Origin: an uncultured virus (IMG/VR IMGVR_UViG_3300028734_000015) | Lineage: Duplodnaviria > Heunggongvirae > Uroviricota > Caudoviricetes | Strand: one strand, 5' to 3' | DNA length: 64,000 bases | Virus record (IMG/VR): IMGVR_UViG_3300028734_000015 | Part shown: positions 1-64,000 of the stretch, piece after piece | Numbering within the stretch: the first letter of the stretch is position 1 | How the letters are laid out: each line of letters opens with the position of its first letter | Translations under genes and position numbers: made by a program | The notes under the pieces: generated by a model | The model's input: only the letters and a program-made list of their open reading frames with translations | Told to the model about the DNA's origin: nothing | Database searches by the model: none

Positions 1-177
1 TCCGGCGATAATTATTGCAACTTCTGTTTGCAGGTCTTTTGAGTCTTTGTAGGCTTTTGTCGACTTAACTGCGGTTGCTAATTCCAAATCTGTTGACTTT
101 GTACCTTTCAATAATGAAGTCACTTTTGCATTTGCTGCAAATCTGTAATTTAATAGTGATAAACGAAATTTACTCAT
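1..177 (-). CDS. Hypothetical protein, partial (runs off left edge)
   Basis: ATG at 177 with A-rich leader; open frame MSKFRLSLLNYRFAANAKVTSLL... to position 1; not in ORF track. Confidence 0.7.
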   Translation of the reverse strand, partial: MSKFRLSLLNYRFAANAKVTSLLKGTKSTDLELATAVKSTKAYKDSKDLQTEVAIIIAG

Positions 178-250
178 GATTTTGATAATTTAGAGTGTTA
201 TTTATAAATTGGTGGTTTTAGCGTTTAATCTACCACGCTTAAAGATTTTT

Positions 251-622
251 TTATTCTTCTATTGGCATTCCTGGTTTGTTTAGCTCTTGTTCTATAGTGG
301 CTACTGGTTTGATATTTATTAATATTAATCTACATTCTTTTGGGTATATATACCTGGTTAATCGTATTACTTCTGATGTTTTTAGATCTGAATAAATACT
401 TACTACCTGTGCGTATGTTTCGTCATAGAATATATAATTTGCCGATAACTTTTCTGTGACTCGGGTTGATAATTCATTTTTTGGAATTGATGTCCCTGCT
501 AAAAACTCTGCTTTTTCTATTCGTTTACCTTCTTTAATCCCATTCACTTTTGTTGTCTGTGTTACTACCGAAAACAAAAGTATGCAGATTATCACTACAA
601 TTGCTAATAAAAGATTTTTCAT
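251..622 (-). CDS. Hypothetical protein with N-terminal membrane/signal segment
   Basis: 123-aa ORF, hydrophobic MKNLLLAIVVIICILLFSVV. Confidence 0.75.
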   Translation of the reverse strand: MKNLLLAIVVIICILLFSVVTQTTKVNGIKEGKRIEKAEFLAGTSIPKNELSTRVTEKLSANYIFYDETYAQVVSIYSDLKTSEVIRLTRYIYPKECRLILINIKPVATIEQELNKPGMPIEE

Positions 623-655
623 TTAAATTGATTTTAAATTGTTAATACTAATTTG

Positions 656-727
656 TGGCAGCCTAGGGATTCGAACCCGTTCTTTCCGCTGTCTATCACA
701 GTGCTCTCATACTATGTAGATACTGCC
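656..727 (-). tRNA. Degenerate tRNA-like element (pseudo-tRNA, isotype unassignable)
   Basis: Minus strand GGCAGT...GGG-TTCGAAT-CCC-TAG-GCTGCC-A: 6-bp acceptor stem and canonical T-loop, but D and anticodon arms do not fit consensus. Confidence 0.5.
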
Positions 728-735
728 TTGTGCCA

Positions 736-1041
736 TTATCTTTTTAAGATTTCATTCCAATATTGGTATCCATCTTTTGTTTTCGCCCAATCAAACGCTC
801 TTGCTATGAAAGTTCTCCAATGTTTTAGTTTATTTAAATACATTGCTGAATCCATTGTTCTCCAAGTGGTAATATCCACACATTCTGTTGCGTGAATGCA
901 AACTGGTCCAGGAGCGCTTTCAGTACCTACTCTTAATAGGTATGCTCTTAGTTCTTTAATGAATTTTGCTTTAATCCTTAATCTTTTGAGTTTTAATTCA
1001 AAATCTGGTTTAAATTGGATGTTAATTTGTTGTTTTGACAT
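736..1041 (-). CDS. Hypothetical protein
   Basis: 101-aa ORF with A-rich leader; ends AFDWAKTKDGYQYW. Confidence 0.75.
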   Translation of the reverse strand: MSKQQINIQFKPDFELKLKRLRIKAKFIKELRAYLLRVGTESAPGPVCIHATECVDITTWRTMDSAMYLNKLKHWRTFIARAFDWAKTKDGYQYWNEILKR

Positions 1042-2794
1042 ACTAAATTGATTTTAGATTGTTGATTAATATTTTAAAACACCCATACATTAGTTGTAAA
1101 GCGGAACCATGGTTCTATTATTCGCCTTATGTATGGGTGTTAATGTGTTTAGTTACTTTCTTTTCCGTATTCGTAAGTTTTATTATGCAGTATTTACAGG
1201 CCTGCGCGTGTCCTGCCACATATGTGACGGCGTTGTACTTCGATTTCACTAATATTGGTAAGTAGCAAATAATAGGTAGGAACTTTATACCCCACTATTG
1301 AGCCTCCACGGCGCCTATACGGTTATAATACGCTTTTTATTTGTTACTTATTGTTCCCAGTGACTCAATCAAGAGTCGGTTAATGACCGATTATCGGCGA
1401 ACATTTACTTTTACTGGTTTGTTGGACCGACTGTCTAAGATTAATCTGCCTTTCGAGCTCCTCTTAACGGTAGCATTGCATTGCTGTTTGCATTTCACTT
1501 TTTTTTGTTTTCATCTGTAATACTACAGATATATCCGTTCTTCTGCAGTCACGGACTATTCCTAGTTAGTACTTTCCGGGAGTTTTGGCTAGGGATAGGA
1601 TTTTAGATTGGTAGTTAATACCTTTCTAGCACCATTTCTTTTCAGCATTTCACTGAGCTTTAGGCAAGCGTTGTTTTTCTAGTTTCATCAGCTTCTACTA
1701 GTAGGCTGTACATATTTGTGGTTCTTAACCAATCATTAGCGTCTATCCCTCGGATTACGTAACTAAGTTTTTGTTAAGTATTGGATTCGTCAACTTAACT
1801 TCTGGACTCATGCCAAGTTTCTCCAGTTTGAGTTCTTAACTAATCATCAACTTCTGAATGTCTGCAGTTTAGTTGCAACCTCTTAGCCGATTTAATACGG
1901 CACAACTAATACAATACGAATACCGTTATTAGCCACCAGTTTAACATTTACCCAATTTAATGTCGGTACGTTGTTGTCGTTTTGTTTGGTCTAAAGCCAT
2001 CAATCAAACTGGTCCATCTACTGTAAATAGTCATAAATCATTGGACTATAATGCTGGACTTTGCTCACGATTTTCACTATGAGCGATCGTGAATTGTTAA
2101 TCTTTTCTAATCAACTGGTTATATATAATTCCCATCCGCTCCGCCTAATTCAAATCAGGGTGTAACCTTATCAGTGTTATCCTAATTCGACACTGGTTCA
2201 GCTGCGTCATACGTCCATAGAAATTATAAAATAACGAGTAATTAACTTGAGAATTATGAAATTGCTGCCTTAGTTAACTCAACAGCACTTTTTCACTTAC
2301 TTATCGCATCACTGCGTCCCTATGAAGTATAGTTCGGGATTCGTCTTTATTTATAGCCCATCCACGTTTTATATCTATTTTGTACAGTCAAGCGCATTAC
2401 TGCTTTGTCAATATTATATATAGTATAGTCTACCCTTTGGAAGTAGTTTCACGACGTGTTAGCCAGAAATAGTAATGCAAGACGATATTCTTGCTGTCGA
2501 GTGGTCATCCCACGTTATTATTACTATTTCTTTTGATCCATCCATGTTTTATTATTCAAGTACTCGCGACTCGTATTATGATATTCTTGAATTTATACAA
2601 ATCCTAGTGTTATCATAGATTGCAATCGATATACAGCTTACTGCGTGTGTAAATAATAGTATGCCCTTTGGAAGCATTCCCTGACATGTTAACCTGGGAG
2701 TCCCACCCGTTTCAGTTAGATTCGCCATCCTAGGCTACTGGTAACTGCTGCTGTTTTTGAAACTAGCTTAAAATTCTATTTTTGTTATATTGAA
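1042..2794 (-). ncRNA. Candidate large structured non-coding RNA region (one long or several RNAs)
   Basis: No credible ORF in a gene-dense phage; many hairpins (1078-1142, 1513-1530, 1557-1598, 2465-2531) and duplicated motifs; G-U pairs in one motif favour the minus strand. Confidence 0.55.
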
Positions 2795-3136
2795 TTATTT
2801 GTTTCTTTCTTTCACCATTTCATCGTATTCATTAGCAATATCCTGCTTTGATAATGATGAGTGAGTTTCTGAAAATTCTCTTATTTTTTGAGTTCTTTCG
2901 TTCTCAATTTGATTTTTGTTCTTAATAACCGGTTCATTGGTTTTAAGTGGTGATTCCAATTCATTAGCTGAAATAGGTCTTCTATCTGGGTAGTGATGTA
3001 CGTTAGCTATGAATTTGCCGTCGTCCTTGTCTTCTATCCAAATGTCTAATTTTCTGGGTAATTGTTTGTGCATTATGCACCATCCTACTATTTCATAGAA
3101 TAATAATATTAATGAATGTGATTTAAACTGTTTCAT
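2795..3136 (-). CDS. Hypothetical protein
   Basis: 113-aa ORF, leader ATTATCAAAAATG. Confidence 0.75.
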   Translation of the reverse strand: MKQFKSHSLILLFYEIVGWCIMHKQLPRKLDIWIEDKDDGKFIANVHHYPDRRPISANELESPLKTNEPVIKNKNQIENERTQKIREFSETHSSLSKQDIANEYDEMVKERNK

Positions 3137-3165
3137 TTTTGATAATGAATTAAAGGTTATTGTTG

Positions 3166-3606
3166 TTATGATCTATTTTTTCCATCATTATATGGATTTG
3201 GCTTAATTTCTTTTGCATATTTGTATCCAATATAATATCCTTCTGCTGCATTTGCTTTTTTTGCGAGCCATGGGTATTCTAATTCTTTGCAATATGCAAT
3301 TATTGTTGCTTTCCCTTCCATACCAATACATTCTTTTATGTCAGATACCCACATTTCTCTTGGAAATGTTAGTTTCTTTTTGCGTGGAGTTGAGGGTAGT
3401 TTGATAACAGTTTGCCAACTTTGCTTGTGATTTTCAATATGTATGCTATCACTATTTTTATATGTAGCATAATATGTTCCTTTCGTTGGCTCATGTTCAG
3501 ACATTTTAAATCCAAACGATCTGTAAAATCCAATAATACGTTTTCCTTGCTTCTTGCTTGTGCACAATACACATGTTTCACGTAATGATTCTTTCGTATA
3601 TTCCAT
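3166..3606 (-). CDS. Hypothetical protein
   Basis: ORF 3166-3678; likely start MEYTKES at 3606, just after the upstream stop at 3608. Confidence 0.7.
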   Translation of the reverse strand: MEYTKESLRETCVLCTSKKQGKRIIGFYRSFGFKMSEHEPTKGTYYATYKNSDSIHIENHKQSWQTVIKLPSTPRKKKLTFPREMWVSDIKECIGMEGKATIIAYCKELEYPWLAKKANAAEGYYIGYKYAKEIKPNPYNDGKNRS

Positions 3607-3607
3607 A

Positions 3608-3892
3608 TTATTTAATGGTTTTAAGAATCCATCTAATAGGATATACCCATGAAGTTCCATTTTCTGATGGAGTTTCAATACACTCTGTTCTGAACCAATT
3701 TTCTTTTTTTGTTACTAATTTTGGTTTTCTCCAGTCCAGTTTCTCTTCTTCTCCAATAAATACTTGCTCCATGTTTGGAAGTCTGTACATTGGGCCCCCA
3801 AGAGGTATCAGTTCGCATTCTTTTAGTAATGTTTCAAATCTTAACAATTTGATTCTTGCTCCTTGCTTAATTAACTTTGAATTATCTTTCAC
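3608..3892 (-). CDS. Hypothetical protein
   Basis: 94-aa ORF, GTG start, shared leader motif. Confidence 0.7.
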   Translation of the reverse strand: MKDNSKLIKQGARIKLLRFETLLKECELIPLGGPMYRLPNMEQVFIGEEEKLDWRKPKLVTKKENWFRTECIETPSENGTSWVYPIRWILKTIK

Positions 3893-3910
3893 TGTAATTG
3901 ATTTAAAATG

Positions 3911-4111
3911 TTAGATTATTGTAATATTGATTCCTTTCTTCTTTAGTTGCTTTTCTGTAGTTTTGCTTAAAGATGCTTTTTTTGCTCTCCCTCTAGCTGC
4001 TGAACTAGAAACAAATGAACTAATTTCAGCTAGTACTTGTTTGTCCCTCGTTTTCATTCTATTTAATGTTTTAGGATCAATTCTATCTTCGTATTTATTT
4101 GCTATTTTTAT
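3911..4111 (-). CDS. Small basic hypothetical protein (ATA start or internal ATG)
   Basis: Open frame IKIANKYEDRIDPKTLNRMKTRDKQVL...GINITII fills the gap between neighbouring genes. Confidence 0.55.
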   Translation of the reverse strand: MKIANKYEDRIDPKTLNRMKTRDKQVLAEISSFVSSSAARGRAKKASLSKTTEKQLKKKGINITII

Positions 4112-4351
4112 TTAGTTTAATAAACTTTTTTTAATGATGTCTATAACCTTGTTTGGATTAGCGTTTTCTGCTGTTATTCTTACTATGATTGGCATGTTAC
4201 ATTTAGCTTGATTTGCTAGTATGTCTTTTGCACAAGGGCTAGCGACCGAGTGTAGTTCTGGCATATATGTTCCTCTTTCGTCTGATGAATCTATCCATCC
4301 TGGTGTTCTTTTGCTCATTTGATATGAATTTAAATGTTTGTTATTCATCAA
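4112..4351 (-). CDS. Hypothetical protein
   Basis: 79-aa ORF overlapping the upstream stop. Confidence 0.65.
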   Translation of the reverse strand: MMNNKHLNSYQMSKRTPGWIDSSDERGTYMPELHSVASPCAKDILANQAKCNMPIIVRITAENANPNKVIDIIKKSLLN

Positions 4352-4502
4352 GTAATTGCCATAGTGACCATGTGAAAGCTAATGCTAATACTAATGCTAA
4401 TAATACTATTGGTCCTCCTTTTGACACAAACAATCCTAGCCCTGCCATAATTTCAAGTGTTAGGATTACTCTTGCTATCACTTTCTTTGTCTCTTTATCC
4501 AT
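4341..4502 (-). CDS. Small two-TM membrane protein
   Basis: 53 aa MDKETKKVIARVILTLEIMAGLGLFVSKGGPIVLLALVLALAFTWSLWQLLDDE; not in ORF track. Confidence 0.65.
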   Translation of the reverse strand: MDKETKKVIARVILTLEIMAGLGLFVSKGGPIVLLALVLALAFTWSLWQLLDE

Positions 4503-4786
4503 TTTTAATAGGATTATACTAGTTAATATAGATAATGCCTTAAATGAGCTTAAAATGACTCAAAGAGCCATATAATCATCTAAGTTACTGAAAATATGAA
4601 TTGTTAAATACCCTTTTGGGGGTAGAAGGGAGACTGTTCCCCTCATTCACACTACAATTTGCGGTATAAAATGCAAAAAGTAGTCATAGTTTGCAGCAAA
4701 AATAAGTAAGAACAGCATAATAGTTCTAACGTTACCCATACAATCAAGTTAGGTGTGTCGAATTCTACTATACTGTTCTATTTTAC

Positions 4787-5332
4787 TTAATTTATTACTT
4801 TACCTTCAGCATCCAATGGCTTCCCTGAGGCTGGATCAAATCCAAATCCTGTAGGAGGTGGCAATAATACTGGTTCAATGGCCTTTGTACCAACTTCGGT
4901 AGCAGTAGTTTTTGCAATCCACGCTCCAAATGATTCAACAGTCTTTGCCGCTTTAGTTTTTGGATTTTCAGCAGGTACAAACTCTGTAGTCTTACCGGGT
5001 ACATAGTCAGGATTCTTTGACATACGTACATAGACATCCAGAGAGTCATGAATAGTATCTCTGAAATTGCCAGCATCGTCTTTCAATTTGAAGTCAGGCA
5101 ATTCAACCGTAATCTTGGCAATCTGCATGTTTGGAACAGTGTTAGTGTCAGCCCATTCTTGCATTCTAGCCTTACGAGCATCAGATTCAGGGAAGAAATT
5201 GATATTTACATCCTTCAAATCCCATTCGTCTTCAATATTCATAAAGATACCTTTGAAATAAGTTTCGCCTGCATGACGTTTTGCTGTTGAAGGTATAATT
5301 GCAGCAATAAAAGATAAACATTTGTACAACAT
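4787..5332 (-). CDS. Hypothetical early-region protein
   Basis: 181-aa ORF directly downstream of two copies of the repeated motif. Confidence 0.8.
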   Translation of the reverse strand: MLYKCLSFIAAIIPSTAKRHAGETYFKGIFMNIEDEWDLKDVNINFFPESDARKARMQEWADTNTVPNMQIAKITVELPDFKLKDDAGNFRDTIHDSLDVYVRMSKNPDYVPGKTTEFVPAENPKTKAAKTVESFGAWIAKTTATEVGTKAIEPVLLPPPTGFGFDPASGKPLDAEGKVIN

Positions 5333-5394
5333 AATTGTATATTTTTAAGGGGTTATTAATAATTGACGCAGAACTCAAACCTACGCTAATCCAT

Positions 5395-6619
5395 CTAAAG
5401 GCGAATTGATCGGGATATTGCTAAAAAACATATCAATACTAACTAAAGAGTCTTGATAGCGATATTAATAGCAGGTCAGCAGTTATCTGACAGTACTATA
5501 ATATATTTAGCACATACGAAGGTTTAGCATGCCACCTACAAGCTTGATTATTAATATTTTACCTTATTTATTAAAACAAGTTCAATATCAGTACTTACAT
5601 GACAAGTATCATCTTCATTCTTTATGACGATGTTATCTGCCATTCTTTCTGCATCGTATTTGTCTCTTGCTTGGACATATACGACTGTGTCAATGTTCTC
5701 TTGTTCAATTTTAAGGCTTATTTTAAAGACTTTTTCATTGGCCTTTACAGTAAGATCAGTAGAATCTTTTACAATAGCTACAGGTTTTACTTTCTCATTG
5801 TGAGCAGGAGTACAAGATCCAAATACAAAACATAATGTCACAACAATAGCGACAATAATAACACGAATAATAGAAGTACGTAATTTCATTTTGATAATGA
5901 TTATAGTTAATAATAGTTAATTAATAGTAATAATCAGTAATACAATGCATGTCGTCTGTCTTACATGTATTACTGATTTAAAAAGTAGTACACAATGCGG
6001 ACATAGGTTTAGCTGGATCATCCAGGCACTACTATAGTGGCATACATTGTGCATTACTTAAGAAAAAGGAGCACTTATTGTACGTTAGTGCTGAACGTTG
6101 GCTGTATGACCCCAGTCTTGGGAAATGTATGTTGGACCTACGATCCCAACGAAACGAGAATGTGAGTAAACTGCCACATACAATCAGTAAGGATAGAATT
6201 AATTGCCATTGCTACAATGCGCCTATCCAACTACACCTAAAGGAAGCCTGACAACGACCTTAATAGGGTTTTAATGCGATCTAACGCACTCTATATATTG
6301 TATAGTACATTAGTGTAACTAACATACATGATCTATTAGAGAGAGTTGCAGTAGTGTTCCAACATCAACTGTGTCTAAACAATTGTCTTAGTCTTAGCTC
6401 GACAATGCGTACTAACTACTGCATAATGGTTGCATTGAGAGCGTATGACACACCATTATATGTCACATGCTATATTACATTGACCTGTAATATGAGAGAG
6501 TAAACAGCAATAACATTGCCTAATCAGCCTAAAGGAGTCTTGACAGTGACCTTAAGGTAGAATTAATCAAGGTTAAACCATTCCAATTCTACCTAAAGGA
6601 GTCATGATTGGGAAATTAC
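5395..6619 (-). promoter_or_regulatory. Five dispersed copies of a ~27-bp motif (plus-strand consensus CTAAAGGAGTCTTGAYAGNGANNTTAA); candidate early promoters
   Basis: Copies at 5395-5420, 5443-5468, 6237-6263, 6529-6555, 6593-6619, all intergenic and upstream of the minus-strand gene block. Confidence 0.55.
5551..5889 (-). CDS. Putative lipoprotein
   Basis: Signal-like N-terminus ending FVFGSC; 112 aa. Confidence 0.7.
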   Translation of the reverse strand: MKLRTSIIRVIIVAIVVTLCFVFGSCTPAHNEKVKPVAIVKDSTDLTVKANEKVFKISLKIEQENIDTVVYVQARDKYDAERMADNIVIKNEDDTCHVSTDIELVLINKVKY

Positions 6620-6743
6620 GATTCAACATTGCTGACGGGGGACTTGGACCATCAGATCCGACCGGGGGAGACATATATAGAGAGTTTCGCGCACTCGCAC
6701 ATGCTATCAATTATTTTTTTTCAGAAAATTTTTTACAACAGTG

Positions 6744-6772
6744 ACAACAAAATAGAATATACTTCGTTTATA
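6744..6772 (+). promoter_or_regulatory. Bipartite promoter-like motif ACAAC-N16-CGTTTATA
   Basis: Same motif recurs at 7176 and 8743. Confidence 0.55.
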
Positions 6773-6777
6773 CACAC

Positions 6778-7150
6778 GATACCAGTCTCCAAAGACTGAT
6801 CACCCTAAGGTAATCAATAAAGGGTTAGACATCGGATTATAATAGATTAACCGAGGACGTAGATAAAGGCAGTAGGTGAGTACTCAAATGAGATAAAGGT
6901 CAAGCGCCAAACTCTATGCATTTATAGTCAATAAAAGGCCGTTAGTTAGTCTATTAGTTTTCTCCGGTAGTGTCAAAATGATTAAAGTACAAGTTAAATG
7001 CCGTTGCTATTTATAGCTAAGAAGGAGAGATTGCGATAGACGGGTTAAGTGATACCGAAAGGGAACGTACAGATTTAATAAGGAAATAATCAATAAACCA
7101 TACCGAATATGGGCCGGTCTCAAGGGGTAAACTGTGTTTAAGAGTGAACA
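6778..7150 (+). ncRNA. Candidate structured ncRNA
   Basis: No plus-strand ORF; follows promoter motif; stems CAGTCT/AGACTG (6783-6798), ACCCT/AGGGT, and 6949-6965 pairing with 7024-7041. Confidence 0.45.
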
Positions 7151-7175
7151 AAGATACATAATACTTAATAATGGT

Positions 7176-7205
7176 ACAACAAAGGACGGGTTAAATACGT
7201 TTATA
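7176..7205 (+). promoter_or_regulatory. Promoter-like motif ACAAC-N17-CGTTTATA
   Basis: Motif copy ending 5 nt before the ATG at 7211. Confidence 0.55.
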
Positions 7206-7210
7206 TAAGT

Positions 7211-7378
7211 ATGAATTGGGCACATATAAAGAGAATATTGAGTAGCAAAAGGGTTCTAGACGAATATGGTTCAGTCAATGACTATACTATTAATGATAAG
7301 ATAGAATCCCGGGGAACTCAATTCAATCTAAGTACCAAAGATAAGAATAGACTTAAGAAATTATGGAAATCAAGATAA
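7211..7378 (+). CDS. Small hypothetical protein (55 aa), possibly leaderless
   Basis: MNWAHIKRILSSKRVLDEYGSVNDYTINDKIESRGTQFNLSTKDKNRLKKLWKSR; not in ORF track. Confidence 0.6.
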   Translation: MNWAHIKRILSSKRVLDEYGSVNDYTINDKIESRGTQFNLSTKDKNRLKKLWKSR

Positions 7379-7386
7379 ATTAATAT

Positions 7387-7575
7387 ATGATTATAATGAC
7401 ACTAGATCTTTGGGATGAATCAATCGTCTTCGCTATAGCATTATTTATAGGATATGCATTACATCCGGTAATCAACAGTATAATAGTTTATCTAGTAAGT
7501 ACTATACTTAATGGAATGAATAAGGTAAACAAGAATATACGAAAGAATATACGAAAGAATATAAAAGATGTATAA
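7387..7575 (+). CDS. Small membrane protein
   Basis: 62 aa, hydrophobic core; overlaps next start. Confidence 0.65.
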   Translation: MIIMTLDLWDESIVFAIALFIGYALHPVINSIIVYLVSTILNGMNKVNKNIRKNIRKNIKDV

Positions 7576-8170
7576 TGTCGAAATAATAGAAACAGATTCT
7601 ATTACTGAATTTATTAAGTCAAATAAAATAGAATATTTAAAAACAAAAGAATCCGAATGGGCTACATCTAATGTAAATGATATAATAGATGCAATATACG
7701 GCGGAGAATTAAAACCAATAAAACAAGGTAAAATGGAAGAGATACAAAATAATGTTCAAGAACAATCAGTCAATGAGACTGTTATTGAAAACGTGGATAA
7801 TGTAACATTAGCAAATATAGTTGCAGACAAGGTTAATTATGAATTCGCCAATATGGTTCTAGTGAAACCAATTGATATAGAAAAGGTATTTAAAACACTT
7901 ACAGTACCAGAAGATTCAGGCGAAAAAGATGAAGAAGGTCAACCTATAATGCAAATGACTATCAAACAAATAGAAACAGAATCACTGCTTCGTAAAGGTG
8001 TAGTATTGGCCACTCCGGCTTCGTTTAAGGCAACTGAAGGCAAAGAAGGAATGTTAGTATTAAACGTTGGAGATATTGTCGTATATCCAAACAAACGATC
8101 AATTGACTTTGATTTGTTTAAAGATTCAGCACTAGTTCCATATTATGAAATACTTGCAAAGGTAGCATAA
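7568..8170 (+). CDS. GroES-like co-chaperonin
   Basis: NMVLVKP...RKGVVLA...LNVGDIVVY pattern of the GroES fold. Confidence 0.65.
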   Translation: MYNVEIIETDSITEFIKSNKIEYLKTKESEWATSNVNDIIDAIYGGELKPIKQGKMEEIQNNVQEQSVNETVIENVDNVTLANIVADKVNYEFANMVLVKPIDIEKVFKTLTVPEDSGEKDEEGQPIMQMTIKQIETESLLRKGVVLATPASFKATEGKEGMLVLNVGDIVVYPNKRSIDFDLFKDSALVPYYEILAKVA

Positions 8171-8643
8171 TGAATGAGGTTTTGAATGTTTGGTGTGATG
8201 GGGCTTGTGCCGGCAATCCCGGACCAGGTGGATTCGCAGCTGCGATAATATTTAAGAACTCTACAGTATCGTTTTACTCAGGGTACAATGAGTATACGAC
8301 TAATAATAGAATGGAATTGAGTGGATTTATTCACTCATTAAGACTCACTTTAAATGAAGTCTATAATGGGTTTAAAGGCGAAGTAATAATACACACCGAC
8401 TCTAAATATATAGAGAACGCTATCAATTGCGGATGGTTAAATAAATGGGCAAGAAAAGGATTTGTTAAAATCAAGAATCCAGACTTATGGCAAGAGGTAT
8501 ATACCGTGATAAGTAAATGCGATTTTATAACTGTCAAGTGGGTAAAAGGACATTCGGGAATAATAGGAAATGATATAGTCGATAGATTAGCAGTTGAGGC
8601 CATGAATCTAAAAAGGACTAGTGGAGGTATAATGGAAATTTAA
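8170..8643 (+). CDS. rnhA: Ribonuclease HI
   Basis: CDGACAGNPGPGG, TTNNRMEL, TDSKY, KNPDLW, WVKGHSG, GNDIVDRLA motifs. Confidence 0.95.
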   Translation: MNEVLNVWCDGACAGNPGPGGFAAAIIFKNSTVSFYSGYNEYTTNNRMELSGFIHSLRLTLNEVYNGFKGEVIIHTDSKYIENAINCGWLNKWARKGFVKIKNPDLWQEVYTVISKCDFITVKWVKGHSGIIGNDIVDRLAVEAMNLKRTSGGIMEI

Positions 8644-8666
8644 AACTTATTTTTAGTTGTGAAATA

Positions 8667-8711
8667 AAGGGGAGCACTGGATCGAAAGATTGAGGTTCCC
8701 CTTTCCTTTTT
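8667..8711 (+). terminator. Intrinsic terminator
   Basis: AAAGGGGAGC...GTTCCCCTTT hairpin followed by T-rich tract. Confidence 0.7.
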
Positions 8712-8742
8712 AAATAAAGTCATATATTACTTTCATTTCCAT

Positions 8743-8771
8743 ACAACCTTTTCTATTTAATTACGTTTATA
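8743..8771 (+). promoter_or_regulatory. Promoter-like motif ACAAC-N16-CGTTTATA
   Basis: Third copy, between a terminator and the next operon. Confidence 0.6.
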
Positions 8772-8818
8772 TATGTGTAGGCCATTAACTACAATAATAA
8801 TAATAACAATATTAATAG

Positions 8819-9424
8819 ATGATGAGCAATATTAAAACAATTAAAGTAATTAAAGAGATTATTGGATTAACTATTGGTGCAACGCTTAGTCGAACTGATA
8901 GTAATAGCAACTTTGAATTAGAAGATAATAGAATAGGGGAAGGATATTTAATTCAGAATTCAGTTTCTATTTCTCCTGACATTATCAGAGATGAGTATTT
9001 TGAAGTTACTGAGTGGTTTGAAGCTCCAGCACCAGCAGAATCAAAGAAATTAAGTTCTACAAAACAATTAAGACAAGAGAATAACGTTCTGACTAAAGAG
9101 GTTTACTACTTAAAAGATGATATAATCTTTTTAAACAATGAAATTAAAGAATTAAGAGAAACTGTGGCATTCCACAAATCATTTTCCGAATCATTAAGCC
9201 AGTGTATTGATAAGATAAAAGATGAACGGGCATTTAAAAAAACATATACAGATGGAGTACTGAGTAGAATTAGTACAAAATTGGCTGAATATAGAAAAGA
9301 ATTTAATGCAGTTGCAAATGAACTTGAACTCACTACAACTAGTGGCGAACGTTTAGAGAAATTAAGTGAGTCGTATACCGTATTTTATAATATGATTGAC
9401 TTACTGGAAAAGGTTAAAGCATAA
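8819..9424 (+). CDS. Hypothetical coiled-coil protein
   Basis: 201-aa ORF, heptad-rich C-terminal half. Confidence 0.8.
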   Translation: MMSNIKTIKVIKEIIGLTIGATLSRTDSNSNFELEDNRIGEGYLIQNSVSISPDIIRDEYFEVTEWFEAPAPAESKKLSSTKQLRQENNVLTKEVYYLKDDIIFLNNEIKELRETVAFHKSFSESLSQCIDKIKDERAFKKTYTDGVLSRISTKLAEYRKEFNAVANELELTTTSGERLEKLSESYTVFYNMIDLLEKVKA

Positions 9425-9810
9425 TGAATAAATTTATAAAAACCATATCCCCAGATAAATTAGGTTATGAGTTTTTGCGTAGCTTAAATGGATTATTAGA
9501 TCTAACAGATAGGGAGTTAGAATTGCTCTCTATCTTTTTAGACTTGCATTTAAGAAATATGAAAACTAGGAAAGGCAAAACTCCTATAGACTCAACAGAT
9601 AATAGACGTTATATAATGAAAGTCACTACTGTAACTAAAGATAATCTTTGTAGATATATCAAAATATTTAGAGAAAAGAAAATTTTTGTAAAAGAAGACG
9701 GTATATTATCTATGAGTAGGGCTTTAACTCCAATAGCAATCGGGAATAAGACAGTTCAAATAATAATGATATTAAAAATAAAAGAAGATGAATTATTACA
9801 ATCCAACTAG
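9424..9810 (+). CDS. Putative winged-HTH DNA-binding protein
   Basis: LTDRELELL...DNLCRYIKIFREKKIF pattern. Confidence 0.55.
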   Translation: MNKFIKTISPDKLGYEFLRSLNGLLDLTDRELELLSIFLDLHLRNMKTRKGKTPIDSTDNRRYIMKVTTVTKDNLCRYIKIFREKKIFVKEDGILSMSRALTPIAIGNKTVQIIMILKIKEDELLQSN

Positions 9811-10024
9811 TCAGCCTAAAAGGGGGTCATTACTTTCCAGAATATTTGGAGAGAAAGATGAATCTTGCTACTTTACTAGTGACCACCAATTAGAATGGAA
9901 ATCTAAAAATAGAAAAGAACGCAAAAAAGACAATAGTTTTTATAATAGAAACAGATGTAGTGATTACTATATTGTTACTGAAAAAACATGGTATCCAAAA
10001 ACACAGATATATATACTATACTAG
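9788..10024 (+). CDS. Hypothetical protein
   Basis: 78-aa ORF overlapping both neighbours. Confidence 0.5.
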   Translation: MNYYNPTSQPKRGSLLSRIFGEKDESCYFTSDHQLEWKSKNRKERKKDNSFYNRNRCSDYYIVTEKTWYPKTQIYILY

Positions 10025-10251
10025 CAGAAAAACATGGATTGCATAAATCCGTAGTATCAATGATTTGCAATCACCCTTTTATATTTGCATCTAGGCATAT
10101 TTCTAATCCTGACGATGAAAAGAGTTTAATGTTTGCATATTTGTTTAAGGTTAGATTAAAAAGAAGGTTCAAGGGTAATAAAAGAAAATTATATGACGAA
10201 CAGAAAGAAAGAAGAGACAGTAACAAAGAACTTTGCAATAAGAGCATTTGA
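9988..10251 (+). CDS. HU/IHF-like DNA-binding protein
   Basis: IYTILAEKHGLHKSVVSMIC...MFAYLFKVRLK; size and basicity fit. Confidence 0.6.
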   Translation: MVSKNTDIYTILAEKHGLHKSVVSMICNHPFIFASRHISNPDDEKSLMFAYLFKVRLKRRFKGNKRKLYDEQKERRDSNKELCNKSI

Positions 10252-10366
10252 TTATGCGGTATGTCAAACGGCGTGTAAAACCGGTGCAGATAAAGCTACT
10301 ATCTGCATAAAAAGAAAAGGTGGTTGCCCAGTTAGAGCGAATTTTATTAAAAAATTAGAACAGTAG
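10193..10366 (+). CDS. Small 4-Cys protein
   Basis: 57 aa MTNRKKEE...VCQTACKTGADKATICIKRKGGCPVR...; not in ORF track. Confidence 0.6.
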   Translation: MTNRKKEETVTKNFAIRAFDYAVCQTACKTGADKATICIKRKGGCPVRANFIKKLEQ

Positions 10367-10375
10367 GAATTAGGA

Positions 10376-10837
10376 ATGGGGAAAGTTGAGAAAAAAATGA
10401 TTATACATGAGTTCTACTCAGATATTTATCCAATTCAATTCTGGGTATTAATAAATCCATCCAGAGAACAAATAGACAATACATTTGAACCAAAAGATGA
10501 AAATACTACAAATTCAATATTAGATGATGGATGGGTTGCATGTACATCAGTAATGAATGTTAAAAAAGACACACGAAAATATGGAGTCTATGTTGCAATA
10601 CTAAGACCAGATAAAATGACAGTTGGGGCATTAGCTCACGAGGCATGTCATGCGGTAGACAGAATATATTCTCATATTGGCGCAGACTGTGTCGATATCG
10701 GAGGAGAGCCACATGCGTATTTTGTTGAATGGATTGTAAGGTGTATTGATGAGGCTATACAAGATAATAAAAAAGAAAATAAAATGAATAAATTAAAATG
10801 TGGTGGAGGAAAAACCAAACCGCCTAAAAAGAAATAA
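10376..10837 (+). CDS. Zincin-like metallopeptidase
   Basis: HExxH motif in LAHEACHAV, downstream EPHAY. Confidence 0.7.
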   Translation: MGKVEKKMIIHEFYSDIYPIQFWVLINPSREQIDNTFEPKDENTTNSILDDGWVACTSVMNVKKDTRKYGVYVAILRPDKMTVGALAHEACHAVDRIYSHIGADCVDIGGEPHAYFVEWIVRCIDEAIQDNKKENKMNKLKCGGGKTKPPKKK

Positions 10838-10854
10838 TAACTAAAATTAATATT

Positions 10855-11022
10855 ATGACTAAGAAAAATCCTATACATATAGATCCTAAGAATGTGGGTA
10901 AATTTACTGCTACCAAAAAGGATACTGGAAAATCAACAGAGGAACTTACTCATTCTAAGAATCCAGTTACAAAAAAGAGAGCTATATTCGCACAGAATGC
11001 AGCAAAATGGAATAAAAAATAA
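10855..11022 (+). CDS. Small basic protein
   Basis: 55 aa MTKKNPIHIDPKNVGKFTAT...KKRAIFAQNAAKWNKK; not in ORF track. Confidence 0.7.
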   Translation: MTKKNPIHIDPKNVGKFTATKKDTGKSTEELTHSKNPVTKKRAIFAQNAAKWNKK

Positions 11023-11027
11023 ATAAT

Positions 11028-11498
11028 ATGCAATTAGATATAAAGAAAATTAACGAAAAAGCGGTACTACCAGTACTGCAACCAAATGGTAATGTATTAG
11101 ATATAACATGTATCGATATTAAAACTGGAGTTGGTAGAGATGGGCGTTTGATTCTGGAATATAAAACAGGTTTAAAGATCAATATCCCAACAGGATATAT
11201 TGGAATGTTATTCTTAGCTGATGGAGCTTTTATTAATTCATTAGTGCTTACTAATGCTGTAGCTACTTTTACTAGTAATTATACAGATGAAATAGTAGCA
11301 AGATTTAAGACTAACACTGATTCGGTTCCAGCTATTTATGAACCAGGTGAAGTATTTGCTAAGTTAATTATAGTAGAATTACCATCACTTGAGATTAATG
11401 AATTACCAATGGAATTGCCAGTAGTTGAAGAAAAGAAAGAGGTTTCTGAGAATGTAGAAGAGGTAGTTGCAGAAGAATTGTCACAGTCAAATGGATAA
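11028..11498 (+). CDS. Trimeric dUTPase-fold protein, apparently inactive
   Basis: IKKINEKAVLP, YKTGLKINIPTGYIG, YEPGEVFAKLII match the fold; catalytic motifs degenerate. Confidence 0.7.
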   Translation: MQLDIKKINEKAVLPVLQPNGNVLDITCIDIKTGVGRDGRLILEYKTGLKINIPTGYIGMLFLADGAFINSLVLTNAVATFTSNYTDEIVARFKTNTDSVPAIYEPGEVFAKLIIVELPSLEINELPMELPVVEEKKEVSENVEEVVAEELSQSNG

Positions 11499-11925
11499 GT
11501 ATTATACTCCAGTTATAGAAGAATTTCATGTTGGGTTCGAGTTTGAGTCCAACACATTCTCTACTTCATTTGCAGTATTAGATTTTCAAGATCCTACAAA
11601 AGATGTTGTAAGTGAATCTACTCCAACATGGATAAAGGAGACTTTTGGACTACATCATTTTTCTATATGGAATAGTTCATATGATTTTAAAATGGTATTA
11701 GATGATAATAGACTCAGAGTTAAATATCTCGATAAAGAAGATATAGAATCATTAGGATTTAAGCAAACGATTAAAGACCAGTACTATAAAGATGATTTTG
11801 AATTATTAATAGATGCCGATTTATTTATTCAGATTATAAAAGATAATGGATTTGTATTCCAAGGAACAATCAAAAATAAATCAGAGTTAATTATATTACT
11901 AAAGCAATTAGGAATTAATGAATAA
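11491..11925 (+). CDS. Hypothetical protein
   Basis: ORF 11467-11925; likely start MDKYYTP. Confidence 0.75.
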   Translation: MDKYYTPVIEEFHVGFEFESNTFSTSFAVLDFQDPTKDVVSESTPTWIKETFGLHHFSIWNSSYDFKMVLDDNRLRVKYLDKEDIESLGFKQTIKDQYYKDDFELLIDADLFIQIIKDNGFVFQGTIKNKSELIILLKQLGINE

Positions 11926-12454
11926 TAAACTTGCAGATATAGTTGGAGGGAAGGTAGTTATACATCAAGACACATTAGAAATTCCTTGTTTTAAAAAGAT
12001 ATGGAATGACAATACAGATAAAGATTTAGCTACAAAATACATAGATTATATATTTTTCAAACATCATCCAGATAGTCCTTATGTAATCTCAATGCCATTA
12101 GAGTATAGAGACGAAAGATTAAGGAAAGAATTGTTTACTGAAGATTGGGAACCTACTCCTGATATTATATATGCAGAACAAACATATTTAGAGTTCCTGG
12201 ATACATTATTACTACAGTTATTAACTGGATATAGAAATACACTAAGCGCCATAAGTAAGTATTTAAATAACATTGTAACAGGGACCCTCGATATGCGTAT
12301 GGTAAAAGAAGCATTAACAGCTGGAGCTCAATTAGATAAGACAATTAAGTCTGTAACATCACTAGAGAAGCAAGTACGTAAGGATGAATTAGAATCGTCT
12401 AGAGTACAGGGTGGTAGTGAAGTTGGTCATTATGAAATGCCTAAATCAAGATAA
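11918..12454 (+). CDS. Hypothetical protein (possible terminase small subunit, unverified)
   Basis: 178-aa helical-looking ORF upstream of the terminase. Confidence 0.6.
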   Translation: MNNKLADIVGGKVVIHQDTLEIPCFKKIWNDNTDKDLATKYIDYIFFKHHPDSPYVISMPLEYRDERLRKELFTEDWEPTPDIIYAEQTYLEFLDTLLLQLLTGYRNTLSAISKYLNNIVTGTLDMRMVKEALTAGAQLDKTIKSVTSLEKQVRKDELESSRVQGGSEVGHYEMPKSR

Positions 12455-12455
12455 T

Positions 12456-12851
12456 ATGGAATCATTAAAATATTTAATTCCAATATTTATATTGTTCTTA
12501 TCTTCTATATTTGCATATGTTCTATGGACATTAAATAAAATAGGGTATCAAAAGGCATATATAAAAGACCTATTAGAATCATATTCAACTCTATTGTCAC
12601 AAAAGAAATCATCTGAGGTCAGACTTGGTCAGATATCAGAAAACCTAGCACCGTTCTTAAAGGACTTTAAATACAATCCAAAGAAAGCACATTTCTTAGG
12701 TAATCCAATAGACTACATTATATTTGAAGAAGATAAGATTGTATTACTTGAGATTAAATCTGGAGAATCCAAGTTAAGTGATAGTCAGAAGAATATAAAG
12801 AGATTGATACAAGAAGGTAAAGTAGAATTTGATCAAATGAGGATTAATTAA
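12456..12851 (+). CDS. Holliday-junction-resolvase-like endonuclease with N-terminal TM segment
   Basis: GQISENLAPF, FLGNPIDYIIF, LLEIKSG, LSDSQ motifs; likely start MESLK. Confidence 0.8.
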   Translation: MESLKYLIPIFILFLSSIFAYVLWTLNKIGYQKAYIKDLLESYSTLLSQKKSSEVRLGQISENLAPFLKDFKYNPKKAHFLGNPIDYIIFEEDKIVLLEIKSGESKLSDSQKNIKRLIQEGKVEFDQMRIN

Positions 12852-12852
12852 T

Positions 12853-12981
12853 ATGGACGCAACTAATAAATCTACTAAAGAAATTAGATGGATGATTTAT
12901 GAGGAATGGATAGCATTTCATGATTATAGAGCAAGAAAAGAAATAGAATATTTAAATTATCTTATAAATGGTAAATGTTAA
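12853..12981 (+). CDS. Small hypothetical protein
   Basis: 42 aa MDATNKSTKEIRWMIYEEW... fills the gap. Confidence 0.5.
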   Translation: MDATNKSTKEIRWMIYEEWIAFHDYRARKEIEYLNYLINGKC

Positions 12982-13444
12982 AGTAAAGAATGCGAAGACT
13001 CATGAATATGATGGTCAAAAATTTAAATCTGGATTGGAGTTGTTCTGTTATAAACTATTAAAAGAGAATAACATACCATTTATATATCAACCAGAACCAT
13101 ATGTTCTAATACAGAAGTTTAAAGCAAACTTTAAATGTTATGAAGATACTGGTAAGATCACTAGAGATAAGAATAAGAAGATACTATCATCTACTAAGCG
13201 ATTTGATCTAATAGAGAATGTAAGAGAGATTGCATATACGCCTGATTTCTGTGGAGTAGATAATGGTTGGATAATAGAAACAAAAGGTTTTGCTAATGAT
13301 GCATTTCCATTAAGATGGAAGTTATTCAAAGCCAAATTAAATGAATTAGATTTTCAAGGTATAGTAATGAAACCAGAAAGTCAGAAAGAAGTAGTGATGT
13401 GCGTTGATATAATAAAAAAACCAAATAAACAAGAAACGAAATGA
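12968..13444 (+). CDS. PD-(D/E)xK endonuclease (DUF1064-like)
   Basis: YDGQKFKSGLE, YTPDF, IIETKG. Confidence 0.8.
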   Translation: MVNVKVKNAKTHEYDGQKFKSGLELFCYKLLKENNIPFIYQPEPYVLIQKFKANFKCYEDTGKITRDKNKKILSSTKRFDLIENVREIAYTPDFCGVDNGWIIETKGFANDAFPLRWKLFKAKLNELDFQGIVMKPESQKEVVMCVDIIKKPNKQETK

Positions 13445-13776
13445 ACAAGTTGATATTAAGTGAAAATAGTAGTACTGCCATATTATTTAATCCAGAAACT
13501 TTAGAGACTAGGGTAAACAATAGTATATCAAATAATGTAGACTGTTGGTATATTGCTAATGAAGATCTAGAAGTAACATATCAGGACGAAATGAAAATTG
13601 CTAAAAAAGATAATATTATTCTGAAGATGTATCCGAATGATAATATAAAAAGACTGATTATCATAGATAATGATGATTTGACTAACTTTACAGTAGAAAT
13701 GGAGAAAAGGAGGATGGAACTTAGAAGTAAAAATGATTGTTCAGAAAAAGTTTATTGCGGATCTATACATAATTAA
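13441..13776 (+). CDS. Hypothetical protein
   Basis: 111-aa ORF, ATGA-coupled. Confidence 0.75.
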   Translation: MNKLILSENSSTAILFNPETLETRVNNSISNNVDCWYIANEDLEVTYQDEMKIAKKDNIILKMYPNDNIKRLIIIDNDDLTNFTVEMEKRRMELRSKNDCSEKVYCGSIHN

Positions 13777-13846
13777 GTTGTATACCATGCTACTATTAAT
13801 AAAACAAATTAAATTAAACAACGTTTAGAACACTAAACAATAATTA

Positions 13847-14149
13847 TTGATTATGAATAATACAAATAAGGTTTCTGCCACGGCATTGACACCTACAACA
13901 AATGAAATCGTAGCTCCTGTTAATTCAGTTGAGATTGCTCCTATAGTAAAGAAACCATACAATAAGAGACGTAAACGTAAATCCATTTCCATTACCACTC
14001 CATCAACTGATACCACTGTATCTGTTACCCCAGAAGTAGTAGTAATTAAAACAGTAAGAAAATTGAATATTTTCAAAAGAATTGGTAATTATATTGCATC
14101 ATTCTTAAAAGCAAAATATACGCAATTTAAAGAATGGTTGAAAAAGTAA
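13847..14149 (+). CDS. Hypothetical basic protein
   Basis: 100-aa ORF before the terminase. Confidence 0.65.
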   Translation: MIMNNTNKVSATALTPTTNEIVAPVNSVEIAPIVKKPYNKRRKRKSISITTPSTDTTVSVTPEVVVIKTVRKLNIFKRIGNYIASFLKAKYTQFKEWLKK

Positions 14150-14158
14150 AAACTAATA

Positions 14159-17100
14159 ATGATTAATTTCAATAAGAAGGTTTTAAATTCAAATAAATTC
14201 AGAAACCCCGCGATCCACTTTCAGGACCATGGGGTTTACTGTTTCGCACCATATGGTACTACTGAATACTTAACATATTGGGATAAAGAAGCAGAGAGAT
14301 GTGTAGAGGGATATACTGCTCCAGATGGAGATTGGATAAGCGGATATAACTATTTTTACTTAAATTATTGTCCAATACTACGATTAGTAGAGTTTACATA
14401 TAAAGATAGATTTGGAAATGTAAAAACGCGCAGAGAGAAATCAAGAGAGTTTCCTGACTTTTACGATTATGATTATTATTACTTTACTGCTGTTCAAGAG
14501 GCAGAGGAAGATGGCAGCCATATGTGTGTTTTAAAGTCGCGTGGTAAAGGATATTCATTTAAGGGCGGGTCTATGCTAGATAGAAACTATTATCTAATAC
14601 CCGATTCTAAAGGATATGCTATTGCTGCAGAAACAGAATATTTAGTAAGAGATGGACTACTAACTAAGGCATGGGACTATATGGACTTCATAGATGAACA
14701 TACTGCATGGTCTAAGAAACGTCAAGCGATTAATACTAAAATGCATAGAAAAGCTTCTATTATTACTACTGACGAAATGGGTAATAAGATTGAAGTTGGT
14801 TATAAGTCTGAAATAATTGGAGTATCATTAAAGAATGACCCCAATAAAGCTCGTGGTAAACGTGGTAAACTTATACTATGGGAAGAGGCTGGATCATTTA
14901 AAGATATCTTACAAGCTTGGCAGATAGCTAGACCATCTGTAGAAGAAGATGGAAAGGCATTTGGTTTAATGATAGCGTTTGGTACTGGTGGTGATGAAGG
15001 ATCTAGATTTGATGGGCTAAAAGAAATGTTCTACAATCCATCTGGATATAACATTAAGGCATTCCCAAATATATGGGATGAAGGTGCAGATGGTAATACA
15101 TGTGCTTTCTTTGTTCCGGTATATGCTAATATGTCTGTACTTGATGCAAATAGCAAAAGGATGTTCATGGATAAGAATGGCAATAGCCTAAAGACTAAAG
15201 CTATTGATTATGCTATGTCTGAGCGTCAAAAAGTAATAGATGGATCGTCTGATTCTAGAGCAATTGATAGGTATATTGCAGAGAACCCTATAACCCCTCA
15301 GGAAGCTGTTTTAGAGCTCACAGGGAATATATTTCCAAAGAAAGAGTTAATGATACAGTTAGCAGCAATACGTACTAACAGGAAGCTACAATCACATAAA
15401 CAAGTAGGCGATTTAAATTACATTAATGGTGAATTAAACTGGACTATCAAACAGAAAGGTGATATAACTAAATATCCACTTGGTAGGGATGATAAACATG
15501 AGGGGAGCATAGTCATATGGGAGCATCCAAGCAAGGACACTTCAAATCAATTATACATAGCAGGATGTTTAACTCCTGGAGAAAAAGTTTTAACAAATCA
15601 TGGGCTTAAAGATGTTGAAAAAATAGACCATAATGATTTGCTTATAAATGAAAAAGGAGAGGAAGTTGAAATTAAGGTATTTCAAAAAAGATACAAAGAA
15701 AACTGCGATACATATAGAGTAACTCCTCATGGTTCATATAGAGGGACTAATTTTACTGGAGAGCACCCATTGCTAATAGAGGATCAATTTATAAATGCCA
15801 AAGATGTTTCAGTAGGAGATAGATTAAAAATACCAAATAGATATTGCGAATCAAATGAAAAATACATAACAACTATATATAAATATTTTGGAGCGGAGTT
15901 TAATTCTGAAAATCCTTTATTTTGGTGGTTTCTTGGCTGTTGGTTAGGAGATGGTTTTAATAATAAAAACAAAAACTCTCATGACATATACGTTGCATTT
16001 GGAAAAGATCAAACTAAGTCTGCATTGCAATTCGATAATATAATTAAGAAAATATTTGACAGAAAGACCACTCATTGTAAATGGAATGGTGGTGAAACAA
16101 GAAGATTCACTAGTAAGATTTTATATGGGTTTTTAGAAAATGAATTTGGAAGATATTCATATGGAAAAAGAATTCCAGAATGGGTTAAATTTGCAAGAAA
16201 CGATTTACGTAAGTATTTTATTGCTGGATATTTAGATTCAGATGGAAGCGCATTTTATGATAGAGGAAAACTTAGAGTTAACTTCACTAGTATAAATTTA
16301 GAAATGCTAGAGTCATTACAGGATATGTTATATGCTACTGGAATTTTTAATACAATAACAAGACACAGTAAAAAGTGTATATCTATATTTAATGGTAAGG
16401 AATGCATAAGTAAAGAATCGTATAGGCTGTCTATTGGAAGAAAATATATAAAAAGGATAATACCAACTGGATTTGAACACTTTCTTCAGAGTGAAAAAAT
16501 GAGACGAATAATTGAAGAGAAGATTCAAGATGTCGTCAAGACTGGAGATAAAGCAGTAATCTCCTCATGCGGAAAATATATATATCTAAAGATAGCGAAG
16601 ATTGAAAAATCTAAATATACTGGAACTGTATATAATTTCGAATGCGACACACATACATATATGTGTAGAAACATTACGTCACATAATTGTGACCCGTTAA
16701 CGATATGGCGGTGCAGATTAATTTCTGTAAGAATTGAGCAAAATCGGTGAACGTCTCTAGTAGAAAACACCTAGGTAAATAATTAGATTTCGAAAGGCTA
16801 ATTATCACCGTAACGCATAGCAGATGAATAAATATAATTCTGCCAAGAGTGCTCGACAAGAATCAAACTTGATAATATATGCTGAGCTATATGGCGACAT
16901 ATAGAAGTAAAGATAAAAAGCTTTACGATAACAAAACTGATGATCACGATAAGGCTGGTACTAATTCCTTAGGAGCTACATTCATTTATAAACGAATACA
17001 AGACTTTGAATCATACTATGATATAATAGTGGCAGAGTATACTGGGAGGCCAGATACTGCAGAAGATTACTACGAGAATGTACGTAAATTATTACTGTAT

Positions 17101-17592
17101 TATAATGCTAGACTACTATATGAGAATGAACGTAAGGGGATCTTTCCATATTTTACACAGAAACATTCTGACTACCTACTAGCAGATCAACCAGATATTA
17201 TTAATGATATCATAGGAAAATCCACAGTACAGCGTAGAAAAGGAATTCATATGAATGTCCAAATAAAGGACTATGGTGAAGGACTTATAAAGGAATGGTT
17301 AAATGAAGAATATGCTCCTGGCAAAAAGAACTTAACTAAGATATTATCAGAACCATTACTAGAAGAATTAATACAATATAACGACAAAGGTAACTTTGAT
17401 AGGGTTATAGCCCTTATAATGGTAATGATCTATAGGCAACAATTACATAATCTTCATGTAAAGAAAAAAAATGAAGATGTTAGAAAAAACAATCTCTTTA
17501 ATAAACCTCTATTTAGTAGAGAATGGTGGGGATCATCAGATGACGCATTAGGAGAAATAGCAAAAAATTCAGTAGATATAAATTGGAATTAA
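14159..17592 (+). CDS. terL: Terminase large subunit; exons 14159-16697 and 16940-17592, contains an intein (predicted mature length 689 aa)
   Basis: KSRGKGYS Walker A, LILWEEAG Walker B; removing intein and intron restores YIAGCDPYDHDKAG; C-terminal GNFDRV. Confidence 0.92.
15566..16687 (+). mobile_element. Intein (374 aa) with LAGLIDADG homing endonuclease
   Basis: Starts CLTPGEKV, block B FTGEHP, LGCWLGDG and IAGYLDSDG motifs, ends VYNFE...SHN before a +1 Cys. Confidence 0.95.
16698..16939 (+). ncRNA. Group I intron (242 nt, no internal ORF)
   Basis: 5' exon ends CCGU pairing with IGS GCGG (16708-16711); terminal G; P3 GAGCA/TGCTC, P4-type CGGTGA/TCACCG, P7 GCATA/TATGC, P9 CTATATG-GCGA-CATATAG; splicing makes an in-frame TAT. 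Confidence 0.9.
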
Positions 17593-17593
17593 A

Positions 17594-20146
17594 ATGAACA
17601 ATACAACAACTATGTTTCCAGCACAAAAACTGAGTCTTAAAAAGAAGACTAAGGAGTGGGGAGAAGCTTGCGTAGACTATATTATTGGTATGGGGGAAAC
17701 TGTTCCTTCTGGTTCCGATAAAACTAACTTTGAGGAAATGCAGACATATTATGATCTGTATAATAGTATATTTGACGAAAAAGATTTAAAGTATGTAACT
17801 GACCCATTCAAACAAGATGATGGATTTCCAGCTACGGCACAAGATTTTAATATTATTAGACCAAAGGTAGACCTTTTACTTGGAGAAGAAACAAAACACC
17901 CCTTTAATTTCAGGGTAATCAGGACGAGCCAAGATGCGTCTTCTGATGTTCAAGATCAAATGAAGAAGATGATTGTCGACTACATGATGGCAGAAGTCAT
18001 GTCTACTATGTCTCCAGAACAGGCGCAAGAATTCCAGTCCAAATTGAGCACTGGCGAAATAATGCCACCTGAAAAAATATCTTCTTTTATAACAAAAGAC
18101 TATAAAGACATTGCAGAAGAAACGGCTTATCATAGTTTAAATTATCTAAAAGAAAAGTTAGGCCTCTCTCATGAGTTCCATAAAGGGTGGAAGGATGCAT
18201 TAATCGCTGGTAAAGAAATATATTATACTGGTGTTATTAATGGAGAACCAAATTTAGAGCATGTAAATCCAATGTACTTTGGACATGATCACTCTCCTGA
18301 TTTAGAATTTATAGAAGATGGTGATTGGGCTGTTAGGCGCATGAGAATGTCTCATACAGAAATATATGACAGACTATATGATAAAATGACTGATAAGCAA
18401 TTAGATAAGTTACTTGAAGAGACTAATGTCAAGCCTGGTGGAAATGGATATGGTAGAGATGGATCTAATGTTGATTATATTCATTTAGATATGAAAACAG
18501 TTACAGGTCCAGGGGATTCTACTATTGGTAGTCCAAATCAAATAAATTTATGGCATGCTACATGGAAATCATATAAAAAGATTGGATTCGTAACAGTACT
18601 TGACGAGAATAACCAACCACAAGAAATGATAGTGAGTGAAGACTACATGGCCATTGGTAATGAACTTAATATAGAATGGAAATGGGTTATTGAGGTATGG
18701 GAAGGATATAGATTCGGAGAAGATGGATATGTTGGCATACAGCCATTAGAATATCAATTTGTATCCTCTGATAATTTAAATTCTCAGAAATTACCATATT
18801 CAGGAGTAATTTATAGTAATACTAACTCAAAATCAAGATCTTTAGTGTCTATAATGAAACCACTTCAATATATGTATATAATTGTATGGTATCGATTAGA
18901 GCTTGCGTTATCTAGAGATAAAGGGAAAGTAATAACAATGGATATTACACAGATCCCTAAGTCAATGAATATAGATGCGGCAAAATGGATGCATTATCTA
19001 TCTGCTGTTGGCGTAAACTTTGTTAATCCATATGAAGAAGGTTGGGATATACCAGGCAGAGAAGGTGGAAAACCATCTCAGTTTAATCAGATCTCGGCAC
19101 TTGATTTAACTATGTCTGATGTTATTAGTCAGTACATAAATCTAATGGCTAAGATCGAGGATATGGTTGCTGAAATATCTGGCGTAAGTAGACAGAGACA
19201 GGGAGAAGTTACTTCTAGTGAACTAGTTGGAAATGTAAATACTGCCGTTAATAATTCTGCTAATATTACAGAGCCATTATTTTGGATGCATAATCAGTGT
19301 AAAAAGAATGCATTAAGGATGCTACTTAATACTGCAAAAGAGTGTTGGAGAGATTCTAAACGTCAGAATATACAATATGTAATGAATGATGCTACTAGAA
19401 TCTTTATGAAGTTGGCTGATAACTTCTTTTATGAAGATATGGATGTATTTGTTTCTGACTCATCTAAAGATATGCAGAATTTAGAAGCTATTAAATCCCT
19501 GTATCAACCTGCAATGCAAAATGGCGCTACATTATTAGATGTTGCTGAAATTATGACATTAGATAGTGTCACTGCAATTAAATCAAAATTAGCAGATATA
19601 GAGCAGGTTAAAGCACAACAACAACAGCAGGCACAACAACAAGAACAACAGAATCAAATGCAACAGATTCAAGCTAATAATGAAGTTAAGCAACAAGCCA
19701 TTCAGATGGATCAACAGAAATTAGATCTTGAGAAATATAAGGTTGACGCTGATAACCAAACTAAAGTTGCTGTAGCGGAACTTAATGCGTATAAGGGAAC
19801 TCCTGGTTTAGATGCCAATGGTAATAGTATACCAGATGTTATGGAGATTGCAAATCTATCTTTGTCTCAAAATCAACATGAAGCTGATAAGTTTAATAAA
19901 CAAATGGATAGAGAACAGAAAGTTCGTGAGTCTCAATTGAAAAATGATACTGAAAAATCTAGGATAGAAGCAGATAAGGCTATAGAAAAATCTAAATTAA
20001 GTATGGAGAAGTCTAAATTAGACTTGGAAAGCAAAAAACTTAATATGCAACAGCAATTACAGAAGATGAAAGATACTGCAGCTATGGCTAGAGAGAAAAT
20101 TAAATCTAGGACAGCGCTCAAAAATAAAGTAGTTGGGGAGAGATAA
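17594..20146 (+). CDS. Portal protein
   Basis: 850 aa directly after terL; NIIRPKVDLLLGEE, EISGVSRQRQG; Q-rich coiled-coil tail. Confidence 0.9.
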   Translation: MNNTTTMFPAQKLSLKKKTKEWGEACVDYIIGMGETVPSGSDKTNFEEMQTYYDLYNSIFDEKDLKYVTDPFKQDDGFPATAQDFNIIRPKVDLLLGEETKHPFNFRVIRTSQDASSDVQDQMKKMIVDYMMAEVMSTMSPEQAQEFQSKLSTGEIMPPEKISSFITKDYKDIAEETAYHSLNYLKEKLGLSHEFHKGWKDALIAGKEIYYTGVINGEPNLEHVNPMYFGHDHSPDLEFIEDGDWAVRRMRMSHTEIYDRLYDKMTDKQLDKLLEETNVKPGGNGYGRDGSNVDYIHLDMKTVTGPGDSTIGSPNQINLWHATWKSYKKIGFVTVLDENNQPQEMIVSEDYMAIGNELNIEWKWVIEVWEGYRFGEDGYVGIQPLEYQFVSSDNLNSQKLPYSGVIYSNTNSKSRSLVSIMKPLQYMYIIVWYRLELALSRDKGKVITMDITQIPKSMNIDAAKWMHYLSAVGVNFVNPYEEGWDIPGREGGKPSQFNQISALDLTMSDVISQYINLMAKIEDMVAEISGVSRQRQGEVTSSELVGNVNTAVNNSANITEPLFWMHNQCKKNALRMLLNTAKECWRDSKRQNIQYVMNDATRIFMKLADNFFYEDMDVFVSDSSKDMQNLEAIKSLYQPAMQNGATLLDVAEIMTLDSVTAIKSKLADIEQVKAQQQQQAQQQEQQNQMQQIQANNEVKQQAIQMDQQKLDLEKYKVDADNQTKVAVAELNAYKGTPGLDANGNSIPDVMEIANLSLSQNQHEADKFNKQMDREQKVRESQLKNDTEKSRIEADKAIEKSKLSMEKSKLDLESKKLNMQQQLQKMKDTAAMAREKIKSRTALKNKVVGER

Positions 20147-20954
20147 TATGCCAAATAAAATTATACCAAAACTAAATTCATTATTAACAGACGCGTGGAG
20201 GAATAACGTTCAGACTAATTCCTCTACATATGTCGCTCCAGTAAATAATATAAATCCACAGATAGATATGTCCAGAGTCGTCAAAGGAGACCCTACTCCA
20301 AGGACAATAAATATTCGAGATAAAAGAGTATTACGTGCAACAACAGGAGCTCCGATGGTTCCTACTAGAGATTCTAAAGCTGGGATATATCCAACTTCTA
20401 CTGCTGTAAATGTTGTGGCTGCATCAAAAGATAGAGGAGAAGACCCATGGACCCCTCTTGGAGTTGCACAGGTAGAAACCGGTATGGGCAAGATAGATCC
20501 AGAGAATCCAGGGCATATACTTACTACGCAAATGCATCCAGATAAAGCAGACTCTGCAGAAGATGATTTAGTATACACGTTACAACAGAAAAGAGCATAC
20601 GCTAAAAACCTTGGTTATAATGACGAGTTACATCAAATTCAGGCATATAATGGGTTAGGAAAGATAGATGAATTTGGAAGTGATTTTCCTCAAAGAAGTT
20701 ATTATGGAGTTCAAATCCCATCAGGAGGAGTACTAGATTTTAAAAAGAATCCTTTATATGGTAAAGAAGTAACTGATATAAGGGATAATGTTCTTAAACC
20801 AAATAAAGATATGCAAAACATAGTCGATACTACTGGAACAAATGGTGGTATAGCAGTTAAGAGCGGAGTTAAATATGTTAATTCTAATTATATAAAAAAA
20901 ATGGCAGTAAACAAATGGATAAATGCCAATACAAATAATACAATTGATAAATAA
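20133..20954 (+). CDS. Putative lysozyme-like/lytic transglycosylase-fold protein
   Basis: LGVAQVETGMG and IQAYNGLG resemble SLT motifs. Confidence 0.5.
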   Translation: MGRDNMPNKIIPKLNSLLTDAWRNNVQTNSSTYVAPVNNINPQIDMSRVVKGDPTPRTINIRDKRVLRATTGAPMVPTRDSKAGIYPTSTAVNVVAASKDRGEDPWTPLGVAQVETGMGKIDPENPGHILTTQMHPDKADSAEDDLVYTLQQKRAYAKNLGYNDELHQIQAYNGLGKIDEFGSDFPQRSYYGVQIPSGGVLDFKKNPLYGKEVTDIRDNVLKPNKDMQNIVDTTGTNGGIAVKSGVKYVNSNYIKKMAVNKWINANTNNTIDK

Positions 20955-20960
20955 ACAATT

Positions 20961-22124
20961 ATGAAAGATAATGACGTACTGGGTGGATTTAGTGCTGTTT
21001 TTGATACACTATCACCTAATGAAGACATGAAATTAAAAGGATTTGAGGTCATAGAAGATGCAAACGATCCGACAACTGATACAAAGGCATTGGATATAAA
21101 TACCCCTAATCCATTTACTATAGATGATGAACCAGATGAAATAGTTGAAACTTCAACTCCTGAAGAATCTAAAAAAGATGTAAAAACAGAGACAGAAGAA
21201 GAAAAGCCAAAGGAAGTAACTGAAGATTCAAAAGAGGATGAAAAACCAACAGAGACAGTTGACGATTCTGAAACAGAGCAGGTAACTGCATTCTTTGATG
21301 CTATAGCAGAACAGGTTGGATGGAATGATATTACAGAGGAGGAGAAACCTAAGTCCGTAGATGATTTTGTAAGTTATATGAAATCTGCAGTCGAGGAAAG
21401 TAGCAAGCCTCAATATGCGAATGATGATATTGCAGCATTAGATGAATATGTGAAAGCAGGTGGAAACCTAAATGATTACTTTACTAATGCTTCCTTAGAT
21501 GTAGATTACGAGTCTTTAGATGTTAGTGACTTGGATACTCAAAAGGCATTAGTAAAAGAATTCTTAACCGAAAAGGGATTTAGTGATACACAAATTAAAC
21601 GAAAATTAGAAAAGTATGAAGATGCCGATCTATTAGAGGATGAAGCTACCGATGCGGTTGAATTTTTAAAGGAATCTAAAGAACAGAAGAAGAAAGCGCT
21701 ATTAGAAGACCAAAGAACTGCCTATGAGTCTAATATAAAAGAGCAACAAACTTTTTACAACAACGTTACTACCCAAATAGAAGCACTAGCGGACGTGCGC
21801 GGGATAAAAATACCCAAAGAAGATAAGAAGCTTTTAGCTGAATATATTTTTAGGGTAGAACCAGATGGAAGGACTAAGTATCAAAAAGATTATTCCAATC
21901 CTGAAAAAATGGCCAAGAACTTAATAGAATCTGCATACTTTACCTGGAAAGGTGATAAGTTGATAGAAAATGCTAAAAGGTCTGGAGAAACCTCCGCTAC
22001 AGAAAGACTTAAAAATACTTTGAAAACAAACAAAGTAAGTGGTTCAAAACAATCAATAAATAATGGGTCTCCAACACCACTATGGTCTATAGCTTCGCAA
22101 CAACTATTACGAAGACCCCAATAA
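20961..22124 (+). CDS. Acidic scaffold-like protein
   Basis: 387 aa, D/E-rich, immediately before the major capsid gene. Confidence 0.7.
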   Translation: MKDNDVLGGFSAVFDTLSPNEDMKLKGFEVIEDANDPTTDTKALDINTPNPFTIDDEPDEIVETSTPEESKKDVKTETEEEKPKEVTEDSKEDEKPTETVDDSETEQVTAFFDAIAEQVGWNDITEEEKPKSVDDFVSYMKSAVEESSKPQYANDDIAALDEYVKAGGNLNDYFTNASLDVDYESLDVSDLDTQKALVKEFLTEKGFSDTQIKRKLEKYEDADLLEDEATDAVEFLKESKEQKKKALLEDQRTAYESNIKEQQTFYNNVTTQIEALADVRGIKIPKEDKKLLAEYIFRVEPDGRTKYQKDYSNPEKMAKNLIESAYFTWKGDKLIENAKRSGETSATERLKNTLKTNKVSGSKQSINNGSPTPLWSIASQQLLRRPQ

Positions 22125-22149
22125 TTAAATAATAAAACTAAGTTTTAAA

Positions 22150-23628
22150 ATGGATAATGGAATTTTAAATAATCTACAGCTTTACAGAGGAAAATGGTTT
22201 TCTGATCTTGTTGACGAAAACATGCTTTCTAATGCATTGTTAACTAAACCTCACGAAGTATCTAGCGTAATTTCTTACGTATTTGGTACTAAGGACGATG
22301 GATATAGTTCTGCTCTTGACTTCTTAACAGGCGGTCTTGGTAAAACTATGGTAATTGACCAACGTGAATTCAGATGGTCAGTAATGATCGACTCTGACCG
22401 TGCAGTTACAATTCGTTCAGCTAAGTGGAATGGTTCTGTAGTAACAGACCCAACAACTCAAGCAGGATTAGGCAATACGCCTATCATGTTATCACTAGAA
22501 GATAAATGGTTTGGTCCTGGTGCAATCATCGAATTAGATGATAAAGAATTTCAATTACGTATATCTGGTGCTCCGTACCAAGATGGTAATGAATGGGTCT
22601 ATACTTGTTTTATTGCTGATAGTCAAGCAACTTCATTTGTACCTGGTAAATATTTACTTTCAGGTTGTCAAGTTTCTCGTTTAGGTTCTGCCTACGAAGA
22701 ATATTCTGAAGAAGCAGATATCATCAATTATAACACTCATATTAAATTGCATAACCATTTGACTACAGTTCGTTTGTCTTATGATATTACTGGTACTGCT
22801 TTTAGTACTGTACTTGCAATTGCATTGAAAGATCCTAAAACAGGTAAGACTTCTTATTTATGGTCTGATTTCCAGGAATGGAAAGCTGCTCGTGAATGGA
22901 ACAAACGTCAAGAACGTCAATTAGTATATTCTAAATATAATGCTAATGCTGATGGTACGACCGATCTAATGGGAACTAATGGCCGTCCAGTGTATATTGG
23001 TGCAGGTCTATTGCAACAAATCGCTCCAGCTAATCGTAGGTATTATACTGAATTGAATGCCGATTTACTAGAAGACTTCTTGTTTGATATGTCTTATAAT
23101 ATGCTAGGAACGAATGAACGTAAGTTTGTTGCTTTCACTGGCGAAATGGGTATGCGTGAATTTGATCGTGTACTGAAAGAAAAAATGGGTGCTTTCAATT
23201 TGATTGATAGCAAATTTATTACTGGTTCAGGTCAAGAATTAACTTTAGGTGGTCAGTTTACTACTTATCGTATGACTAACGGTATTGAATTAACCGTTAA
23301 ACACTTACCAATGTACGATGATATCGTTCATAATCGTAAACTGCATCCAATTACTGGTAAACCAGTTGAATCATATCGTTTTACTTTCTTAGACTTCGGC
23401 ACAAGGGATGGTGAAGCTAATATCGTTAAGGTTGCTAGAAAAGATAGAGAAATGGTTATGTGGCATACTGGTGGTTCTGTTACCCCTGGGGCTGGATATG
23501 GTAAATCTATCAATACCCTACGTTCAAATGCAAAAGATGGTTACTCAGTTCATTTCTTAGGTGAAGTTGGAATCATGGTACGTGATCCACGTGCTTGTGG
23601 TGAGTTGATCATGGATGTAATTGACTAA
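22150..23628 (+). CDS. Major capsid protein
   Basis: 492 aa, crAss-type sequence (GKWFSDLVDENM...GIMVRDPRACGEL), distinct codon bias, synteny. Confidence 0.9.
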   Translation: MDNGILNNLQLYRGKWFSDLVDENMLSNALLTKPHEVSSVISYVFGTKDDGYSSALDFLTGGLGKTMVIDQREFRWSVMIDSDRAVTIRSAKWNGSVVTDPTTQAGLGNTPIMLSLEDKWFGPGAIIELDDKEFQLRISGAPYQDGNEWVYTCFIADSQATSFVPGKYLLSGCQVSRLGSAYEEYSEEADIINYNTHIKLHNHLTTVRLSYDITGTAFSTVLAIALKDPKTGKTSYLWSDFQEWKAAREWNKRQERQLVYSKYNANADGTTDLMGTNGRPVYIGAGLLQQIAPANRRYYTELNADLLEDFLFDMSYNMLGTNERKFVAFTGEMGMREFDRVLKEKMGAFNLIDSKFITGSGQELTLGGQFTTYRMTNGIELTVKHLPMYDDIVHNRKLHPITGKPVESYRFTFLDFGTRDGEANIVKVARKDREMVMWHTGGSVTPGAGYGKSINTLRSNAKDGYSVHFLGEVGIMVRDPRACGELIMDVID

Positions 23629-23828
23629 TAAAAAACTTATATGCATTGGTTGGTTCTGATGCATATAACATAACTAGATTTCGAGAGTACAAAAGATATC
23701 AAATCAAACAAAGTTATAATAAGAATTATAGATACAATATTTTGAATTATTTTTCATTCAATGGGATATAATCAATCTTATCCAATAGGTTGATTGTTTT
23801 TAGTATTAATTTTTAATTTTTTATAATT

Positions 23829-24569
23829 ATGGCACTTACTTTAGATGGAACTACTACATTTCCTGCAATGGGAGGTAGTTCATTAGGTTCAGGCGTTGGG
23901 CTTGGAGCAGTCGGTGGAGGTATTGCTGGATTAATCCTTGGTGGATTAGTTGGCAATAACGGAAATGGACTTTTTGGCGGAGGTAATAATAATACCAATG
24001 CAGCTGAATTTGGATCTTTAAATAATCAAATTCAAACATTACAGGCTCAGATAGATAATACGGCTCTTTCATCTCAAATGAGAGCAGATACTATAGATAT
24101 TTCTACTAGTATCGGTAATGTCGGAACCCAAATTGGACAATTATCAACAGCGCAAGCAGCTGCTAATTTCACAACACTAGATTCCATTAATGGACTAGGG
24201 AGGGACATTACTGCTCAGGCAAATCAAAATGCATTACAGCAATTGAATAGCTTCAACAATATGACTACTACAAACCTTCAAGGTTTTAATAGTTCTGCAA
24301 TGCAAGTACAAAATGCAACTAATCAAATAATTGCACAAGGAACTGCAAACGCTATGGCAATGGCAAATTGTTGCTGCGAAATAAAGAGTACTATTTTAGC
24401 TGATGGTAACGCAACTCGCGCATTGATCAATGATCTTAACGTTCAAAACTTAAGGGATCAATTAACGGCTGCTAACAATAAGATTAGCAATAATGATCAG
24501 AATCAATATTTGTTAAGTTCTATCTTAACTCATATTCATCCAACAGTAACTGGGACGACCATAGTCTAA
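23829..24569 (+). CDS. Gly-rich / coiled-coil protein with CCC motif
   Basis: Hydrophobic Gly-rich N-terminus, N/Q-rich heptads, ANCCCEIK. Confidence 0.8.
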   Translation: MALTLDGTTTFPAMGGSSLGSGVGLGAVGGGIAGLILGGLVGNNGNGLFGGGNNNTNAAEFGSLNNQIQTLQAQIDNTALSSQMRADTIDISTSIGNVGTQIGQLSTAQAAANFTTLDSINGLGRDITAQANQNALQQLNSFNNMTTTNLQGFNSSAMQVQNATNQIIAQGTANAMAMANCCCEIKSTILADGNATRALINDLNVQNLRDQLTAANNKISNNDQNQYLLSSILTHIHPTVTGTTIV

Positions 24570-24578
24570 TAAAAACTA

Positions 24579-24604
24579 CCTAGGAGGTTTCGGCCTCCCA
24601 GGTT
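24579..24604 (+). terminator. GC-rich UUCG hairpin (terminator or processing site)
   Basis: CCTAGGAGGT-TTCG-GCCTCCCAGG; weak U tract. Confidence 0.5.
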
Positions 24605-24617
24605 AATATATAAAGAT

Positions 24618-24914
24618 ATGGCAAGTCCGATAACTGTAGGAACTACAGCAGCTGTAGTGGTCCTAGCAAATTTGTCTAGAGCAAATATTCGTTTTCAGAA
24701 TACTAGCGCGACACAAACTATCTATCTCAAAAGAGTACCATCTAGTGGGGTTTTTACACCAGTATCTGCTACAGATTATGATGTAAGAATGTTACCAGAT
24801 TCTGCTACTGGAGAAGGTGGTGAACCATTTGAAACTAACTCAGTTTCTGCATTTCAAGCAGTATCATCTGCTGCTGCAGGAACTCTAGCAATTTATGAAA
24901 CTGTAATAGTATAA
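24618..24914 (+). CDS. Small beta-rich hypothetical protein
   Basis: 98-aa ORF. Confidence 0.75.
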   Translation: MASPITVGTTAAVVVLANLSRANIRFQNTSATQTIYLKRVPSSGVFTPVSATDYDVRMLPDSATGEGGEPFETNSVSAFQAVSSAAAGTLAIYETVIV

Positions 24915-24918
24915 GATC

Positions 24919-25095
24919 ATGGAAGATAACTTTTTTAAAATTAGTTTTGATAAGGTCATGGAGATGATCTTAATCGAAGAGAGACAGAAGATACACAAAT
25001 TTATATTAGAGACTTTAGGAAAAGCTACTGCCGATATATTTGATACGTATAAACCAACAGAATCAGAGACTCTTAAGTTGTTCTCTGCGGTCTAA
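24919..25095 (+). CDS. Small hypothetical protein
   Basis: 58 aa MEDNFFKISFDKVMEMILIEE...; not in ORF track. Confidence 0.65.
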   Translation: MEDNFFKISFDKVMEMILIEERQKIHKFILETLGKATADIFDTYKPTESETLKLFSAV

Positions 25096-25106
25096 TCTAT
25101 ATTACG

Positions 25107-25370
25107 ATGGAAGATAATCTACAAAATAATAATACTGCCTTAGAAGCAGCCGTAGAACCTAAAAAGGTGTATCCATTAGTAGAAGAGATGACATTCAGAT
25201 CTCCTGTAAAGAGTGAAGAAGAAGCATATAGATTATTAATGGCTATACAAACATTGGTTAATGAAGTGGGATCAGTCGAGATTATATCGATGTTCGATTA
25301 TTTTATAAAAAATCCATCTGCTATAGTGAAGGCTAAGAAGTACTTACCCTATATAAAAATGTTGGTATGA
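25107..25370 (+). CDS. Hypothetical protein
   Basis: 87-aa ORF, ATGA-coupled to next gene. Confidence 0.7.
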   Translation: MEDNLQNNNTALEAAVEPKKVYPLVEEMTFRSPVKSEEEAYRLLMAIQTLVNEVGSVEIISMFDYFIKNPSAIVKAKKYLPYIKMLV

Positions 25371-25831
25371 GCAAATTCTTGAATTTAATAGAAAAAGCAG
25401 CTCCAATCGTAATCCAATCTAAACCAATGATAGAGATCATAAATATTATAAATGATCATTTAGACGATATGTGTGTTCTTCATCCAGGAGCTCATGACGA
25501 TCTTATGAATGATATTTATATGATAGCCAATGGTCCGTATTTCGATTTAGACATGGCTACTAAAGCTGTATCCAATATGAGTAATGAAGATGGGACAACT
25601 GGTCAAAAGGTTAGCATGGCTGATAGTAATCAAATCGCATCAAGCCTAGGAATATACTTTGATAAGTTTAATCAGTATGACTGGTACTATACAATAAACA
25701 TGATCTATTCTGATTATGGGGTTGCATTAGGTTCTAATACATCGTTACTAAATGACGTCGCAAAAGCTTTTTTAATGGATAGGGATGCCCCAGCAGGGAA
25801 AGCCTATTTGTATTATAAAGCAATGTGTTAA
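25367..25831 (+). CDS. Phage protein of unknown function
   Basis: MSNEDGTTG...FNQYDWYYTINMIYSDY...FLMDRDA motif pattern. Confidence 0.8.
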   Translation: MSKFLNLIEKAAPIVIQSKPMIEIINIINDHLDDMCVLHPGAHDDLMNDIYMIANGPYFDLDMATKAVSNMSNEDGTTGQKVSMADSNQIASSLGIYFDKFNQYDWYYTINMIYSDYGVALGSNTSLLNDVAKAFLMDRDAPAGKAYLYYKAMC

Positions 25832-25837
25832 AGTATT

Positions 25838-25869
25838 TATGTGGGGCAATTGAGTTTGCCCCACATAAC
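25838..25869 (+). terminator. Strong hairpin closing the cassette
   Basis: TTATGTGGGGCAA-TTGAGT-TTGCCCCACATAA. Confidence 0.65.
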
Positions 25870-25915
25870 AATTAAATAAACTATAAAAACAACTATACTT
25901 TTAATTATATTAAAA

Positions 25916-26668
25916 ATGGAAGTGGTATTAAAACATAAGCGTAAAGACGCTTGGGCTGGCGTAATCAAATATAAATCATGTTTCGATTATATTGCACCCG
26001 CATTAACTAGATCTGGAAACAGACACACTGGTTTAACCGATGAAGATGCAGTTAGATTAGAGAAAGAACTAAATCTAGGACCAAATACATTGGCTCCGTA
26101 TAGTAAATATTGGGTTACTTTTATTATTAAAGTAACAAACAAAGAACTATTATTAGATACAAGTAGACCATGGGATGAGTTACAATACTTATTTTTAAAG
26201 AACCATCATAGAGTTGCTATTGGATTAAACGATTTAAAGCCAGGAGCTGACTTTGTTCTTATAAATAAAGATTCAGAAGCTCAGGAATCTAATCGTATCA
26301 ATAAAAGAAAACGTGATGCAATTAAAGAGTTCGATAAAATGTCTTTGGAGGATATGCGTAAATGCTTACGTCTATTTGGATACAAAGCCGATACTATGTC
26401 TGCTGAATTAGTAGAAAGTAAGTTATTTGAACAGGTAGAAGGCGCTCCTGAGAAGTTCTTCTCTAAATGGGTTAATAATACCAACAAGAATACAGAGTTT
26501 TTAATTGAGGCTGCTATAGCAAAGAATATTATGCGTAAGAATAAAAATGCGTATTTATATGGTACTGATATAATTGGCACATCTTTATCTGATGCAGTAT
26601 CTTATTTAGACAGTAAATCAAATCAAGATTTAAAAATGACAATTAAAAACGAATTAGAAAATAAATAA
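25916..26668 (+). CDS. crAss-like conserved protein of the capsid module
   Basis: 250 aa; position between capsid and ring genes. Confidence 0.75.
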   Translation: MEVVLKHKRKDAWAGVIKYKSCFDYIAPALTRSGNRHTGLTDEDAVRLEKELNLGPNTLAPYSKYWVTFIIKVTNKELLLDTSRPWDELQYLFLKNHHRVAIGLNDLKPGADFVLINKDSEAQESNRINKRKRDAIKEFDKMSLEDMRKCLRLFGYKADTMSAELVESKLFEQVEGAPEKFFSKWVNNTNKNTEFLIEAAIAKNIMRKNKNAYLYGTDIIGTSLSDAVSYLDSKSNQDLKMTIKNELENK

Positions 26669-26671
26669 TAT

Positions 26672-27367
26672 ATGACAGTTTCCGAACTACATAAGTATTT
26701 TAAAGTTGAGTTAGATAAGTCTACTACAACATCAGTTCCATCATTCCTACCAGAAGAGATTGACTACTTACTTAATAAAGCCTATCTAATTGTTATCAAT
26801 CAGAAATTTACTGGTGATAATACTCTTAGACAGGGATTCGAACAATCTCAAAAAAGAATATCAGATTTGTCTGGTCTTATAAAGAGTGCATCGAACAATT
26901 TAATGAGTTGTACCAACAGTCCTTCTACAGGTGTATGCGCTGCTGATTTTTTATACTTTGTAAGTGGGGATCTGATATATAAAGAATCCCTCACATCTAC
27001 CAAGTCTACAAAATCAAATGTTATATCTGTTACGCATGAAGAGGCTAAGAATTTTAAGAAAACTAGAACAAATAATCCTATAATAACAAACCCTGCTATG
27101 GTCCAAGAGACTGGCAGTTTTGTTATTTATTATGACGAAGATATAGTATTTCCGTTGTCTACAATTATTAATATTCAATATATGACATTTAATTATGACT
27201 ATATATCTTTCCCAGAACCAATATCAATAAATGATGAGAATTCATACCCAAAGATAGCTGAGCATGTTCATTCGGAAATAGTTACATTAGCAGCTTATCT
27301 TGCAATAGAGAATATCGAATCCCCGAGGATTCAGAGTGCTTCGCAACTATTAACAATACAAGAATAA
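26672..27367 (+). CDS. Tail ring protein
   Basis: MTVSELHKYFKVELDK...LPEEID...HSEIVTLA; paralogous to the next two genes. Confidence 0.75.
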   Translation: MTVSELHKYFKVELDKSTTTSVPSFLPEEIDYLLNKAYLIVINQKFTGDNTLRQGFEQSQKRISDLSGLIKSASNNLMSCTNSPSTGVCAADFLYFVSGDLIYKESLTSTKSTKSNVISVTHEEAKNFKKTRTNNPIITNPAMVQETGSFVIYYDEDIVFPLSTIINIQYMTFNYDYISFPEPISINDENSYPKIAEHVHSEIVTLAAYLAIENIESPRIQSASQLLTIQE

Positions 27368-28081
27368 ATGACGGCTAGACAAATGCAAGTAGAATTTGAA
27401 AGATCTATTCAACTTATAAATCCAGAATACGCTGTATCAAAGAAGATAGATTCAGATACTATATTTTACTTTATCAATGCAGCTATTGATAGATATATTA
27501 AACAAAACTATTTATCGATAGATAATACAAGAGGAAGTTTTGAGAATTTAAAAAAAAATACAGACGCTTTTAAGGGTCTTATAATTACAAAAGATCTAGG
27601 AACGGTTACTACAAATATATCAAGTAACTATCCAGATGGAAAAAGATATCCGCTACCAATTACAGATGATTCAGCATTTTTTTTATATTTAAGATCATCC
27701 AGCAAGGTATATGGAACATATATGGATATAAAAGAAGAGAATGCTACATGGGTACCAAACAAGTTTATAATTCATGACGAGGTTGAAAATATTTTAACTT
27801 CATATTTTAATAAGCCCATACTAAGACAACCATGCGTATTATTAGAAGCCTCAATAGATAATATATCATATTTATCTGTATTTACAGATTCTTATACTAC
27901 TGTTACTGGATGCGAATGTACCTATATAAGGAAGCCAAAAAAAGTAACCGTACAGGGGACTCCTCAGGATTGTGAGTTGTCTGAAAATGTTCATCAAGAA
28001 ATAGTTGAGTTAGCTGTCAATATATTTATAACAGAAGCTGCATATAGACTTAGTGGACATTCCGATTCAAAACAAAAATAA
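27368..28081 (+). CDS. Tail ring protein
   Basis: MQVEFE...YIRKP...HQEIVELAV. Confidence 0.75.
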   Translation: MTARQMQVEFERSIQLINPEYAVSKKIDSDTIFYFINAAIDRYIKQNYLSIDNTRGSFENLKKNTDAFKGLIITKDLGTVTTNISSNYPDGKRYPLPITDDSAFFLYLRSSSKVYGTYMDIKEENATWVPNKFIIHDEVENILTSYFNKPILRQPCVLLEASIDNISYLSVFTDSYTTVTGCECTYIRKPKKVTVQGTPQDCELSENVHQEIVELAVNIFITEAAYRLSGHSDSKQK

Positions 28082-28084
28082 TAG

Positions 28085-28813
28085 ATGAAATATATAGAGT
28101 TACAAAAAGCATTTGAATTTGGTATTGGATCAATAGACAAGGTATCTGATAGAAAAATTAGTAGTGATGATATATTTTACTGGATAAATCTTGGAGTAAA
28201 AAAGTTTGTTACAGAAAGAGTGGATAGTTCAATCCAAAAAGATGAAGTTCTTACTGAAGATCTAAGTACTCTAGTTACTACAATGCAATTCAAGAGTACT
28301 GATAGTCGCTTCAAATTTACTTCTCCAAATAAAACAGTTATAAGTTATAAGGCCGATGGAATAGATCCTCTAACATTATCCGTAATAAAAAATGACTATT
28401 GGTATACAGTTGGGGAAAACATATACATAGTATCTACAGACTCTAAATGGCCAAAAGATGCAGCAGGTGCTGCTATCGTAAAAGTAGTAGATGCATTAGA
28501 GTGTACTATAGAAAATGTTACTAGTAGACTAAATAATAGTTTATCTGATCATATATTACACAATAATGATGCTAGACCATTAAGAATCTATACCGATAAT
28601 AAAGTAACTTTATATACTGATGGCAACTATACTATTTCTAGTTATGAATTAGTATATATAAAAAGACCAAATGAAATAATCATAACAGATACGAATGCAT
28701 TTCTAGATTATACTGATATGCCTGATAGTACTCATGCTGAAATAGTAAAATTAGCAATAGAGTTATATCTACAAAGTTATAGAATAGAAAACCCTTCAAA
28801 TTCTAAGGGATAA
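28085..28813 (+). CDS. Tail ring protein
   Basis: ELQKAFE...YIKRP...HAEIVKLAI. Confidence 0.75.
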   Translation: MKYIELQKAFEFGIGSIDKVSDRKISSDDIFYWINLGVKKFVTERVDSSIQKDEVLTEDLSTLVTTMQFKSTDSRFKFTSPNKTVISYKADGIDPLTLSVIKNDYWYTVGENIYIVSTDSKWPKDAAGAAIVKVVDALECTIENVTSRLNNSLSDHILHNNDARPLRIYTDNKVTLYTDGNYTISSYELVYIKRPNEIIITDTNAFLDYTDMPDSTHAEIVKLAIELYLQSYRIENPSNSKG

Positions 28814-28919
28814 TATAGAATTAATCTCAGTTTAGTCTAACGTGGAAATCTTTTAGCGAAAGTAGAGCGACTGGACAAAGTTAAGCTGGATAATCGTTTA
28901 ACAATAATAAAAATAAAAA

Positions 28920-29867
28920 ATGTTACAAAAACCAAACACAGTATTCGTTGCAAAAAAATTCAACGCCGCTGGATCTAGCTTTATTGCTGGAGATGTAAGA
29001 GTAATTGATGCTTCTACTGGAGCAGTAATAGATTTATCTACTACTAACGCAATTACTGCAAATGCTATACAATTAGAATTTAAGAAATTTGACAATACAG
29101 TTACAAAATCGGCTGTAATTGGGAAGACGAACATTACTCATATGACTGCTGATGCTGATGGTTCGTATGTTGCTAAAACAGTTGCTTCTTCTACTATTGA
29201 TTTTACCAATGTTGTTCCAGTTATTGGACATCGTTATGTAATTCGTTGTATCTATAGAGATATCTACGAACATCCAGGACAGTTTACTCATTCTTATGAA
29301 TATATTGCAAAAACTATTGCCCCTGCTGATCTTGCTATCGCTTTTAATGCAATTATAAATGCAAGTACAAGTGCAAGAGTGACTTCTACAATTGCATTAG
29401 ATGTTATTACGTTAACTGCAAAAAGTGTTACTGATAATGGATTTGGAACTCAAGGTAAAGAAGCAATTACTCCTTATTCTCAAGTTCAAATGAGGGTAGT
29501 TGCCTATACTACTAATCCTGCTTCGCAATTTAATAGTGCAAAAGATGCAATTACTGGATTAGTTATTACCAATATAGAAAGTAAACCAGGAAAAGGTAAT
29601 CCATATATTGTTAGAGATCGCGAACAGGCAGCTCTTGGTTATAAAGGTATTACATACCGTACTGAGTTCCCAGTCATTAAACCTGAATTAAATGTTGATC
29701 TTACTGCAACTTATGATACATTAGTTATTGAATTTAATAAACAATATCAAAGTCCAGATAATCAATATGTTAAATTTACTGATTTGGCCGCTGAAATTTA
29801 TATTGTTGCTGGAGCTACTGCAAGTGCGGAGACCCTAGGAGACAAAATTAGAGCTTGGATAGCTTAA
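28920..29867 (+). CDS. Auxiliary capsid / major structural protein
   Basis: 315 aa after ring genes, followed by a terminator; crAss-like synteny. Confidence 0.65.
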   Translation: MLQKPNTVFVAKKFNAAGSSFIAGDVRVIDASTGAVIDLSTTNAITANAIQLEFKKFDNTVTKSAVIGKTNITHMTADADGSYVAKTVASSTIDFTNVVPVIGHRYVIRCIYRDIYEHPGQFTHSYEYIAKTIAPADLAIAFNAIINASTSARVTSTIALDVITLTAKSVTDNGFGTQGKEAITPYSQVQMRVVAYTTNPASQFNSAKDAITGLVITNIESKPGKGNPYIVRDREQAALGYKGITYRTEFPVIKPELNVDLTATYDTLVIEFNKQYQSPDNQYVKFTDLAAEIYIVAGATASAETLGDKIRAWIA

Positions 29868-29883
29868 TTATCAAAACAAAATT

Positions 29884-29917
29884 GGGGCAGTCTTTATTAG
29901 GTTGCCCCTTTTTTTTA
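29884..29917 (+). terminator. Intrinsic terminator
   Basis: GGGGCAGTC...GGTTGCCCC followed by a T run. Confidence 0.85.
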
Positions 29918-29930
29918 AAAACTAGATAAA

Positions 29931-30395
29931 ATGAATACAGTAAAAATAATATCAAGTGGTATTCAGCCAGATTTGTCTGAATCATCTTTATGGTTAGATC
30001 TAAGTGAAAATCCAAATGGTGGAGTATTAAAAATAAGTAATGGTGCATCATGGGCCCAGGTTGGTTCTGGGGCTACACCAGTTCCAGTAGTATCTAGTGG
30101 TGTATTAAACACTTTTGGTGTATCTACTGGTAGTACTGCTAATGCTCAAATAGTTACTATTCCTGAGGCTATAACTGAATATAAACCTGGGATGCAAATT
30201 TCATATATTCCAACAGCAGGTAATACTAGTTCTATAGTATCATTTAATGTCAATGGGGTTGGTCCGTTTTTAATCAAAAAGGCTAATATGGTTGGTGGAA
30301 TAGATGATATAACAGTCATGGCTATCCTTCCTGGAATAATGGCTACATTAATATTTGATGGGTCTAATTTTAGATTACAAAATCCAAATTCGTAA
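29931..30395 (+). CDS. Putative fibre/structural protein
   Basis: 154 aa, beta-rich. Confidence 0.6.
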   Translation: MNTVKIISSGIQPDLSESSLWLDLSENPNGGVLKISNGASWAQVGSGATPVPVVSSGVLNTFGVSTGSTANAQIVTIPEAITEYKPGMQISYIPTAGNTSSIVSFNVNGVGPFLIKKANMVGGIDDITVMAILPGIMATLIFDGSNFRLQNPNS

Positions 30396-30399
30396 TTAA

Positions 30400-30765
30400 A
30401 TGAAAAAATATCAAGGAGAGGATATCTCATTCTCGTTAAATTTTAATACATCTACAAATTCTGATATATCTAGTTTTAATGATCTATATAATGTATTAGT
30501 ATATGCTTATACTAATGAGGATAATGTTGCTAAGTTCTCTAGAGTAATCAAGGATGGTTATGAGTTGTTGGTTGATCCAGATGGACATGGATTGATTCTA
30601 AAAGGTGTAATATCTAGTGAATATACAAAAGAGATGAATGGCCAGATAATTCTTGATGTAATGTGTATTAAAACCGTTACAGATGGAGATTTAACTGAGA
30701 ATATAATACAAAAAGCACTTTCTGGTATATTTATAGTACCAACAGTTATTAAAGCAGAGGCATAA
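30400..30765 (+). CDS. Putative fibre-attachment protein
   Basis: MKKYQGEDISFSL N-terminus; TAATG-coupled to the fibre gene. Confidence 0.55.
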   Translation: MKKYQGEDISFSLNFNTSTNSDISSFNDLYNVLVYAYTNEDNVAKFSRVIKDGYELLVDPDGHGLILKGVISSEYTKEMNGQIILDVMCIKTVTDGDLTENIIQKALSGIFIVPTVIKAEA

Positions 30766-33700
30766 TGGATATAGAATTAATAGTATCGCCGGTATATGAA
30801 GATATAATAATCCCAGTAACAGTACAAACTACTGATTTTATTATTGATCTTGATACCCAAGTAATAGATTTAAATATAGACGTTGCTATAGGAGGCCAAA
30901 ATGGATTGCCAGGAAAAGATGGAGAAACACTATGGGAAGAATTTGACTCTGAGATAATTAATAATTCCATTAGATTTGGAAGATTATATAATTACTATGC
31001 AATATCAAATCCATTATTCCCACCAATAGGATGGAGAGTTCCTACTTATGAAGACCTATTAGAGTTATATAATTTTTGTGGATACCAACAAGCCGGTAAA
31101 TTAAAAGACACTAGATCTGATGCATGGTCCGGGAATAGAAGCAATGATACGAATTCTTTAAAACTATCTGTTTTGGGAGCTGGAACTAAATCTGCATCAG
31201 CGACTTTAAATAACGGATTCATGCAGTTGTTCACTAGAAGTTATTTTGCATCTACTACTGCTACCGGAGATACATTTTCTAATCTAATAATGATGTCGGA
31301 TGATAGAGATCTTGGTTTCATAGACATGAATAAGCACGATGGAGTTTCGGTTAGACTTGTAAAGATTAATGGATTAAATACTGGTGATATAACAGATCTA
31401 AATGGGAATACATATAATTCAGTTACTATTGGAAATCAAGTTTGGTTGAAACAAAACTGGGCATGCACAAAATATAATGATGGGACATTAATTGGTAGTG
31501 ACTTTACAAATACTAATGGAGCCGTTGCTGCATTCAATAATGGCGAAACGGCTGTATTTTATTCTGAAGATTTAATAGATTCAACACATATAAAGCCACT
31601 CAATAATAAAAGAATATATGCTACAATAATTGATGGATTACCAGAGTATACTAGTCAAATACAATCTGATTATAGTCAGACAAATATAAACAAATTAGAC
31701 TATATAAAGAATAAGCCAGTAATGCCTTCTTTAACTGGATATGCGACAGAATTATTCGTTACTGGTATAACTGACACAAAAGAGGATAAAGGTGTCGCAA
31801 AAGGGCTTATAACAGCTCTAGGACTAGGCACAGTAGCTACTCATAATTATACAGAATTTGCATTAACGTTGACTGACGATGAAAATTATATAACTGATTT
31901 AGAGAAGTCAAATTTACATGCCCCTCACAGTGATGATCAAGATCTATCTGGGTTAGTAGTAAAAGAAGGAGGTAAAAGTCTTGTATTAGATACTGAGATA
32001 GCTAAAATACATTTATCACATTCTGATGATCAGGATTTAAGTCCTTATCAACTATTATCAGATAAAGGGATTAATAATGGATATACTCCACTAGATTCCG
32101 GAGGAAAGGTGGCTCTACAATATTTACCATCTACATTATTAAAATATATCAGTACCTGGGACGTAAATAGTAATATACCTTCCCTATCATCTCCAGATCT
32201 AACTAAAGTTAGTAATGTGTATACTGTTATTGGAACTGGAACTAGATTTGGGCTATCTTTTAAACCTGGAGATTGGTTGATTTATAATTCTAATGGGATA
32301 CCTGAGAAATCAGATAACTCTGATGATGTAGTATCAGTAAATAGCCAAACTGGCATAGTATCTATTACCCCTGATAACTTGGGATTATTGATAGGCAGGG
32401 ATGTATTAGCGTATAGAACTTTTGGGTCTGCATCAAATAACAATACAAATGATTTTATACTAAATCAAAGTGTATCAGCCCAAGATGGAAGTTTATGGAT
32501 TAATGGGAAAGGTAAATTTGATGGTGGAGTTGAAATAAATAATAGTTCGTCTGTAGGGTCATCATATACTCATTATCTTTATACTGGTATGACTGAATGG
32601 TCTGCCGGTATAGATAATGTAGATGGATCTTATAAATTATCTGCTACAAATGGTTTTAATAATGGTAATATATGGTTTACAATAGGTCATTTTGGTGCTG
32701 CAAATTTTGTTTCTACACTTACTGCCTCTAATCTTTCAAATACTAATACTGGTGATGAAACAACTTTAAGTATAAAAACTAAACTAGGAGTTGCTAACAC
32801 TACCGATTCTGGGTATGTAACTAGTATTGACTGGAATATATTTAATGATAAAGTGTCATTTCCTGGGTTTGGTACTACACATGTATTATCAGCTTATGGT
32901 GATCATTTACATACTGGTGTATACCAACCAGTAGGAAATTATTTGACATCATTTACTGAGACTGATCCAATATTTACTGCGTGGAATAAAAGTACAGGTA
33001 TAACTATAACTAAATCACAAATAACTGATTTTCCGACTATTCCATCTTCACAAGTTCAAACAGATTGGAATGCTACATCTGGAATAGGAGTATTACTAAA
33101 TAAACCTACTCAGTTATCCCAATTTACAAATAATTTAGGTAATTACGGTAATTGGATAACAGGAATTAATAGTGGAATGGTAACTACTGCATTAGGTTAT
33201 ATACCATATAATTCAACTAATCCATCAGGTTATATTAATTCTCTTTCAGGTGCAGTATTAGTTAATCAATCAACACCACAAACAATAGGTTCAAGTGCAA
33301 GTCGATTGGGTAAATTGTGGGCTACAGATGCAGAGTTCTCCAACACCCCAACTATTGCAGGAGTATCTTTAGATTCTAAGTATATCCAAAACAATCCTGC
33401 AACCACTCAAAGTGGGAGTATATGGGTGGATGGAAGGATAAGAGGCAATAGAATAGATAATTACGACCCTACATTAACAGCTAGCGATGATATAGCATAT
33501 TCGATAGGGAAACAATTCGGGAGCGGAACTTCTGGATCTCTTGGTTGGAAAAACAACTCAGGAGTACCTTATATGTATATCGAGACATACGGAGGAGTAA
33601 CTCCAATCAGTATTCTTGGTAGCAATTTTAATGTCAGCGCATCAGGTTCAGCAACATTTGCATCAACAGTTTATGCTAATAATTTTATCGTTGCAGCTTC

Positions 33701-34205
33701 ATATCTTAATGATTCAAAATTATATTTAGGAGGAATTCCAGGTGTTTCTTGGGGTTATACTATAGATACTTTATCAAGTGGTTTAAATTTTAAATCAGCA
33801 AACGGTACATCTAAATTAATTAAATTTGATGATAGTGGGAATATAAACACAGATGGAACAGTTAATGCAACTCAATTTAATGGTTCGGCATTAGGTTTAT
33901 TAGATGTTTATAATGTCCCAGTTCGTGAAATTGTTCCTTCTGCATTTGTAATAGATTTGTCTAGTGGTGAAGATTTTACTAAAACTCTTGGAACTAATTC
34001 AGCATTTACTATATCCAATCCTATTATTAAAAAACCTTTTAGATTAATACTCACAGGTGGAACAATTGCCACTGTAATGTTTACAGGATATACTGTTAAT
34101 TGGATAGCGTTGGATTTACAAACTGATTATATACCTGCACAAATTAATTATTTATATTGTGAAATTCGTAGTACTAATCAAATATATGTTTTTTGGGGGA
34201 GTTAA
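30765..34205 (+). CDS. Tail fibre with FISUMP (Fib_succ_major)-like domain
   Basis: 1146 aa mosaic; GRLYNYYA, GWRVPT, VTIGNQVW; fibre repeats QSDY/QTDW, HSDDQDLS x2. Confidence 0.8.
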   Translation: MDIELIVSPVYEDIIIPVTVQTTDFIIDLDTQVIDLNIDVAIGGQNGLPGKDGETLWEEFDSEIINNSIRFGRLYNYYAISNPLFPPIGWRVPTYEDLLELYNFCGYQQAGKLKDTRSDAWSGNRSNDTNSLKLSVLGAGTKSASATLNNGFMQLFTRSYFASTTATGDTFSNLIMMSDDRDLGFIDMNKHDGVSVRLVKINGLNTGDITDLNGNTYNSVTIGNQVWLKQNWACTKYNDGTLIGSDFTNTNGAVAAFNNGETAVFYSEDLIDSTHIKPLNNKRIYATIIDGLPEYTSQIQSDYSQTNINKLDYIKNKPVMPSLTGYATELFVTGITDTKEDKGVAKGLITALGLGTVATHNYTEFALTLTDDENYITDLEKSNLHAPHSDDQDLSGLVVKEGGKSLVLDTEIAKIHLSHSDDQDLSPYQLLSDKGINNGYTPLDSGGKVALQYLPSTLLKYISTWDVNSNIPSLSSPDLTKVSNVYTVIGTGTRFGLSFKPGDWLIYNSNGIPEKSDNSDDVVSVNSQTGIVSITPDNLGLLIGRDVLAYRTFGSASNNNTNDFILNQSVSAQDGSLWINGKGKFDGGVEINNSSSVGSSYTHYLYTGMTEWSAGIDNVDGSYKLSATNGFNNGNIWFTIGHFGAANFVSTLTASNLSNTNTGDETTLSIKTKLGVANTTDSGYVTSIDWNIFNDKVSFPGFGTTHVLSAYGDHLHTGVYQPVGNYLTSFTETDPIFTAWNKSTGITITKSQITDFPTIPSSQVQTDWNATSGIGVLLNKPTQLSQFTNNLGNYGNWITGINSGMVTTALGYIPYNSTNPSGYINSLSGAVLVNQSTPQTIGSSASRLGKLWATDAEFSNTPTIAGVSLDSKYIQNNPATTQSGSIWVDGRIRGNRIDNYDPTLTASDDIAYSIGKQFGSGTSGSLGWKNNSGVPYMYIETYGGVTPISILGSNFNVSASGSATFASTVYANNFIVAASYLNDSKLYLGGIPGVSWGYTIDTLSSGLNFKSANGTSKLIKFDDSGNINTDGTVNATQFNGSALGLLDVYNVPVREIVPSAFVIDLSSGEDFTKTLGTNSAFTISNPIIKKPFRLILTGGTIATVMFTGYTVNWIALDLQTDYIPAQINYLYCEIRSTNQIYVFWGS

Positions 34206-34207
34206 TT

Positions 34208-34876
34208 ATGAATAGACAGTATTATAATGCACAGTTATTAAAGAAGAAACCTTATAGAGGAGATAATAATAGTATTAAATTTATAGGTGTTGAATCAACT
34301 TATAATTTATTATCCTTATCAACTACATGTAATAAACCTAATGGTACTATAGATGGAGATTTATTAATTGCTTTTGTACATACTATAAATAGTACTACAT
34401 TTTGTACTCAACCTAGTGAGTGGTTTATGTTTACAGGATATGATTATTTAGGACATAGATTAAGAGTTTATTGGAAACCTGCATCTTCTGAATTAACTTC
34501 CTATAATTTTACATTTCAAGAAAGTGCTGAAAATAGAATAACTATATGTTCATACAGAAATGTAAATATTACTACTCCACAATTAGGTTTTGTAATAAAA
34601 GGAAGTTCTACAGGTAATGGTAATAATTCTGTTGTATATACTAGAAAAAATGCTATGTTAGTATTTTCAACACATAAAAATAATAATGATATTGTTAATT
34701 GGATTCGTCCACAAGGTTTTGTTAAAGTGTATGATTCTGATTCTAGTTTATCATGTACTGTATCTAATAAGTTATTAAAAAACAATAATGATAATATTAA
34801 TATTATAAGTACACCTTCAATATCTACAGGTAGTAATATTTGTTTTAGTTTAACACTTAATCCAAAATATCCATAA
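34208..34876 (+). CDS. Fibre-associated protein
   Basis: ORF 34193-34876, likely start MNRQ; KPNGTIDGDLLIAFV; very AT-rich. Confidence 0.65.
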   Translation: MNRQYYNAQLLKKKPYRGDNNSIKFIGVESTYNLLSLSTTCNKPNGTIDGDLLIAFVHTINSTTFCTQPSEWFMFTGYDYLGHRLRVYWKPASSELTSYNFTFQESAENRITICSYRNVNITTPQLGFVIKGSSTGNGNNSVVYTRKNAMLVFSTHKNNNDIVNWIRPQGFVKVYDSDSSLSCTVSNKLLKNNNDNINIISTPSISTGSNICFSLTLNPKYP

Positions 34877-34887
34877 ATAAAAATATA

Positions 34888-35181
34888 ATGACAATATTAA
34901 ATACAGATATAAGTAAGTTTTCATTTGCAGAGTCAGTTAGTTCTAGTAATGGAAAAACATCTGGAAGTAAGGTAGCTGGGATGTTAGTAGTGTTCTCTGG
35001 TTGCTTGAGTTTTATAACTGGATCAATAGCATCTATTGCTAAAGATCCGAATGGAATTGCTCTAGCAGGAATAGCTGCTGGAGTTATAACCGCAGGGTTG
35101 GTAATGTTTGGTTATTCTAAAAAAAGAGATACTCTTGGAAAATCAGACGAAGAATCAAGTACTAATATTGATATTAAATGA
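34888..35181 (+). CDS. Putative holin (2 TM)
   Basis: Two hydrophobic helices, charged C-terminal tail, in the lysis cluster. Confidence 0.6.
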   Translation: MTILNTDISKFSFAESVSSSNGKTSGSKVAGMLVVFSGCLSFITGSIASIAKDPNGIALAGIAAGVITAGLVMFGYSKKRDTLGKSDEESSTNIDIK

Positions 35182-35218
35182 TAATAGTACTTTAACAAAT
35201 TAATTAAGTTACATAGAA

Positions 35219-35578
35219 ATGGTTCAAAAAAAGGAGGTCGAAGAAAAGAAACGGAAGTATACGAAAAGATCGGAAGATAAAAAATATATTTATATACATG
35301 AGGCAGATTATAATAAACAGACAGTTGCGGTTCCTGGTTTAAATTTCTCTCAAATAATTTCTTTATTAGGCCTATTAGCATTGCTTGGAGCTGCTTGGGT
35401 AGATCTGAGTGTTAAATTAGAAAGAATAGATGTCAAATATGATCAAAAAACAGAATTCCTTGAAAAAGGGAGAGTAGCAAATGTAAAATCAATCGAACAG
35501 AACAGAACAGAAAATAAACAAGAACATCAATTGATGTTAGACAAATTAGATTTGTTATTACAAAGAAGAAAAAATTAA
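35219..35578 (+). CDS. Single-TM lysis-cluster protein
   Basis: IISLLGLLALLGAAWV followed by coiled coil. Confidence 0.6.
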   Translation: MVQKKEVEEKKRKYTKRSEDKKYIYIHEADYNKQTVAVPGLNFSQIISLLGLLALLGAAWVDLSVKLERIDVKYDQKTEFLEKGRVANVKSIEQNRTENKQEHQLMLDKLDLLLQRRKN

Positions 35579-35581
35579 TAC

Positions 35582-36205
35582 ATGTTAAACAAAACAAAAT
35601 TGATACTATATATAATTGGGGGCATAATAATTGCCTCCAGTTATTTTGGTATAAAGGTCGCATATAATAAATATGTGGCCATGAAGACAGATATGCAATC
35701 TTATAGAAATAATCAAAGAGCATATGAAGATATTATATCTGGTAAAACTTCTGAAAATAGGGTTTTAAAGCTTTCTAATGCGGATTTAAAGCAGTCTAAT
35801 GATAAGTTAATACAATCTATGGATTCTATTAGAAAGACCTTTAAACACGCTAGTAATAAGCCGGGTGATGTATCTGCGGGTATTAATACAGTTATACACA
35901 ATACCGTTGGCGCGTTGTTAGTAAATAATGGTCAATGTGTAGTAGATACTACATTAAAACATAATGCTTTTACGTCTTCTAGGGTTATTTTAAAAGATAA
36001 TCATTTAAATGTCATACTTGATGTAAACAATACTGAGTATTTATACGTTTACACTACAAGTGAGTTTGTAAATGTGTATAAGAATGGATGGGTTAGATTC
36101 TGGCATTTTGATTGGCATAAGGAGGATATAGATAGATACGATATAAAGAATACTAATGATTTGATTAAAGTAGGAACCGTAAGGGTAGTTAAAATAAGAG
36201 AGTAA
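35582..36205 (+). CDS. Spanin-like protein
   Basis: N-terminal TM plus coiled coil, coupled to the endolysin gene. Confidence 0.55.
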   Translation: MLNKTKLILYIIGGIIIASSYFGIKVAYNKYVAMKTDMQSYRNNQRAYEDIISGKTSENRVLKLSNADLKQSNDKLIQSMDSIRKTFKHASNKPGDVSAGINTVIHNTVGALLVNNGQCVVDTTLKHNAFTSSRVILKDNHLNVILDVNNTEYLYVYTTSEFVNVYKNGWVRFWHFDWHKEDIDRYDIKNTNDLIKVGTVRVVKIRE

Positions 36206-36732
36206 TGATAATAACAAAAGAAAATCTAATTGACCTTTGTAATGGGAAACTGTCTGTTTCTAAATTAGATCTATTCTATCCCCTTCTATCTAAGTACATG
36301 GAAGAGTATGAAATAAATACCAAGAATAGAGAAATAGATTTTATATCTAATTTACTTGTAGAATCTGGTAGATTTGTATATACTAAAGAATTGGCATCTG
36401 GAAAGGCATATGAAGGAAGAAAAGATCTTGGGAATACATCAAAAGGGGATGGAGTAAAATACAAAGGTAGAGGATTAATTCAGATTACTGGTAAATTCAA
36501 TTACGAGAAACTATCTAAAGATTTTAATGTTGATTTAATATCTAAACCAGAATTACTAGAAACTCCTGACTTAGCCGTTAGATCTGCATGTTGGTTCTGG
36601 GTCTCTAAAAATTTAAACAGTTTAGCAGATTCAGATCAATTTGAAAAAATATGTATACGTATAAACGGAGGCCACAATGGTTATACTGAAAGAAAGTGGT
36701 ATCATGATGAATTAAATAAATTAATAGTATAA
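36205..36732 (+). CDS. Endolysin, glycoside hydrolase family 19
   Basis: YEGRKDLGN, YKGRGLIQITG, SACWFW, INGG motifs. Confidence 0.92.
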   Translation: MIITKENLIDLCNGKLSVSKLDLFYPLLSKYMEEYEINTKNREIDFISNLLVESGRFVYTKELASGKAYEGRKDLGNTSKGDGVKYKGRGLIQITGKFNYEKLSKDFNVDLISKPELLETPDLAVRSACWFWVSKNLNSLADSDQFEKICIRINGGHNGYTERKWYHDELNKLIV

Positions 36733-36736
36733 AAGT

Positions 36737-37435
36737 ATGATAAGTTTCAATTCCCTGAATACAATTATCGATGATATAATACTTGAGACTCGGAACAATT
36801 ATATATCTGAGAGTGAGTCTTTAAGTAAGGCCCAAGTAGAACAGTGGATAATTCAGTATAGATCTATGCTGATAAAACAAGATATAGATAAAGGAAGAGA
36901 AATAAATCCAGACTATATACAAGAGATAAATAACATATCTATAACAGATAAAGATGCATTAGGGAAACCTTTATCTAATTCTGGAATATGGATTGGTAAG
37001 ACAACTATAGAGATACCAAATGGAATAGATTTTCATTTTGCAGATAGTAAAGTTTCCATTGTAGACCAATACGACAATATTATACAAGTCACATCTGAGG
37101 CTAGAGCAAAAATGCAAAGCAAAAGACGATATACTAGTAATGATACTTTGGCATACGAACGAGACGGTTTAATATATTTAACGGGGCAAGGAGGTGTTTC
37201 GTCTATAACTATAAAAGGAGTTTTTGAAAATCCTTTAGATCCAGTATTTGGATTAACTGCAGATGATAGGTACCCAATGCCAGCAAACATGATAATTCCT
37301 TTAAAAGAATTAATAATAACTAAAGAGATAAATATTGTATCACTATCTGATGATACAAATAATTCAAATAATGATCTTACAAGGACTACATTAACCGCAA
37401 GGGATTATAAAAAGATTCAACGTGGTATCAAATAA
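36737..37435 (+). CDS. Tail ring protein
   Basis: SLNTIIDDI...WIIQYRSMLIKQDIDKG...GVFENP; crAss-like synteny. Confidence 0.7.
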   Translation: MISFNSLNTIIDDIILETRNNYISESESLSKAQVEQWIIQYRSMLIKQDIDKGREINPDYIQEINNISITDKDALGKPLSNSGIWIGKTTIEIPNGIDFHFADSKVSIVDQYDNIIQVTSEARAKMQSKRRYTSNDTLAYERDGLIYLTGQGGVSSITIKGVFENPLDPVFGLTADDRYPMPANMIIPLKELIITKEINIVSLSDDTNNSNNDLTRTTLTARDYKKIQRGIK

Positions 37436-37874
37436 ACATAAGTCATATACGCTGGATGACTACTTTAATTCTTATAAAGAATACACAAGTGGTAATTCAG
37501 CGTATATCGTTTCTAAGAAACAGTTTAATGCATTATTAAAAGATTACTTCTCTTTTCTATCTAGAGAGTTAATAGATAACGCAAAAGAAATAAGGTTACC
37601 TGCTAGAATGGGAACCTTATCAGTAGTTAAGAAAAAACCTAAAAGATATGATTTTACTTATCTTAGAGTTGATTTTCATAGTACAAAAGAATGTGAAAAA
37701 ACTATTTTACATTTAAATGAGCATTCCGATGGCTATAATTTTAGATTTTATTGGTGTAAAAAAGATATTTTAATATCAAATAAAAGTATGTACGAGTTAG
37801 TAATGTCTAGAGCGAACAAAAGGAAACTAGCTCATATGATAAAAGTAGAACATAAAGATTATATGGAGAAATAA
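37422..37874 (+). CDS. IHF-like protein
   Basis: IRLPARMGTLSVVKKKP pattern; position before ring and muzzle genes. Confidence 0.65.
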   Translation: MVSNKHKSYTLDDYFNSYKEYTSGNSAYIVSKKQFNALLKDYFSFLSRELIDNAKEIRLPARMGTLSVVKKKPKRYDFTYLRVDFHSTKECEKTILHLNEHSDGYNFRFYWCKKDILISNKSMYELVMSRANKRKLAHMIKVEHKDYMEK

Positions 37875-37875
37875 T

Positions 37876-38646
37876 ATGGTATATAAAATGATTTCATGCG
37901 ACCAAGTGATCGCAAAAGTTTTAGCCGATCTAGACATAAGGGAAGAAGCCATAAGGATTTCTGATATGAAGGAATGGTGCTCGGAGGCCGTTGAGAAGAT
38001 AGGTTCTGTTAAACAATTAAAAAGGAAGGTATCAGGATCTACAGGAACTCCTATTCTCAAGATAGTAGGACATCAGGTTGCACTTCCAACTGATATTCAT
38101 AGATTAAACAGTGTAGCGTGGTCTAACTCGGGTTCTGGAGGATGGATGCCAATGACGATAGCCACTGGCTCTTTTAGTGTTTGGTCCGATAAGGATATTC
38201 AAAATAATGATACAACAAACATGGGTATTGGTAGAAAACCGCAGGATTTAAAATATTCTATAAAGCCAGGTTATATTATGACTAATATACCTGATGGATA
38301 TCTTAAATTAAGTTATGATGCAATTTATACTGACGAAAATGGGTACCCAATGATTCCAGATATGATGTCTTACATAGAAGCTATATATTGGTATATTACT
38401 TTAAAGTTAAAATATCCAGAATATATGGCTGGAAGATTACAAAGGCAAATATACTACGATATGAAAACTTCGTGGAATTTTTATTGTAAACAAGCCTATG
38501 GAGACTCACTGATGCCAAATTCTGATGAAATGGAAACAATAAAGAATAATTGGATTAAATTAGTGCCAGATGTATATGCGAATAACAATGCATATGATAC
38601 GATAGGTGAAGTACAAAACATCAAATCTAATAACAATGGGTACTAA
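37876..38646 (+). CDS. Tail ring / tubular protein
   Basis: EWCSEAVEKIG, DENGYPMIPD, WNFYCKQAY. Confidence 0.75.
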   Translation: MVYKMISCDQVIAKVLADLDIREEAIRISDMKEWCSEAVEKIGSVKQLKRKVSGSTGTPILKIVGHQVALPTDIHRLNSVAWSNSGSGGWMPMTIATGSFSVWSDKDIQNNDTTNMGIGRKPQDLKYSIKPGYIMTNIPDGYLKLSYDAIYTDENGYPMIPDMMSYIEAIYWYITLKLKYPEYMAGRLQRQIYYDMKTSWNFYCKQAYGDSLMPNSDEMETIKNNWIKLVPDVYANNNAYDTIGEVQNIKSNNNGY

Positions 38647-41600
38647 TAAATCTCAAATAAATACATTTGGTGCTGGAATGAACCTAGATACCGATAAGAG
38701 TCTATTAAAAAGTACTCAATATAGATATGCTGAGAATATCAGAACGGTAACCAATAACAATGCTACTACTGGTTCTATAACCAACATAGAAGGTTCTACT
38801 GAGTTACTTAACACTCAGAGTATATTTTCTGCTGGAGAAGAGATCATAGCAACATCTACAATTAGAGATATTGGCGTTGTATTTACTAAATTTCCAAAAG
38901 TCGTAGTGGGTACCTTGTCGTATCAGTATATAGATGATAATGATCCAGCAACTATATCTATACCACATATACCACAGCAATCAGTTTATGTAGAGGATTC
39001 TAGAGTTACTCCATCGCCTATAGATTTAACTCCTAATTATTTTCACGTGGATACGGTTCATGTAAATAACGAATCTCCAGAAAGAGTTATTTGTGGGTTT
39101 AGTGATCTTATTCCTAGGAATATGACTATCAGTATACGAGTTACCTATAATGATAGTACGACAGATGAATTAAGCCCGATTATTGGTCCAGATACCCCTA
39201 CATATACTACTAACGCCACATTAGATACATTAGTAATAGATTTAACTAAGACGTTCAATACAACGCTTAGTGTGCTTAGTATTGAAGTTCTTTCATTTGA
39301 ATTTAAAAACAATGGAATACCATGTGATGAAAATGGGGGTGAAAATTGGGATCCAAATGCAGATCCTCTCACTATAAGATATAAGGGAGCTACTCAGTAT
39401 TTTAGATATGAGTTAACTGGACTTGATTCAGGTCCATCTCTAGTTACTGAGCCAGACATAGTTACATGGCACTATGACATAGTCCCAGAACAGTTAGCGT
39501 TCACTTCGAATGTACTTAGTATATCATCTGGTTCTGTTGCAAATACAATAAAAATAACTCTTGAAACTCCTTTAAACACAACTAGAAATGTTACTGGAGT
39601 TATATTTAACTCTACTTCTGGAAAGTATAATGGGGTGAAATCTATGACGTTTGTTAATAATACTACATTATACTTTAATGGTAATTATACTGATATAATA
39701 TTTAACAGAGAGGTTGAAATATTAAGTTTTACAAAGGCTCTAGATGGAAAGATAAATGTAAATGCCCCATCTCATTTAATACCTGCTGGTCAAAACAGAC
39801 AAGTGTTTATTCAGTCCACAAATGGAGTATATGACACCACTGTTACTGCATCATATGTAGATGCTGATAATTTATATATATATTATGAATTCTCAGATAA
39901 TATTGAAAAATCATTTAAAATATATAGAGTCACATTTACTAATAATACTACACCAATATTTAAAAATGTAGTCAACCCAAATGGTGTAGACTTTGATATT
40001 CCAGAAGACGCACCAATAAGTATAGTTGGTAGATATGAAGATTTTGATAATATTAAAGTATACTGGGCAGATGGGTCTAATTTTACTAGGGTTATAAATA
40101 TTGCAGAAAGTAATGACTCTAAAAATGCATTAATAGAAAATGAAACTATGTTTGATATAGTTCCATCTTCTAGTCTTCCTGCGCCATCTATTACTTCCAT
40201 AGGGGCTGGACGATTAAATGCTGGATTAATACAATATTTCTATCAACTATATAGTCCATCTGGAGGAGAAACTGAATTAAGTCCATCTAGTCCAGTAGTC
40301 CATTTGACAGAGAGCGAACAGTCTGATTATAGTATTAGTTATCTTGGTACTGGATTAGGAGAGATATATGGAAAACCAACTGGTAAATCTGTTAAAGTGT
40401 CTATAGACATACCAACAGGGAGCCAGTTTACAAAATTAAAATTAATATCTTTATACTATTATAATTATTCTGATGTACCGACAATAACTATAGTAAAAGA
40501 AACTGATATAACTACATCTGTATTTAACAATAAGGTATTTGTAGAAGATGGTGGCACTAGTGCTCTTGGCGAGTTAACTCAAGCAGAGTTTAATCTTATA
40601 GGTGGAAATGTTTTTAAGCCTACATATATAGAAAGTAAAGATAACATACTATTTGCTGCAAATACAACTGAAGATACATGGGATATTCCAATATCTAAAT
40701 ACGATACTAGATCATATCAGTTTAATTCTAGTAAGACCGCTTTATTATATGATTCGGCTGGAGGAACATTGTCATTATCTGTTGATACTTTAAATTTAGT
40801 TCCAGAGACACATGATTGTATACATAAAGAAATTTATAGTGAAGATAGATATTCTGATTTACTATATATATATGATAGATATGGTAATTTAGGTGGAACT
40901 GGGTTAAATATAGATTATAAGTTTGCTAATACATACTTTATAGAGTCTTATGGAGATTATTATAATAAAAAAAATACTAATGGTGCCTGGGCCTCTGATG
41001 GCGATAAGTATATAGATCAAAGGACTGCTAGGATAGGAGATAAAAAACGTAGTATATCTAAATTAACTACAGTTGATAGTTCTGGCGTAACAACAGATAT
41101 TAATTTAACCGATTTAAATATACCTATTCATAATGGATTTTTAAATTATTCTAATCCATATTTGTCTAACAACTTAACATCATACCAAAGAGATGAGATA
41201 TATAGATTTGCATGTGTATTCTATGATGCAAAAGGAAGAAAATCTCCTGCTAAATGGATAGCCGATATAAGATTCCCAGCTGGATATATAGAATCATCTA
41301 GTTGGAACTCTAGTATATTTGAAACCCCTGCAGAATCAAATTCTACTGTATATTCTAATACTTTTTTAAACGATCAAGAGCTATTGGTAAAACCGCTTGG
41401 AGTTAAATTTGTACTTAGAAATTTACCTAGCGATATAAAAAAGGTAGAAATAGTAAGAGCAAAAAGAGATATAAACAATAAGACTATATATGCTCAAGGC
41501 GCAATACAGAAGACTGGTACTTATAGAGCGGAATATCAACAAGACCATGATGGCAATGTAGCCAATATAATTGCAGGTGGACTTGTGAATACACTTCGTC

Positions 41601-43969
41601 CTCATCCAGTACTATCAATGGGGTATGCGTTATCTATTACTGGTATTGGTAGATCGCAGAAAAAGTTACACACTCCATCTGTTAGTACAAATTTACCAGA
41701 TGCTTGGATAGAAGATTGGCATGATTTTGATGATAACAGATATTATGTTAACAGTGATCTGGGTAGAATATTACCTAATTATACTGATCATGCAATATCT
41801 CCATATTTCTATAACAAGAGCGACGTTTTATTTATAAATCCAGAAACGTCTTATTATGGGGTAGATTTTACTGAACAATTAAGGAAAGTATCTGGGGCTA
41901 TTGATGCAGATATAGTTGATATAATATATCCAGTATCCACTCCTCCTGTTGTTGGCATGGGAATAAATGTTACAGGTAGTTCCTATTTTGGACATCCTGA
42001 TCATAATAGGTTACAGTTCTATTTAGTTGATGATTCATCTCATAAATATTATCCATCTGCGATGTATTTTGGAGCTGATATAAACAAAAGATTATACACC
42101 ACTGGAATTACCATAAATGATCATTCGGTATTTATGAGTATGGGCTTAGTTGGCGCTAATTATAGACTAGTATCCAACTCCAGTTCTGCTACGCAATACT
42201 TACAAAATGTAGATGCCACTAGAACTGATATTAAATATCCAACTATTGGTTATTTTAATGAACCATTTAAAAGAGCATTTTTATCAATAGGAGGGGTTCT
42301 AAGGTATGTTAGCGGATCCACATATTGTTTTAAGAATGGATTTGTATATGATATTACAAATACATCACACGATAAGGCCCTAATAACTATTGATGATGCC
42401 AATGACGCAGGAGTTAGTGGAATGACATTTAAATATTTTAATAGGTACTCTGGTACTAAATTAAATACTTCTGACACCATATCATTAGTATACCAAAATA
42501 GTAATAGTTTACTTGATTATACTGCATTTACGTATTCTGGATTAAATATCAATAAATCTACCGCCTCTACTCTATTGACTAAAAAGATTAAGTCATTTGA
42601 ATATTCAGGTGATATTGCGTCTGGCCTTCCAATAGAAAAGATTTCTGGTGCTCAATATGTCAGTTCTGGTGGATCACAGTATCTTAATTGGGCTAAACCC
42701 CTTACTACTGGTAATGAGGGAGAACCTAGCCAAAATGACACTATTACTGGTCCTAGTGGAATGACAAAGGTTGGCGGTCCTCATGGGAGCGCTATTATCC
42801 TTAATTTAGAAGTTTCAGAACAGTTTCCAACAATTACTGACATAAACCAAACTAGAAAAAAATATACTTCCGGTGCTCTTTATGATGGATATAAGTCGTT
42901 AGACCGAATAGGGTCTTCTGCGCTAAGTACATTCATTGTTAACTTGAAGGTGATGAATGACTATATATATGGAGGTTCATCATTAGTAGATAGACAATTT
43001 ACTGAATATATATCAACTGGAGTATCATTCGACAATACTGGGGCTAGTATAGAAAAACTAGTATTTGGTGGAGACACATTCATAGGTCTTTTTGACTATA
43101 CACTTGTTATGGCTACTGACCCTTATTGTGATAGTTATGGATCTGATACAAAAGGTAGACACCCTATGATAGAAAATCAAGTAAAACATATAGGAGCCTT
43201 AATACCTGTTGAATCATCAATAAACTTACATTTAGTTAACTCTAAATCCTATATCGCGTCTGATAATAATTTTGCAATACAAAGAGAACCTGGAGTCTAT
43301 TCTCCTGGAGCAAGCCAAGGGAGTGAATGGAAAATTACTCAACAGCTTCCACAGTATTCATATAATTCAGCATATTCGGCTGATATGACTGGTATTGGTT
43401 TTGAATCAAAACTATTAGTAACTGAAGATAATAAAATATTCGATTGTAGAGTATGGTATTCTGGGGCAAAAACTAATGACGAAATATACGATAGTTGGTC
43501 TAAATTTCAAGTTGCTAATTATATAGATGTAGATACCCAATATGGCGAAATTACAGGTATAAGAAAATTTGATAATAAGCTATTTTTTTGGCAAAAGAAT
43601 TCATTTGGAGTATTATCTGTAAATGAAAGAGCGTTAATAAAAGATAATAATATAAGCACATTGACTTTAGGGTCTGGTGGTGTATTAAGTAGGTTTGATT
43701 ACATATCAACATCAAATGGAATGAAAAAAGATATGATATGTGGGATTTCTGATTCTGAGTCTGGATTATATTGGATGGATATAGAAAGAGCTGAAATATG
43801 TATTTATGGTTCTTCTATAACTCCATTATCTAAAGCAAAAGGAATACAAACCGTACTTAATAGTAATAAGTCTAATATTTCAAATAAAATTCCTATGATA
43901 TTTGACAAAAAGTATAATGAGATGATAATAACTTTAAATGGACTTACAGGGGTCGACAATATAAGATAA
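38636..43969 (+). CDS. Muzzle / tail stabilisation protein, N-terminal part
   Basis: ORF 38606-43969, likely start MGTNK; NTFGAGMNLD, YQRDEIYRF, FGGDTFI, NYIDVDTQYG, VNERALI. Confidence 0.8.
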   Translation: MGTNKSQINTFGAGMNLDTDKSLLKSTQYRYAENIRTVTNNNATTGSITNIEGSTELLNTQSIFSAGEEIIATSTIRDIGVVFTKFPKVVVGTLSYQYIDDNDPATISIPHIPQQSVYVEDSRVTPSPIDLTPNYFHVDTVHVNNESPERVICGFSDLIPRNMTISIRVTYNDSTTDELSPIIGPDTPTYTTNATLDTLVIDLTKTFNTTLSVLSIEVLSFEFKNNGIPCDENGGENWDPNADPLTIRYKGATQYFRYELTGLDSGPSLVTEPDIVTWHYDIVPEQLAFTSNVLSISSGSVANTIKITLETPLNTTRNVTGVIFNSTSGKYNGVKSMTFVNNTTLYFNGNYTDIIFNREVEILSFTKALDGKINVNAPSHLIPAGQNRQVFIQSTNGVYDTTVTASYVDADNLYIYYEFSDNIEKSFKIYRVTFTNNTTPIFKNVVNPNGVDFDIPEDAPISIVGRYEDFDNIKVYWADGSNFTRVINIAESNDSKNALIENETMFDIVPSSSLPAPSITSIGAGRLNAGLIQYFYQLYSPSGGETELSPSSPVVHLTESEQSDYSISYLGTGLGEIYGKPTGKSVKVSIDIPTGSQFTKLKLISLYYYNYSDVPTITIVKETDITTSVFNNKVFVEDGGTSALGELTQAEFNLIGGNVFKPTYIESKDNILFAANTTEDTWDIPISKYDTRSYQFNSSKTALLYDSAGGTLSLSVDTLNLVPETHDCIHKEIYSEDRYSDLLYIYDRYGNLGGTGLNIDYKFANTYFIESYGDYYNKKNTNGAWASDGDKYIDQRTARIGDKKRSISKLTTVDSSGVTTDINLTDLNIPIHNGFLNYSNPYLSNNLTSYQRDEIYRFACVFYDAKGRKSPAKWIADIRFPAGYIESSSWNSSIFETPAESNSTVYSNTFLNDQELLVKPLGVKFVLRNLPSDIKKVEIVRAKRDINNKTIYAQGAIQKTGTYRAEYQQDHDGNVANIIAGGLVNTLRPHPVLSMGYALSITGIGRSQKKLHTPSVSTNLPDAWIEDWHDFDDNRYYVNSDLGRILPNYTDHAISPYFYNKSDVLFINPETSYYGVDFTEQLRKVSGAIDADIVDIIYPVSTPPVVGMGINVTGSSYFGHPDHNRLQFYLVDDSSHKYYPSAMYFGADINKRLYTTGITINDHSVFMSMGLVGANYRLVSNSSSATQYLQNVDATRTDIKYPTIGYFNEPFKRAFLSIGGVLRYVSGSTYCFKNGFVYDITNTSHDKALITIDDANDAGVSGMTFKYFNRYSGTKLNTSDTISLVYQNSNSLLDYTAFTYSGLNINKSTASTLLTKKIKSFEYSGDIASGLPIEKISGAQYVSSGGSQYLNWAKPLTTGNEGEPSQNDTITGPSGMTKVGGPHGSAIILNLEVSEQFPTITDINQTRKKYTSGALYDGYKSLDRIGSSALSTFIVNLKVMNDYIYGGSSLVDRQFTEYISTGVSFDNTGASIEKLVFGGDTFIGLFDYTLVMATDPYCDSYGSDTKGRHPMIENQVKHIGALIPVESSINLHLVNSKSYIASDNNFAIQREPGVYSPGASQGSEWKITQQLPQYSYNSAYSADMTGIGFESKLLVTEDNKIFDCRVWYSGAKTNDEIYDSWSKFQVANYIDVDTQYGEITGIRKFDNKLFFWQKNSFGVLSVNERALIKDNNISTLTLGSGGVLSRFDYISTSNGMKKDMICGISDSESGLYWMDIERAEICIYGSSITPLSKAKGIQTVLNSNKSNISNKIPMIFDKKYNEMIITLNGLTGVDNIR

Positions 43970-45021
43970 TGTTAAATACTTTAAATTACTCTGAGATTAC
44001 TCAGTCTTTTATGTCATTCTTATCATCAAAACCATCTTGGTATCTAGACTTTAAAGATAAGTACTACTCTATAGACGCCAATGGGGATATGCTATTACAT
44101 AATTCAAATATTATATATAATAAATTATCTTCAACTACATATCCTGATAGATCATTTTTTAGATTAGTAGTTAATGAAAATTACCCACTTACAAAAACAT
44201 TTGATAATGTCGAATATTCTGGGGATAATATTTCTTTAATGGTTCAACTACATAAGTTCTATACGTTAACTCAAAATAGCCTTTCTATAGAAACTTCATC
44301 TATAGATATACGAGAGGATTCATACAAATTTGCTATTCCTAGGAATACAACAACTGAATCAGAAACTGTATCAACACCAGTTGTTCCCACATTAATAGGA
44401 ACCACTAGAGGCGAGATTGGATATGCATATCTTAATACATTGTATATATCTACTGTACTAGGATCTAATGCTATAGCAGCTAATTTATGTAGAAATTATA
44501 TATCAAGTGGTAATTCAGGTAAACTTCCAACGTTAGGAGATATGAATGCTATCATGTCAAATTCTTCGTTATTGGGGCTAGATAGAAATTTGATATACCT
44601 AACCTCTTCCGAAAGAGATATATCGTCTGCATATACATCTACTGGATGGATAAATAAACAAGCATCAAATCAGACTAGAGTTAGACCGATAATATATGTA
44701 AACGTCCCAAATGGTCCTAGTGCATATGTTGTTGGTTATGAGATATATTCTGGGTGGGTAATAGGATATATATTTCTTCCAGAAGATTATGGATATACTA
44801 CTGATTCAAAAAAACTTATATGTGTAGCTAAAGTAGATGTTGGGGTTAATGTTCCATGGTCGTCTTTAGATCCAATAGAGACTACAATCCAAGTTCCTGG
44901 TAAATTTGCAGACAGAATGAGAGGAAAGTATCTAATAAGTGATTACTCATTTCAAAACAATAGTGGGAAGATGTTTGTTCTTCCATTTATAGAAACAAAA
45001 TATAGACATTCAATGATATAA
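43969..45021 (+). CDS. Muzzle C-terminal part with inserted Lcl/DUF1566-like domain
   Basis: TKTFDNV, REDSYKFAIPR, RMRGKY, YRHSMI; TAATG-coupled. Confidence 0.7.
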   Translation: MLNTLNYSEITQSFMSFLSSKPSWYLDFKDKYYSIDANGDMLLHNSNIIYNKLSSTTYPDRSFFRLVVNENYPLTKTFDNVEYSGDNISLMVQLHKFYTLTQNSLSIETSSIDIREDSYKFAIPRNTTTESETVSTPVVPTLIGTTRGEIGYAYLNTLYISTVLGSNAIAANLCRNYISSGNSGKLPTLGDMNAIMSNSSLLGLDRNLIYLTSSERDISSAYTSTGWINKQASNQTRVRPIIYVNVPNGPSAYVVGYEIYSGWVIGYIFLPEDYGYTTDSKKLICVAKVDVGVNVPWSSLDPIETTIQVPGKFADRMRGKYLISDYSFQNNSGKMFVLPFIETKYRHSMI

Positions 45022-45022
45022 T

Positions 45023-47107
45023 ATGAATAAGAAGATGAAAGTGAAGCCTATGTTTGCTTCTAAAAAGAAATTACCTAAATTTGCCGATGGGTTGGTACCA
45101 GAGTATTTAAATCAGCAAGCATATGGACTTACTGGCGCCACTCCAACTTCTGGTCCTAATTTAACTCTAGGCGCTAGTAAATTGGCATCTGGTACTGCCA
45201 CTAGTATAGGGGCTCCTAAACAGACTATAGGCATTTCTAATGCTACTTTAGGTGGAGTCGGTAATATTGCTACTGGTGTTGGAAGTATGCTTAAAAATGA
45301 TGACGCTAGTTCTGTTGGTAGTTATGCTGGAGATATGTTAAGTTCTGCTGGTCAGGGAGCGTCTATGGGTGCTGCATTGGGTCCTATAGGGGCTGGTGTA
45401 GGTGCCGTGGCTGGTGGTATATACGGATTTTTTAACGCTGCTGATGCTCAAAAGAAACAAGAAATGGCGCAAAGAAAAGAAGCCATAAATACTACTTTAT
45501 CTGCAAATCAAGATGTCTCTGGAAATGTAAATGCTCAATATAATTTAAGAAACTTTGCAAACGATAGAGTCCCTGGTTTAAATAAAGGCACGGTAAGATT
45601 TAAGTCTAATCAACAAAATCCTAATCAGCCAAATGCCATGGTTGCTGGTCAAGAAGGCATTATGGATGGACAGACAGGTAGAGTTTCTACAGTGCCTGGA
45701 CAATATAGTACTACTAATCCAGATGTTATACCTGCTAATTTAACTGAAGGTAGTTCTGTATTTTCAAATAAAAAATCACAAACATTACCAGGAGGGAGAA
45801 GTACTCCTGCGGATATAATTGCAAGAACTGAAAAGATGCAAAAGATAAATGATAAAATACTAAATCCGAAAGATGGAGATAGAAAATTAAGTCGATTAGA
45901 TCAATTGACTGCAAAACTAAATCAAAGTAATATACAGAAACAAGCAAATAATTTGAATAAATTTAACGCCCTTGTAAATCCACAGCAAAGTCAAGGTAAT
46001 TTACCTGGTTATGATAATGGAATTGTAGATACTGCTACTAATGATAGATTAAATAAACTTGGATCAGAAATAAGTACTACCCAGCCAGTAGATCCAATAA
46101 CTGGAGAGGTGGTATATACTAAAGTTCCAATTAGAACTGGAGAGACCATGGCGAAAAATGCTGTTCCATATTTAAATGATTTAGCTACAAAAACTTGGGG
46201 CGGTAAATATAATTTTGGAACATTAAATGGTTCGTTAGATCAATCTTTGGCTGGTTATTATGCTGGGGAGATAAATAAGCAAGATCCAAAATACAAAGTT
46301 GGTAGTTCTACTGGATATCAGGCTGGTAAATATAAAATACCTCTTAGTAAATCTCAAGCTGATAAATATAGGATTGGAGATTCACCTGCTACCGTACTGC
46401 AGGAGCAACAAACTACTTCTGCTCCTGCAGTTAATGCGCAAGATGCAAAGACTCAAATTGACCAATCATATATTAATAATATAAAGACAACCCAGGATAA
46501 ATTAAATCCAAATGCTCCGAGTAAGATAGATTTTAATTCTATTGGAAACAAATTAATGTCATTGGCTCCTATTGCATATAATGCCAGGAACTCAAGTCCT
46601 GAGGTAGCCTCTCCAATGTATCAAGATTATATGAACCCTAATCAACGATATAACATAGCTCCAGAGCTTGCAGAGAGTACTAAACAACGTCAAATGTCCA
46701 GATATGCTAATGCATCTATAAATACTGGTACAGGAGCTAATATGGCTTATGGAGCAGATGCATATTCTAGAGGTAGTGATCAATTGTCTGGATTAATGGG
46801 TAAGGCTCAACTTGCAAATGCTGGATATAGAGAAGATTATGCAAATAGATATAATCAGAACGTTGCAACTAATACCGCAGAGGACAAGAGAATATATGAT
46901 GTTAACGCTAGAAATAGAGCCGCTGCTAGAACATTTGGATCTAAAAATGCAGAAATGTTAAGCCAATATGCACAAGTAAATCAATTAATGGGTAATCAGA
47001 AGAAGGCTGACGTATTAAATAGCAATATATGGCAAGCATATTCTTCTGCAGTTAGTCCAGAGCAAAAAGCATATCTACAATCATTAATAAGTCAATATAC
47101 TAAATAA
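45023..47107 (+). CDS. Virion cargo (ejection) protein
   Basis: 694 aa, Gly/Ala-rich hydrophobic segment, follows muzzle. Confidence 0.7.
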   Translation: MNKKMKVKPMFASKKKLPKFADGLVPEYLNQQAYGLTGATPTSGPNLTLGASKLASGTATSIGAPKQTIGISNATLGGVGNIATGVGSMLKNDDASSVGSYAGDMLSSAGQGASMGAALGPIGAGVGAVAGGIYGFFNAADAQKKQEMAQRKEAINTTLSANQDVSGNVNAQYNLRNFANDRVPGLNKGTVRFKSNQQNPNQPNAMVAGQEGIMDGQTGRVSTVPGQYSTTNPDVIPANLTEGSSVFSNKKSQTLPGGRSTPADIIARTEKMQKINDKILNPKDGDRKLSRLDQLTAKLNQSNIQKQANNLNKFNALVNPQQSQGNLPGYDNGIVDTATNDRLNKLGSEISTTQPVDPITGEVVYTKVPIRTGETMAKNAVPYLNDLATKTWGGKYNFGTLNGSLDQSLAGYYAGEINKQDPKYKVGSSTGYQAGKYKIPLSKSQADKYRIGDSPATVLQEQQTTSAPAVNAQDAKTQIDQSYINNIKTTQDKLNPNAPSKIDFNSIGNKLMSLAPIAYNARNSSPEVASPMYQDYMNPNQRYNIAPELAESTKQRQMSRYANASINTGTGANMAYGADAYSRGSDQLSGLMGKAQLANAGYREDYANRYNQNVATNTAEDKRIYDVNARNRAAARTFGSKNAEMLSQYAQVNQLMGNQKKADVLNSNIWQAYSSAVSPEQKAYLQSLISQYTK

Positions 47108-47109
47108 TA

Positions 47110-49044
47110 ATGGTAAACTTATACGATAGCCCAGCACAGGCTCAATTTATTAATACATATGTGCCTATACAGTTTGATGGTTTATATAAAATGGCCGATA
47201 AGGCGCAGAAAGATATGGACACTGGAACTGCCCTTTTAGATAAGTTATCTGAGAATCAATCTCTCGGGTCTTTGTCTGCTGTAGATAATGCTACATGGAA
47301 AAGTCAAGTCTCAGATCCAATTCAAAAGGTAGTAGATGAAAACGTTAAAAGTAATTACGACTTGACTAATCCTACTGTATTAGGTAAACTTTCATCTTTA
47401 ACAAGAAGGATAGCAGGAAGCCCTTTAGCTAAAACCCTTATAAACTCAAGAGACTCGCTTAAACAAGCTGCCACTAAGGTAGATCCTCAATGGGGAGATA
47501 CCTATGCTGATAAGTTTAAAAGCTATGATTCGTCTAAGAGTGGTGAATATACTGGATCTCCAATGGATTACGTTGGGTGGGAAAAGACTGGAGATCAGTT
47601 TACTTCTGATATAACACCTAGATATGTTGGCACTAAAGGAGGTTATAGGGTAATGAAAATAGATCCAAATGATATTAATCAAGTGGTTAATGAGAAATCA
47701 AATGAAATAAGTTCTAATCCTCAGGTTAATATGTTAATCGATAAAGACGTCCAAGAAGGAAGAGTGGATATGAGTAAATACTCCACTATCGATCCAACAA
47801 CTAAACAGCCAGTAGTTAATCCAAATTGGAAAACTTTGTATGCTAAAGATATGATAGCCAAAACAAAGATGGATGCAACTAAAGGGGCTAAATATGAATA
47901 CGACCAAGCTGCTGCTGATGCTAGAAGAGACACTGAAACTAGATTATATCATGCTCAAACTCTTGCACAAAAACAACAAGTTATTGAGAAGAACAACATT
48001 GTTGAGAATTACTTAACTGATAAGATAATTGGTGCAAGTGCAGATAAAGGAAATGATTTTAGGAATGTAGTAACATCTAGGTTAGCAGGAATAAAAGATC
48101 CAAACGAAAGATTTAATAGGGCATCTCAGATTTTTGGTCCAGGAGCCGCTTCATTTATGATGTCATCAATGAAGAATGATGATAATTCAAGACAATTGCA
48201 GAACCTACAGAGTCAACGTGCTGCAGCTCAAGCCGCAGGAGCCCCTACTAATAATATTGATAAGAGTATAAGTGCATTAAATGCTTCTATAAGTAAGAAT
48301 AACAACGATATGAACAATTCTATGCCAGCGTTCAATGCTGTTGTTCAGAGAGAGGAGAACCTGGCTAGAGCTGGTAAAAGTAATGTATGGTCTAAAGAAC
48401 ATATTGCTTCACTTAATACTGTTGAAATGCCTTACCAGGTAAGTAATGCTTATTCTGAGGCTAATTATGGCAAAAAGATACAGGTTCTTCCTACTGCTGG
48501 TGGCTCACTAGAAGGATTTACTGGGCCGGTATCTAGATTAAAACTCAGAACAAACCACGGAAGTGATGATAGAGGAGATATACTTAATGAAATGACATCA
48601 AGAATAAAAGATCCTAATTTTAGAAGGCAAATGGCTCCGGTATTATCTGGATTCATATCAAATGTTGCTAGTGGTAAATACGAGAATAGAGGATTTTCTG
48701 TTCCTTCTGGTTCTGCTGTTATTGATGGGAATAAAGCAAATGCTAAATCTGTTTACTATGTACCAGAAGAAGCATTAACACCAAACGAGGCAATGATTCT
48801 TAAGAAGCTATACGGATCTCAAGAGATCGTTACAAAAGACAATACATATGATGCAGAAAATGCTATCCAAACTAGTGTTAAAAAGAAATATATACCAATA
48901 CCATCCTATATGTCTTCAGTAGATTTAAATAACCCTACTTCCAATACAATTGCAAATTCTATATTGGCTCATGATGCTAATGTAAAATTCGGTAAAACAA
49001 ATGCATCTACTAGTTACAGCAATATACAGTCAGAAGAAGAATAA
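47110..49044 (+). CDS. Virion cargo (ejection) protein
   Basis: 644 aa, AQAQFINTYVPI N-terminus; synteny. Confidence 0.7.
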   Translation: MVNLYDSPAQAQFINTYVPIQFDGLYKMADKAQKDMDTGTALLDKLSENQSLGSLSAVDNATWKSQVSDPIQKVVDENVKSNYDLTNPTVLGKLSSLTRRIAGSPLAKTLINSRDSLKQAATKVDPQWGDTYADKFKSYDSSKSGEYTGSPMDYVGWEKTGDQFTSDITPRYVGTKGGYRVMKIDPNDINQVVNEKSNEISSNPQVNMLIDKDVQEGRVDMSKYSTIDPTTKQPVVNPNWKTLYAKDMIAKTKMDATKGAKYEYDQAAADARRDTETRLYHAQTLAQKQQVIEKNNIVENYLTDKIIGASADKGNDFRNVVTSRLAGIKDPNERFNRASQIFGPGAASFMMSSMKNDDNSRQLQNLQSQRAAAQAAGAPTNNIDKSISALNASISKNNNDMNNSMPAFNAVVQREENLARAGKSNVWSKEHIASLNTVEMPYQVSNAYSEANYGKKIQVLPTAGGSLEGFTGPVSRLKLRTNHGSDDRGDILNEMTSRIKDPNFRRQMAPVLSGFISNVASGKYENRGFSVPSGSAVIDGNKANAKSVYYVPEEALTPNEAMILKKLYGSQEIVTKDNTYDAENAIQTSVKKKYIPIPSYMSSVDLNNPTSNTIANSILAHDANVKFGKTNASTSYSNIQSEEE

Positions 49045-49066
49045 CCAATACCAATAAAAAGTAATA

Positions 49067-52000
49067 ATGAATATAACTAAAGAAGATATTAGAAAAGCCC
49101 TAGGTAGTGGTAGTTTGAAATGGTCTGATATTGCAAGTATGCCATCCAGAGACAATAAATCTTATGGAGAACAGGATGCTGACAAAAGAAGTGAAATAGA
49201 AAGACAAAAGACCGAAACCGCAGTAGCCCCTTCAAAAGTTGCTGTTAGTGCTCCAGCAAAACCTACTCAGTCTATAGTAAATACTCCAGACAAATTTGAT
49301 CCAGTAGCAAACTCTACAAGTTCTGAGATAAAGGGTCCTCTTCCACAAGAATCACAATCTGCTGTATCAAAAAGTACTGATCTAATACAGAATCAGTATC
49401 CGGCTGATAGATATAATACTCGTAACTTAGCTGGTCAGTCTTTTAAACAATTTGCATCTAGTTTGTATGACAATCAATTATTCAAAATAAATGATAACAT
49501 TCAAAACAATATAAAACCATTTGTTGATTTATCAAATACATTAAAAGATAATGCAAATAATCCTGATTTATATGAGTTATTAAATACTTATCAGAATAAA
49601 AGAACTCAATCCGTACTTTTTGATCCAGTGAAAACCGATGTTAACGATCCAACTTCATTAAGACAACTTGATAATTGGGAAGTACCACAGCATCTAACTG
49701 AATTAAATACTAAAGTTGGTCCACAATTAGAAAAATGGTCTAATATTGATGAGAACTCAGATAAAGGATTACCAAAATTGTCAGAGGTAATGGCAGGCAA
49801 GAATATTAATAATACTTCTGCTGGAAATAATTGGTATAAAACATCTATAGATAATCTAAATAAAGAATATTCAGACAGTACAGATAACGTAGCTATTACT
49901 CAGCAGTCAAAAAATCTAACCATTGCTAATGATGAGGATAAGCCAGATGACATATCTACTGTAAATGAAAATACTCCTCCTATAACAGCGGCCAACATTA
50001 GTGTTGATAAGTTGTCTCATGACTCTTTAAATTCTTCTGGAGTTAAACCAGTTAATGATTACTTAATTAAAAACAAGTCTTCAGTTGCTGCCTCTATTGC
50101 TAATGCATCTACTCCTGATGCTATTAGTGGTTCGGGTAATCAAAATCAAAAACCAAGTCCTTATGATATAGTTAGTAATTCTAATATATCTATGCCATTC
50201 AATTCGAATAAAATATATAATTCCAATATTGGAGATGATACTTTATTTGGATCTATAAGAAAATCATCAGACGTTGTATCTAATTATATAAATAAAGGTG
50301 CTAGTGACCAATTAAAAGTTGGTTATGGAGTTCAAAAACCAGAAGGAGTAAAATTTGGTTCTATGTGGTTGGCTCCAGAAGCCAAATTAGGAGCCGAAGG
50401 GAAGACTGGAAAGTTAGAGAAGCAAGACTATCCAATTTCTGATTGGGTCAGTCAGAACGTCTCTGAGGGATTAGGACAGGCATTAAGAGGTATTGCTATA
50501 GGCACTGAGACAATACCAGATAAATTTGTTGCAACTATATCTGATATATCCAGGATTAGAATGACATCCGCTGCCGCAAATGCTAGAGTAGGATTATTAA
50601 CCGATCCAGAAGGAAATGCAATTCCAACGTTCCTGGGAGATAAAGAGAATAAGACCCTATCTGATATATATTCAGAAGGTGCTAAACAGAGCAAGGCTAG
50701 TACAGTAGAGCATCTTACTAATGTTTCTAAAGCAGAAAGTCAACTTCCTGATACATGGCAAGCTAAAGCAGGAGGAATTGTTCCCCTAGCCGCAGTTACG
50801 ATTGGAGGTATATTATCTGGCCAACCAGAAGTAGTTGGGGCTGGAGTAACTGCGTCTTTCGTTGGTACTGGATATGCAGATGCATTAAATCTTGCAAACA
50901 ATTATGAAAAAGAGACAGGGAAACCAATTAGCGATGATACGAAGAGCGCATTAGGAATAGGTACTGCCTTAATATATTCATTGCCTCTTGGAAAATTATC
51001 AAGTGGGTTAGGTGGTATAATAAAGAAGACTCCACTAAAAGCAGTTCAAGAGTCTGTATTTAATTTTATTTCAAAAAACCCAGAAGTAGTTTCTGAGGCT
51101 GGAAAAGGAGTATTTAAAACATTCGCAGATCAAATGCCTGGTGCGATAAAGTCATTTGCAACAACTGCTGGGAAAGGTGCTCTTCATAGTGTTGCTACAA
51201 TGGAAGGGATTGGAGTTGCTCAAAATTTATTAAATGAGGCAATTATAGGCAAACATACAGATGCTGAAGGATGGATGGATACATTTAGATCTGGTTTAGA
51301 AACTGGATTAATGTTCTCTCTTGCAACAGTACCATTTGCTCATGCATCATATGCCGCTAGATCCGCAATGTTTAAAAGAGCTACTGATTCCAATGGAGAC
51401 GTATCTTTATCTGTTACGAATGATGGTAGGGCTGTTTACGTTCATCCAAAAACTGGAGAAGACAAAACATTCGGTACTACTGTAGATGGGAAAAGAGTAG
51501 AATTAAATGATGATGAAATCAAGAGAACGTTTACAATGACTTCTCAACATTTAAAAGACGAATTAGATTCATATAAGAAAACAAAAACTGTTAATCCAGA
51601 TATAGAAAAAAATGCTTTAGAAAATAGAGTAAGGACTGCTCTTAGCGGCCTTTCTGTTGATGGTATGATTCCTATTGTACGATCCCCTGAAAAAGGGATG
51701 CAGATAGTAACTGGAGAATCAGCCAATGGAAGTGCTTTGGGTGTAAACCTTAGTGGAGAGAAGGACTATATATCAAAAGAAGCCATTCCCGAAAATGCAA
51801 AATTTAATGACGTATATAATGAGTTAATGGCTCAGTACGATAAAAATAAAACTACTACAGAGCAAAATAAACCTACAAGTGACACTGCAGTACCTCCAAC
51901 TCAAATAAGTCCATCAGAGACGCTTACATCGTCTTTTTCGAGTACTATAGAGAGCGAACCATCTGCTCCCATTGCTGTTTCTGGAATAAGTAATGATTCT

Positions 52001-55000
52001 AGATATCAACCAGACGCATTACATAATAATGCCATGATTCATTTGTCTGATGGCATGTCAAGTGATATGACAAATAGTGTAATAAACGCTGGAGTACTTC
52101 GTGATATGCAAATGCACGATAGGATTAAAAAAACTAGCTCATATATAGATGCCTCTAATAATGGAAAGGAAAATGCTACTCTTAAATACCTAGAAAAACT
52201 AGCAAAAAATCCTCCAGTAGGTATAGATCCAGAAGATATTAATAATGAATTAAAGTTAGCAAAAAATACATTATCCGTATATAAGGACAAGAGTGTGATG
52301 GGTTATGCAAATAGGGCCGGCGGAGTTGGTTCTGAGAATCATAAACTTCTTACTTCTCTTATTATTGACCATGATAATTCTGCTAAACAATTTGACGATG
52401 TAAAAAATGAATTACTAACATCTTATAATAAGCAGAAAAATGATTATGCTCCTATATCTGAAATGGCAGATCGTTATGCTGACTATGTAAAACCAGATGT
52501 TGTCCCACTTGTATCCCCAGTAGCTCTATTTGATGCATTATCTAATTTTGAATCACTTAAGGATATAAACATACAGAATGATTCTAAAAATGAACATGCA
52601 GTTAGAAAGAACAAAATAATAAATTACGAATTATCTAAGAAGAAACAAGAGGCCGCTATTCTTGCTCATAATGAGTTAGCAAACTATGGTATAATAGACA
52701 GATCAGAAAAAGATAATGTTTCATTTGATGAATTGTCCAAGCAAATTGATTCTTTGAATCTGCCTAGTATGGATAAAAATGCTATTCAAACATTAGCACT
52801 TTCTCACATATCTGATATATCTGGCAAATACGAAAGTACAATGTCCAAGTTGCTTACCAATAAGAAAGTTGGATATACTGGATCAAAAACGATGGATTCA
52901 AAACATCATGATATATTCGTTGATAAACTTTTAGATTCGTATAGGGATAGTAGAAAAAAGGAAATAGACTCTGAAAATACAAAGCAAATAGTAGATGACA
53001 TTAAATTAGAAGGGAATGTCGTTCCCGAGCCAACTGGAGAATACCATAGTAGTTCTGATATAATAACTCCATCTATTGATAATATAAAACCACAAGATAC
53101 TTTCACCCAAGAAGTTCCTCCAGTGAGTCCTTATGAAGAGTCTCAGATTCCTAAACCTGTTACTGAAGTTACTCCTCCAGTTAATACTGAAAGTCCTACT
53201 GGGCCAGAAAAAGTTACTCCTCCTATCCAGGCTGATACTATTGCAAGTGAGGTTAAGGATGAAAAAGGATCTGTTGTAAGCACTGATATTAGTAGTGATG
53301 ATGAATCTGTAGTGGATGAAGTTTCAGATATAGACAGACTTATAAACCAATTAAATCAGGATTCTATTATTGTCGATCAAAAACCAGATCTACCAGATAC
53401 TATAAATGAGACTTATGATAATAAAGAAGTTTTAAATGCGGTAGAAAGTTCTGTAGAGTTTAAAAGTATACTTGACAATGAAGACACAGAGGCCTTCAAT
53501 CAGTTAGTTGAAGAATTACCTGGATTGGTCTCAAGTAATTCTATTAAACATGATAGAATAAGCCACACATTATTCGCTAATGTAGAGATTCCTTCAATAA
53601 GAGAGTTTCTAATGGATCCTGTTGCATTTAAATCTGCAGAAGTTAGGATAATAGTAAATAAGCACAATTCCGGAATAGGAGACACGTATTCATTTAAATC
53701 CGGTGGTTTATCTATTACTGGTAATGACTTCGTTGGTCCAAATAATTATGATCCGAATGATCAACTTACTTGGGATAATGCCTATATTAAAGTAGAAATA
53801 AAATACAAAAAAGGGAAAGAAGTTAGAACAATTGCCTTTAACATGAAGAACCCAGGGGAAAGGGAGCAAGTTGTTGAAAAAAATGGTATGTTAAAGTACT
53901 CTTCTGATGAAATTCAATCACTTAGAGATTTTAGGAATTCTATAATTACTGAGCAATTAAAGGTTATAGCAGATAATTCATTACAATTAAGGATGCTTGG
54001 CGGTTTAGATAGAGGTATATCTAAATTAGCATTAAATAGGACTTCTGAAGGAAAGGCTATTCAGAGAGGATTGCATGAAGTTGTTGGACTACTAGATGAG
54101 CCAGATGTAAATAAGTTAGGGCTTACCAATTTAACATTAGCTTATGGACGTGGTGAAAAAGGTAGTAATCTGGTTGTTTCATTATTTGAAACTATCGGAA
54201 CTAGTGTAAATGAAAATGCTGGATCTATATTTATTACCAAAACAGAGCCATTTGATGCAAATTCTGAAAGAAAAATAAAAGTAAACAAAAAGAAAGTAAA
54301 CACTGATCCCGAAATGGCTGATTTAGTATATAAATTAGCAATAGACATGTTTGGCAGCAACGCTAGACAAATAACACTATCTCCATCTGGTAAAGTAATA
54401 GAAACAAATACTACGTCTCCTTATGGTTTAACTCCAGCATCGCTATTATATAGGATGGTTGGATTTGGAGATGTGACTAAAATGAGTAGTGATTCTACTA
54501 AATCCTTTTTAGAAGATAAACAATTTTATGTTGATAATGGAATATTACACTATGGTACAGAAAAGATTGCGGTAAACACTATTGGCGCAAAACAGAAACT
54601 AGAGATATTGGAGTTTATAAATAATAATTTAACCTGGACTATAAATAAAGATGATTTATGGAACAGGGAAAATAATACGGATAATCTAGTATCAGACATA
54701 TTCCCAGGTATTAAAGCATTTTTCGATAGAAATCCTAATGAAAATTCTGTTGATTTTACAAAACAATTCTCTATAAATAGGAGTGATGTTGGAATAACAT
54801 GGACTGCATGGTTGATTAAGAATAAAAAATTAACTTCGGATATTGCAGATGGAGTATTTGAACCTCCATATTTGTTTATGACTAATGTAGTTGCAGTATC
54901 TAATGGCGCTGAAAAAATAACACCAGTCAATAATGGTGCATATAATACTTCTGTTACTCTGGTAGACAAACCAATAATGGATCCCACTATATTAGGGAAG

Positions 55001-58000
55001 GAACCTTCTGTTGTGGTAGATAATACTAAATCTGCAAAACAATTAGAGATAGATGCTGCAAAAATTAATTATGAAAATAGATTAAAGTCTAGTCATGGTG
55101 GTCAAGGCCCTAAGTTGCTATATGAAAATGCACTTAGAGAAATAGATCTAAAATACAGCAACCCCGAGAAACCAGTGTTGCCAAATGATATAGTTTTACC
55201 AAAAATAATTACTACTCCTAGCGCTAAGTCGCTAGACGAATTTGATGATTTTGGTGCAACGAGAATGATTGATGACTCTAAACAAGTAGTTGATTTTATA
55301 GACACTGAAAAATCAATTAAGTTCATTAAAAGTAAACTCGGTGATGATTTTGACGTAAAAGTACTTGAAGATGTTATTTCTTTACATAATGGAGAATCTG
55401 CAATGGGATTATCATCTGATGGTAAAATAGACCTGTACAAACTAGCAGAAAAGGGTACTGACTTCCATGAGACGTATCACGTAGCTTCATTGTTATTAAT
55501 ACCAAGATCTAGAAGAATGGCTATTTATGATAGTGTAAGAACTTCTAATGAGTCTATGAAGTATGCCACTGATAAGGAAATAGAAGAGTATTTAGCAGAA
55601 AAATTTAGAGAGAGAATCCTATCAAATAATGTAGATTCTGAAAATGGTACTACTGTAAATATAGCATTTAGAAAGATTTATAATGCATTTAATGCGTTAC
55701 GTAATTTCAAAGATAGAGATATTGAAAGATTATACAAAGATATAGAACGTGGAGTATTAAAAGGCGTCAAACCTAGTTACTATAATAAAGAGGCATTTAC
55801 ATCTAAATATGAAGATAACGCTGGAGCTCCACGTAGATTTAAAGAAGCAGGGCTTCAGTCTATTAAGACGGTAGAAGCCAAGGATAAACTAGTTAACAGT
55901 TTAACTTACTATTTATTTGAAATAAGCGGAATACAAACTATTGATGATATAAATAAGCTAGACTATCAAGGATTAAAATCCAGTCTATTAGCTTCTGCAG
56001 AAAAGATAAAAGATAATCCTGATGAAATTGCAAGATATTCTTTATATAAAGAAGCATACGATAGATTTGACGATTACTTTTTACCCGCCATAAAGGCAGA
56101 AGTAAAAAATACTGGCATAACTGAATTTACTCCAAAAGACGATAGTGTTGAAGATGGTATAGTTGGGAGAGAAGTTCAAGAACACGATAAAGCTTCTTAT
56201 GAGATATCAAAAAGAGATAATATAAGGGCCGAAGTGAAGTTCTTTATTAGGACTATCCCTGAGACTATAATTAAAGATAATAGTGCAGTGGTCGTTAGGG
56301 ACCCAATATCTAAATTCCCATCATTTGTTGAATTTGAATTAGCATGGAATACCATGATTTATGAACTCCATAAAGAAACTACTCCAGATTCAATGAAAAA
56401 GAAAATTGAAACTCTTGCTCATGAAAAGAAAAATCCATTCTTTATAATGTTAGAGAATAGACTTTCTAAAATGGATGATAACTTTATTACTAAGTTCTGG
56501 AATACAATGTATAGTCATAGGCATGATTACGTTAATACTGTATATAATTCAAATAGCGCTAAGCCTGATAGCGAGTATAATAGATCAATAAGGAATATAT
56601 CAAGTAACATAGATAGGGCTACTAGAGTACTGCCTATCTTATGGGGTCAGAATATGATGTCTGGTGGATATCTTTATACTGTTACGGATGATGGTCTTGT
56701 ATTTAACAAAAGCAATGCTGAGTCTATAATATCTAGATACAAGGAATTATCAAAGTCAATCACAAAGATGTCGTCAACAGAAGATGCTAATAAAGCACTT
56801 GACTCATTTATAGATTTACTTAATGCTGCGTCTATAGATGTAGACATGGATACAATGGAGTGGATCATTGGTAATAATTTCCCTGGATTTACAAGATCTA
56901 GAGCAGTTTCTATATTAATGAACGACTATAAAGATACTGCCAAAATATTTACTACTATTTTGCCTCAAATTATAAAAGACAATGGAGGTAAAAACAGAGT
57001 AAAAATAAACGAATTAACTCCTAAGGTTCTACTTGGTGGAGAAAAATCTATAAATAATTACGCTAAAGTATATGCACAAACACATCCAAATCCACAAGAA
57101 GTTATGGTCCCTGGGGCAGATGGATCTAATCTGTATCAAATATCTTCTAGAAATTTCGTTACTGATGTTATTGATAAAATATCTAATAATCCAGAATATC
57201 TAAAAAATATGTTAGATGTGCCTATTAATCAGGGGTCTATACTATTAAATCAGATTAAAAATGGAACTTCGAAAGGAATTTCATTCGGTACATTTGTTAA
57301 AATATATGAAGAAGGTGTTGCCGACCAAGGTAGGGATTATTTTGACATAAGTCCAATGGAGGATTATGTCATAAAGATGTCTAACTTATTAGATAGCAAT
57401 ATAACACTTCCGGCGATGGCAGATAAAAAGACATATGGCTTTATATTTGGTATTAAAATGCCTGATATGGTATCTTCAGATAAGGGGTCTCAAAAGATGT
57501 CTTGGAATGGAAATACCATATCATATCCTAGTGAAGTAATAGATATATTTAATGGGTATTATTTATCTGAGTTTAATTCTATAAAGCAAGCTTGGGCAAA
57601 ATATAAAGAGGAAAATGGAAATAAAAAAAATCTAATAAATAATTATCATTATGATAATAGTGGTAAATGGGCTGCTGGACATGGAAACGGACTAAGATTT
57701 AGATATTTTGATAGTTTGTATATAAATTCTAAAGCGGTTGGTGATGAGTATAATGGATTTGTGGACCTAAATGGCTACATAGATAAAGTAATAGTTACTA
57801 GAGGTCCGATCATTGGTAATGATGCAGCTATGGATGAAGCGATACAGAGACTCGATAAGAAGTTCTTTTCTGAATCTTATGAGAATAAGTCTAAAATGAT
57901 TAGTTCTACTATTACAGCTGCAACCAAATTTGAGATGGACTATGCAGAAGAAATAGGACTTATATCTAGGACTACCTCTGAATATACCGCTACAATGGCA

Positions 58001-61000
58001 CGAGAAGGAGTTAATGTTGGTGATATAGTTAAAAGTACTATGTACGAGAATAAAGCGCTTGACGCCGCATTATATAATAGTAATGTTGCTGACTATATAA
58101 AGGCTGGCGTTGCTCCAAAAGATGCTAATATGGTTGCTATAACAAACATATTAGCAAACACTGCTATAAACTCTATAATATCAGAATTTGAAACAGATAA
58201 ATTAATATCAAAGGACTTAGCCTATTATAAGGGTTCAGATGATAAAACAAAAAGACTTTCTAGTGTTTTGTCTACTGGCACCGCTTTGAGAAATAGTTTT
58301 CCAGAAGGGCATCCATTAAATGGTATTACTTCATTCAATGTCGCTGAAATATCTGATAGCATAATAAAAAGTACTGAAATAGATGAAATTAAGAATAAGT
58401 CATATGCCGCTCAGATAAATAAATTATTAATCCAGTCTGGTAAATCTAGAATCCCAAATTTAAGCGAACTATATTCTAATCCAGGAATGAAATCAGAATT
58501 AGATGCAGTTAGGTCTTCAAACAAAGCCATATTTGATATAGGAGAAAAAATAATAGATAACCAATCTAAAGCTTATGAAAAAGTAAATGTAACTGATGCT
58601 ACAGTATATATATCACCATATATGTACCGATCTATTATGACTAGGCTTGGAGAAGATTACTTTACTCCTAAAGTTGAAGAAGCATTTAAGTTATTAGAGT
58701 CTGACGACTTGTCTTGGATGGATGATGCGGATACATATGAAAAGGTATCTCAATTGGCCTTACACCCATTAAAGATGGTTTATTTTGGCGATTCGTTTGA
58801 GAGCGGTTTAAATGTTCCTAAACTGGATAAGATGGCTATGTTCCTTTTGCCTAAGTTTATGGCCACTGGTGATCTAAGGAATCTATACGAAAGAATGAAT
58901 AATCCTAAAATAGGTCAGCAGAAGATCGATATGGCTCCATTTAGTAGCGCTGTTAAGACTTATAATGACAATCCCATTGCAATATATACTGGAGAAGATG
59001 GGTCTGTTATGTCGACTCTAGATGATATTAAGGTGGCACAGCAATCATTTGAATTCTTGAGACATCAATTGCCAACTACCCCCCACGAAGGAGCAACCAT
59101 GGCCGTGGCTACTCAAGTTCAAAAAGCCGCTATGGGAAATATAATTTCTGATGTAGTATACCCAAATATAACTATAAATGGAAAGAATGATGTAACTGGA
59201 ACTCAATTAAAACAAGAATGGGTTTCTGCTTTAAATGAATTATCAGACAGAGGGAAAGCTGATATAGAGAAGGAGTTTGGGTTAAAATTTGGTGAAGATG
59301 GGAATTATGAATTTAATACAAAGAAAATGTATGACTTCCTGGCTATTGAATCTGAGAATTCTGGTATGCCAAGTGATGTTACAGAAATGTTAGCATCATT
59401 TGATCCTGCTAATCCAAAAGACATGCCATTACAGGCATTAGTAGATGGAGCCTTTGTAGAGTCTAAAATACTTTCACATATACTTAAAAGTACTGTAGAT
59501 GTGAATACTCCAGGAGGCATGTTTATTCAAATGACTCCATTTGGATTAAAATCATTTGATAACACTAACACCCAATACAAAATAAATGGTGGTAATAAAC
59601 TAAAGTTTTATAATCCTGATGGTAGTATGGATGTAGTGATATCTATTACTATGTTTAAAGATATACTTCCATCTGATCTAAATACCCATAATGCAAAAAT
59701 ACAATGGTTGCTGGATAATAATATTATAGGAGAGAATTCTGCCACTTGTGCTATTGGCTATCGTATTCCAACTCAGGGCTTATCATCTATAATTTCAGCA
59801 AAGTTTGTTGATTGTTTACCTGAATTTATGGGAGATACAATAATAATGCCTGACGAATTTACTGCCCTTACTGGTAGTGACTTTGACGTTGATAAATTGT
59901 ATATATCAAGATATAATTTTGTTAAGTCCGGTGATAAGTTTATCAAGGCCCAAATGGACGACTCAAAAGAAAATAAATTTCAAACAAACTCTGCAAAAGC
60001 AATACAAAATAGATTTATTGATGTAATGTTAGCTGTAGTGTCTAATCCAGACAGTATAAATGAGACTAGAATACCTCTAGATGCCGTTACAGATCCAGTT
60101 AAATCTGCATTAAAAGAAATAGACAAGTGCAATAAAGATGATATGATTAATATCCCATTTGCAAAATCTAGACTATCTTATGAAAGTAGGAAGAAGATGG
60201 AGTATGCTAGTGGCAAAGGTGGTATACCTACATTTGCATTGGCTGGAGTACATCATGTATTAACTCAGATTGCAGGACTTAAATTCAAAGACAATAATGT
60301 AGTAAGTAAATTTGGCTTAGAAGATATTGCTAAGATTAATGGTAGTGATGGATTAAGAATTCTTGATTGGTTGTCTGCGATGGTAAATGCGCATGTAGAT
60401 GTTGCAAAAGATCCATATATCATTAGAATGGGAGTTAATCAAGGGACATATAAGATGACCGCATTATTACTTAGGGCTGGTTACGGAGAAAAGACATTCT
60501 TCTTTTTGAGTCAACCATCACTTAAAGATATATATAAAGTTTTGGCTAGAAAGGGCAGCGAATATCTTACTGGAAATAGAAATTCTGATAAGTCTTCTAT
60601 AGATAAAGAGGTTAATAACATGATCGCTTTTTATAAAAAGAAGGCAAAAGAAACTGCTAAAAGTTCATTTGATCAAAAGAAATTAGAAAATCTATACGAA
60701 GAAAATGATAAAGGATTTGTAAAAATACATAATGAAAATGCATTTAACAAGAACACCCTTATAAATAATATGGCAAGAACTAATGTTACTGGCTTCGATC
60801 ATTATTATGGACAATTAGTAGTACTTGAAACATACAAAGAATTAAGTAAATATGCTAGTGCATTGTCTGAATTAGTAAAATATTCTCAAGTCGATACAAA
60901 AAAGGCTGGTAATGCCTTCTCAGCACAAAGACTATTTGCCGATAAGGTAAATGAGATAATGATGGATCCAAATAGTTTGTTCGCAAATGTTGGAGATTTC

Positions 61001-62446
61001 TTTAATAATACATTTATATATAATAAATTAAATAATAGTGCTGGATTATCTAAAAATTTGAGTCAAGGCGTATTCTTTAGGTCTACTAAATCAGTGGAAA
61101 TGTCTACGGACAGGATCCTTGATGCAATGGGCAGACGAAACTTAGATAATAGAGATATAATTACTAAGATCAGTAAGTATGTTGATACTAAATTAAAGTC
61201 TGACTTTTTTGATAAACTATCTAAAGAAAGGGAGGTTAATGTCCCTAAAATGTTCTTTGGTGAACATACTATGGCAAAAAGATTATTCTCTATTCAACAA
61301 CGATTTCCAGAAGACGTAAAATCTAATTACTTTTTAAGAGGAATGTCTGCTGAGATATATAGTAGACTTGAAGCAGAAAGACCTGATCAAATTAGGCCTA
61401 GGGATAATAATACCAATGAACCTGGGCTAACTGAAAAGCTAAAACAACATTATAGTTCTGCTCTTGATAGTGACAATACTGAAATGTCAGAATTTGCTAA
61501 AGATTTCTTACTGTATCAGTTTTACAGTACTGGAGACAATTATGCCTCAAATACCGTTAAGATATCTGAATATGATAGACGTGATACTGGTTATTATAGA
61601 TTTATTGCTGATAAACTAGATGAGTTAAGTAGTAATGATAATGAGGCATTAACCATACCAGACATAGTAGATATATTTGAAAATAGATGGTATGATGAGG
61701 ATTTAGTCCCTACGGTTCAGCATTTTGGATATACTCAAGAAGGAAAGGTTTTTATGCCAAAGATAGACTCTACAAAAACAATTAATGGTGTTCAATATCC
61801 ATTGGCATTCTTTAATACAAATGCATTTCCACTATCTGGATTAGGTAATATAGAAGAGAATAGACCATTTGTTAAGATTCAAATGTTTCCAAAAGAAGAT
61901 CAACCATTTTATGTATTATATAGATTATATGGTACCTCTAGCGTTGAAGGTCAATCATTCCCAATCCCAATGTATATAGCAATAGATAAAAAAGGTTCTA
62001 AAAAGAATGCATTATCTATGATAGAGCATAATGTAAATCATTCTATGGTTAAAAACAATATACTTCCTGAGTCATTCAGTAGTAAGAATAGGATTGGAGC
62101 ACAAGAGTATGGAGAAGCCGCATCAATGGCCGGTCAATATAATGGACTATATGCTAATGTAAAACCATCTAATATACTTACTTTTGATTTGAAAAACAAA
62201 GAAATTATATCAAATATAGAAAGTGTAGTTGAGCCCACTGTAACTGATGTAGTTAATGAGCCAAATAAAGTAGAAGAGACTACATTCACAGTAGAGGATA
62301 TGCCTAGTGATGGCATTGATAAAAAGCAAATAGAAACTATAAATGAAGGCTTTAAAAGGTCAGGATTAAAAGAAATGACAGAAGAACAATTTAATAGCAT
62401 GGATAAAGACCTGCTAGAGTCACTTAAAGCCTGTTTTGGCGCATAA
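49067..62446 (+). CDS. Giant virion RNA polymerase / cargo protein (4459 aa)
   Basis: YRIPTQG and GSDFDVDK (DxDxD at 59879-59893); zincin-like HETYH at 55466-55480. Confidence 0.88.
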   Translation: MNITKEDIRKALGSGSLKWSDIASMPSRDNKSYGEQDADKRSEIERQKTETAVAPSKVAVSAPAKPTQSIVNTPDKFDPVANSTSSEIKGPLPQESQSAVSKSTDLIQNQYPADRYNTRNLAGQSFKQFASSLYDNQLFKINDNIQNNIKPFVDLSNTLKDNANNPDLYELLNTYQNKRTQSVLFDPVKTDVNDPTSLRQLDNWEVPQHLTELNTKVGPQLEKWSNIDENSDKGLPKLSEVMAGKNINNTSAGNNWYKTSIDNLNKEYSDSTDNVAITQQSKNLTIANDEDKPDDISTVNENTPPITAANISVDKLSHDSLNSSGVKPVNDYLIKNKSSVAASIANASTPDAISGSGNQNQKPSPYDIVSNSNISMPFNSNKIYNSNIGDDTLFGSIRKSSDVVSNYINKGASDQLKVGYGVQKPEGVKFGSMWLAPEAKLGAEGKTGKLEKQDYPISDWVSQNVSEGLGQALRGIAIGTETIPDKFVATISDISRIRMTSAAANARVGLLTDPEGNAIPTFLGDKENKTLSDIYSEGAKQSKASTVEHLTNVSKAESQLPDTWQAKAGGIVPLAAVTIGGILSGQPEVVGAGVTASFVGTGYADALNLANNYEKETGKPISDDTKSALGIGTALIYSLPLGKLSSGLGGIIKKTPLKAVQESVFNFISKNPEVVSEAGKGVFKTFADQMPGAIKSFATTAGKGALHSVATMEGIGVAQNLLNEAIIGKHTDAEGWMDTFRSGLETGLMFSLATVPFAHASYAARSAMFKRATDSNGDVSLSVTNDGRAVYVHPKTGEDKTFGTTVDGKRVELNDDEIKRTFTMTSQHLKDELDSYKKTKTVNPDIEKNALENRVRTALSGLSVDGMIPIVRSPEKGMQIVTGESANGSALGVNLSGEKDYISKEAIPENAKFNDVYNELMAQYDKNKTTTEQNKPTSDTAVPPTQISPSETLTSSFSSTIESEPSAPIAVSGISNDSRYQPDALHNNAMIHLSDGMSSDMTNSVINAGVLRDMQMHDRIKKTSSYIDASNNGKENATLKYLEKLAKNPPVGIDPEDINNELKLAKNTLSVYKDKSVMGYANRAGGVGSENHKLLTSLIIDHDNSAKQFDDVKNELLTSYNKQKNDYAPISEMADRYADYVKPDVVPLVSPVALFDALSNFESLKDINIQNDSKNEHAVRKNKIINYELSKKKQEAAILAHNELANYGIIDRSEKDNVSFDELSKQIDSLNLPSMDKNAIQTLALSHISDISGKYESTMSKLLTNKKVGYTGSKTMDSKHHDIFVDKLLDSYRDSRKKEIDSENTKQIVDDIKLEGNVVPEPTGEYHSSSDIITPSIDNIKPQDTFTQEVPPVSPYEESQIPKPVTEVTPPVNTESPTGPEKVTPPIQADTIASEVKDEKGSVVSTDISSDDESVVDEVSDIDRLINQLNQDSIIVDQKPDLPDTINETYDNKEVLNAVESSVEFKSILDNEDTEAFNQLVEELPGLVSSNSIKHDRISHTLFANVEIPSIREFLMDPVAFKSAEVRIIVNKHNSGIGDTYSFKSGGLSITGNDFVGPNNYDPNDQLTWDNAYIKVEIKYKKGKEVRTIAFNMKNPGEREQVVEKNGMLKYSSDEIQSLRDFRNSIITEQLKVIADNSLQLRMLGGLDRGISKLALNRTSEGKAIQRGLHEVVGLLDEPDVNKLGLTNLTLAYGRGEKGSNLVVSLFETIGTSVNENAGSIFITKTEPFDANSERKIKVNKKKVNTDPEMADLVYKLAIDMFGSNARQITLSPSGKVIETNTTSPYGLTPASLLYRMVGFGDVTKMSSDSTKSFLEDKQFYVDNGILHYGTEKIAVNTIGAKQKLEILEFINNNLTWTINKDDLWNRENNTDNLVSDIFPGIKAFFDRNPNENSVDFTKQFSINRSDVGITWTAWLIKNKKLTSDIADGVFEPPYLFMTNVVAVSNGAEKITPVNNGAYNTSVTLVDKPIMDPTILGKEPSVVVDNTKSAKQLEIDAAKINYENRLKSSHGGQGPKLLYENALREIDLKYSNPEKPVLPNDIVLPKIITTPSAKSLDEFDDFGATRMIDDSKQVVDFIDTEKSIKFIKSKLGDDFDVKVLEDVISLHNGESAMGLSSDGKIDLYKLAEKGTDFHETYHVASLLLIPRSRRMAIYDSVRTSNESMKYATDKEIEEYLAEKFRERILSNNVDSENGTTVNIAFRKIYNAFNALRNFKDRDIERLYKDIERGVLKGVKPSYYNKEAFTSKYEDNAGAPRRFKEAGLQSIKTVEAKDKLVNSLTYYLFEISGIQTIDDINKLDYQGLKSSLLASAEKIKDNPDEIARYSLYKEAYDRFDDYFLPAIKAEVKNTGITEFTPKDDSVEDGIVGREVQEHDKASYEISKRDNIRAEVKFFIRTIPETIIKDNSAVVVRDPISKFPSFVEFELAWNTMIYELHKETTPDSMKKKIETLAHEKKNPFFIMLENRLSKMDDNFITKFWNTMYSHRHDYVNTVYNSNSAKPDSEYNRSIRNISSNIDRATRVLPILWGQNMMSGGYLYTVTDDGLVFNKSNAESIISRYKELSKSITKMSSTEDANKALDSFIDLLNAASIDVDMDTMEWIIGNNFPGFTRSRAVSILMNDYKDTAKIFTTILPQIIKDNGGKNRVKINELTPKVLLGGEKSINNYAKVYAQTHPNPQEVMVPGADGSNLYQISSRNFVTDVIDKISNNPEYLKNMLDVPINQGSILLNQIKNGTSKGISFGTFVKIYEEGVADQGRDYFDISPMEDYVIKMSNLLDSNITLPAMADKKTYGFIFGIKMPDMVSSDKGSQKMSWNGNTISYPSEVIDIFNGYYLSEFNSIKQAWAKYKEENGNKKNLINNYHYDNSGKWAAGHGNGLRFRYFDSLYINSKAVGDEYNGFVDLNGYIDKVIVTRGPIIGNDAAMDEAIQRLDKKFFSESYENKSKMISSTITAATKFEMDYAEEIGLISRTTSEYTATMAREGVNVGDIVKSTMYENKALDAALYNSNVADYIKAGVAPKDANMVAITNILANTAINSIISEFETDKLISKDLAYYKGSDDKTKRLSSVLSTGTALRNSFPEGHPLNGITSFNVAEISDSIIKSTEIDEIKNKSYAAQINKLLIQSGKSRIPNLSELYSNPGMKSELDAVRSSNKAIFDIGEKIIDNQSKAYEKVNVTDATVYISPYMYRSIMTRLGEDYFTPKVEEAFKLLESDDLSWMDDADTYEKVSQLALHPLKMVYFGDSFESGLNVPKLDKMAMFLLPKFMATGDLRNLYERMNNPKIGQQKIDMAPFSSAVKTYNDNPIAIYTGEDGSVMSTLDDIKVAQQSFEFLRHQLPTTPHEGATMAVATQVQKAAMGNIISDVVYPNITINGKNDVTGTQLKQEWVSALNELSDRGKADIEKEFGLKFGEDGNYEFNTKKMYDFLAIESENSGMPSDVTEMLASFDPANPKDMPLQALVDGAFVESKILSHILKSTVDVNTPGGMFIQMTPFGLKSFDNTNTQYKINGGNKLKFYNPDGSMDVVISITMFKDILPSDLNTHNAKIQWLLDNNIIGENSATCAIGYRIPTQGLSSIISAKFVDCLPEFMGDTIIMPDEFTALTGSDFDVDKLYISRYNFVKSGDKFIKAQMDDSKENKFQTNSAKAIQNRFIDVMLAVVSNPDSINETRIPLDAVTDPVKSALKEIDKCNKDDMINIPFAKSRLSYESRKKMEYASGKGGIPTFALAGVHHVLTQIAGLKFKDNNVVSKFGLEDIAKINGSDGLRILDWLSAMVNAHVDVAKDPYIIRMGVNQGTYKMTALLLRAGYGEKTFFFLSQPSLKDIYKVLARKGSEYLTGNRNSDKSSIDKEVNNMIAFYKKKAKETAKSSFDQKKLENLYEENDKGFVKIHNENAFNKNTLINNMARTNVTGFDHYYGQLVVLETYKELSKYASALSELVKYSQVDTKKAGNAFSAQRLFADKVNEIMMDPNSLFANVGDFFNNTFIYNKLNNSAGLSKNLSQGVFFRSTKSVEMSTDRILDAMGRRNLDNRDIITKISKYVDTKLKSDFFDKLSKEREVNVPKMFFGEHTMAKRLFSIQQRFPEDVKSNYFLRGMSAEIYSRLEAERPDQIRPRDNNTNEPGLTEKLKQHYSSALDSDNTEMSEFAKDFLLYQFYSTGDNYASNTVKISEYDRRDTGYYRFIADKLDELSSNDNEALTIPDIVDIFENRWYDEDLVPTVQHFGYTQEGKVFMPKIDSTKTINGVQYPLAFFNTNAFPLSGLGNIEENRPFVKIQMFPKEDQPFYVLYRLYGTSSVEGQSFPIPMYIAIDKKGSKKNALSMIEHNVNHSMVKNNILPESFSSKNRIGAQEYGEAASMAGQYNGLYANVKPSNILTFDLKNKEIISNIESVVEPTVTDVVNEPNKVEETTFTVEDMPSDGIDKKQIETINEGFKRSGLKEMTEEQFNSMDKDLLESLKACFGA

Positions 62447-62456
62447 AATAATATAT

Positions 62457-64000
62457 ATGAAACATTGTGTTAATATACAATCAATTGCGTTTAAAACGCT
62501 TGTAAATGAGTCTGAGACACACCCTATAATGCTTGCTGCAAAAATGGGTGTGTGGATGGATAGAAACAATACTGATGAGTGGCCAAATTTAGAGCAACTA
62601 AACGAGTTAGGCAATTTAGATATGATAAGTCCAGTTGTCAGTAAATCTGGTTTCTATCCTAGTTTGCCAAATAAAAGTATTGATGACCTATATAATAAGA
62701 ATTTATCGGTAATGCAAACTGCTGTAAATTCACTAAATAAGGAGTATTATAATAAGTTTATATCAAAGACAAAATTTAATCAATTAACTAGAAAGTATAA
62801 TAAATTTGACAAATCAAACATAGAAGTATATATTGTAGATAATAAATCTGCAGATTTTATTAATCCTAGTGATGTTTCTGTTAGATTTAGAGTAAAAGAG
62901 TCTTCAATTCAATTGGCATATGCCTCCGCAGTAAAGTCTAATAATGAAATTGCCAATACCCCATTTTCTGATTCTGAAAAGATAAGTATGGCTACTGATA
63001 AGCCTAAATCTATTATATCTCCAGAACAAACAGAGATAAATTTTGATGCTAAATTAAATTCATCTCAATTGGGAATAGCTAATCCAATGTCAAATTCTAC
63101 TATAAATGTAGTATCTAATATTGCCGATAGATTTAAAACTAGATTTGGAATTGGATATGAAGTAGTTTCACCAGAAGAAGCAGTTCGTTTATATAATGAA
63201 GGGTCTCCAGATAGTAAATACATAAAAGGTAACAATGGATTACTAGGATTCTATGATTCAGAAAAGAATATGTCTTATTTAGTATCAAATAGACTTAGTG
63301 CTAAAACTACTATGCACGAAATGTTTGGACATCCATTCTTAAATATGCTTAAGAACAACCCAGATTTAGTACATATATATAATCAGTTAGCATTAGAGGC
63401 AGTTGCTCATTCCGATGAACTGTCGGATATAACAAAATTATATAGTAACTATTCGTCTCCTGAAAAATTAGACGAACTAATAAACACTGTGTTAGAGGAT
63501 AAGTTTACTAGGAAGTTAAAAGAACTAAATAATATATCTACATCTGATGGAAAGTCTAAATCTAGATTTAGCAAATTACTTGATGCTATTAGTAATTATT
63601 TCAAACAATTTAGTAAATTCATTAATAAACTTTTCGATAAATCTAATCCAATAGAAGAAATCAGGCCTGATGCTACGATCGATAATCTTGCTGATTACTT
63701 GATATATGGAGATGGTAAATTAAACTTAATAGGGGGAGAGCAGGCAATAAGAACTGAGTCTGAAATAAGTAATCTATTATCTCATATCGATGCTAAACGT
63801 TTTGATGAGTTTAAACAAAGAAAAATAACACTTAATGAAGCTATTAAATTTAATGATGATTTAACTAGAGAATTAGTAAACCAAAATTTAGTTGATACCG
63901 GAATATATGATATAGATTTTACTAGGAAAAACTTACTATCTAAATTATCATATGTAGATTTTGATAATAAATCTATAGAATATTCTAGTGGGAATAAGAT
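62457..64000 (+). CDS. Large cargo-type protein, partial (runs off right edge)
   Basis: ATG at 62457 (MKHCVNIQS...); in-frame MHEMFGH zincin-like motif at 63312. Confidence 0.8.
   Translation, partial: MKHCVNIQSIAFKTLVNESETHPIMLAAKMGVWMDRNNTDEWPNLEQLNELGNLDMISPVVSKSGFYPSLPNKSIDDLYNKNLSVMQTAVNSLNKEYYNKFISKTKFNQLTRKYNKFDKSNIEVYIVDNKSADFINPSDVSVRFRVKESSIQLAYASAVKSNNEIANTPFSDSEKISMATDKPKSIISPEQTEINFDAKLNSSQLGIANPMSNSTINVVSNIADRFKTRFGIGYEVVSPEEAVRLYNEGSPDSKYIKGNNGLLGFYDSEKNMSYLVSNRLSAKTTMHEMFGHPFLNMLKNNPDLVHIYNQLALEAVAHSDELSDITKLYSNYSSPEKLDELINTVLEDKFTRKLKELNNISTSDGKSKSRFSKLLDAISNYFKQFSKFINKLFDKSNPIEEIRPDATIDNLADYLIYGDGKLNLIGGEQAIRTESEISNLLSHIDAKRFDEFKQRKITLNEAIKFNDDLTRELVNQNLVDTGIYDIDFTRKNLLSKLSYVDFDNKSIEYSSGNK

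Follow-up and report, generated by a model that had tools for sequence, protein, structure and literature searches.

A conserved gene-free locus of proposed RNA modules in environmental crAss-like phages

We describe a gene-free island of 1.75 kb (1753 nt) in the genome of a crAss-like phage, located at positions 1042-2794 (minus strand) of the window, which is the whole 64-kb stretch of DNA that was analysed. The island is non-coding, lies in the same place in six phage lineages, is conserved above its neighbouring genes, and contains stems that keep their pairing through compensatory changes on one strand only. Our preferred reading, held with moderate confidence, is that of a phage non-coding RNA locus on the minus strand, a string of short self-closing RNA domains that would act as modules in trans. 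The proposed modules are the A-unit (present twice here), X, the B-unit, the C hairpin (also present twice), the E hairpin, the D-unit and H-F. We read the locus as modular because the copy number or presence of A-unit, C, E and X varies by lineage and no convincing long-range helix was found.

The island is bordered by a 113-aa gene (2795-3136) and a 101-aa gene (736-1041), both on the minus strand, the same strand on which the modules fold. Congruently with the sequence-only reading, which had called the region free of open reading frames, no credible ORF was found under any of three genetic codes. The longest table 11 ORFs overlapping 1042-2794 encode 68 aa on the plus strand and 50 aa on the minus strand, and those found in the island under table 4 encode at most 66 aa. 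Reading TAG as glutamine yields a single 145-aa frame, located on the strand opposite to the flanking genes and containing four read-through stops. The gaps of the six lineages contain, on the gene strand, stop-free runs of at most 55, 53, 65, 59, 70 and 64 codons. All six frames show peptide similarity between lineages, and the matching frame switches from one lineage to another, indicating that nucleotides, and not a reading frame, are conserved; no frame of a protein-coding gene, standard or recoded, is kept across the six lineages. The remainder of the window carries long ORFs throughout under table 11. The G+C content of the island is 0.36-0.42, compared with mostly 0.28-0.34 in the flanking windows.

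Next, we compared the window's own lineage (W) with W2, G2, G3, G4 and G5, all of them environmental crAss-like phages; these six lineages form a sample of one narrow clade without a cultured host, in which W, W2 and G2 are closely related. A gene-free gap of 1.2-2.1 kb occupies the same place in all six, measuring 1753 nt in W, 1561 nt in W2, about 1215-1390 nt in G2, 1450 nt in G3, 1299 nt in G4 and at least 2094 nt in G5. In W, G3, G4 and G5 a homologue of the 113-aa gene sits directly upstream of the gap, and in W2 and G2 the gap is one gene more distant. Downstream of it, W, W2 and G2 carry a gene of the 101-aa family; G3, G4 and G5 carry other genes.

The nucleotide sequence of the island is kept more faithfully than that of its neighbours, a property expected of structured RNA in general. 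Between W and G2 the RNA core is identical at 815 of 903 positions (90%), compared with 192/300 (64%), 210/303 (69%) and 204/285 (72%) for three flanking genes, and this high identity could partly stem from a recent exchange of the segment between phages. Between W and W2 the values are 845/1003 (84%) for the RNA versus 218/342 (64%) and 212/306 (69%) for the genes. Moreover, blocks are retained even where the flanking proteins are only 31-41% identical. Their order (A, X, B, C, E, D, H-F) is constant in all lineages carrying them, and in the six-way alignment the 5' and 3' ends of the island are lineage-specific. The A-unit is present in two copies in each of W and W2 and in one copy in each of G2, G3, G4 and G5; the C hairpin is found in one to three copies per lineage, and the X module is present in W, W2, G3 and G5 and missing in G2 and G4.

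On the minus strand, the map begins with a small putative 5' hairpin (2694-2710; GGG, a 7-nt loop and CCC) just upstream of the first A-unit. On reading the sequences, W, W2, G4 and G5 share a hairpin of this kind, and G2 and G3 have a different 5' module. The A-unit is a three-way junction composed of P0, P1, a P2 with an invariant loop, and a variable P3. Copy 1 (2523-2701), delimited with alignment A3 and RNAalifold, scores 80.7 bits with covariance model R1 and is followed by GGAUGG; copy 2 (2343-2471), also in alignment A3, scores 91.6 bits, and its P1 reads CACGU/ACGUG where that of copy 1 reads CAUGU/ACAUG. Just upstream of copy 2 lies a long hairpin (2465-2531, inverted repeat I4) with perfect 12-bp outer arms (2465-2476 and 2520-2531, 100% complementary), and the six-way alignment shows no such hairpin at that place in other lineages. 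The X module (2305-2339), outlined by RNAalifold in four lineages, consists of two adjacent hairpins, the second with a GUGA tetraloop.

The B-unit (2124-2255; alignments A1 and A4) joins a conserved 5' flank (2238-2255) to a core (2124-2228) formed by a 12-bp closing helix, a conserved asymmetric internal loop and variable inner hairpins, and is the most conserved block of the island, with 92% identity to G2 over 320 nt. The C hairpin, UGAUU followed by a 5-bp stem with an AAG loop, occurs at 1825-1851 (copy a) and 1714-1740 (copy b), both in alignment A7. The E hairpin (1642-1656; UCAGU/GAAAU/GCUGA; helix 1 of alignment A6) is missing in G3, and the D-unit (1534-1598; helices 2 and 3 of the same alignment) is a pair of twin hairpins found in 6/6 lineages, the first with a conserved base and a variable tip and the second with a conserved GAC...GAAGA loop. 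A short hairpin, ATCTGTA/TACAGAT (1513-1530), was identified by reading and is shared in the six-way alignment with G2 only. The H-F module (1351-1473), defined by conserved blocks of the six-way alignment, ends on its 3' side with the F hairpin (1356-1381), which exposes a UUGAUU loop and precedes CUGGGAACAA.

Further to the 3' side, a segment of ~210 nt (1142-1350) is the most G+C-rich of the island (0.42 over positions 1201-1500); it has no counterpart in the other five lineages in the six-way alignment and is thus without comparative support. The island map closes with a long hairpin followed by UUUU (1066-1141, inverted repeat I1) with a perfect 13-bp outer stem. The palindrome at 1078-1141 has 32-nt arms with 75% complementarity, perfect over the outer 13 nt, and the local folding z on the minus strand is -2.69. 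Our consensus terminator scan left this hairpin unlisted, presumably because its loop and inner stem exceed the limits of the scan; the UUUU after the stem was read from the sequence. All of the modules and hairpins above are on the minus strand. The stems and internal duplications listed in the sequence-only reading are all present, and duplications were seen at 1721/1832 and 2425/2656. The duplicated GTTCTTAACYAATCAT turned out to be the repeated C hairpin and CCATCCAYGTTTT the 3' strand of the A-unit closing helix.

To search for compensatory changes we followed the comparison with relatives that had been suggested for this region, and it returned six syntenic lineages and several modules with such changes, as judged by RNAalifold and by shuffles. 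In the A-unit (8 copies), 96.7% of the cells of 19 pairs are paired and 9/19 pairs have changes on both sides; none of 500 shuffles reached four of the five measures and 19/500 reached the fifth (further pair types), the relatedness of the six lineages inflating the significance of all shuffle results given here, and the structures being derived from the same alignments in which the pairs were later counted. When the partners were slid, 37-53% of the A-unit cells paired. For the C hairpin, 10 of the 12 identified copies gave 94% pairing and double changes in 3/5 pairs, matched by at most 3/500 shuffles on four of five measures and reached by 500/500 on further pair types. The D/E alignment is 94.8% paired with double changes in 3/17 pairs, and 14/500 shuffles were as high; its E hairpin has five pairs, 100% paired and one with a double change. 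Compensatory changes above controls, a general mark of structured RNA, were thus found for the A-unit, the C hairpin and D/E.

For the remaining modules, five of the eight pairs of X carry double changes (counts from four sequences, given without a shuffle control). In the B-unit 96.3% of cells pair, compared with 34-51% when the partners are slid, and its covariation is not significant, since 375/500 shuffles reach its number of double-change pairs. Read from the sequences, the F stem consists of GACUC/GAGUC in W, of CCC/GGG in G5 and of CCA/UGG in G4, and RNAalifold keeps three pairs in the H-F module, two of them with a double change. Regarding the strand, G-U or U-G pairs fill 30 of the 150 A-unit cells, and three of the U-G positions are invariant or nearly so; U-G pairs are also found in the B-unit and D/E. 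On the plus strand these would be A-C mismatches, so that the pairing fits the minus strand only.

Folding energy does not set the island apart from its surroundings. For 150-nt windows on the minus strand, the mean z was -0.63 inside the island (n=22) and -0.64 outside it (n=53; Mann-Whitney p 0.92). Folds of 900 nt gave z values of -3.18 and -2.62 for the island (20 shuffles), compared with -3.00, -1.92, -1.41 and -1.24 for four coding controls (14 shuffles). Hence, an excess of folding energy, as generally expected of a structured RNA, was found in neither the local nor the 900-nt test against controls. The near-continuous stems described in the sequence-only reading do not amount to unusually dense folding, as the local z equals that of the coding flanks and the 900-nt z falls within the range of the coding controls. 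What stands of its proposal of a large phage non-coding RNA or RNA array is the structured non-coding locus, supported by six-lineage synteny, conservation above the genes and strand-specific compensatory changes; what does not is its original basis, a stem density that lies at background. Elsewhere in the window, the intergenic stretch 4503-4790 folds far more strongly than the island (z -6.4).

We then searched for known RNA families. A scan of the window with the 4227 models of Rfam release 15 at the gathering score gave zero matches. GOLLD and ROOL are both among these models, and the failure of the sequence-only reading to match the region to either was confirmed. Relaxing the search to E values up to 10 over positions 500-3000 returned three matches far below their cut-offs (19 against 68, 18.9 against 40 and 17.7 against 50 bits), and in the five relatives, with E up to 1, only three tRNAs were recovered. 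A tRNA array was not detected: ARAGORN found 0 genes and Rfam no tRNA match in the window. A tRNA-Ile lies inside the G5 gap, the sole tRNA among the gaps of the relatives, and a tRNA-like element lies near the island in W. A self-splicing intron or small self-cleaving ribozyme was discarded, as Rfam gave no group I, group II or ribozyme match, and on reading the A-unit junction strands, the hammerhead core was not present in them.

We also looked for the island in sequence collections. In the GenBank phage collection, neither blastn of the island nor tblastn of two flanking proteins found a match, and the nearest virus record (G001) does not have the island. Locus searches with single flanking proteins recovered only 99.9%-identical copies, which are of no use for covariation. 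Among viral contigs, 9/14 first matches of a motif scan were unrelated, and a B-unit pattern picked out only 5 contigs, from four known lineages; among metagenome contigs, 8/15 motif matches were unrelated. Two more viral scans (10 and 37 stretches) added solely a partial copy of the G5 lineage. While true A-unit copies score 75-99 bits with the A-unit model, the 14 pattern matches among 185,579 species genomes scored 16-25 bits or did not match the model, and no bacterial copy was found. In the window and three virus records (two of them complete genomes), the same model placed copies only inside the island. As for earlier reports, our search of open full-text literature on crAss-like or Crassvirales non-coding or structured RNA found none of such an RNA. 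In the open main text of PMC9226505, Crassvirales are mentioned only in connection with reverse transcriptase, and in that of PMC7886860 the terms non-coding, noncoding, ncRNA and intergenic are absent.

The neighbouring 113-aa protein has no Pfam or PHROG family; its AlphaFold model (mean pLDDT 72) has a confident N-terminal beta-alpha-beta-beta domain, and Foldseek gave no fold match for the protein (best E-value 0.1, uninformative). The other neighbouring proteins in the relatives gave only OmpA, HNH and a weak DUF2157 match. Promoter-like sites (33 versus 34.2 expected) and terminator-like sites (5 versus 4.0) are at chance, and there is no obvious terminator downstream of the 113-aa gene, before the island. 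A leader-like motif shared with the upstream regions of two genes occurs at 1600-1618 (0 mismatches), just upstream of the D-unit, and at 1051-1069 (2 mismatches); its frequency in the window is that of chance (7 matches versus 5.99 expected). TGATTG is found 1.78 times per kb in the six gaps, compared with 0.30 per kb in the window. We considered whether the exposed UUGAUU loops pair with AUCAA in mRNA leaders and set this aside as weak, with ATCAA lying within 25 nt of 6/47 ORF starts compared with 5% of background 25-mers. The sequence-only reading had also suggested early expression and possibly an anti-defence decoy or scaffold; the island sequence gave no pointer to a defence target.

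We next weighed other explanations for the locus. It could be a single large ornate RNA (~1.2-1.7 kb) that adopts a global tertiary fold in the manner of GOLLD or ROOL; its modules would then be domains, and it may self-assemble, as is reported for other large phage RNAs, or hold a complex together. Such an RNA would account for the constant block order in all lineages carrying the blocks and for an uninterrupted gene-free stretch whose only strong hairpin-plus-U-run is at the 3' end. The GUGA loop of X, of the GNRA type, and the conserved internal loops would fit as well, both being typical of large folded RNAs, as would the tRNA gene inside the G5 island, given that GOLLD loci are reported beside tRNAs or containing them. 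The 900-nt folds of the island (z -3.18 and -2.62) point the same way, but they fall inside the coding-control range of -3.00 to -1.24. No long-range helix with convincing covariation was found: a crude scan, which is non-discriminating, gave 32 on the true strand versus 28 on the reverse complement, and with an alignment that is poor between blocks a global fold could have escaped it. The differences in module copy number and presence, the lineage-specific 5' and 3' ends, and the lack of any match in Rfam to GOLLD, ROOL or another large RNA all speak against a single fold, which we regard as unlikely though not negligible. More doubtful still is that the island only holds cis-acting elements of the leftward operon, that is, antitermination, processing or stability signals in untranslated mRNA, like nut/boxB or put, with no role in trans. 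The island does share its strand and direction with the flanking genes, no obvious terminator follows the 113-aa gene, and the small hairpin with an invariant loop, repeated one to three times per lineage, resembles a cis signal recognised by a protein. Yet 1.2-2.1 kb far exceeds the needs of known cis signals, and the downstream gene varies between lineages, which implies that the elements do not go with any single regulated gene. The leader-like motif found immediately before the D-unit would suit a cis role, although it is no more frequent than chance.

Stems that remain paired through two-sided changes would not be required of binding sites in duplex DNA, and the strand-specific pairing (G-U in 30/150 A-unit cells) argues in the same direction; we consequently give very little credit to a DNA-level element with inverted repeats at work in the DNA itself, whether an origin of replication, a site for packaging or clustered protein-binding sites. 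The large gene-free region, its many inverted repeats, its slightly raised G+C and the enrichment of some motifs such as TGATTG would be in line with one, but it is at ~5.9-7.5 kb, away from the island, that the cumulative GC skew reaches its minimum and the genes change strand. It is equally improbable that the region has no function and consists of decayed genes, coding hidden under an unusual code, or neutral spacer. The ~210 nt unique to this lineage (1142-1350), the ordinary folding energy and the 145-aa plus-strand frame under TAG=Q could be explained in that manner; against this, the core is 84-90% identical when the flanking genes are 64-72% identical, blocks persist where the flanking proteins have fallen to 31-41% identity, the A-unit and the C hairpin covary, no frame is conserved and the rest of the window reads well in table 11.

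Several known systems resemble the island in part. Like GOLLD, it occupies a large gene-free stretch of a phage genome as a structured-RNA locus with many hairpins, conserved and variable parts, and tRNA-type genes nearby (the tRNA-Ile inside the G5 island and the tRNA-like element near the W island); unlike GOLLD, it has no Rfam match, carries other motifs, belongs to a crAss-like phage group and has no detected global fold. ROOL, a large non-coding RNA of unknown function often found in phages and prophages, is also a long, conserved, multi-hairpin phage RNA, whereas the island lacks an Rfam match, is longer and is visibly modular with a variable module copy number. The stable small RNAs of the phage T4 tRNA region offer another likeness, as several separately folding RNAs lie along one unit, mixed with tRNA or tRNA-like genes, and would need processing; however, the window has no canonical tRNA and the island modules show no similarity to tRNA. 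Finally, the C hairpin and the D-unit look similar to the small invariant-loop hairpins of lambdoid boxB/nut and of HK022 put RNA, which are repeated in the early transcript and recognised by a protein or by RNA polymerase. In contrast to those signals, the island has no sequence or model similarity to them, has far more elements, and far more RNA, than antitermination would call for, and no antiterminator protein or downstream terminator was identified for it.

Returning to the reading that we favour, a locus of modules acting in trans, the island would most likely form the tail of the leftward operon's transcript, which would likely end at the hairpin and U-run at 1066-1141. The modules, possibly cut apart after transcription, would then work individually in trans as RNA elements bound by proteins and could serve as a scaffold or a decoy for a host or phage RNA-binding factor. 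More tentatively, we propose an undescribed family of long modular phage RNAs in this environmental crAss-like clade, in which a transcript of >1 kb would join new motifs into a multivalent platform by which a host RNA-binding machine would be captured or misdirected as the phage takes over. Strung together on this platform would be the A-unit junction, whose loop is invariant, along with the B-unit and the repeats of the UGAUU-stem-AAG hairpin.

Few known phages are as abundant as the crAss-like ones, which form the most abundant order of gut phages, and almost none of the small genes in their leftward block has been annotated. To our knowledge, large conserved non-coding phage RNAs are few and none has a known job. 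The island provides RNA parts with defined coordinates: it is better preserved than the proteins around it, carries new covarying motifs and matches no Rfam family. Its repeated modules should make the search for a binding partner easier than a single giant fold would. If the modular platform proves true, it would be a functional counterpart of GOLLD and ROOL whose repeated modules can be dissected.

By its sequence, the source of the window is a crAss-like phage; the ORF at 22150-23628 matches the Crassvirus major capsid family (profile search, E = 5.6e-213) and a 4459-aa ORF lies at 49067-62446. A LAGLIDADG domain (E = 1.3e-10) and a weak match to HINT in the 863-aa ORF at 14159-16750 (plus strand) suggest an intein within a large phage gene. 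Genes run on the minus strand from 1 to ~5900 and on the plus strand from 7568 on. A second gene-poor gap, ~1.7 kb at 5890-7567 with ORFs of just 42-72 aa, coincides with this switch and with the cumulative GC skew minimum. The gap is therefore a candidate for a replication origin or for a region of divergent promoters; the covariance model of the A-unit, a module of the RNA island, has no match there.

The island itself (1042-2794) sits amid small minus-strand genes, with a 113-aa gene upstream (2795-3136, minus) and a 101-aa gene downstream (736-1041, minus). Pfam and PHROG searches returned no significant family match for either neighbour and none at all from Pfam; the 101-aa gene had only two PHROG matches, both weak and to families of unknown function. 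The sequence-only reading had described the island as ORF-free, and we likewise found no credible gene in it under table 11, table 4 or with TAG read as Q. The longest ORFs reach 68 aa (plus) and 50 aa (minus) under table 11 and 66 aa under table 4, while TAG=Q opens a single 145-aa frame on the opposite strand to the neighbouring genes, with four read-through stops. Searches of the window with the Rfam models gave zero matches at gathering score and, at E up to 10, just three in 500-3000, all at chance level, which places the region in no Rfam family. ARAGORN called zero tRNAs and zero tmRNAs in the whole 64 kb, and nothing in the GenBank phage collection matched the region or two flanking proteins at the DNA or protein level.

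Searches for the locus with the flanking proteins recovered only copies 99.9% identical to the window, indicating that independent assemblies reproduce its sequence. When viral contigs were scanned for a motif duplicated within the island, 14 matches came up, diverged relatives among them and the other 9 unrelated; metagenome contigs, scanned for the most conserved block, yielded 15 stretches, 7 being family members and 8 chance, and the sole addition from two further viral scans with other motifs was a partial copy of the lineage named G5. This makes six lineages in total: that of the window (W) and five related environmental ones (W2, G2, G3, G4 and G5). The genomes of G3 (93.9 kb) and G4 (97.0 kb) are complete and carry terminal repeats. 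Among 185,579 species genomes there were 14 pattern matches, none above 25 bits with the A-unit model; true copies score 75-99 bits.

In each of the six lineages the gene strand shows a gap free of genes, measuring 1753, 1561, about 1215-1390, 1450, 1299 and at least 2094 nt in W, W2, G2, G3, G4 and G5, respectively. In W, G3, G4 and G5 the gap is immediately preceded by the gene for the 113-aa protein or its homologue, which lies one gene further upstream in W2 and G2. Alignment of the six gaps outlined at least ten colinear conserved blocks. Peptide similarity between lineages consists of short matches in all six frames, the frame shifting from lineage to lineage, and no conserved reading frame was found among the gaps. 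The RNA core is conserved better than the surrounding genes: W and G2 share 815/903 nucleotides (90%) in the core versus 192/300, 210/303 and 204/285 (64%, 69% and 72%) in three flanking genes, and W and W2 share 845/1003 (84%) versus 64% and 69%. The RNA blocks are still kept in G3-G5, where the identity of flanking proteins to their W, W2 and G2 counterparts is just 31-41%.

The modules were all analysed on the gene strand (window minus strand), with structures derived from the very alignments used for the pair counts; since the sample comprises six lineages, including three close ones, significance is overstated by the shuffle statistics below. The A-unit (2523-2701 and 2343-2471), defined by RNAalifold and pair counts and present in eight copies over the six lineages, is a three-way junction formed by the outer helix P0, by P1, by P2, whose loop region is invariant, and by a variable-length P3; GGAUGG comes after it. 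RNAalifold gave 19 pairs, 9 of them with changes on both sides. In the MAFFT alignment 96.7% of 150 cells are paired, a figure that drops to 37-53% when partners are slid by 1-3 columns. No shuffle (0/500) reached the observed value on four of five measures; 19/500 did on the fifth (further pair types). Five copies have CAUGU/ACAUG as P1, and the second copies of W and W2 have CACGU/ACGUG; the P1 of G4 is unrelated in sequence and still forms 2/5 pairs, of which one is altered on both sides.

The C hairpin (1825-1851 and 1714-1740), found in 1-3 copies per lineage, is built of UGAUU followed by a stem of 5 bp with an AAG loop. Aligning 10 of the 12 identified copies (two with enlarged loops were excluded), we found 94% of cells paired and double changes in 3/5 pairs; at most 3/500 shuffles reached the observed values on four of five measures, and 500/500 did for further pair types. 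The X module (2305-2339), two hairpins carried by four lineages, has double changes in 5/8 pairs as a raw count over those four. The E hairpin (1642-1656) and the D-unit (1534-1598), analysed together, are 94.8% paired with double changes in 3/17 pairs (14/500 shuffles equal or higher). The B-unit (2124-2255), the most conserved block, has a 12-bp closing helix and 96.3% of cells paired versus 34-51% with partners slid; its covariation was not above shuffles (count reached by 375/500) because the block varies too little. The last element of the H-F module (1351-1473) is the F hairpin, whose loop is UUGAUU; by reading, the F stem differs in sequence among lineages and retains pairing. Comparison of homologues, proposed with the sequence-only reading, thus brought out double changes in the A-unit, C, X and D/E, the B-unit not being significant. 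Two short sequences recur, both of which may be recognition motifs: TGATTG, at 1.78 per kb in the six gaps versus 0.30 per kb in the window, lies in the C hairpin 5' flanks and the F hairpin loop, and GGATGG occurs four times in the W gap, its complement being absent from all six gaps.

The pairs also indicate the strand. G-U or U-G fills 30/150 A-unit cells, with three U-G positions invariant or nearly so, and U-G pairs also occur in the B-unit and D/E, along with changes from A-U to G-U. Read on the plus strand, such pairs would become A-C mismatches, so the RNA is assigned to the minus strand, co-directional with the flanking genes.

Every stem and duplication listed in the earlier reading is present where it was placed, but the unusual structural density it had seen is not borne out. 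Local folding of the minus strand (150-nt windows, 40 dinucleotide shuffles each) gave a mean z of -0.63 inside the region (22 windows) and -0.64 outside (53 windows; Mann-Whitney p 0.92). Two 900-nt folds of the region scored -3.18 and -2.62, compared with -3.00, -1.92, -1.41 and -1.24 for four coding controls, so the region is ordinary by folding energy alone. A more strongly structured stretch is the intergenic one at 4503-4790 (minus), after the gene at 4787-5332 (MFE -79.9 kcal/mol, z -6.4, 0/200 shuffles as good); it is probably a terminator cluster, containing two G+C-rich hairpins as well as a long hairpin that leads into a U-run.

A tRNA-like element of ~72 nt lies at 657-730 (minus), with counterparts in related phages at L034 3926-4008, L025 about 7177-7282 and, on the reverse strand, L041. 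Its parts are an acceptor-type stem, a single hairpin whose AUGAGAGC loop is conserved, and a T-arm bearing a UUCGAAU loop. W, W2, G2 and G3 all keep the element, and compensatory changes appear in both the acceptor stem and the hairpin; neither ARAGORN nor the Rfam tRNA model calls it. The element stands one gene downstream of the island in W and inside it in G3, which has a canonical tRNA-His at W's site, upstream of the homologous gene. Some 0.5 kb past the downstream end of the G4 island, ARAGORN also called a 91-nt tRNA-Glu (L026 7867-7957, plus). It did not come up with the Rfam tRNA model at E up to 1 and may carry an insertion.

The main rival to a modular organization is a single globally folded RNA. 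A crude scan for long-range helices pairing in all lineages gave no convincing case and did not discriminate between strands (32 helices on the true strand versus 28 on the reverse complement). Every tested module is closed by its own helix, copy number varies between lineages, and modules come and go whole: the E hairpin is absent in G3, and X in G2 and G4. Both ends of the island, 5' and 3', are lineage-specific, and the G5 gap contains a canonical tRNA-Ile. We therefore favour, from these comparisons, a string of self-contained modules over one global fold.

Transcription of such a string could come by read-through from the leftward operon. This would fit the long hairpin followed by UUUU (1066-1141) at the 3' end of the W island, directly before the next gene's leader, and the lack of any comparable signal seen after the upstream gene; a promoter and terminator scan performed at chance level.

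The nearest RNAs by kind are GOLLD and ROOL, which are large and phage-associated, together with the stable RNAs encoded in T4's tRNA region and boxB-type repeated recognition hairpins; the island matches no Rfam model. Within the literature searchable in full text, we found no account of an RNA of this sort from crAss-like phages. The proposal of a structured ncRNA is thus supported in part, by the covarying minus-strand modules and by conservation exceeding that of the genes, but not by folding energy. Most likely the region represents a new phage ncRNA locus of narrow distribution, made of several covarying minus-strand modules.

Follow-up and report, generated by a model that had tools for sequence, protein, structure and literature searches.

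A covarying three-way-junction RNA domain present in tandem in a non-coding locus of a crAss-like phage

A short repeat occurs twice in the DNA of an uncultured crAss-like phage. Each copy forms the 5' half of a larger RNA domain that is itself present in two tandem copies and folds on the minus strand. There is good support for the structural identity of this element, a three-way-junction domain that is repeated within a long non-coding RNA. The structured domain is real and new, and its fold matches no catalogued RNA family in Rfam. The locus is probably best explained as a long structured non-coding RNA locus in which two three-way-junction domains of about 110–160 nt each stand in tandem.

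Genomic context

The stretch of DNA analysed here (hereafter the window; 64 kb) belongs to a crAss-like phage, as indicated by matches to terminase, portal and major head protein and by an ORF of 4459 aa; its capsid protein shares 80% identity with the one from cr118_1 (Crassvirales, Suoliviridae). Few known phages match the crAss-like group in abundance. The locus under study (Table 1) sits on a minus-strand arm of small genes, a few kb from a strand switch and from the minimum of the cumulative GC skew (at window position 4–6 kb), and searches of Pfam and PHROGs assigned no function to any of the neighbouring small ORFs. Stop codons were present in all of its frames, in the standard code and also when each single stop (TAG, TGA or TAA) was recoded, and the longest open stretch on its minus strand is 55 codons in the standard code. 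A coding locus is ruled out by these stops, whichever single stop is recoded. Leader peptides starting from the AUG or GUG of a conserved ACRUG block (MDG...) were also rejected on reading the sequences, being only 4–33 codons long and not conserved. Among seven lineages the locus is syntenic and can be aligned in blocks, with a length of about 1.3–1.75 kb. The motif GGAUGG occurs in it four times, out of nine occurrences on the whole minus strand; a sponge for a GGA-motif protein was considered and kept as no more than a weak lead, the motif being located, in the model below, in the internal loop or in helices and replaced by GAAUGG in some relatives.

The repeat and its relatives

Read on the minus strand, the two copies are GGCUAACACGUCGUGAAA-CUACUU-CCAAA-GGGUAG-ACUA (2464..2426) and GGUUAACAUGUCAGGGA-AUGCUU-CCAAA-GGGCAU-ACUA (2694..2657), exactly as quoted in the preliminary description of this DNA, which had claimed two copies of about 38 nt with compensatory changes in the stem. 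Between them, two of the four Watson–Crick pairs are changed on both sides (C-G/A-U and A-U/G-C), and the CCAAA loop and both U.G pairs are the same. Within the 64-kb window, exact matches to the 12-nt box GGYTAACAYGTC were found only at the two copies. With up to two mismatches the box had 11 matches against 8.9 expected, and CTTCCAAAGGG with up to one mismatch had three against 0.59 expected, a number reached by 3 of 100 shuffles. The covariance model R1 scored the two copies at 67.5 and 59.7 bits and the other nine of the 11 matches listed in the window at 10.6 bits or less.

Pattern scans of viral and metagenome contigs showed that the repeat belongs to a family of 11 distinct units in eight phage lineages, with two units in each of three lineages (those of the window, L100 and L103). 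After removal of identical copies, ten units with the strict motif were retained (alignment A2), and the eleventh, which is more divergent, was recognised by eye in L103. The strict pattern gave five loci in the viral contigs, all five with the family. A looser pattern gave 54 loci, six of them with the family; the other 48 were dropped because they had at most three consecutive stem pairs. When the conserved downstream block was used instead, 39 loci were obtained, and the six with the family were on the same six contigs. A further loose pattern resulted in 32 loci, five with the family, and added no new members; its remaining 27 loci were without the stem and scored 23.6 bits or less. All 11 loci in the metagenome contigs were with the family, and all 15 matches in them were paired. 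The search for homologues that had been proposed as a check on the preliminary description, made here by pattern scans, led to 11 units from eight lineages, and the hairpin stem is unbroken in every one of them.

A single unit was found in the complete 93.9-kb relative G002 and no convincing one in the nearest of the available virus records, G001 (a 57% fragment). Neither the 1.6-kb locus nor the 49-nt unit had a blastn match among GenBank phages, and when the downstream 101-aa protein was used to search for related loci, the only contig obtained was identical over the match.

The hairpin

In the 11 units (alignment A6), all 66 cells of the 6-bp helix of the hairpin (Ph) are paired. Three of its pairs are changed on both sides, with CG in six units, AU in three and UA in two at the first, GC in eight, AU in two and GU in one at the second, and CG in ten and UA in one at the third. 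One U.G pair has become C-G in one unit, so that the two U.G pairs are retained in 10 and 11 of the 11 units, and the loop CCAAA is without change in all of them. The view that selection acts on RNA structure, which had been put forward from the two copies alone, holds across the family. The folded strand is the minus strand, because the plus strand would turn the U.G pairs into A.C mismatches. The linker between box and stem has a length of 7, 8 or 9 nt (alignment A2), and the reading frame through the invariant hairpin is consequently shifted from unit to unit; the conservation of the hairpin does therefore not come from a protein.

Several known identities were considered for the hairpin. 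A T-arm or an anticodon arm was rejected on reading the sequence, since the registers do not fit. Like an intrinsic terminator, the hairpin is followed by an A/U-rich tail. However, its loop is invariant, its stem is weak, the sequence after it is ACUAU and not a U run, and the model presented below places the tail in a helix; moreover, a terminator scan of the minus strand from 1000 to 3200 called three other sites and neither of the copies, and this identity was rejected as well. A pseudoknot of the CCAAA loop with nearby sequence was also looked for, and a conserved UUUGG partner was not seen. Searches with Rfam 15, the families of which include ribozymes, riboswitches, GOLLD, ROOL, OLE, HEARO, tmRNA and RNase P, gave no match at gathering scores in the 64-kb window; with E-values up to 10, in 1000–3200 and in the 441 nt of 2340–2780, only snoRNA-type noise with E > 1 appeared, and nothing relevant was found in L001, L005 and L034. 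ARAGORN found no tRNA or tmRNA in the window or in L001, L005, L034 and L003, and it did call the tmRNA of phage phi14:2, which served as the positive control. A tag-like peptide end common to the relatives was not seen.

The three-way junction

The box and the tail on either side of the hairpin both pair with sequence downstream, so that the hairpin forms the first arm of a three-way junction lying inside the RNA, and the RNA has to continue past it. The block AACRUGGAUGG is found 26–230 nt downstream of every unit, and the box CAYGU pairs with the ACRUG at this distance to form the helix PJ, which is paired in 55 of 55 cells in the 11 units. Its central pair is UA in eight units and CG in three, the latter being the second units of the window, L100 and L103; the outer pair is UA in ten units and U.G in one, that of L109. 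The helix Pt is formed by the tail CUAUNNN and the 7 nt right before the AACRUGGAUGG block (84.4% paired, four pairs changed on both sides), and P0 by the 4 nt before UAA and the 4 nt after GAUGG (81.8% paired, three pairs changed on both sides). The whole four-helix model has 22 pairs and 242 cells, of which 91.7% are paired, and 11 pairs and 31 cells are changed on both sides, although these cells are not independent events because the aligned sequences are related. None of 500 shuffles attained any of five measures of the model, and slid controls were 32–49% paired, a comparison that is biased in favour of the model because the helices were first found by eye in the same sequences. The three-way-junction unit is thus a covariation-supported RNA domain on one strand.

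The same four helices were obtained by RNAalifold from 7 of the 11 units when no structure was given (21 pairs, 10 compensatory). P0, PJ and Ph were also recovered in unconstrained MFE and centroid folds of the second unit, D2 (2470..2345, minus strand), and the hairpin was not formed in the plus-strand fold of this region. The folding energy of D2 is ordinary (z = -0.50, with 54 of 200 shuffles folding as well), and a stretch of 401 nt had a folding z of -1.91; the support for the fold is comparative, and thermodynamics alone give none. Other partners for the PJ strands are possible, because this helix is short (5 bp) and has a palindromic core, CAUG. In the downstream part, RNAalifold paired the ACRUG block with a later YCAWGUU, a pairing that shows no covariation and has its central pair mismatched in four of seven sequences. 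From a reading of the alignment, the box could also be paired with a later block, CAUGUUAA, by 8 bp in L132, L110 and L106, and poorly in the other lineages.

In this model, the domain leads from P0 through an internal loop, (U)AA opposite GAUG(G), to the 5-bp PJ and then to the two arms Ph and Pt. The invariant unpaired nucleotides in the 11 units are the (U)AA, the GAUGG, the C after PJ, single A's of the junction and the CCAAA loop; in the internal loop, UAA is present in 10 of the 11 units (GAA in one) and GAU in all 11. The insert closed by Pt, on the other hand, varies in length from 10 to over 200 nt. Positions of the features in the window are given in Table 1.

Table 1. Features of the non-coding locus, in window coordinates
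Feature	Position	Strand	Description	Basis
ORF-free locus	1042..2794	-	between ORFs 2795..3136 and 736..1041	
5' domain ahead of D1	2696..2770	-	starts UAAGCUAGUU	
Hairpins of the 5' domain	2724-2735; 2696-2708	-	GCC-UAGGAU-GGC; GGG-UGGGACU-CCC	
D1 (first unit)	2534..2695	-	three-way-junction domain	alignment A6, pair counts, RNAalifold
D1, P0	2692-2695 with 2534-2537	-	internal loop UAA 2689-2691 opposite GAUGG 2538-2542	
D1, PJ	2684-2688 with 2543-2547	-	CAUGU with ACAUG; linker 2678-2683	
D1, Ph	2661-2677	-	loop CCAAA 2667-2671	
D1, Pt	2653-2659 with 2549-2555	-	closing insert 2556-2652	
Variable domain D1/D2	2465..2531	-	12-bp helix 2465-2476 with 2520-2531, 100% complementary	
D2 (second unit)	2354..2465	-	three-way-junction domain	alignment A6, pair counts, RNAalifold, MFE/centroid folds
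D2, P0	2462-2465 with 2354-2357	-	internal loop UAA 2459-2461 opposite GAUGG 2358-2362	
D2, PJ	2454-2458 with 2363-2367	-	CACGU with ACGUG; linker 2447-2453	
D2, Ph	2430-2446	-	loop 2436-2440	
D2, Pt	2422-2428 with 2369-2375	-		
Start of long downstream RNA	2204..2353	-	covarying stem 2318-2338; GUGA-tetraloop hairpin 2304-2317	
Conserved blocks in downstream RNA	2238-2251; 2204-2221	-		
13-bp hairpin followed by UUUU	1072..1141	-	locus end, just before next ORF	read from sequence

Neighbouring domains

A different large stem-loop domain stands before each of the two copies, as the preliminary description had stated: the one ahead of the second copy is closed by a perfect 12-bp helix, and the one ahead of the first copy is a different set of hairpins. 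The 12-bp helix encloses two hairpins, GUGG/CCAC and GCAAGA/UCUUGC, the inner one of which covaries (GCAAGA/UCUUGC in the window versus GUAGGA/UCCUAC in L103), and in L100 a 7-bp hairpin occupies the place of the whole variable domain. The 5' domain ahead of D1 is common to the window, L100, L103 and L106 and has covarying pairs. Two other lineages have a different 5' domain, consisting of a 10-bp closing helix and an inner hairpin, with seven pairs changed on both sides between the two sequences. The earlier proposal of a modular RNA is therefore retained in so far as the modules are joined to at least five unrelated upstream domains, but its "constant 3' handle" has to be given up, since the box and the tail pair downstream.

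For the part downstream of the units, RNAalifold with seven lineages gave 37 pairs, 10 of them compensatory, and the stem of the tetraloop hairpin has pairs such as CG, GC and UA. The 13-bp hairpin and UUUU at the other end of the locus could possibly be its terminator.

Interpretation

The fold is a property of the minus strand; that the locus is transcribed, from which strand and with which ends is what we infer. The closest comparison is with the Cellulophaga phage phi14:2, the only cultured crAss-like member with RNA-seq data. A bioRxiv preprint reports that two long stretches between genes of its early arm (g004-g005 and g005-g006) are transcribed above most genes; their RNAs appear from the earliest time point, are persistent and are called long non-coding RNAs of unknown function (10.1101/2020.03.07.982082). 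By analogy, the locus of the window would be made as a long RNA early in infection. In both phages a CDS-free region of about 1.7 kb lies among small early-arm genes (2904-4602 in phi14:2; 1.75 kb here). In contrast, there was no blastn match between the two, R1 scored 10 bits or less in positions 1-12000 of phi14:2, and the right part of the phi14:2 region is a tmRNA gene according to ARAGORN (4031-4500), which has no counterpart among the tRNA and tmRNA searches of the window. In cr118_1 a CDS-free gap of 1.9 kb is present on the same arm, with no unit and no Rfam match.

Because the unpaired nucleotides are invariant, whereas the Pt insert is free to vary, as are the neighbouring domains, the domain is read as a folding or docking module, and this role in a large phage RNA is our best guess for its function. 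It would be an autonomous folding module, the variable inserts of which would point away from the core. The invariant internal loop and CCAAA loop may make tertiary or quaternary RNA contacts or bind a phage or host factor. In the second unit the orthogonal PJ (CACGU/ACGUG) would prevent mispairing between the repeats. This C-G variant, limited to the second units of three related lineages, may represent one evolutionary event.

A more far-reaching reading, which we hold only tentatively, is that a single large and ornate RNA, of a new class specific to one lineage of crAss-like phages, is encoded by the 1.3–1.75-kb locus, with the three-way junction as a docking unit. This unit would serve either for the assembly of RNA copies, similar to ROOL and GOLLD, or for the capture of a host factor early in infection, as an RNA-based device for take-over or anti-defence. 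GOLLD and ROOL are large ornate multi-domain RNAs of phages and prophages, supported by covariation, of unknown function and included in Rfam. Their published structures are RNA-only multimers, which makes a docking role of the invariant loops plausible; that the RNA of the window multimerises in the same way is pure conjecture by analogy. Unlike GOLLD and ROOL, the window RNA has no Rfam match at gathering or E-value thresholds, and its helices and motifs are different. If the locus is indeed one large RNA, the few very large structured RNAs known from phages would be joined by a new class, and the tandem duplication with an orthogonal closing helix would mark the domain as an evolvable, self-contained module. 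For loci such as those of the abundant early long non-coding RNAs of phi14:2 (10.1101/2020.03.07.982082), the present model provides a structural handle backed by covariation, with named helices, invariant nucleotides and insert-tolerant sites. A domain defined in this way is open to synthesis, probing and mutation and can serve as bait.

Alternatively, the units could be separate small RNAs, each with a variable 5' domain and with the constant 3' hairpin as terminator, stabiliser or protein handle. This would account for the finding that every hairpin begins 1–4 nt after the closing helix of the upstream domain, with five unrelated upstream architectures, for the U-rich tail in several units and for the resemblance of the second unit to a self-contained RNA of about 125 nt. 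However, the box and the tail covary in their pairing with sequence past the hairpin, so that the RNA must extend beyond it, and the weak 6-bp stem with two U.G pairs, followed by ACUAU without a U run, is absent from the sites of the terminator scan; we consider such small RNAs unlikely. The compact three-way junction with invariant unpaired nucleotides, the large inserts tolerated in a peripheral helix and the tandem arrangement in three of the eight lineages could point to a new class of ligand-binding aptamer or of small self-cleaving ribozyme, with one or two per locus. Tolerance of inserts, invariant unpaired nucleotides and tandem occurrence are traits of riboswitch and ribozyme classes. 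This explanation is nevertheless rather improbable, as no ribozyme or riboswitch of Rfam matched the 441 nt even with E-values up to 10, and there is no ORF to be regulated, the next one lying more than 1.3 kb downstream.

The position of the locus near the strand switch and the skew minimum, together with the palindrome ACATGT in the conserved boxes, could also be explained by an element that acts as DNA, such as single-stranded hairpins at an origin of replication, or a signal for recombination or promoter activity. Such an element is very improbable, because four helices covary, some of them across 60–260 nt, the conserved G.U pairs and one series of G-C to G.U to A-U are typical of RNA, the flank has a covarying hairpin with a GNRA-type tetraloop, and the analogous regions of phi14:2 are abundantly transcribed. 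A decoy that imitates an RNA of the host, such as a solitary CRISPR repeat serving as RNA anti-CRISPR, is hardly credible: the general resemblance lies in a short hairpin unit with conserved flanks and one or two per early region, but the exact box-plus-loop pattern, searched in 185,579 prokaryote species with one genome each, gave 21 single chance loci, none with ACU after it, an array or a full unit, and a mimic of a repeat would not be expected to have the long-range pairings.

A further resemblance concerns the internal loop between P0 and PJ. In the UAA/GAN motif, which occurs in large structured RNAs, UAA stands opposite GAN between two helices and a cross-strand stack of A's is formed. 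The 5'-UAA-3' opposite 5'-GAU-3' of the present domain is similar to it in sequence pattern only; it differs from the motif in two extra G's after the GAU, and RNAalifold pairs the U with the last G.

Sequence and structure elements within the non-coding locus

The hexamer GGAUGG is present in the internal loop of both D1 and D2, the tandem copies of the three-way-junction RNA domain, and these account for two of its four occurrences in the 1.75-kb locus; of the remaining two, one is located in the loop of a hairpin and the other within a long helix that is predicted. The locus holds four of the nine copies found on the minus strand of the whole window, whereas its plus strand has none. Downstream of D2, a covarying stem precedes a GUGA hairpin in which the tetraloop is invariant and the stem covaries throughout (e.g., CGCA/UGCG, CGUC/GACG, and CGUU/AACG).

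Features located in the window
Feature	Position	Strand	Remarks
GGAUGG	2137, 2363, 2543, 2730	minus	four copies in the 1.75-kb locus
GUGA hairpin and second stem	2304-2338	minus	RNA downstream of D2; comparative covariation
Large terminase subunit gene	14159-17592	+	profile match; split over two ORFs
Terminase ORF 1	14159-16750	+	863 aa; profile match restricted to residues 24-469
Terminase ORF 2	16879-17592	+	matches C-terminal part of terminase profile, positions 547-741

Comparison with related phages

In the first unit of the related contigs L100 and L103, the variable inserts closed by Pt hold short hairpins that are palindromic and centred on UUCGAA (GAUUCGAAUC and GGUUCGAACC); the insert of the window lacks them. 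In another related contig, L001 (the same in L132 and in the complete genome G002), the homologous non-coding locus has a tRNA-like piece at its 3' end (~2700-2790). It consists of a terminal helix of 6-7 bp and two arms, one reading GGAG-UUCGAAU-CUCC and the other with a UACG loop. This piece was not called by ARAGORN, and no counterpart of it is present in the window.

In the named phage phi14:2 (NC_021806), ARAGORN called a tmRNA gene at 4031-4500 with the tag GSSVQKLAMVA*, where removed ORFs are the sole features of the record. A preprint (bioRxiv 10.1101/2020.03.07.982082) assigns the region holding this call to a long non-coding RNA whose function is not known. In the record of cr118_1 (NC_055872), the nearest named relative, no CDS is annotated over 1.9 kb of the minus-strand small-gene arm (53705-55626), and neither an Rfam match nor the three-way-junction unit was found in this gap. 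Large gene-free stretches on the small-gene arm therefore recur in three crAss-like families.

Split terminase gene and capsid matches in two pieces

The first terminase ORF has about 390 extra residues outside its profile-matched part. The split looks like the result of an inserted element, which may be of the intron, intein, or homing-endonuclease type. The capsid gene of relatives was also matched in two pieces, with an HNH endonuclease annotated between the pieces in one case.
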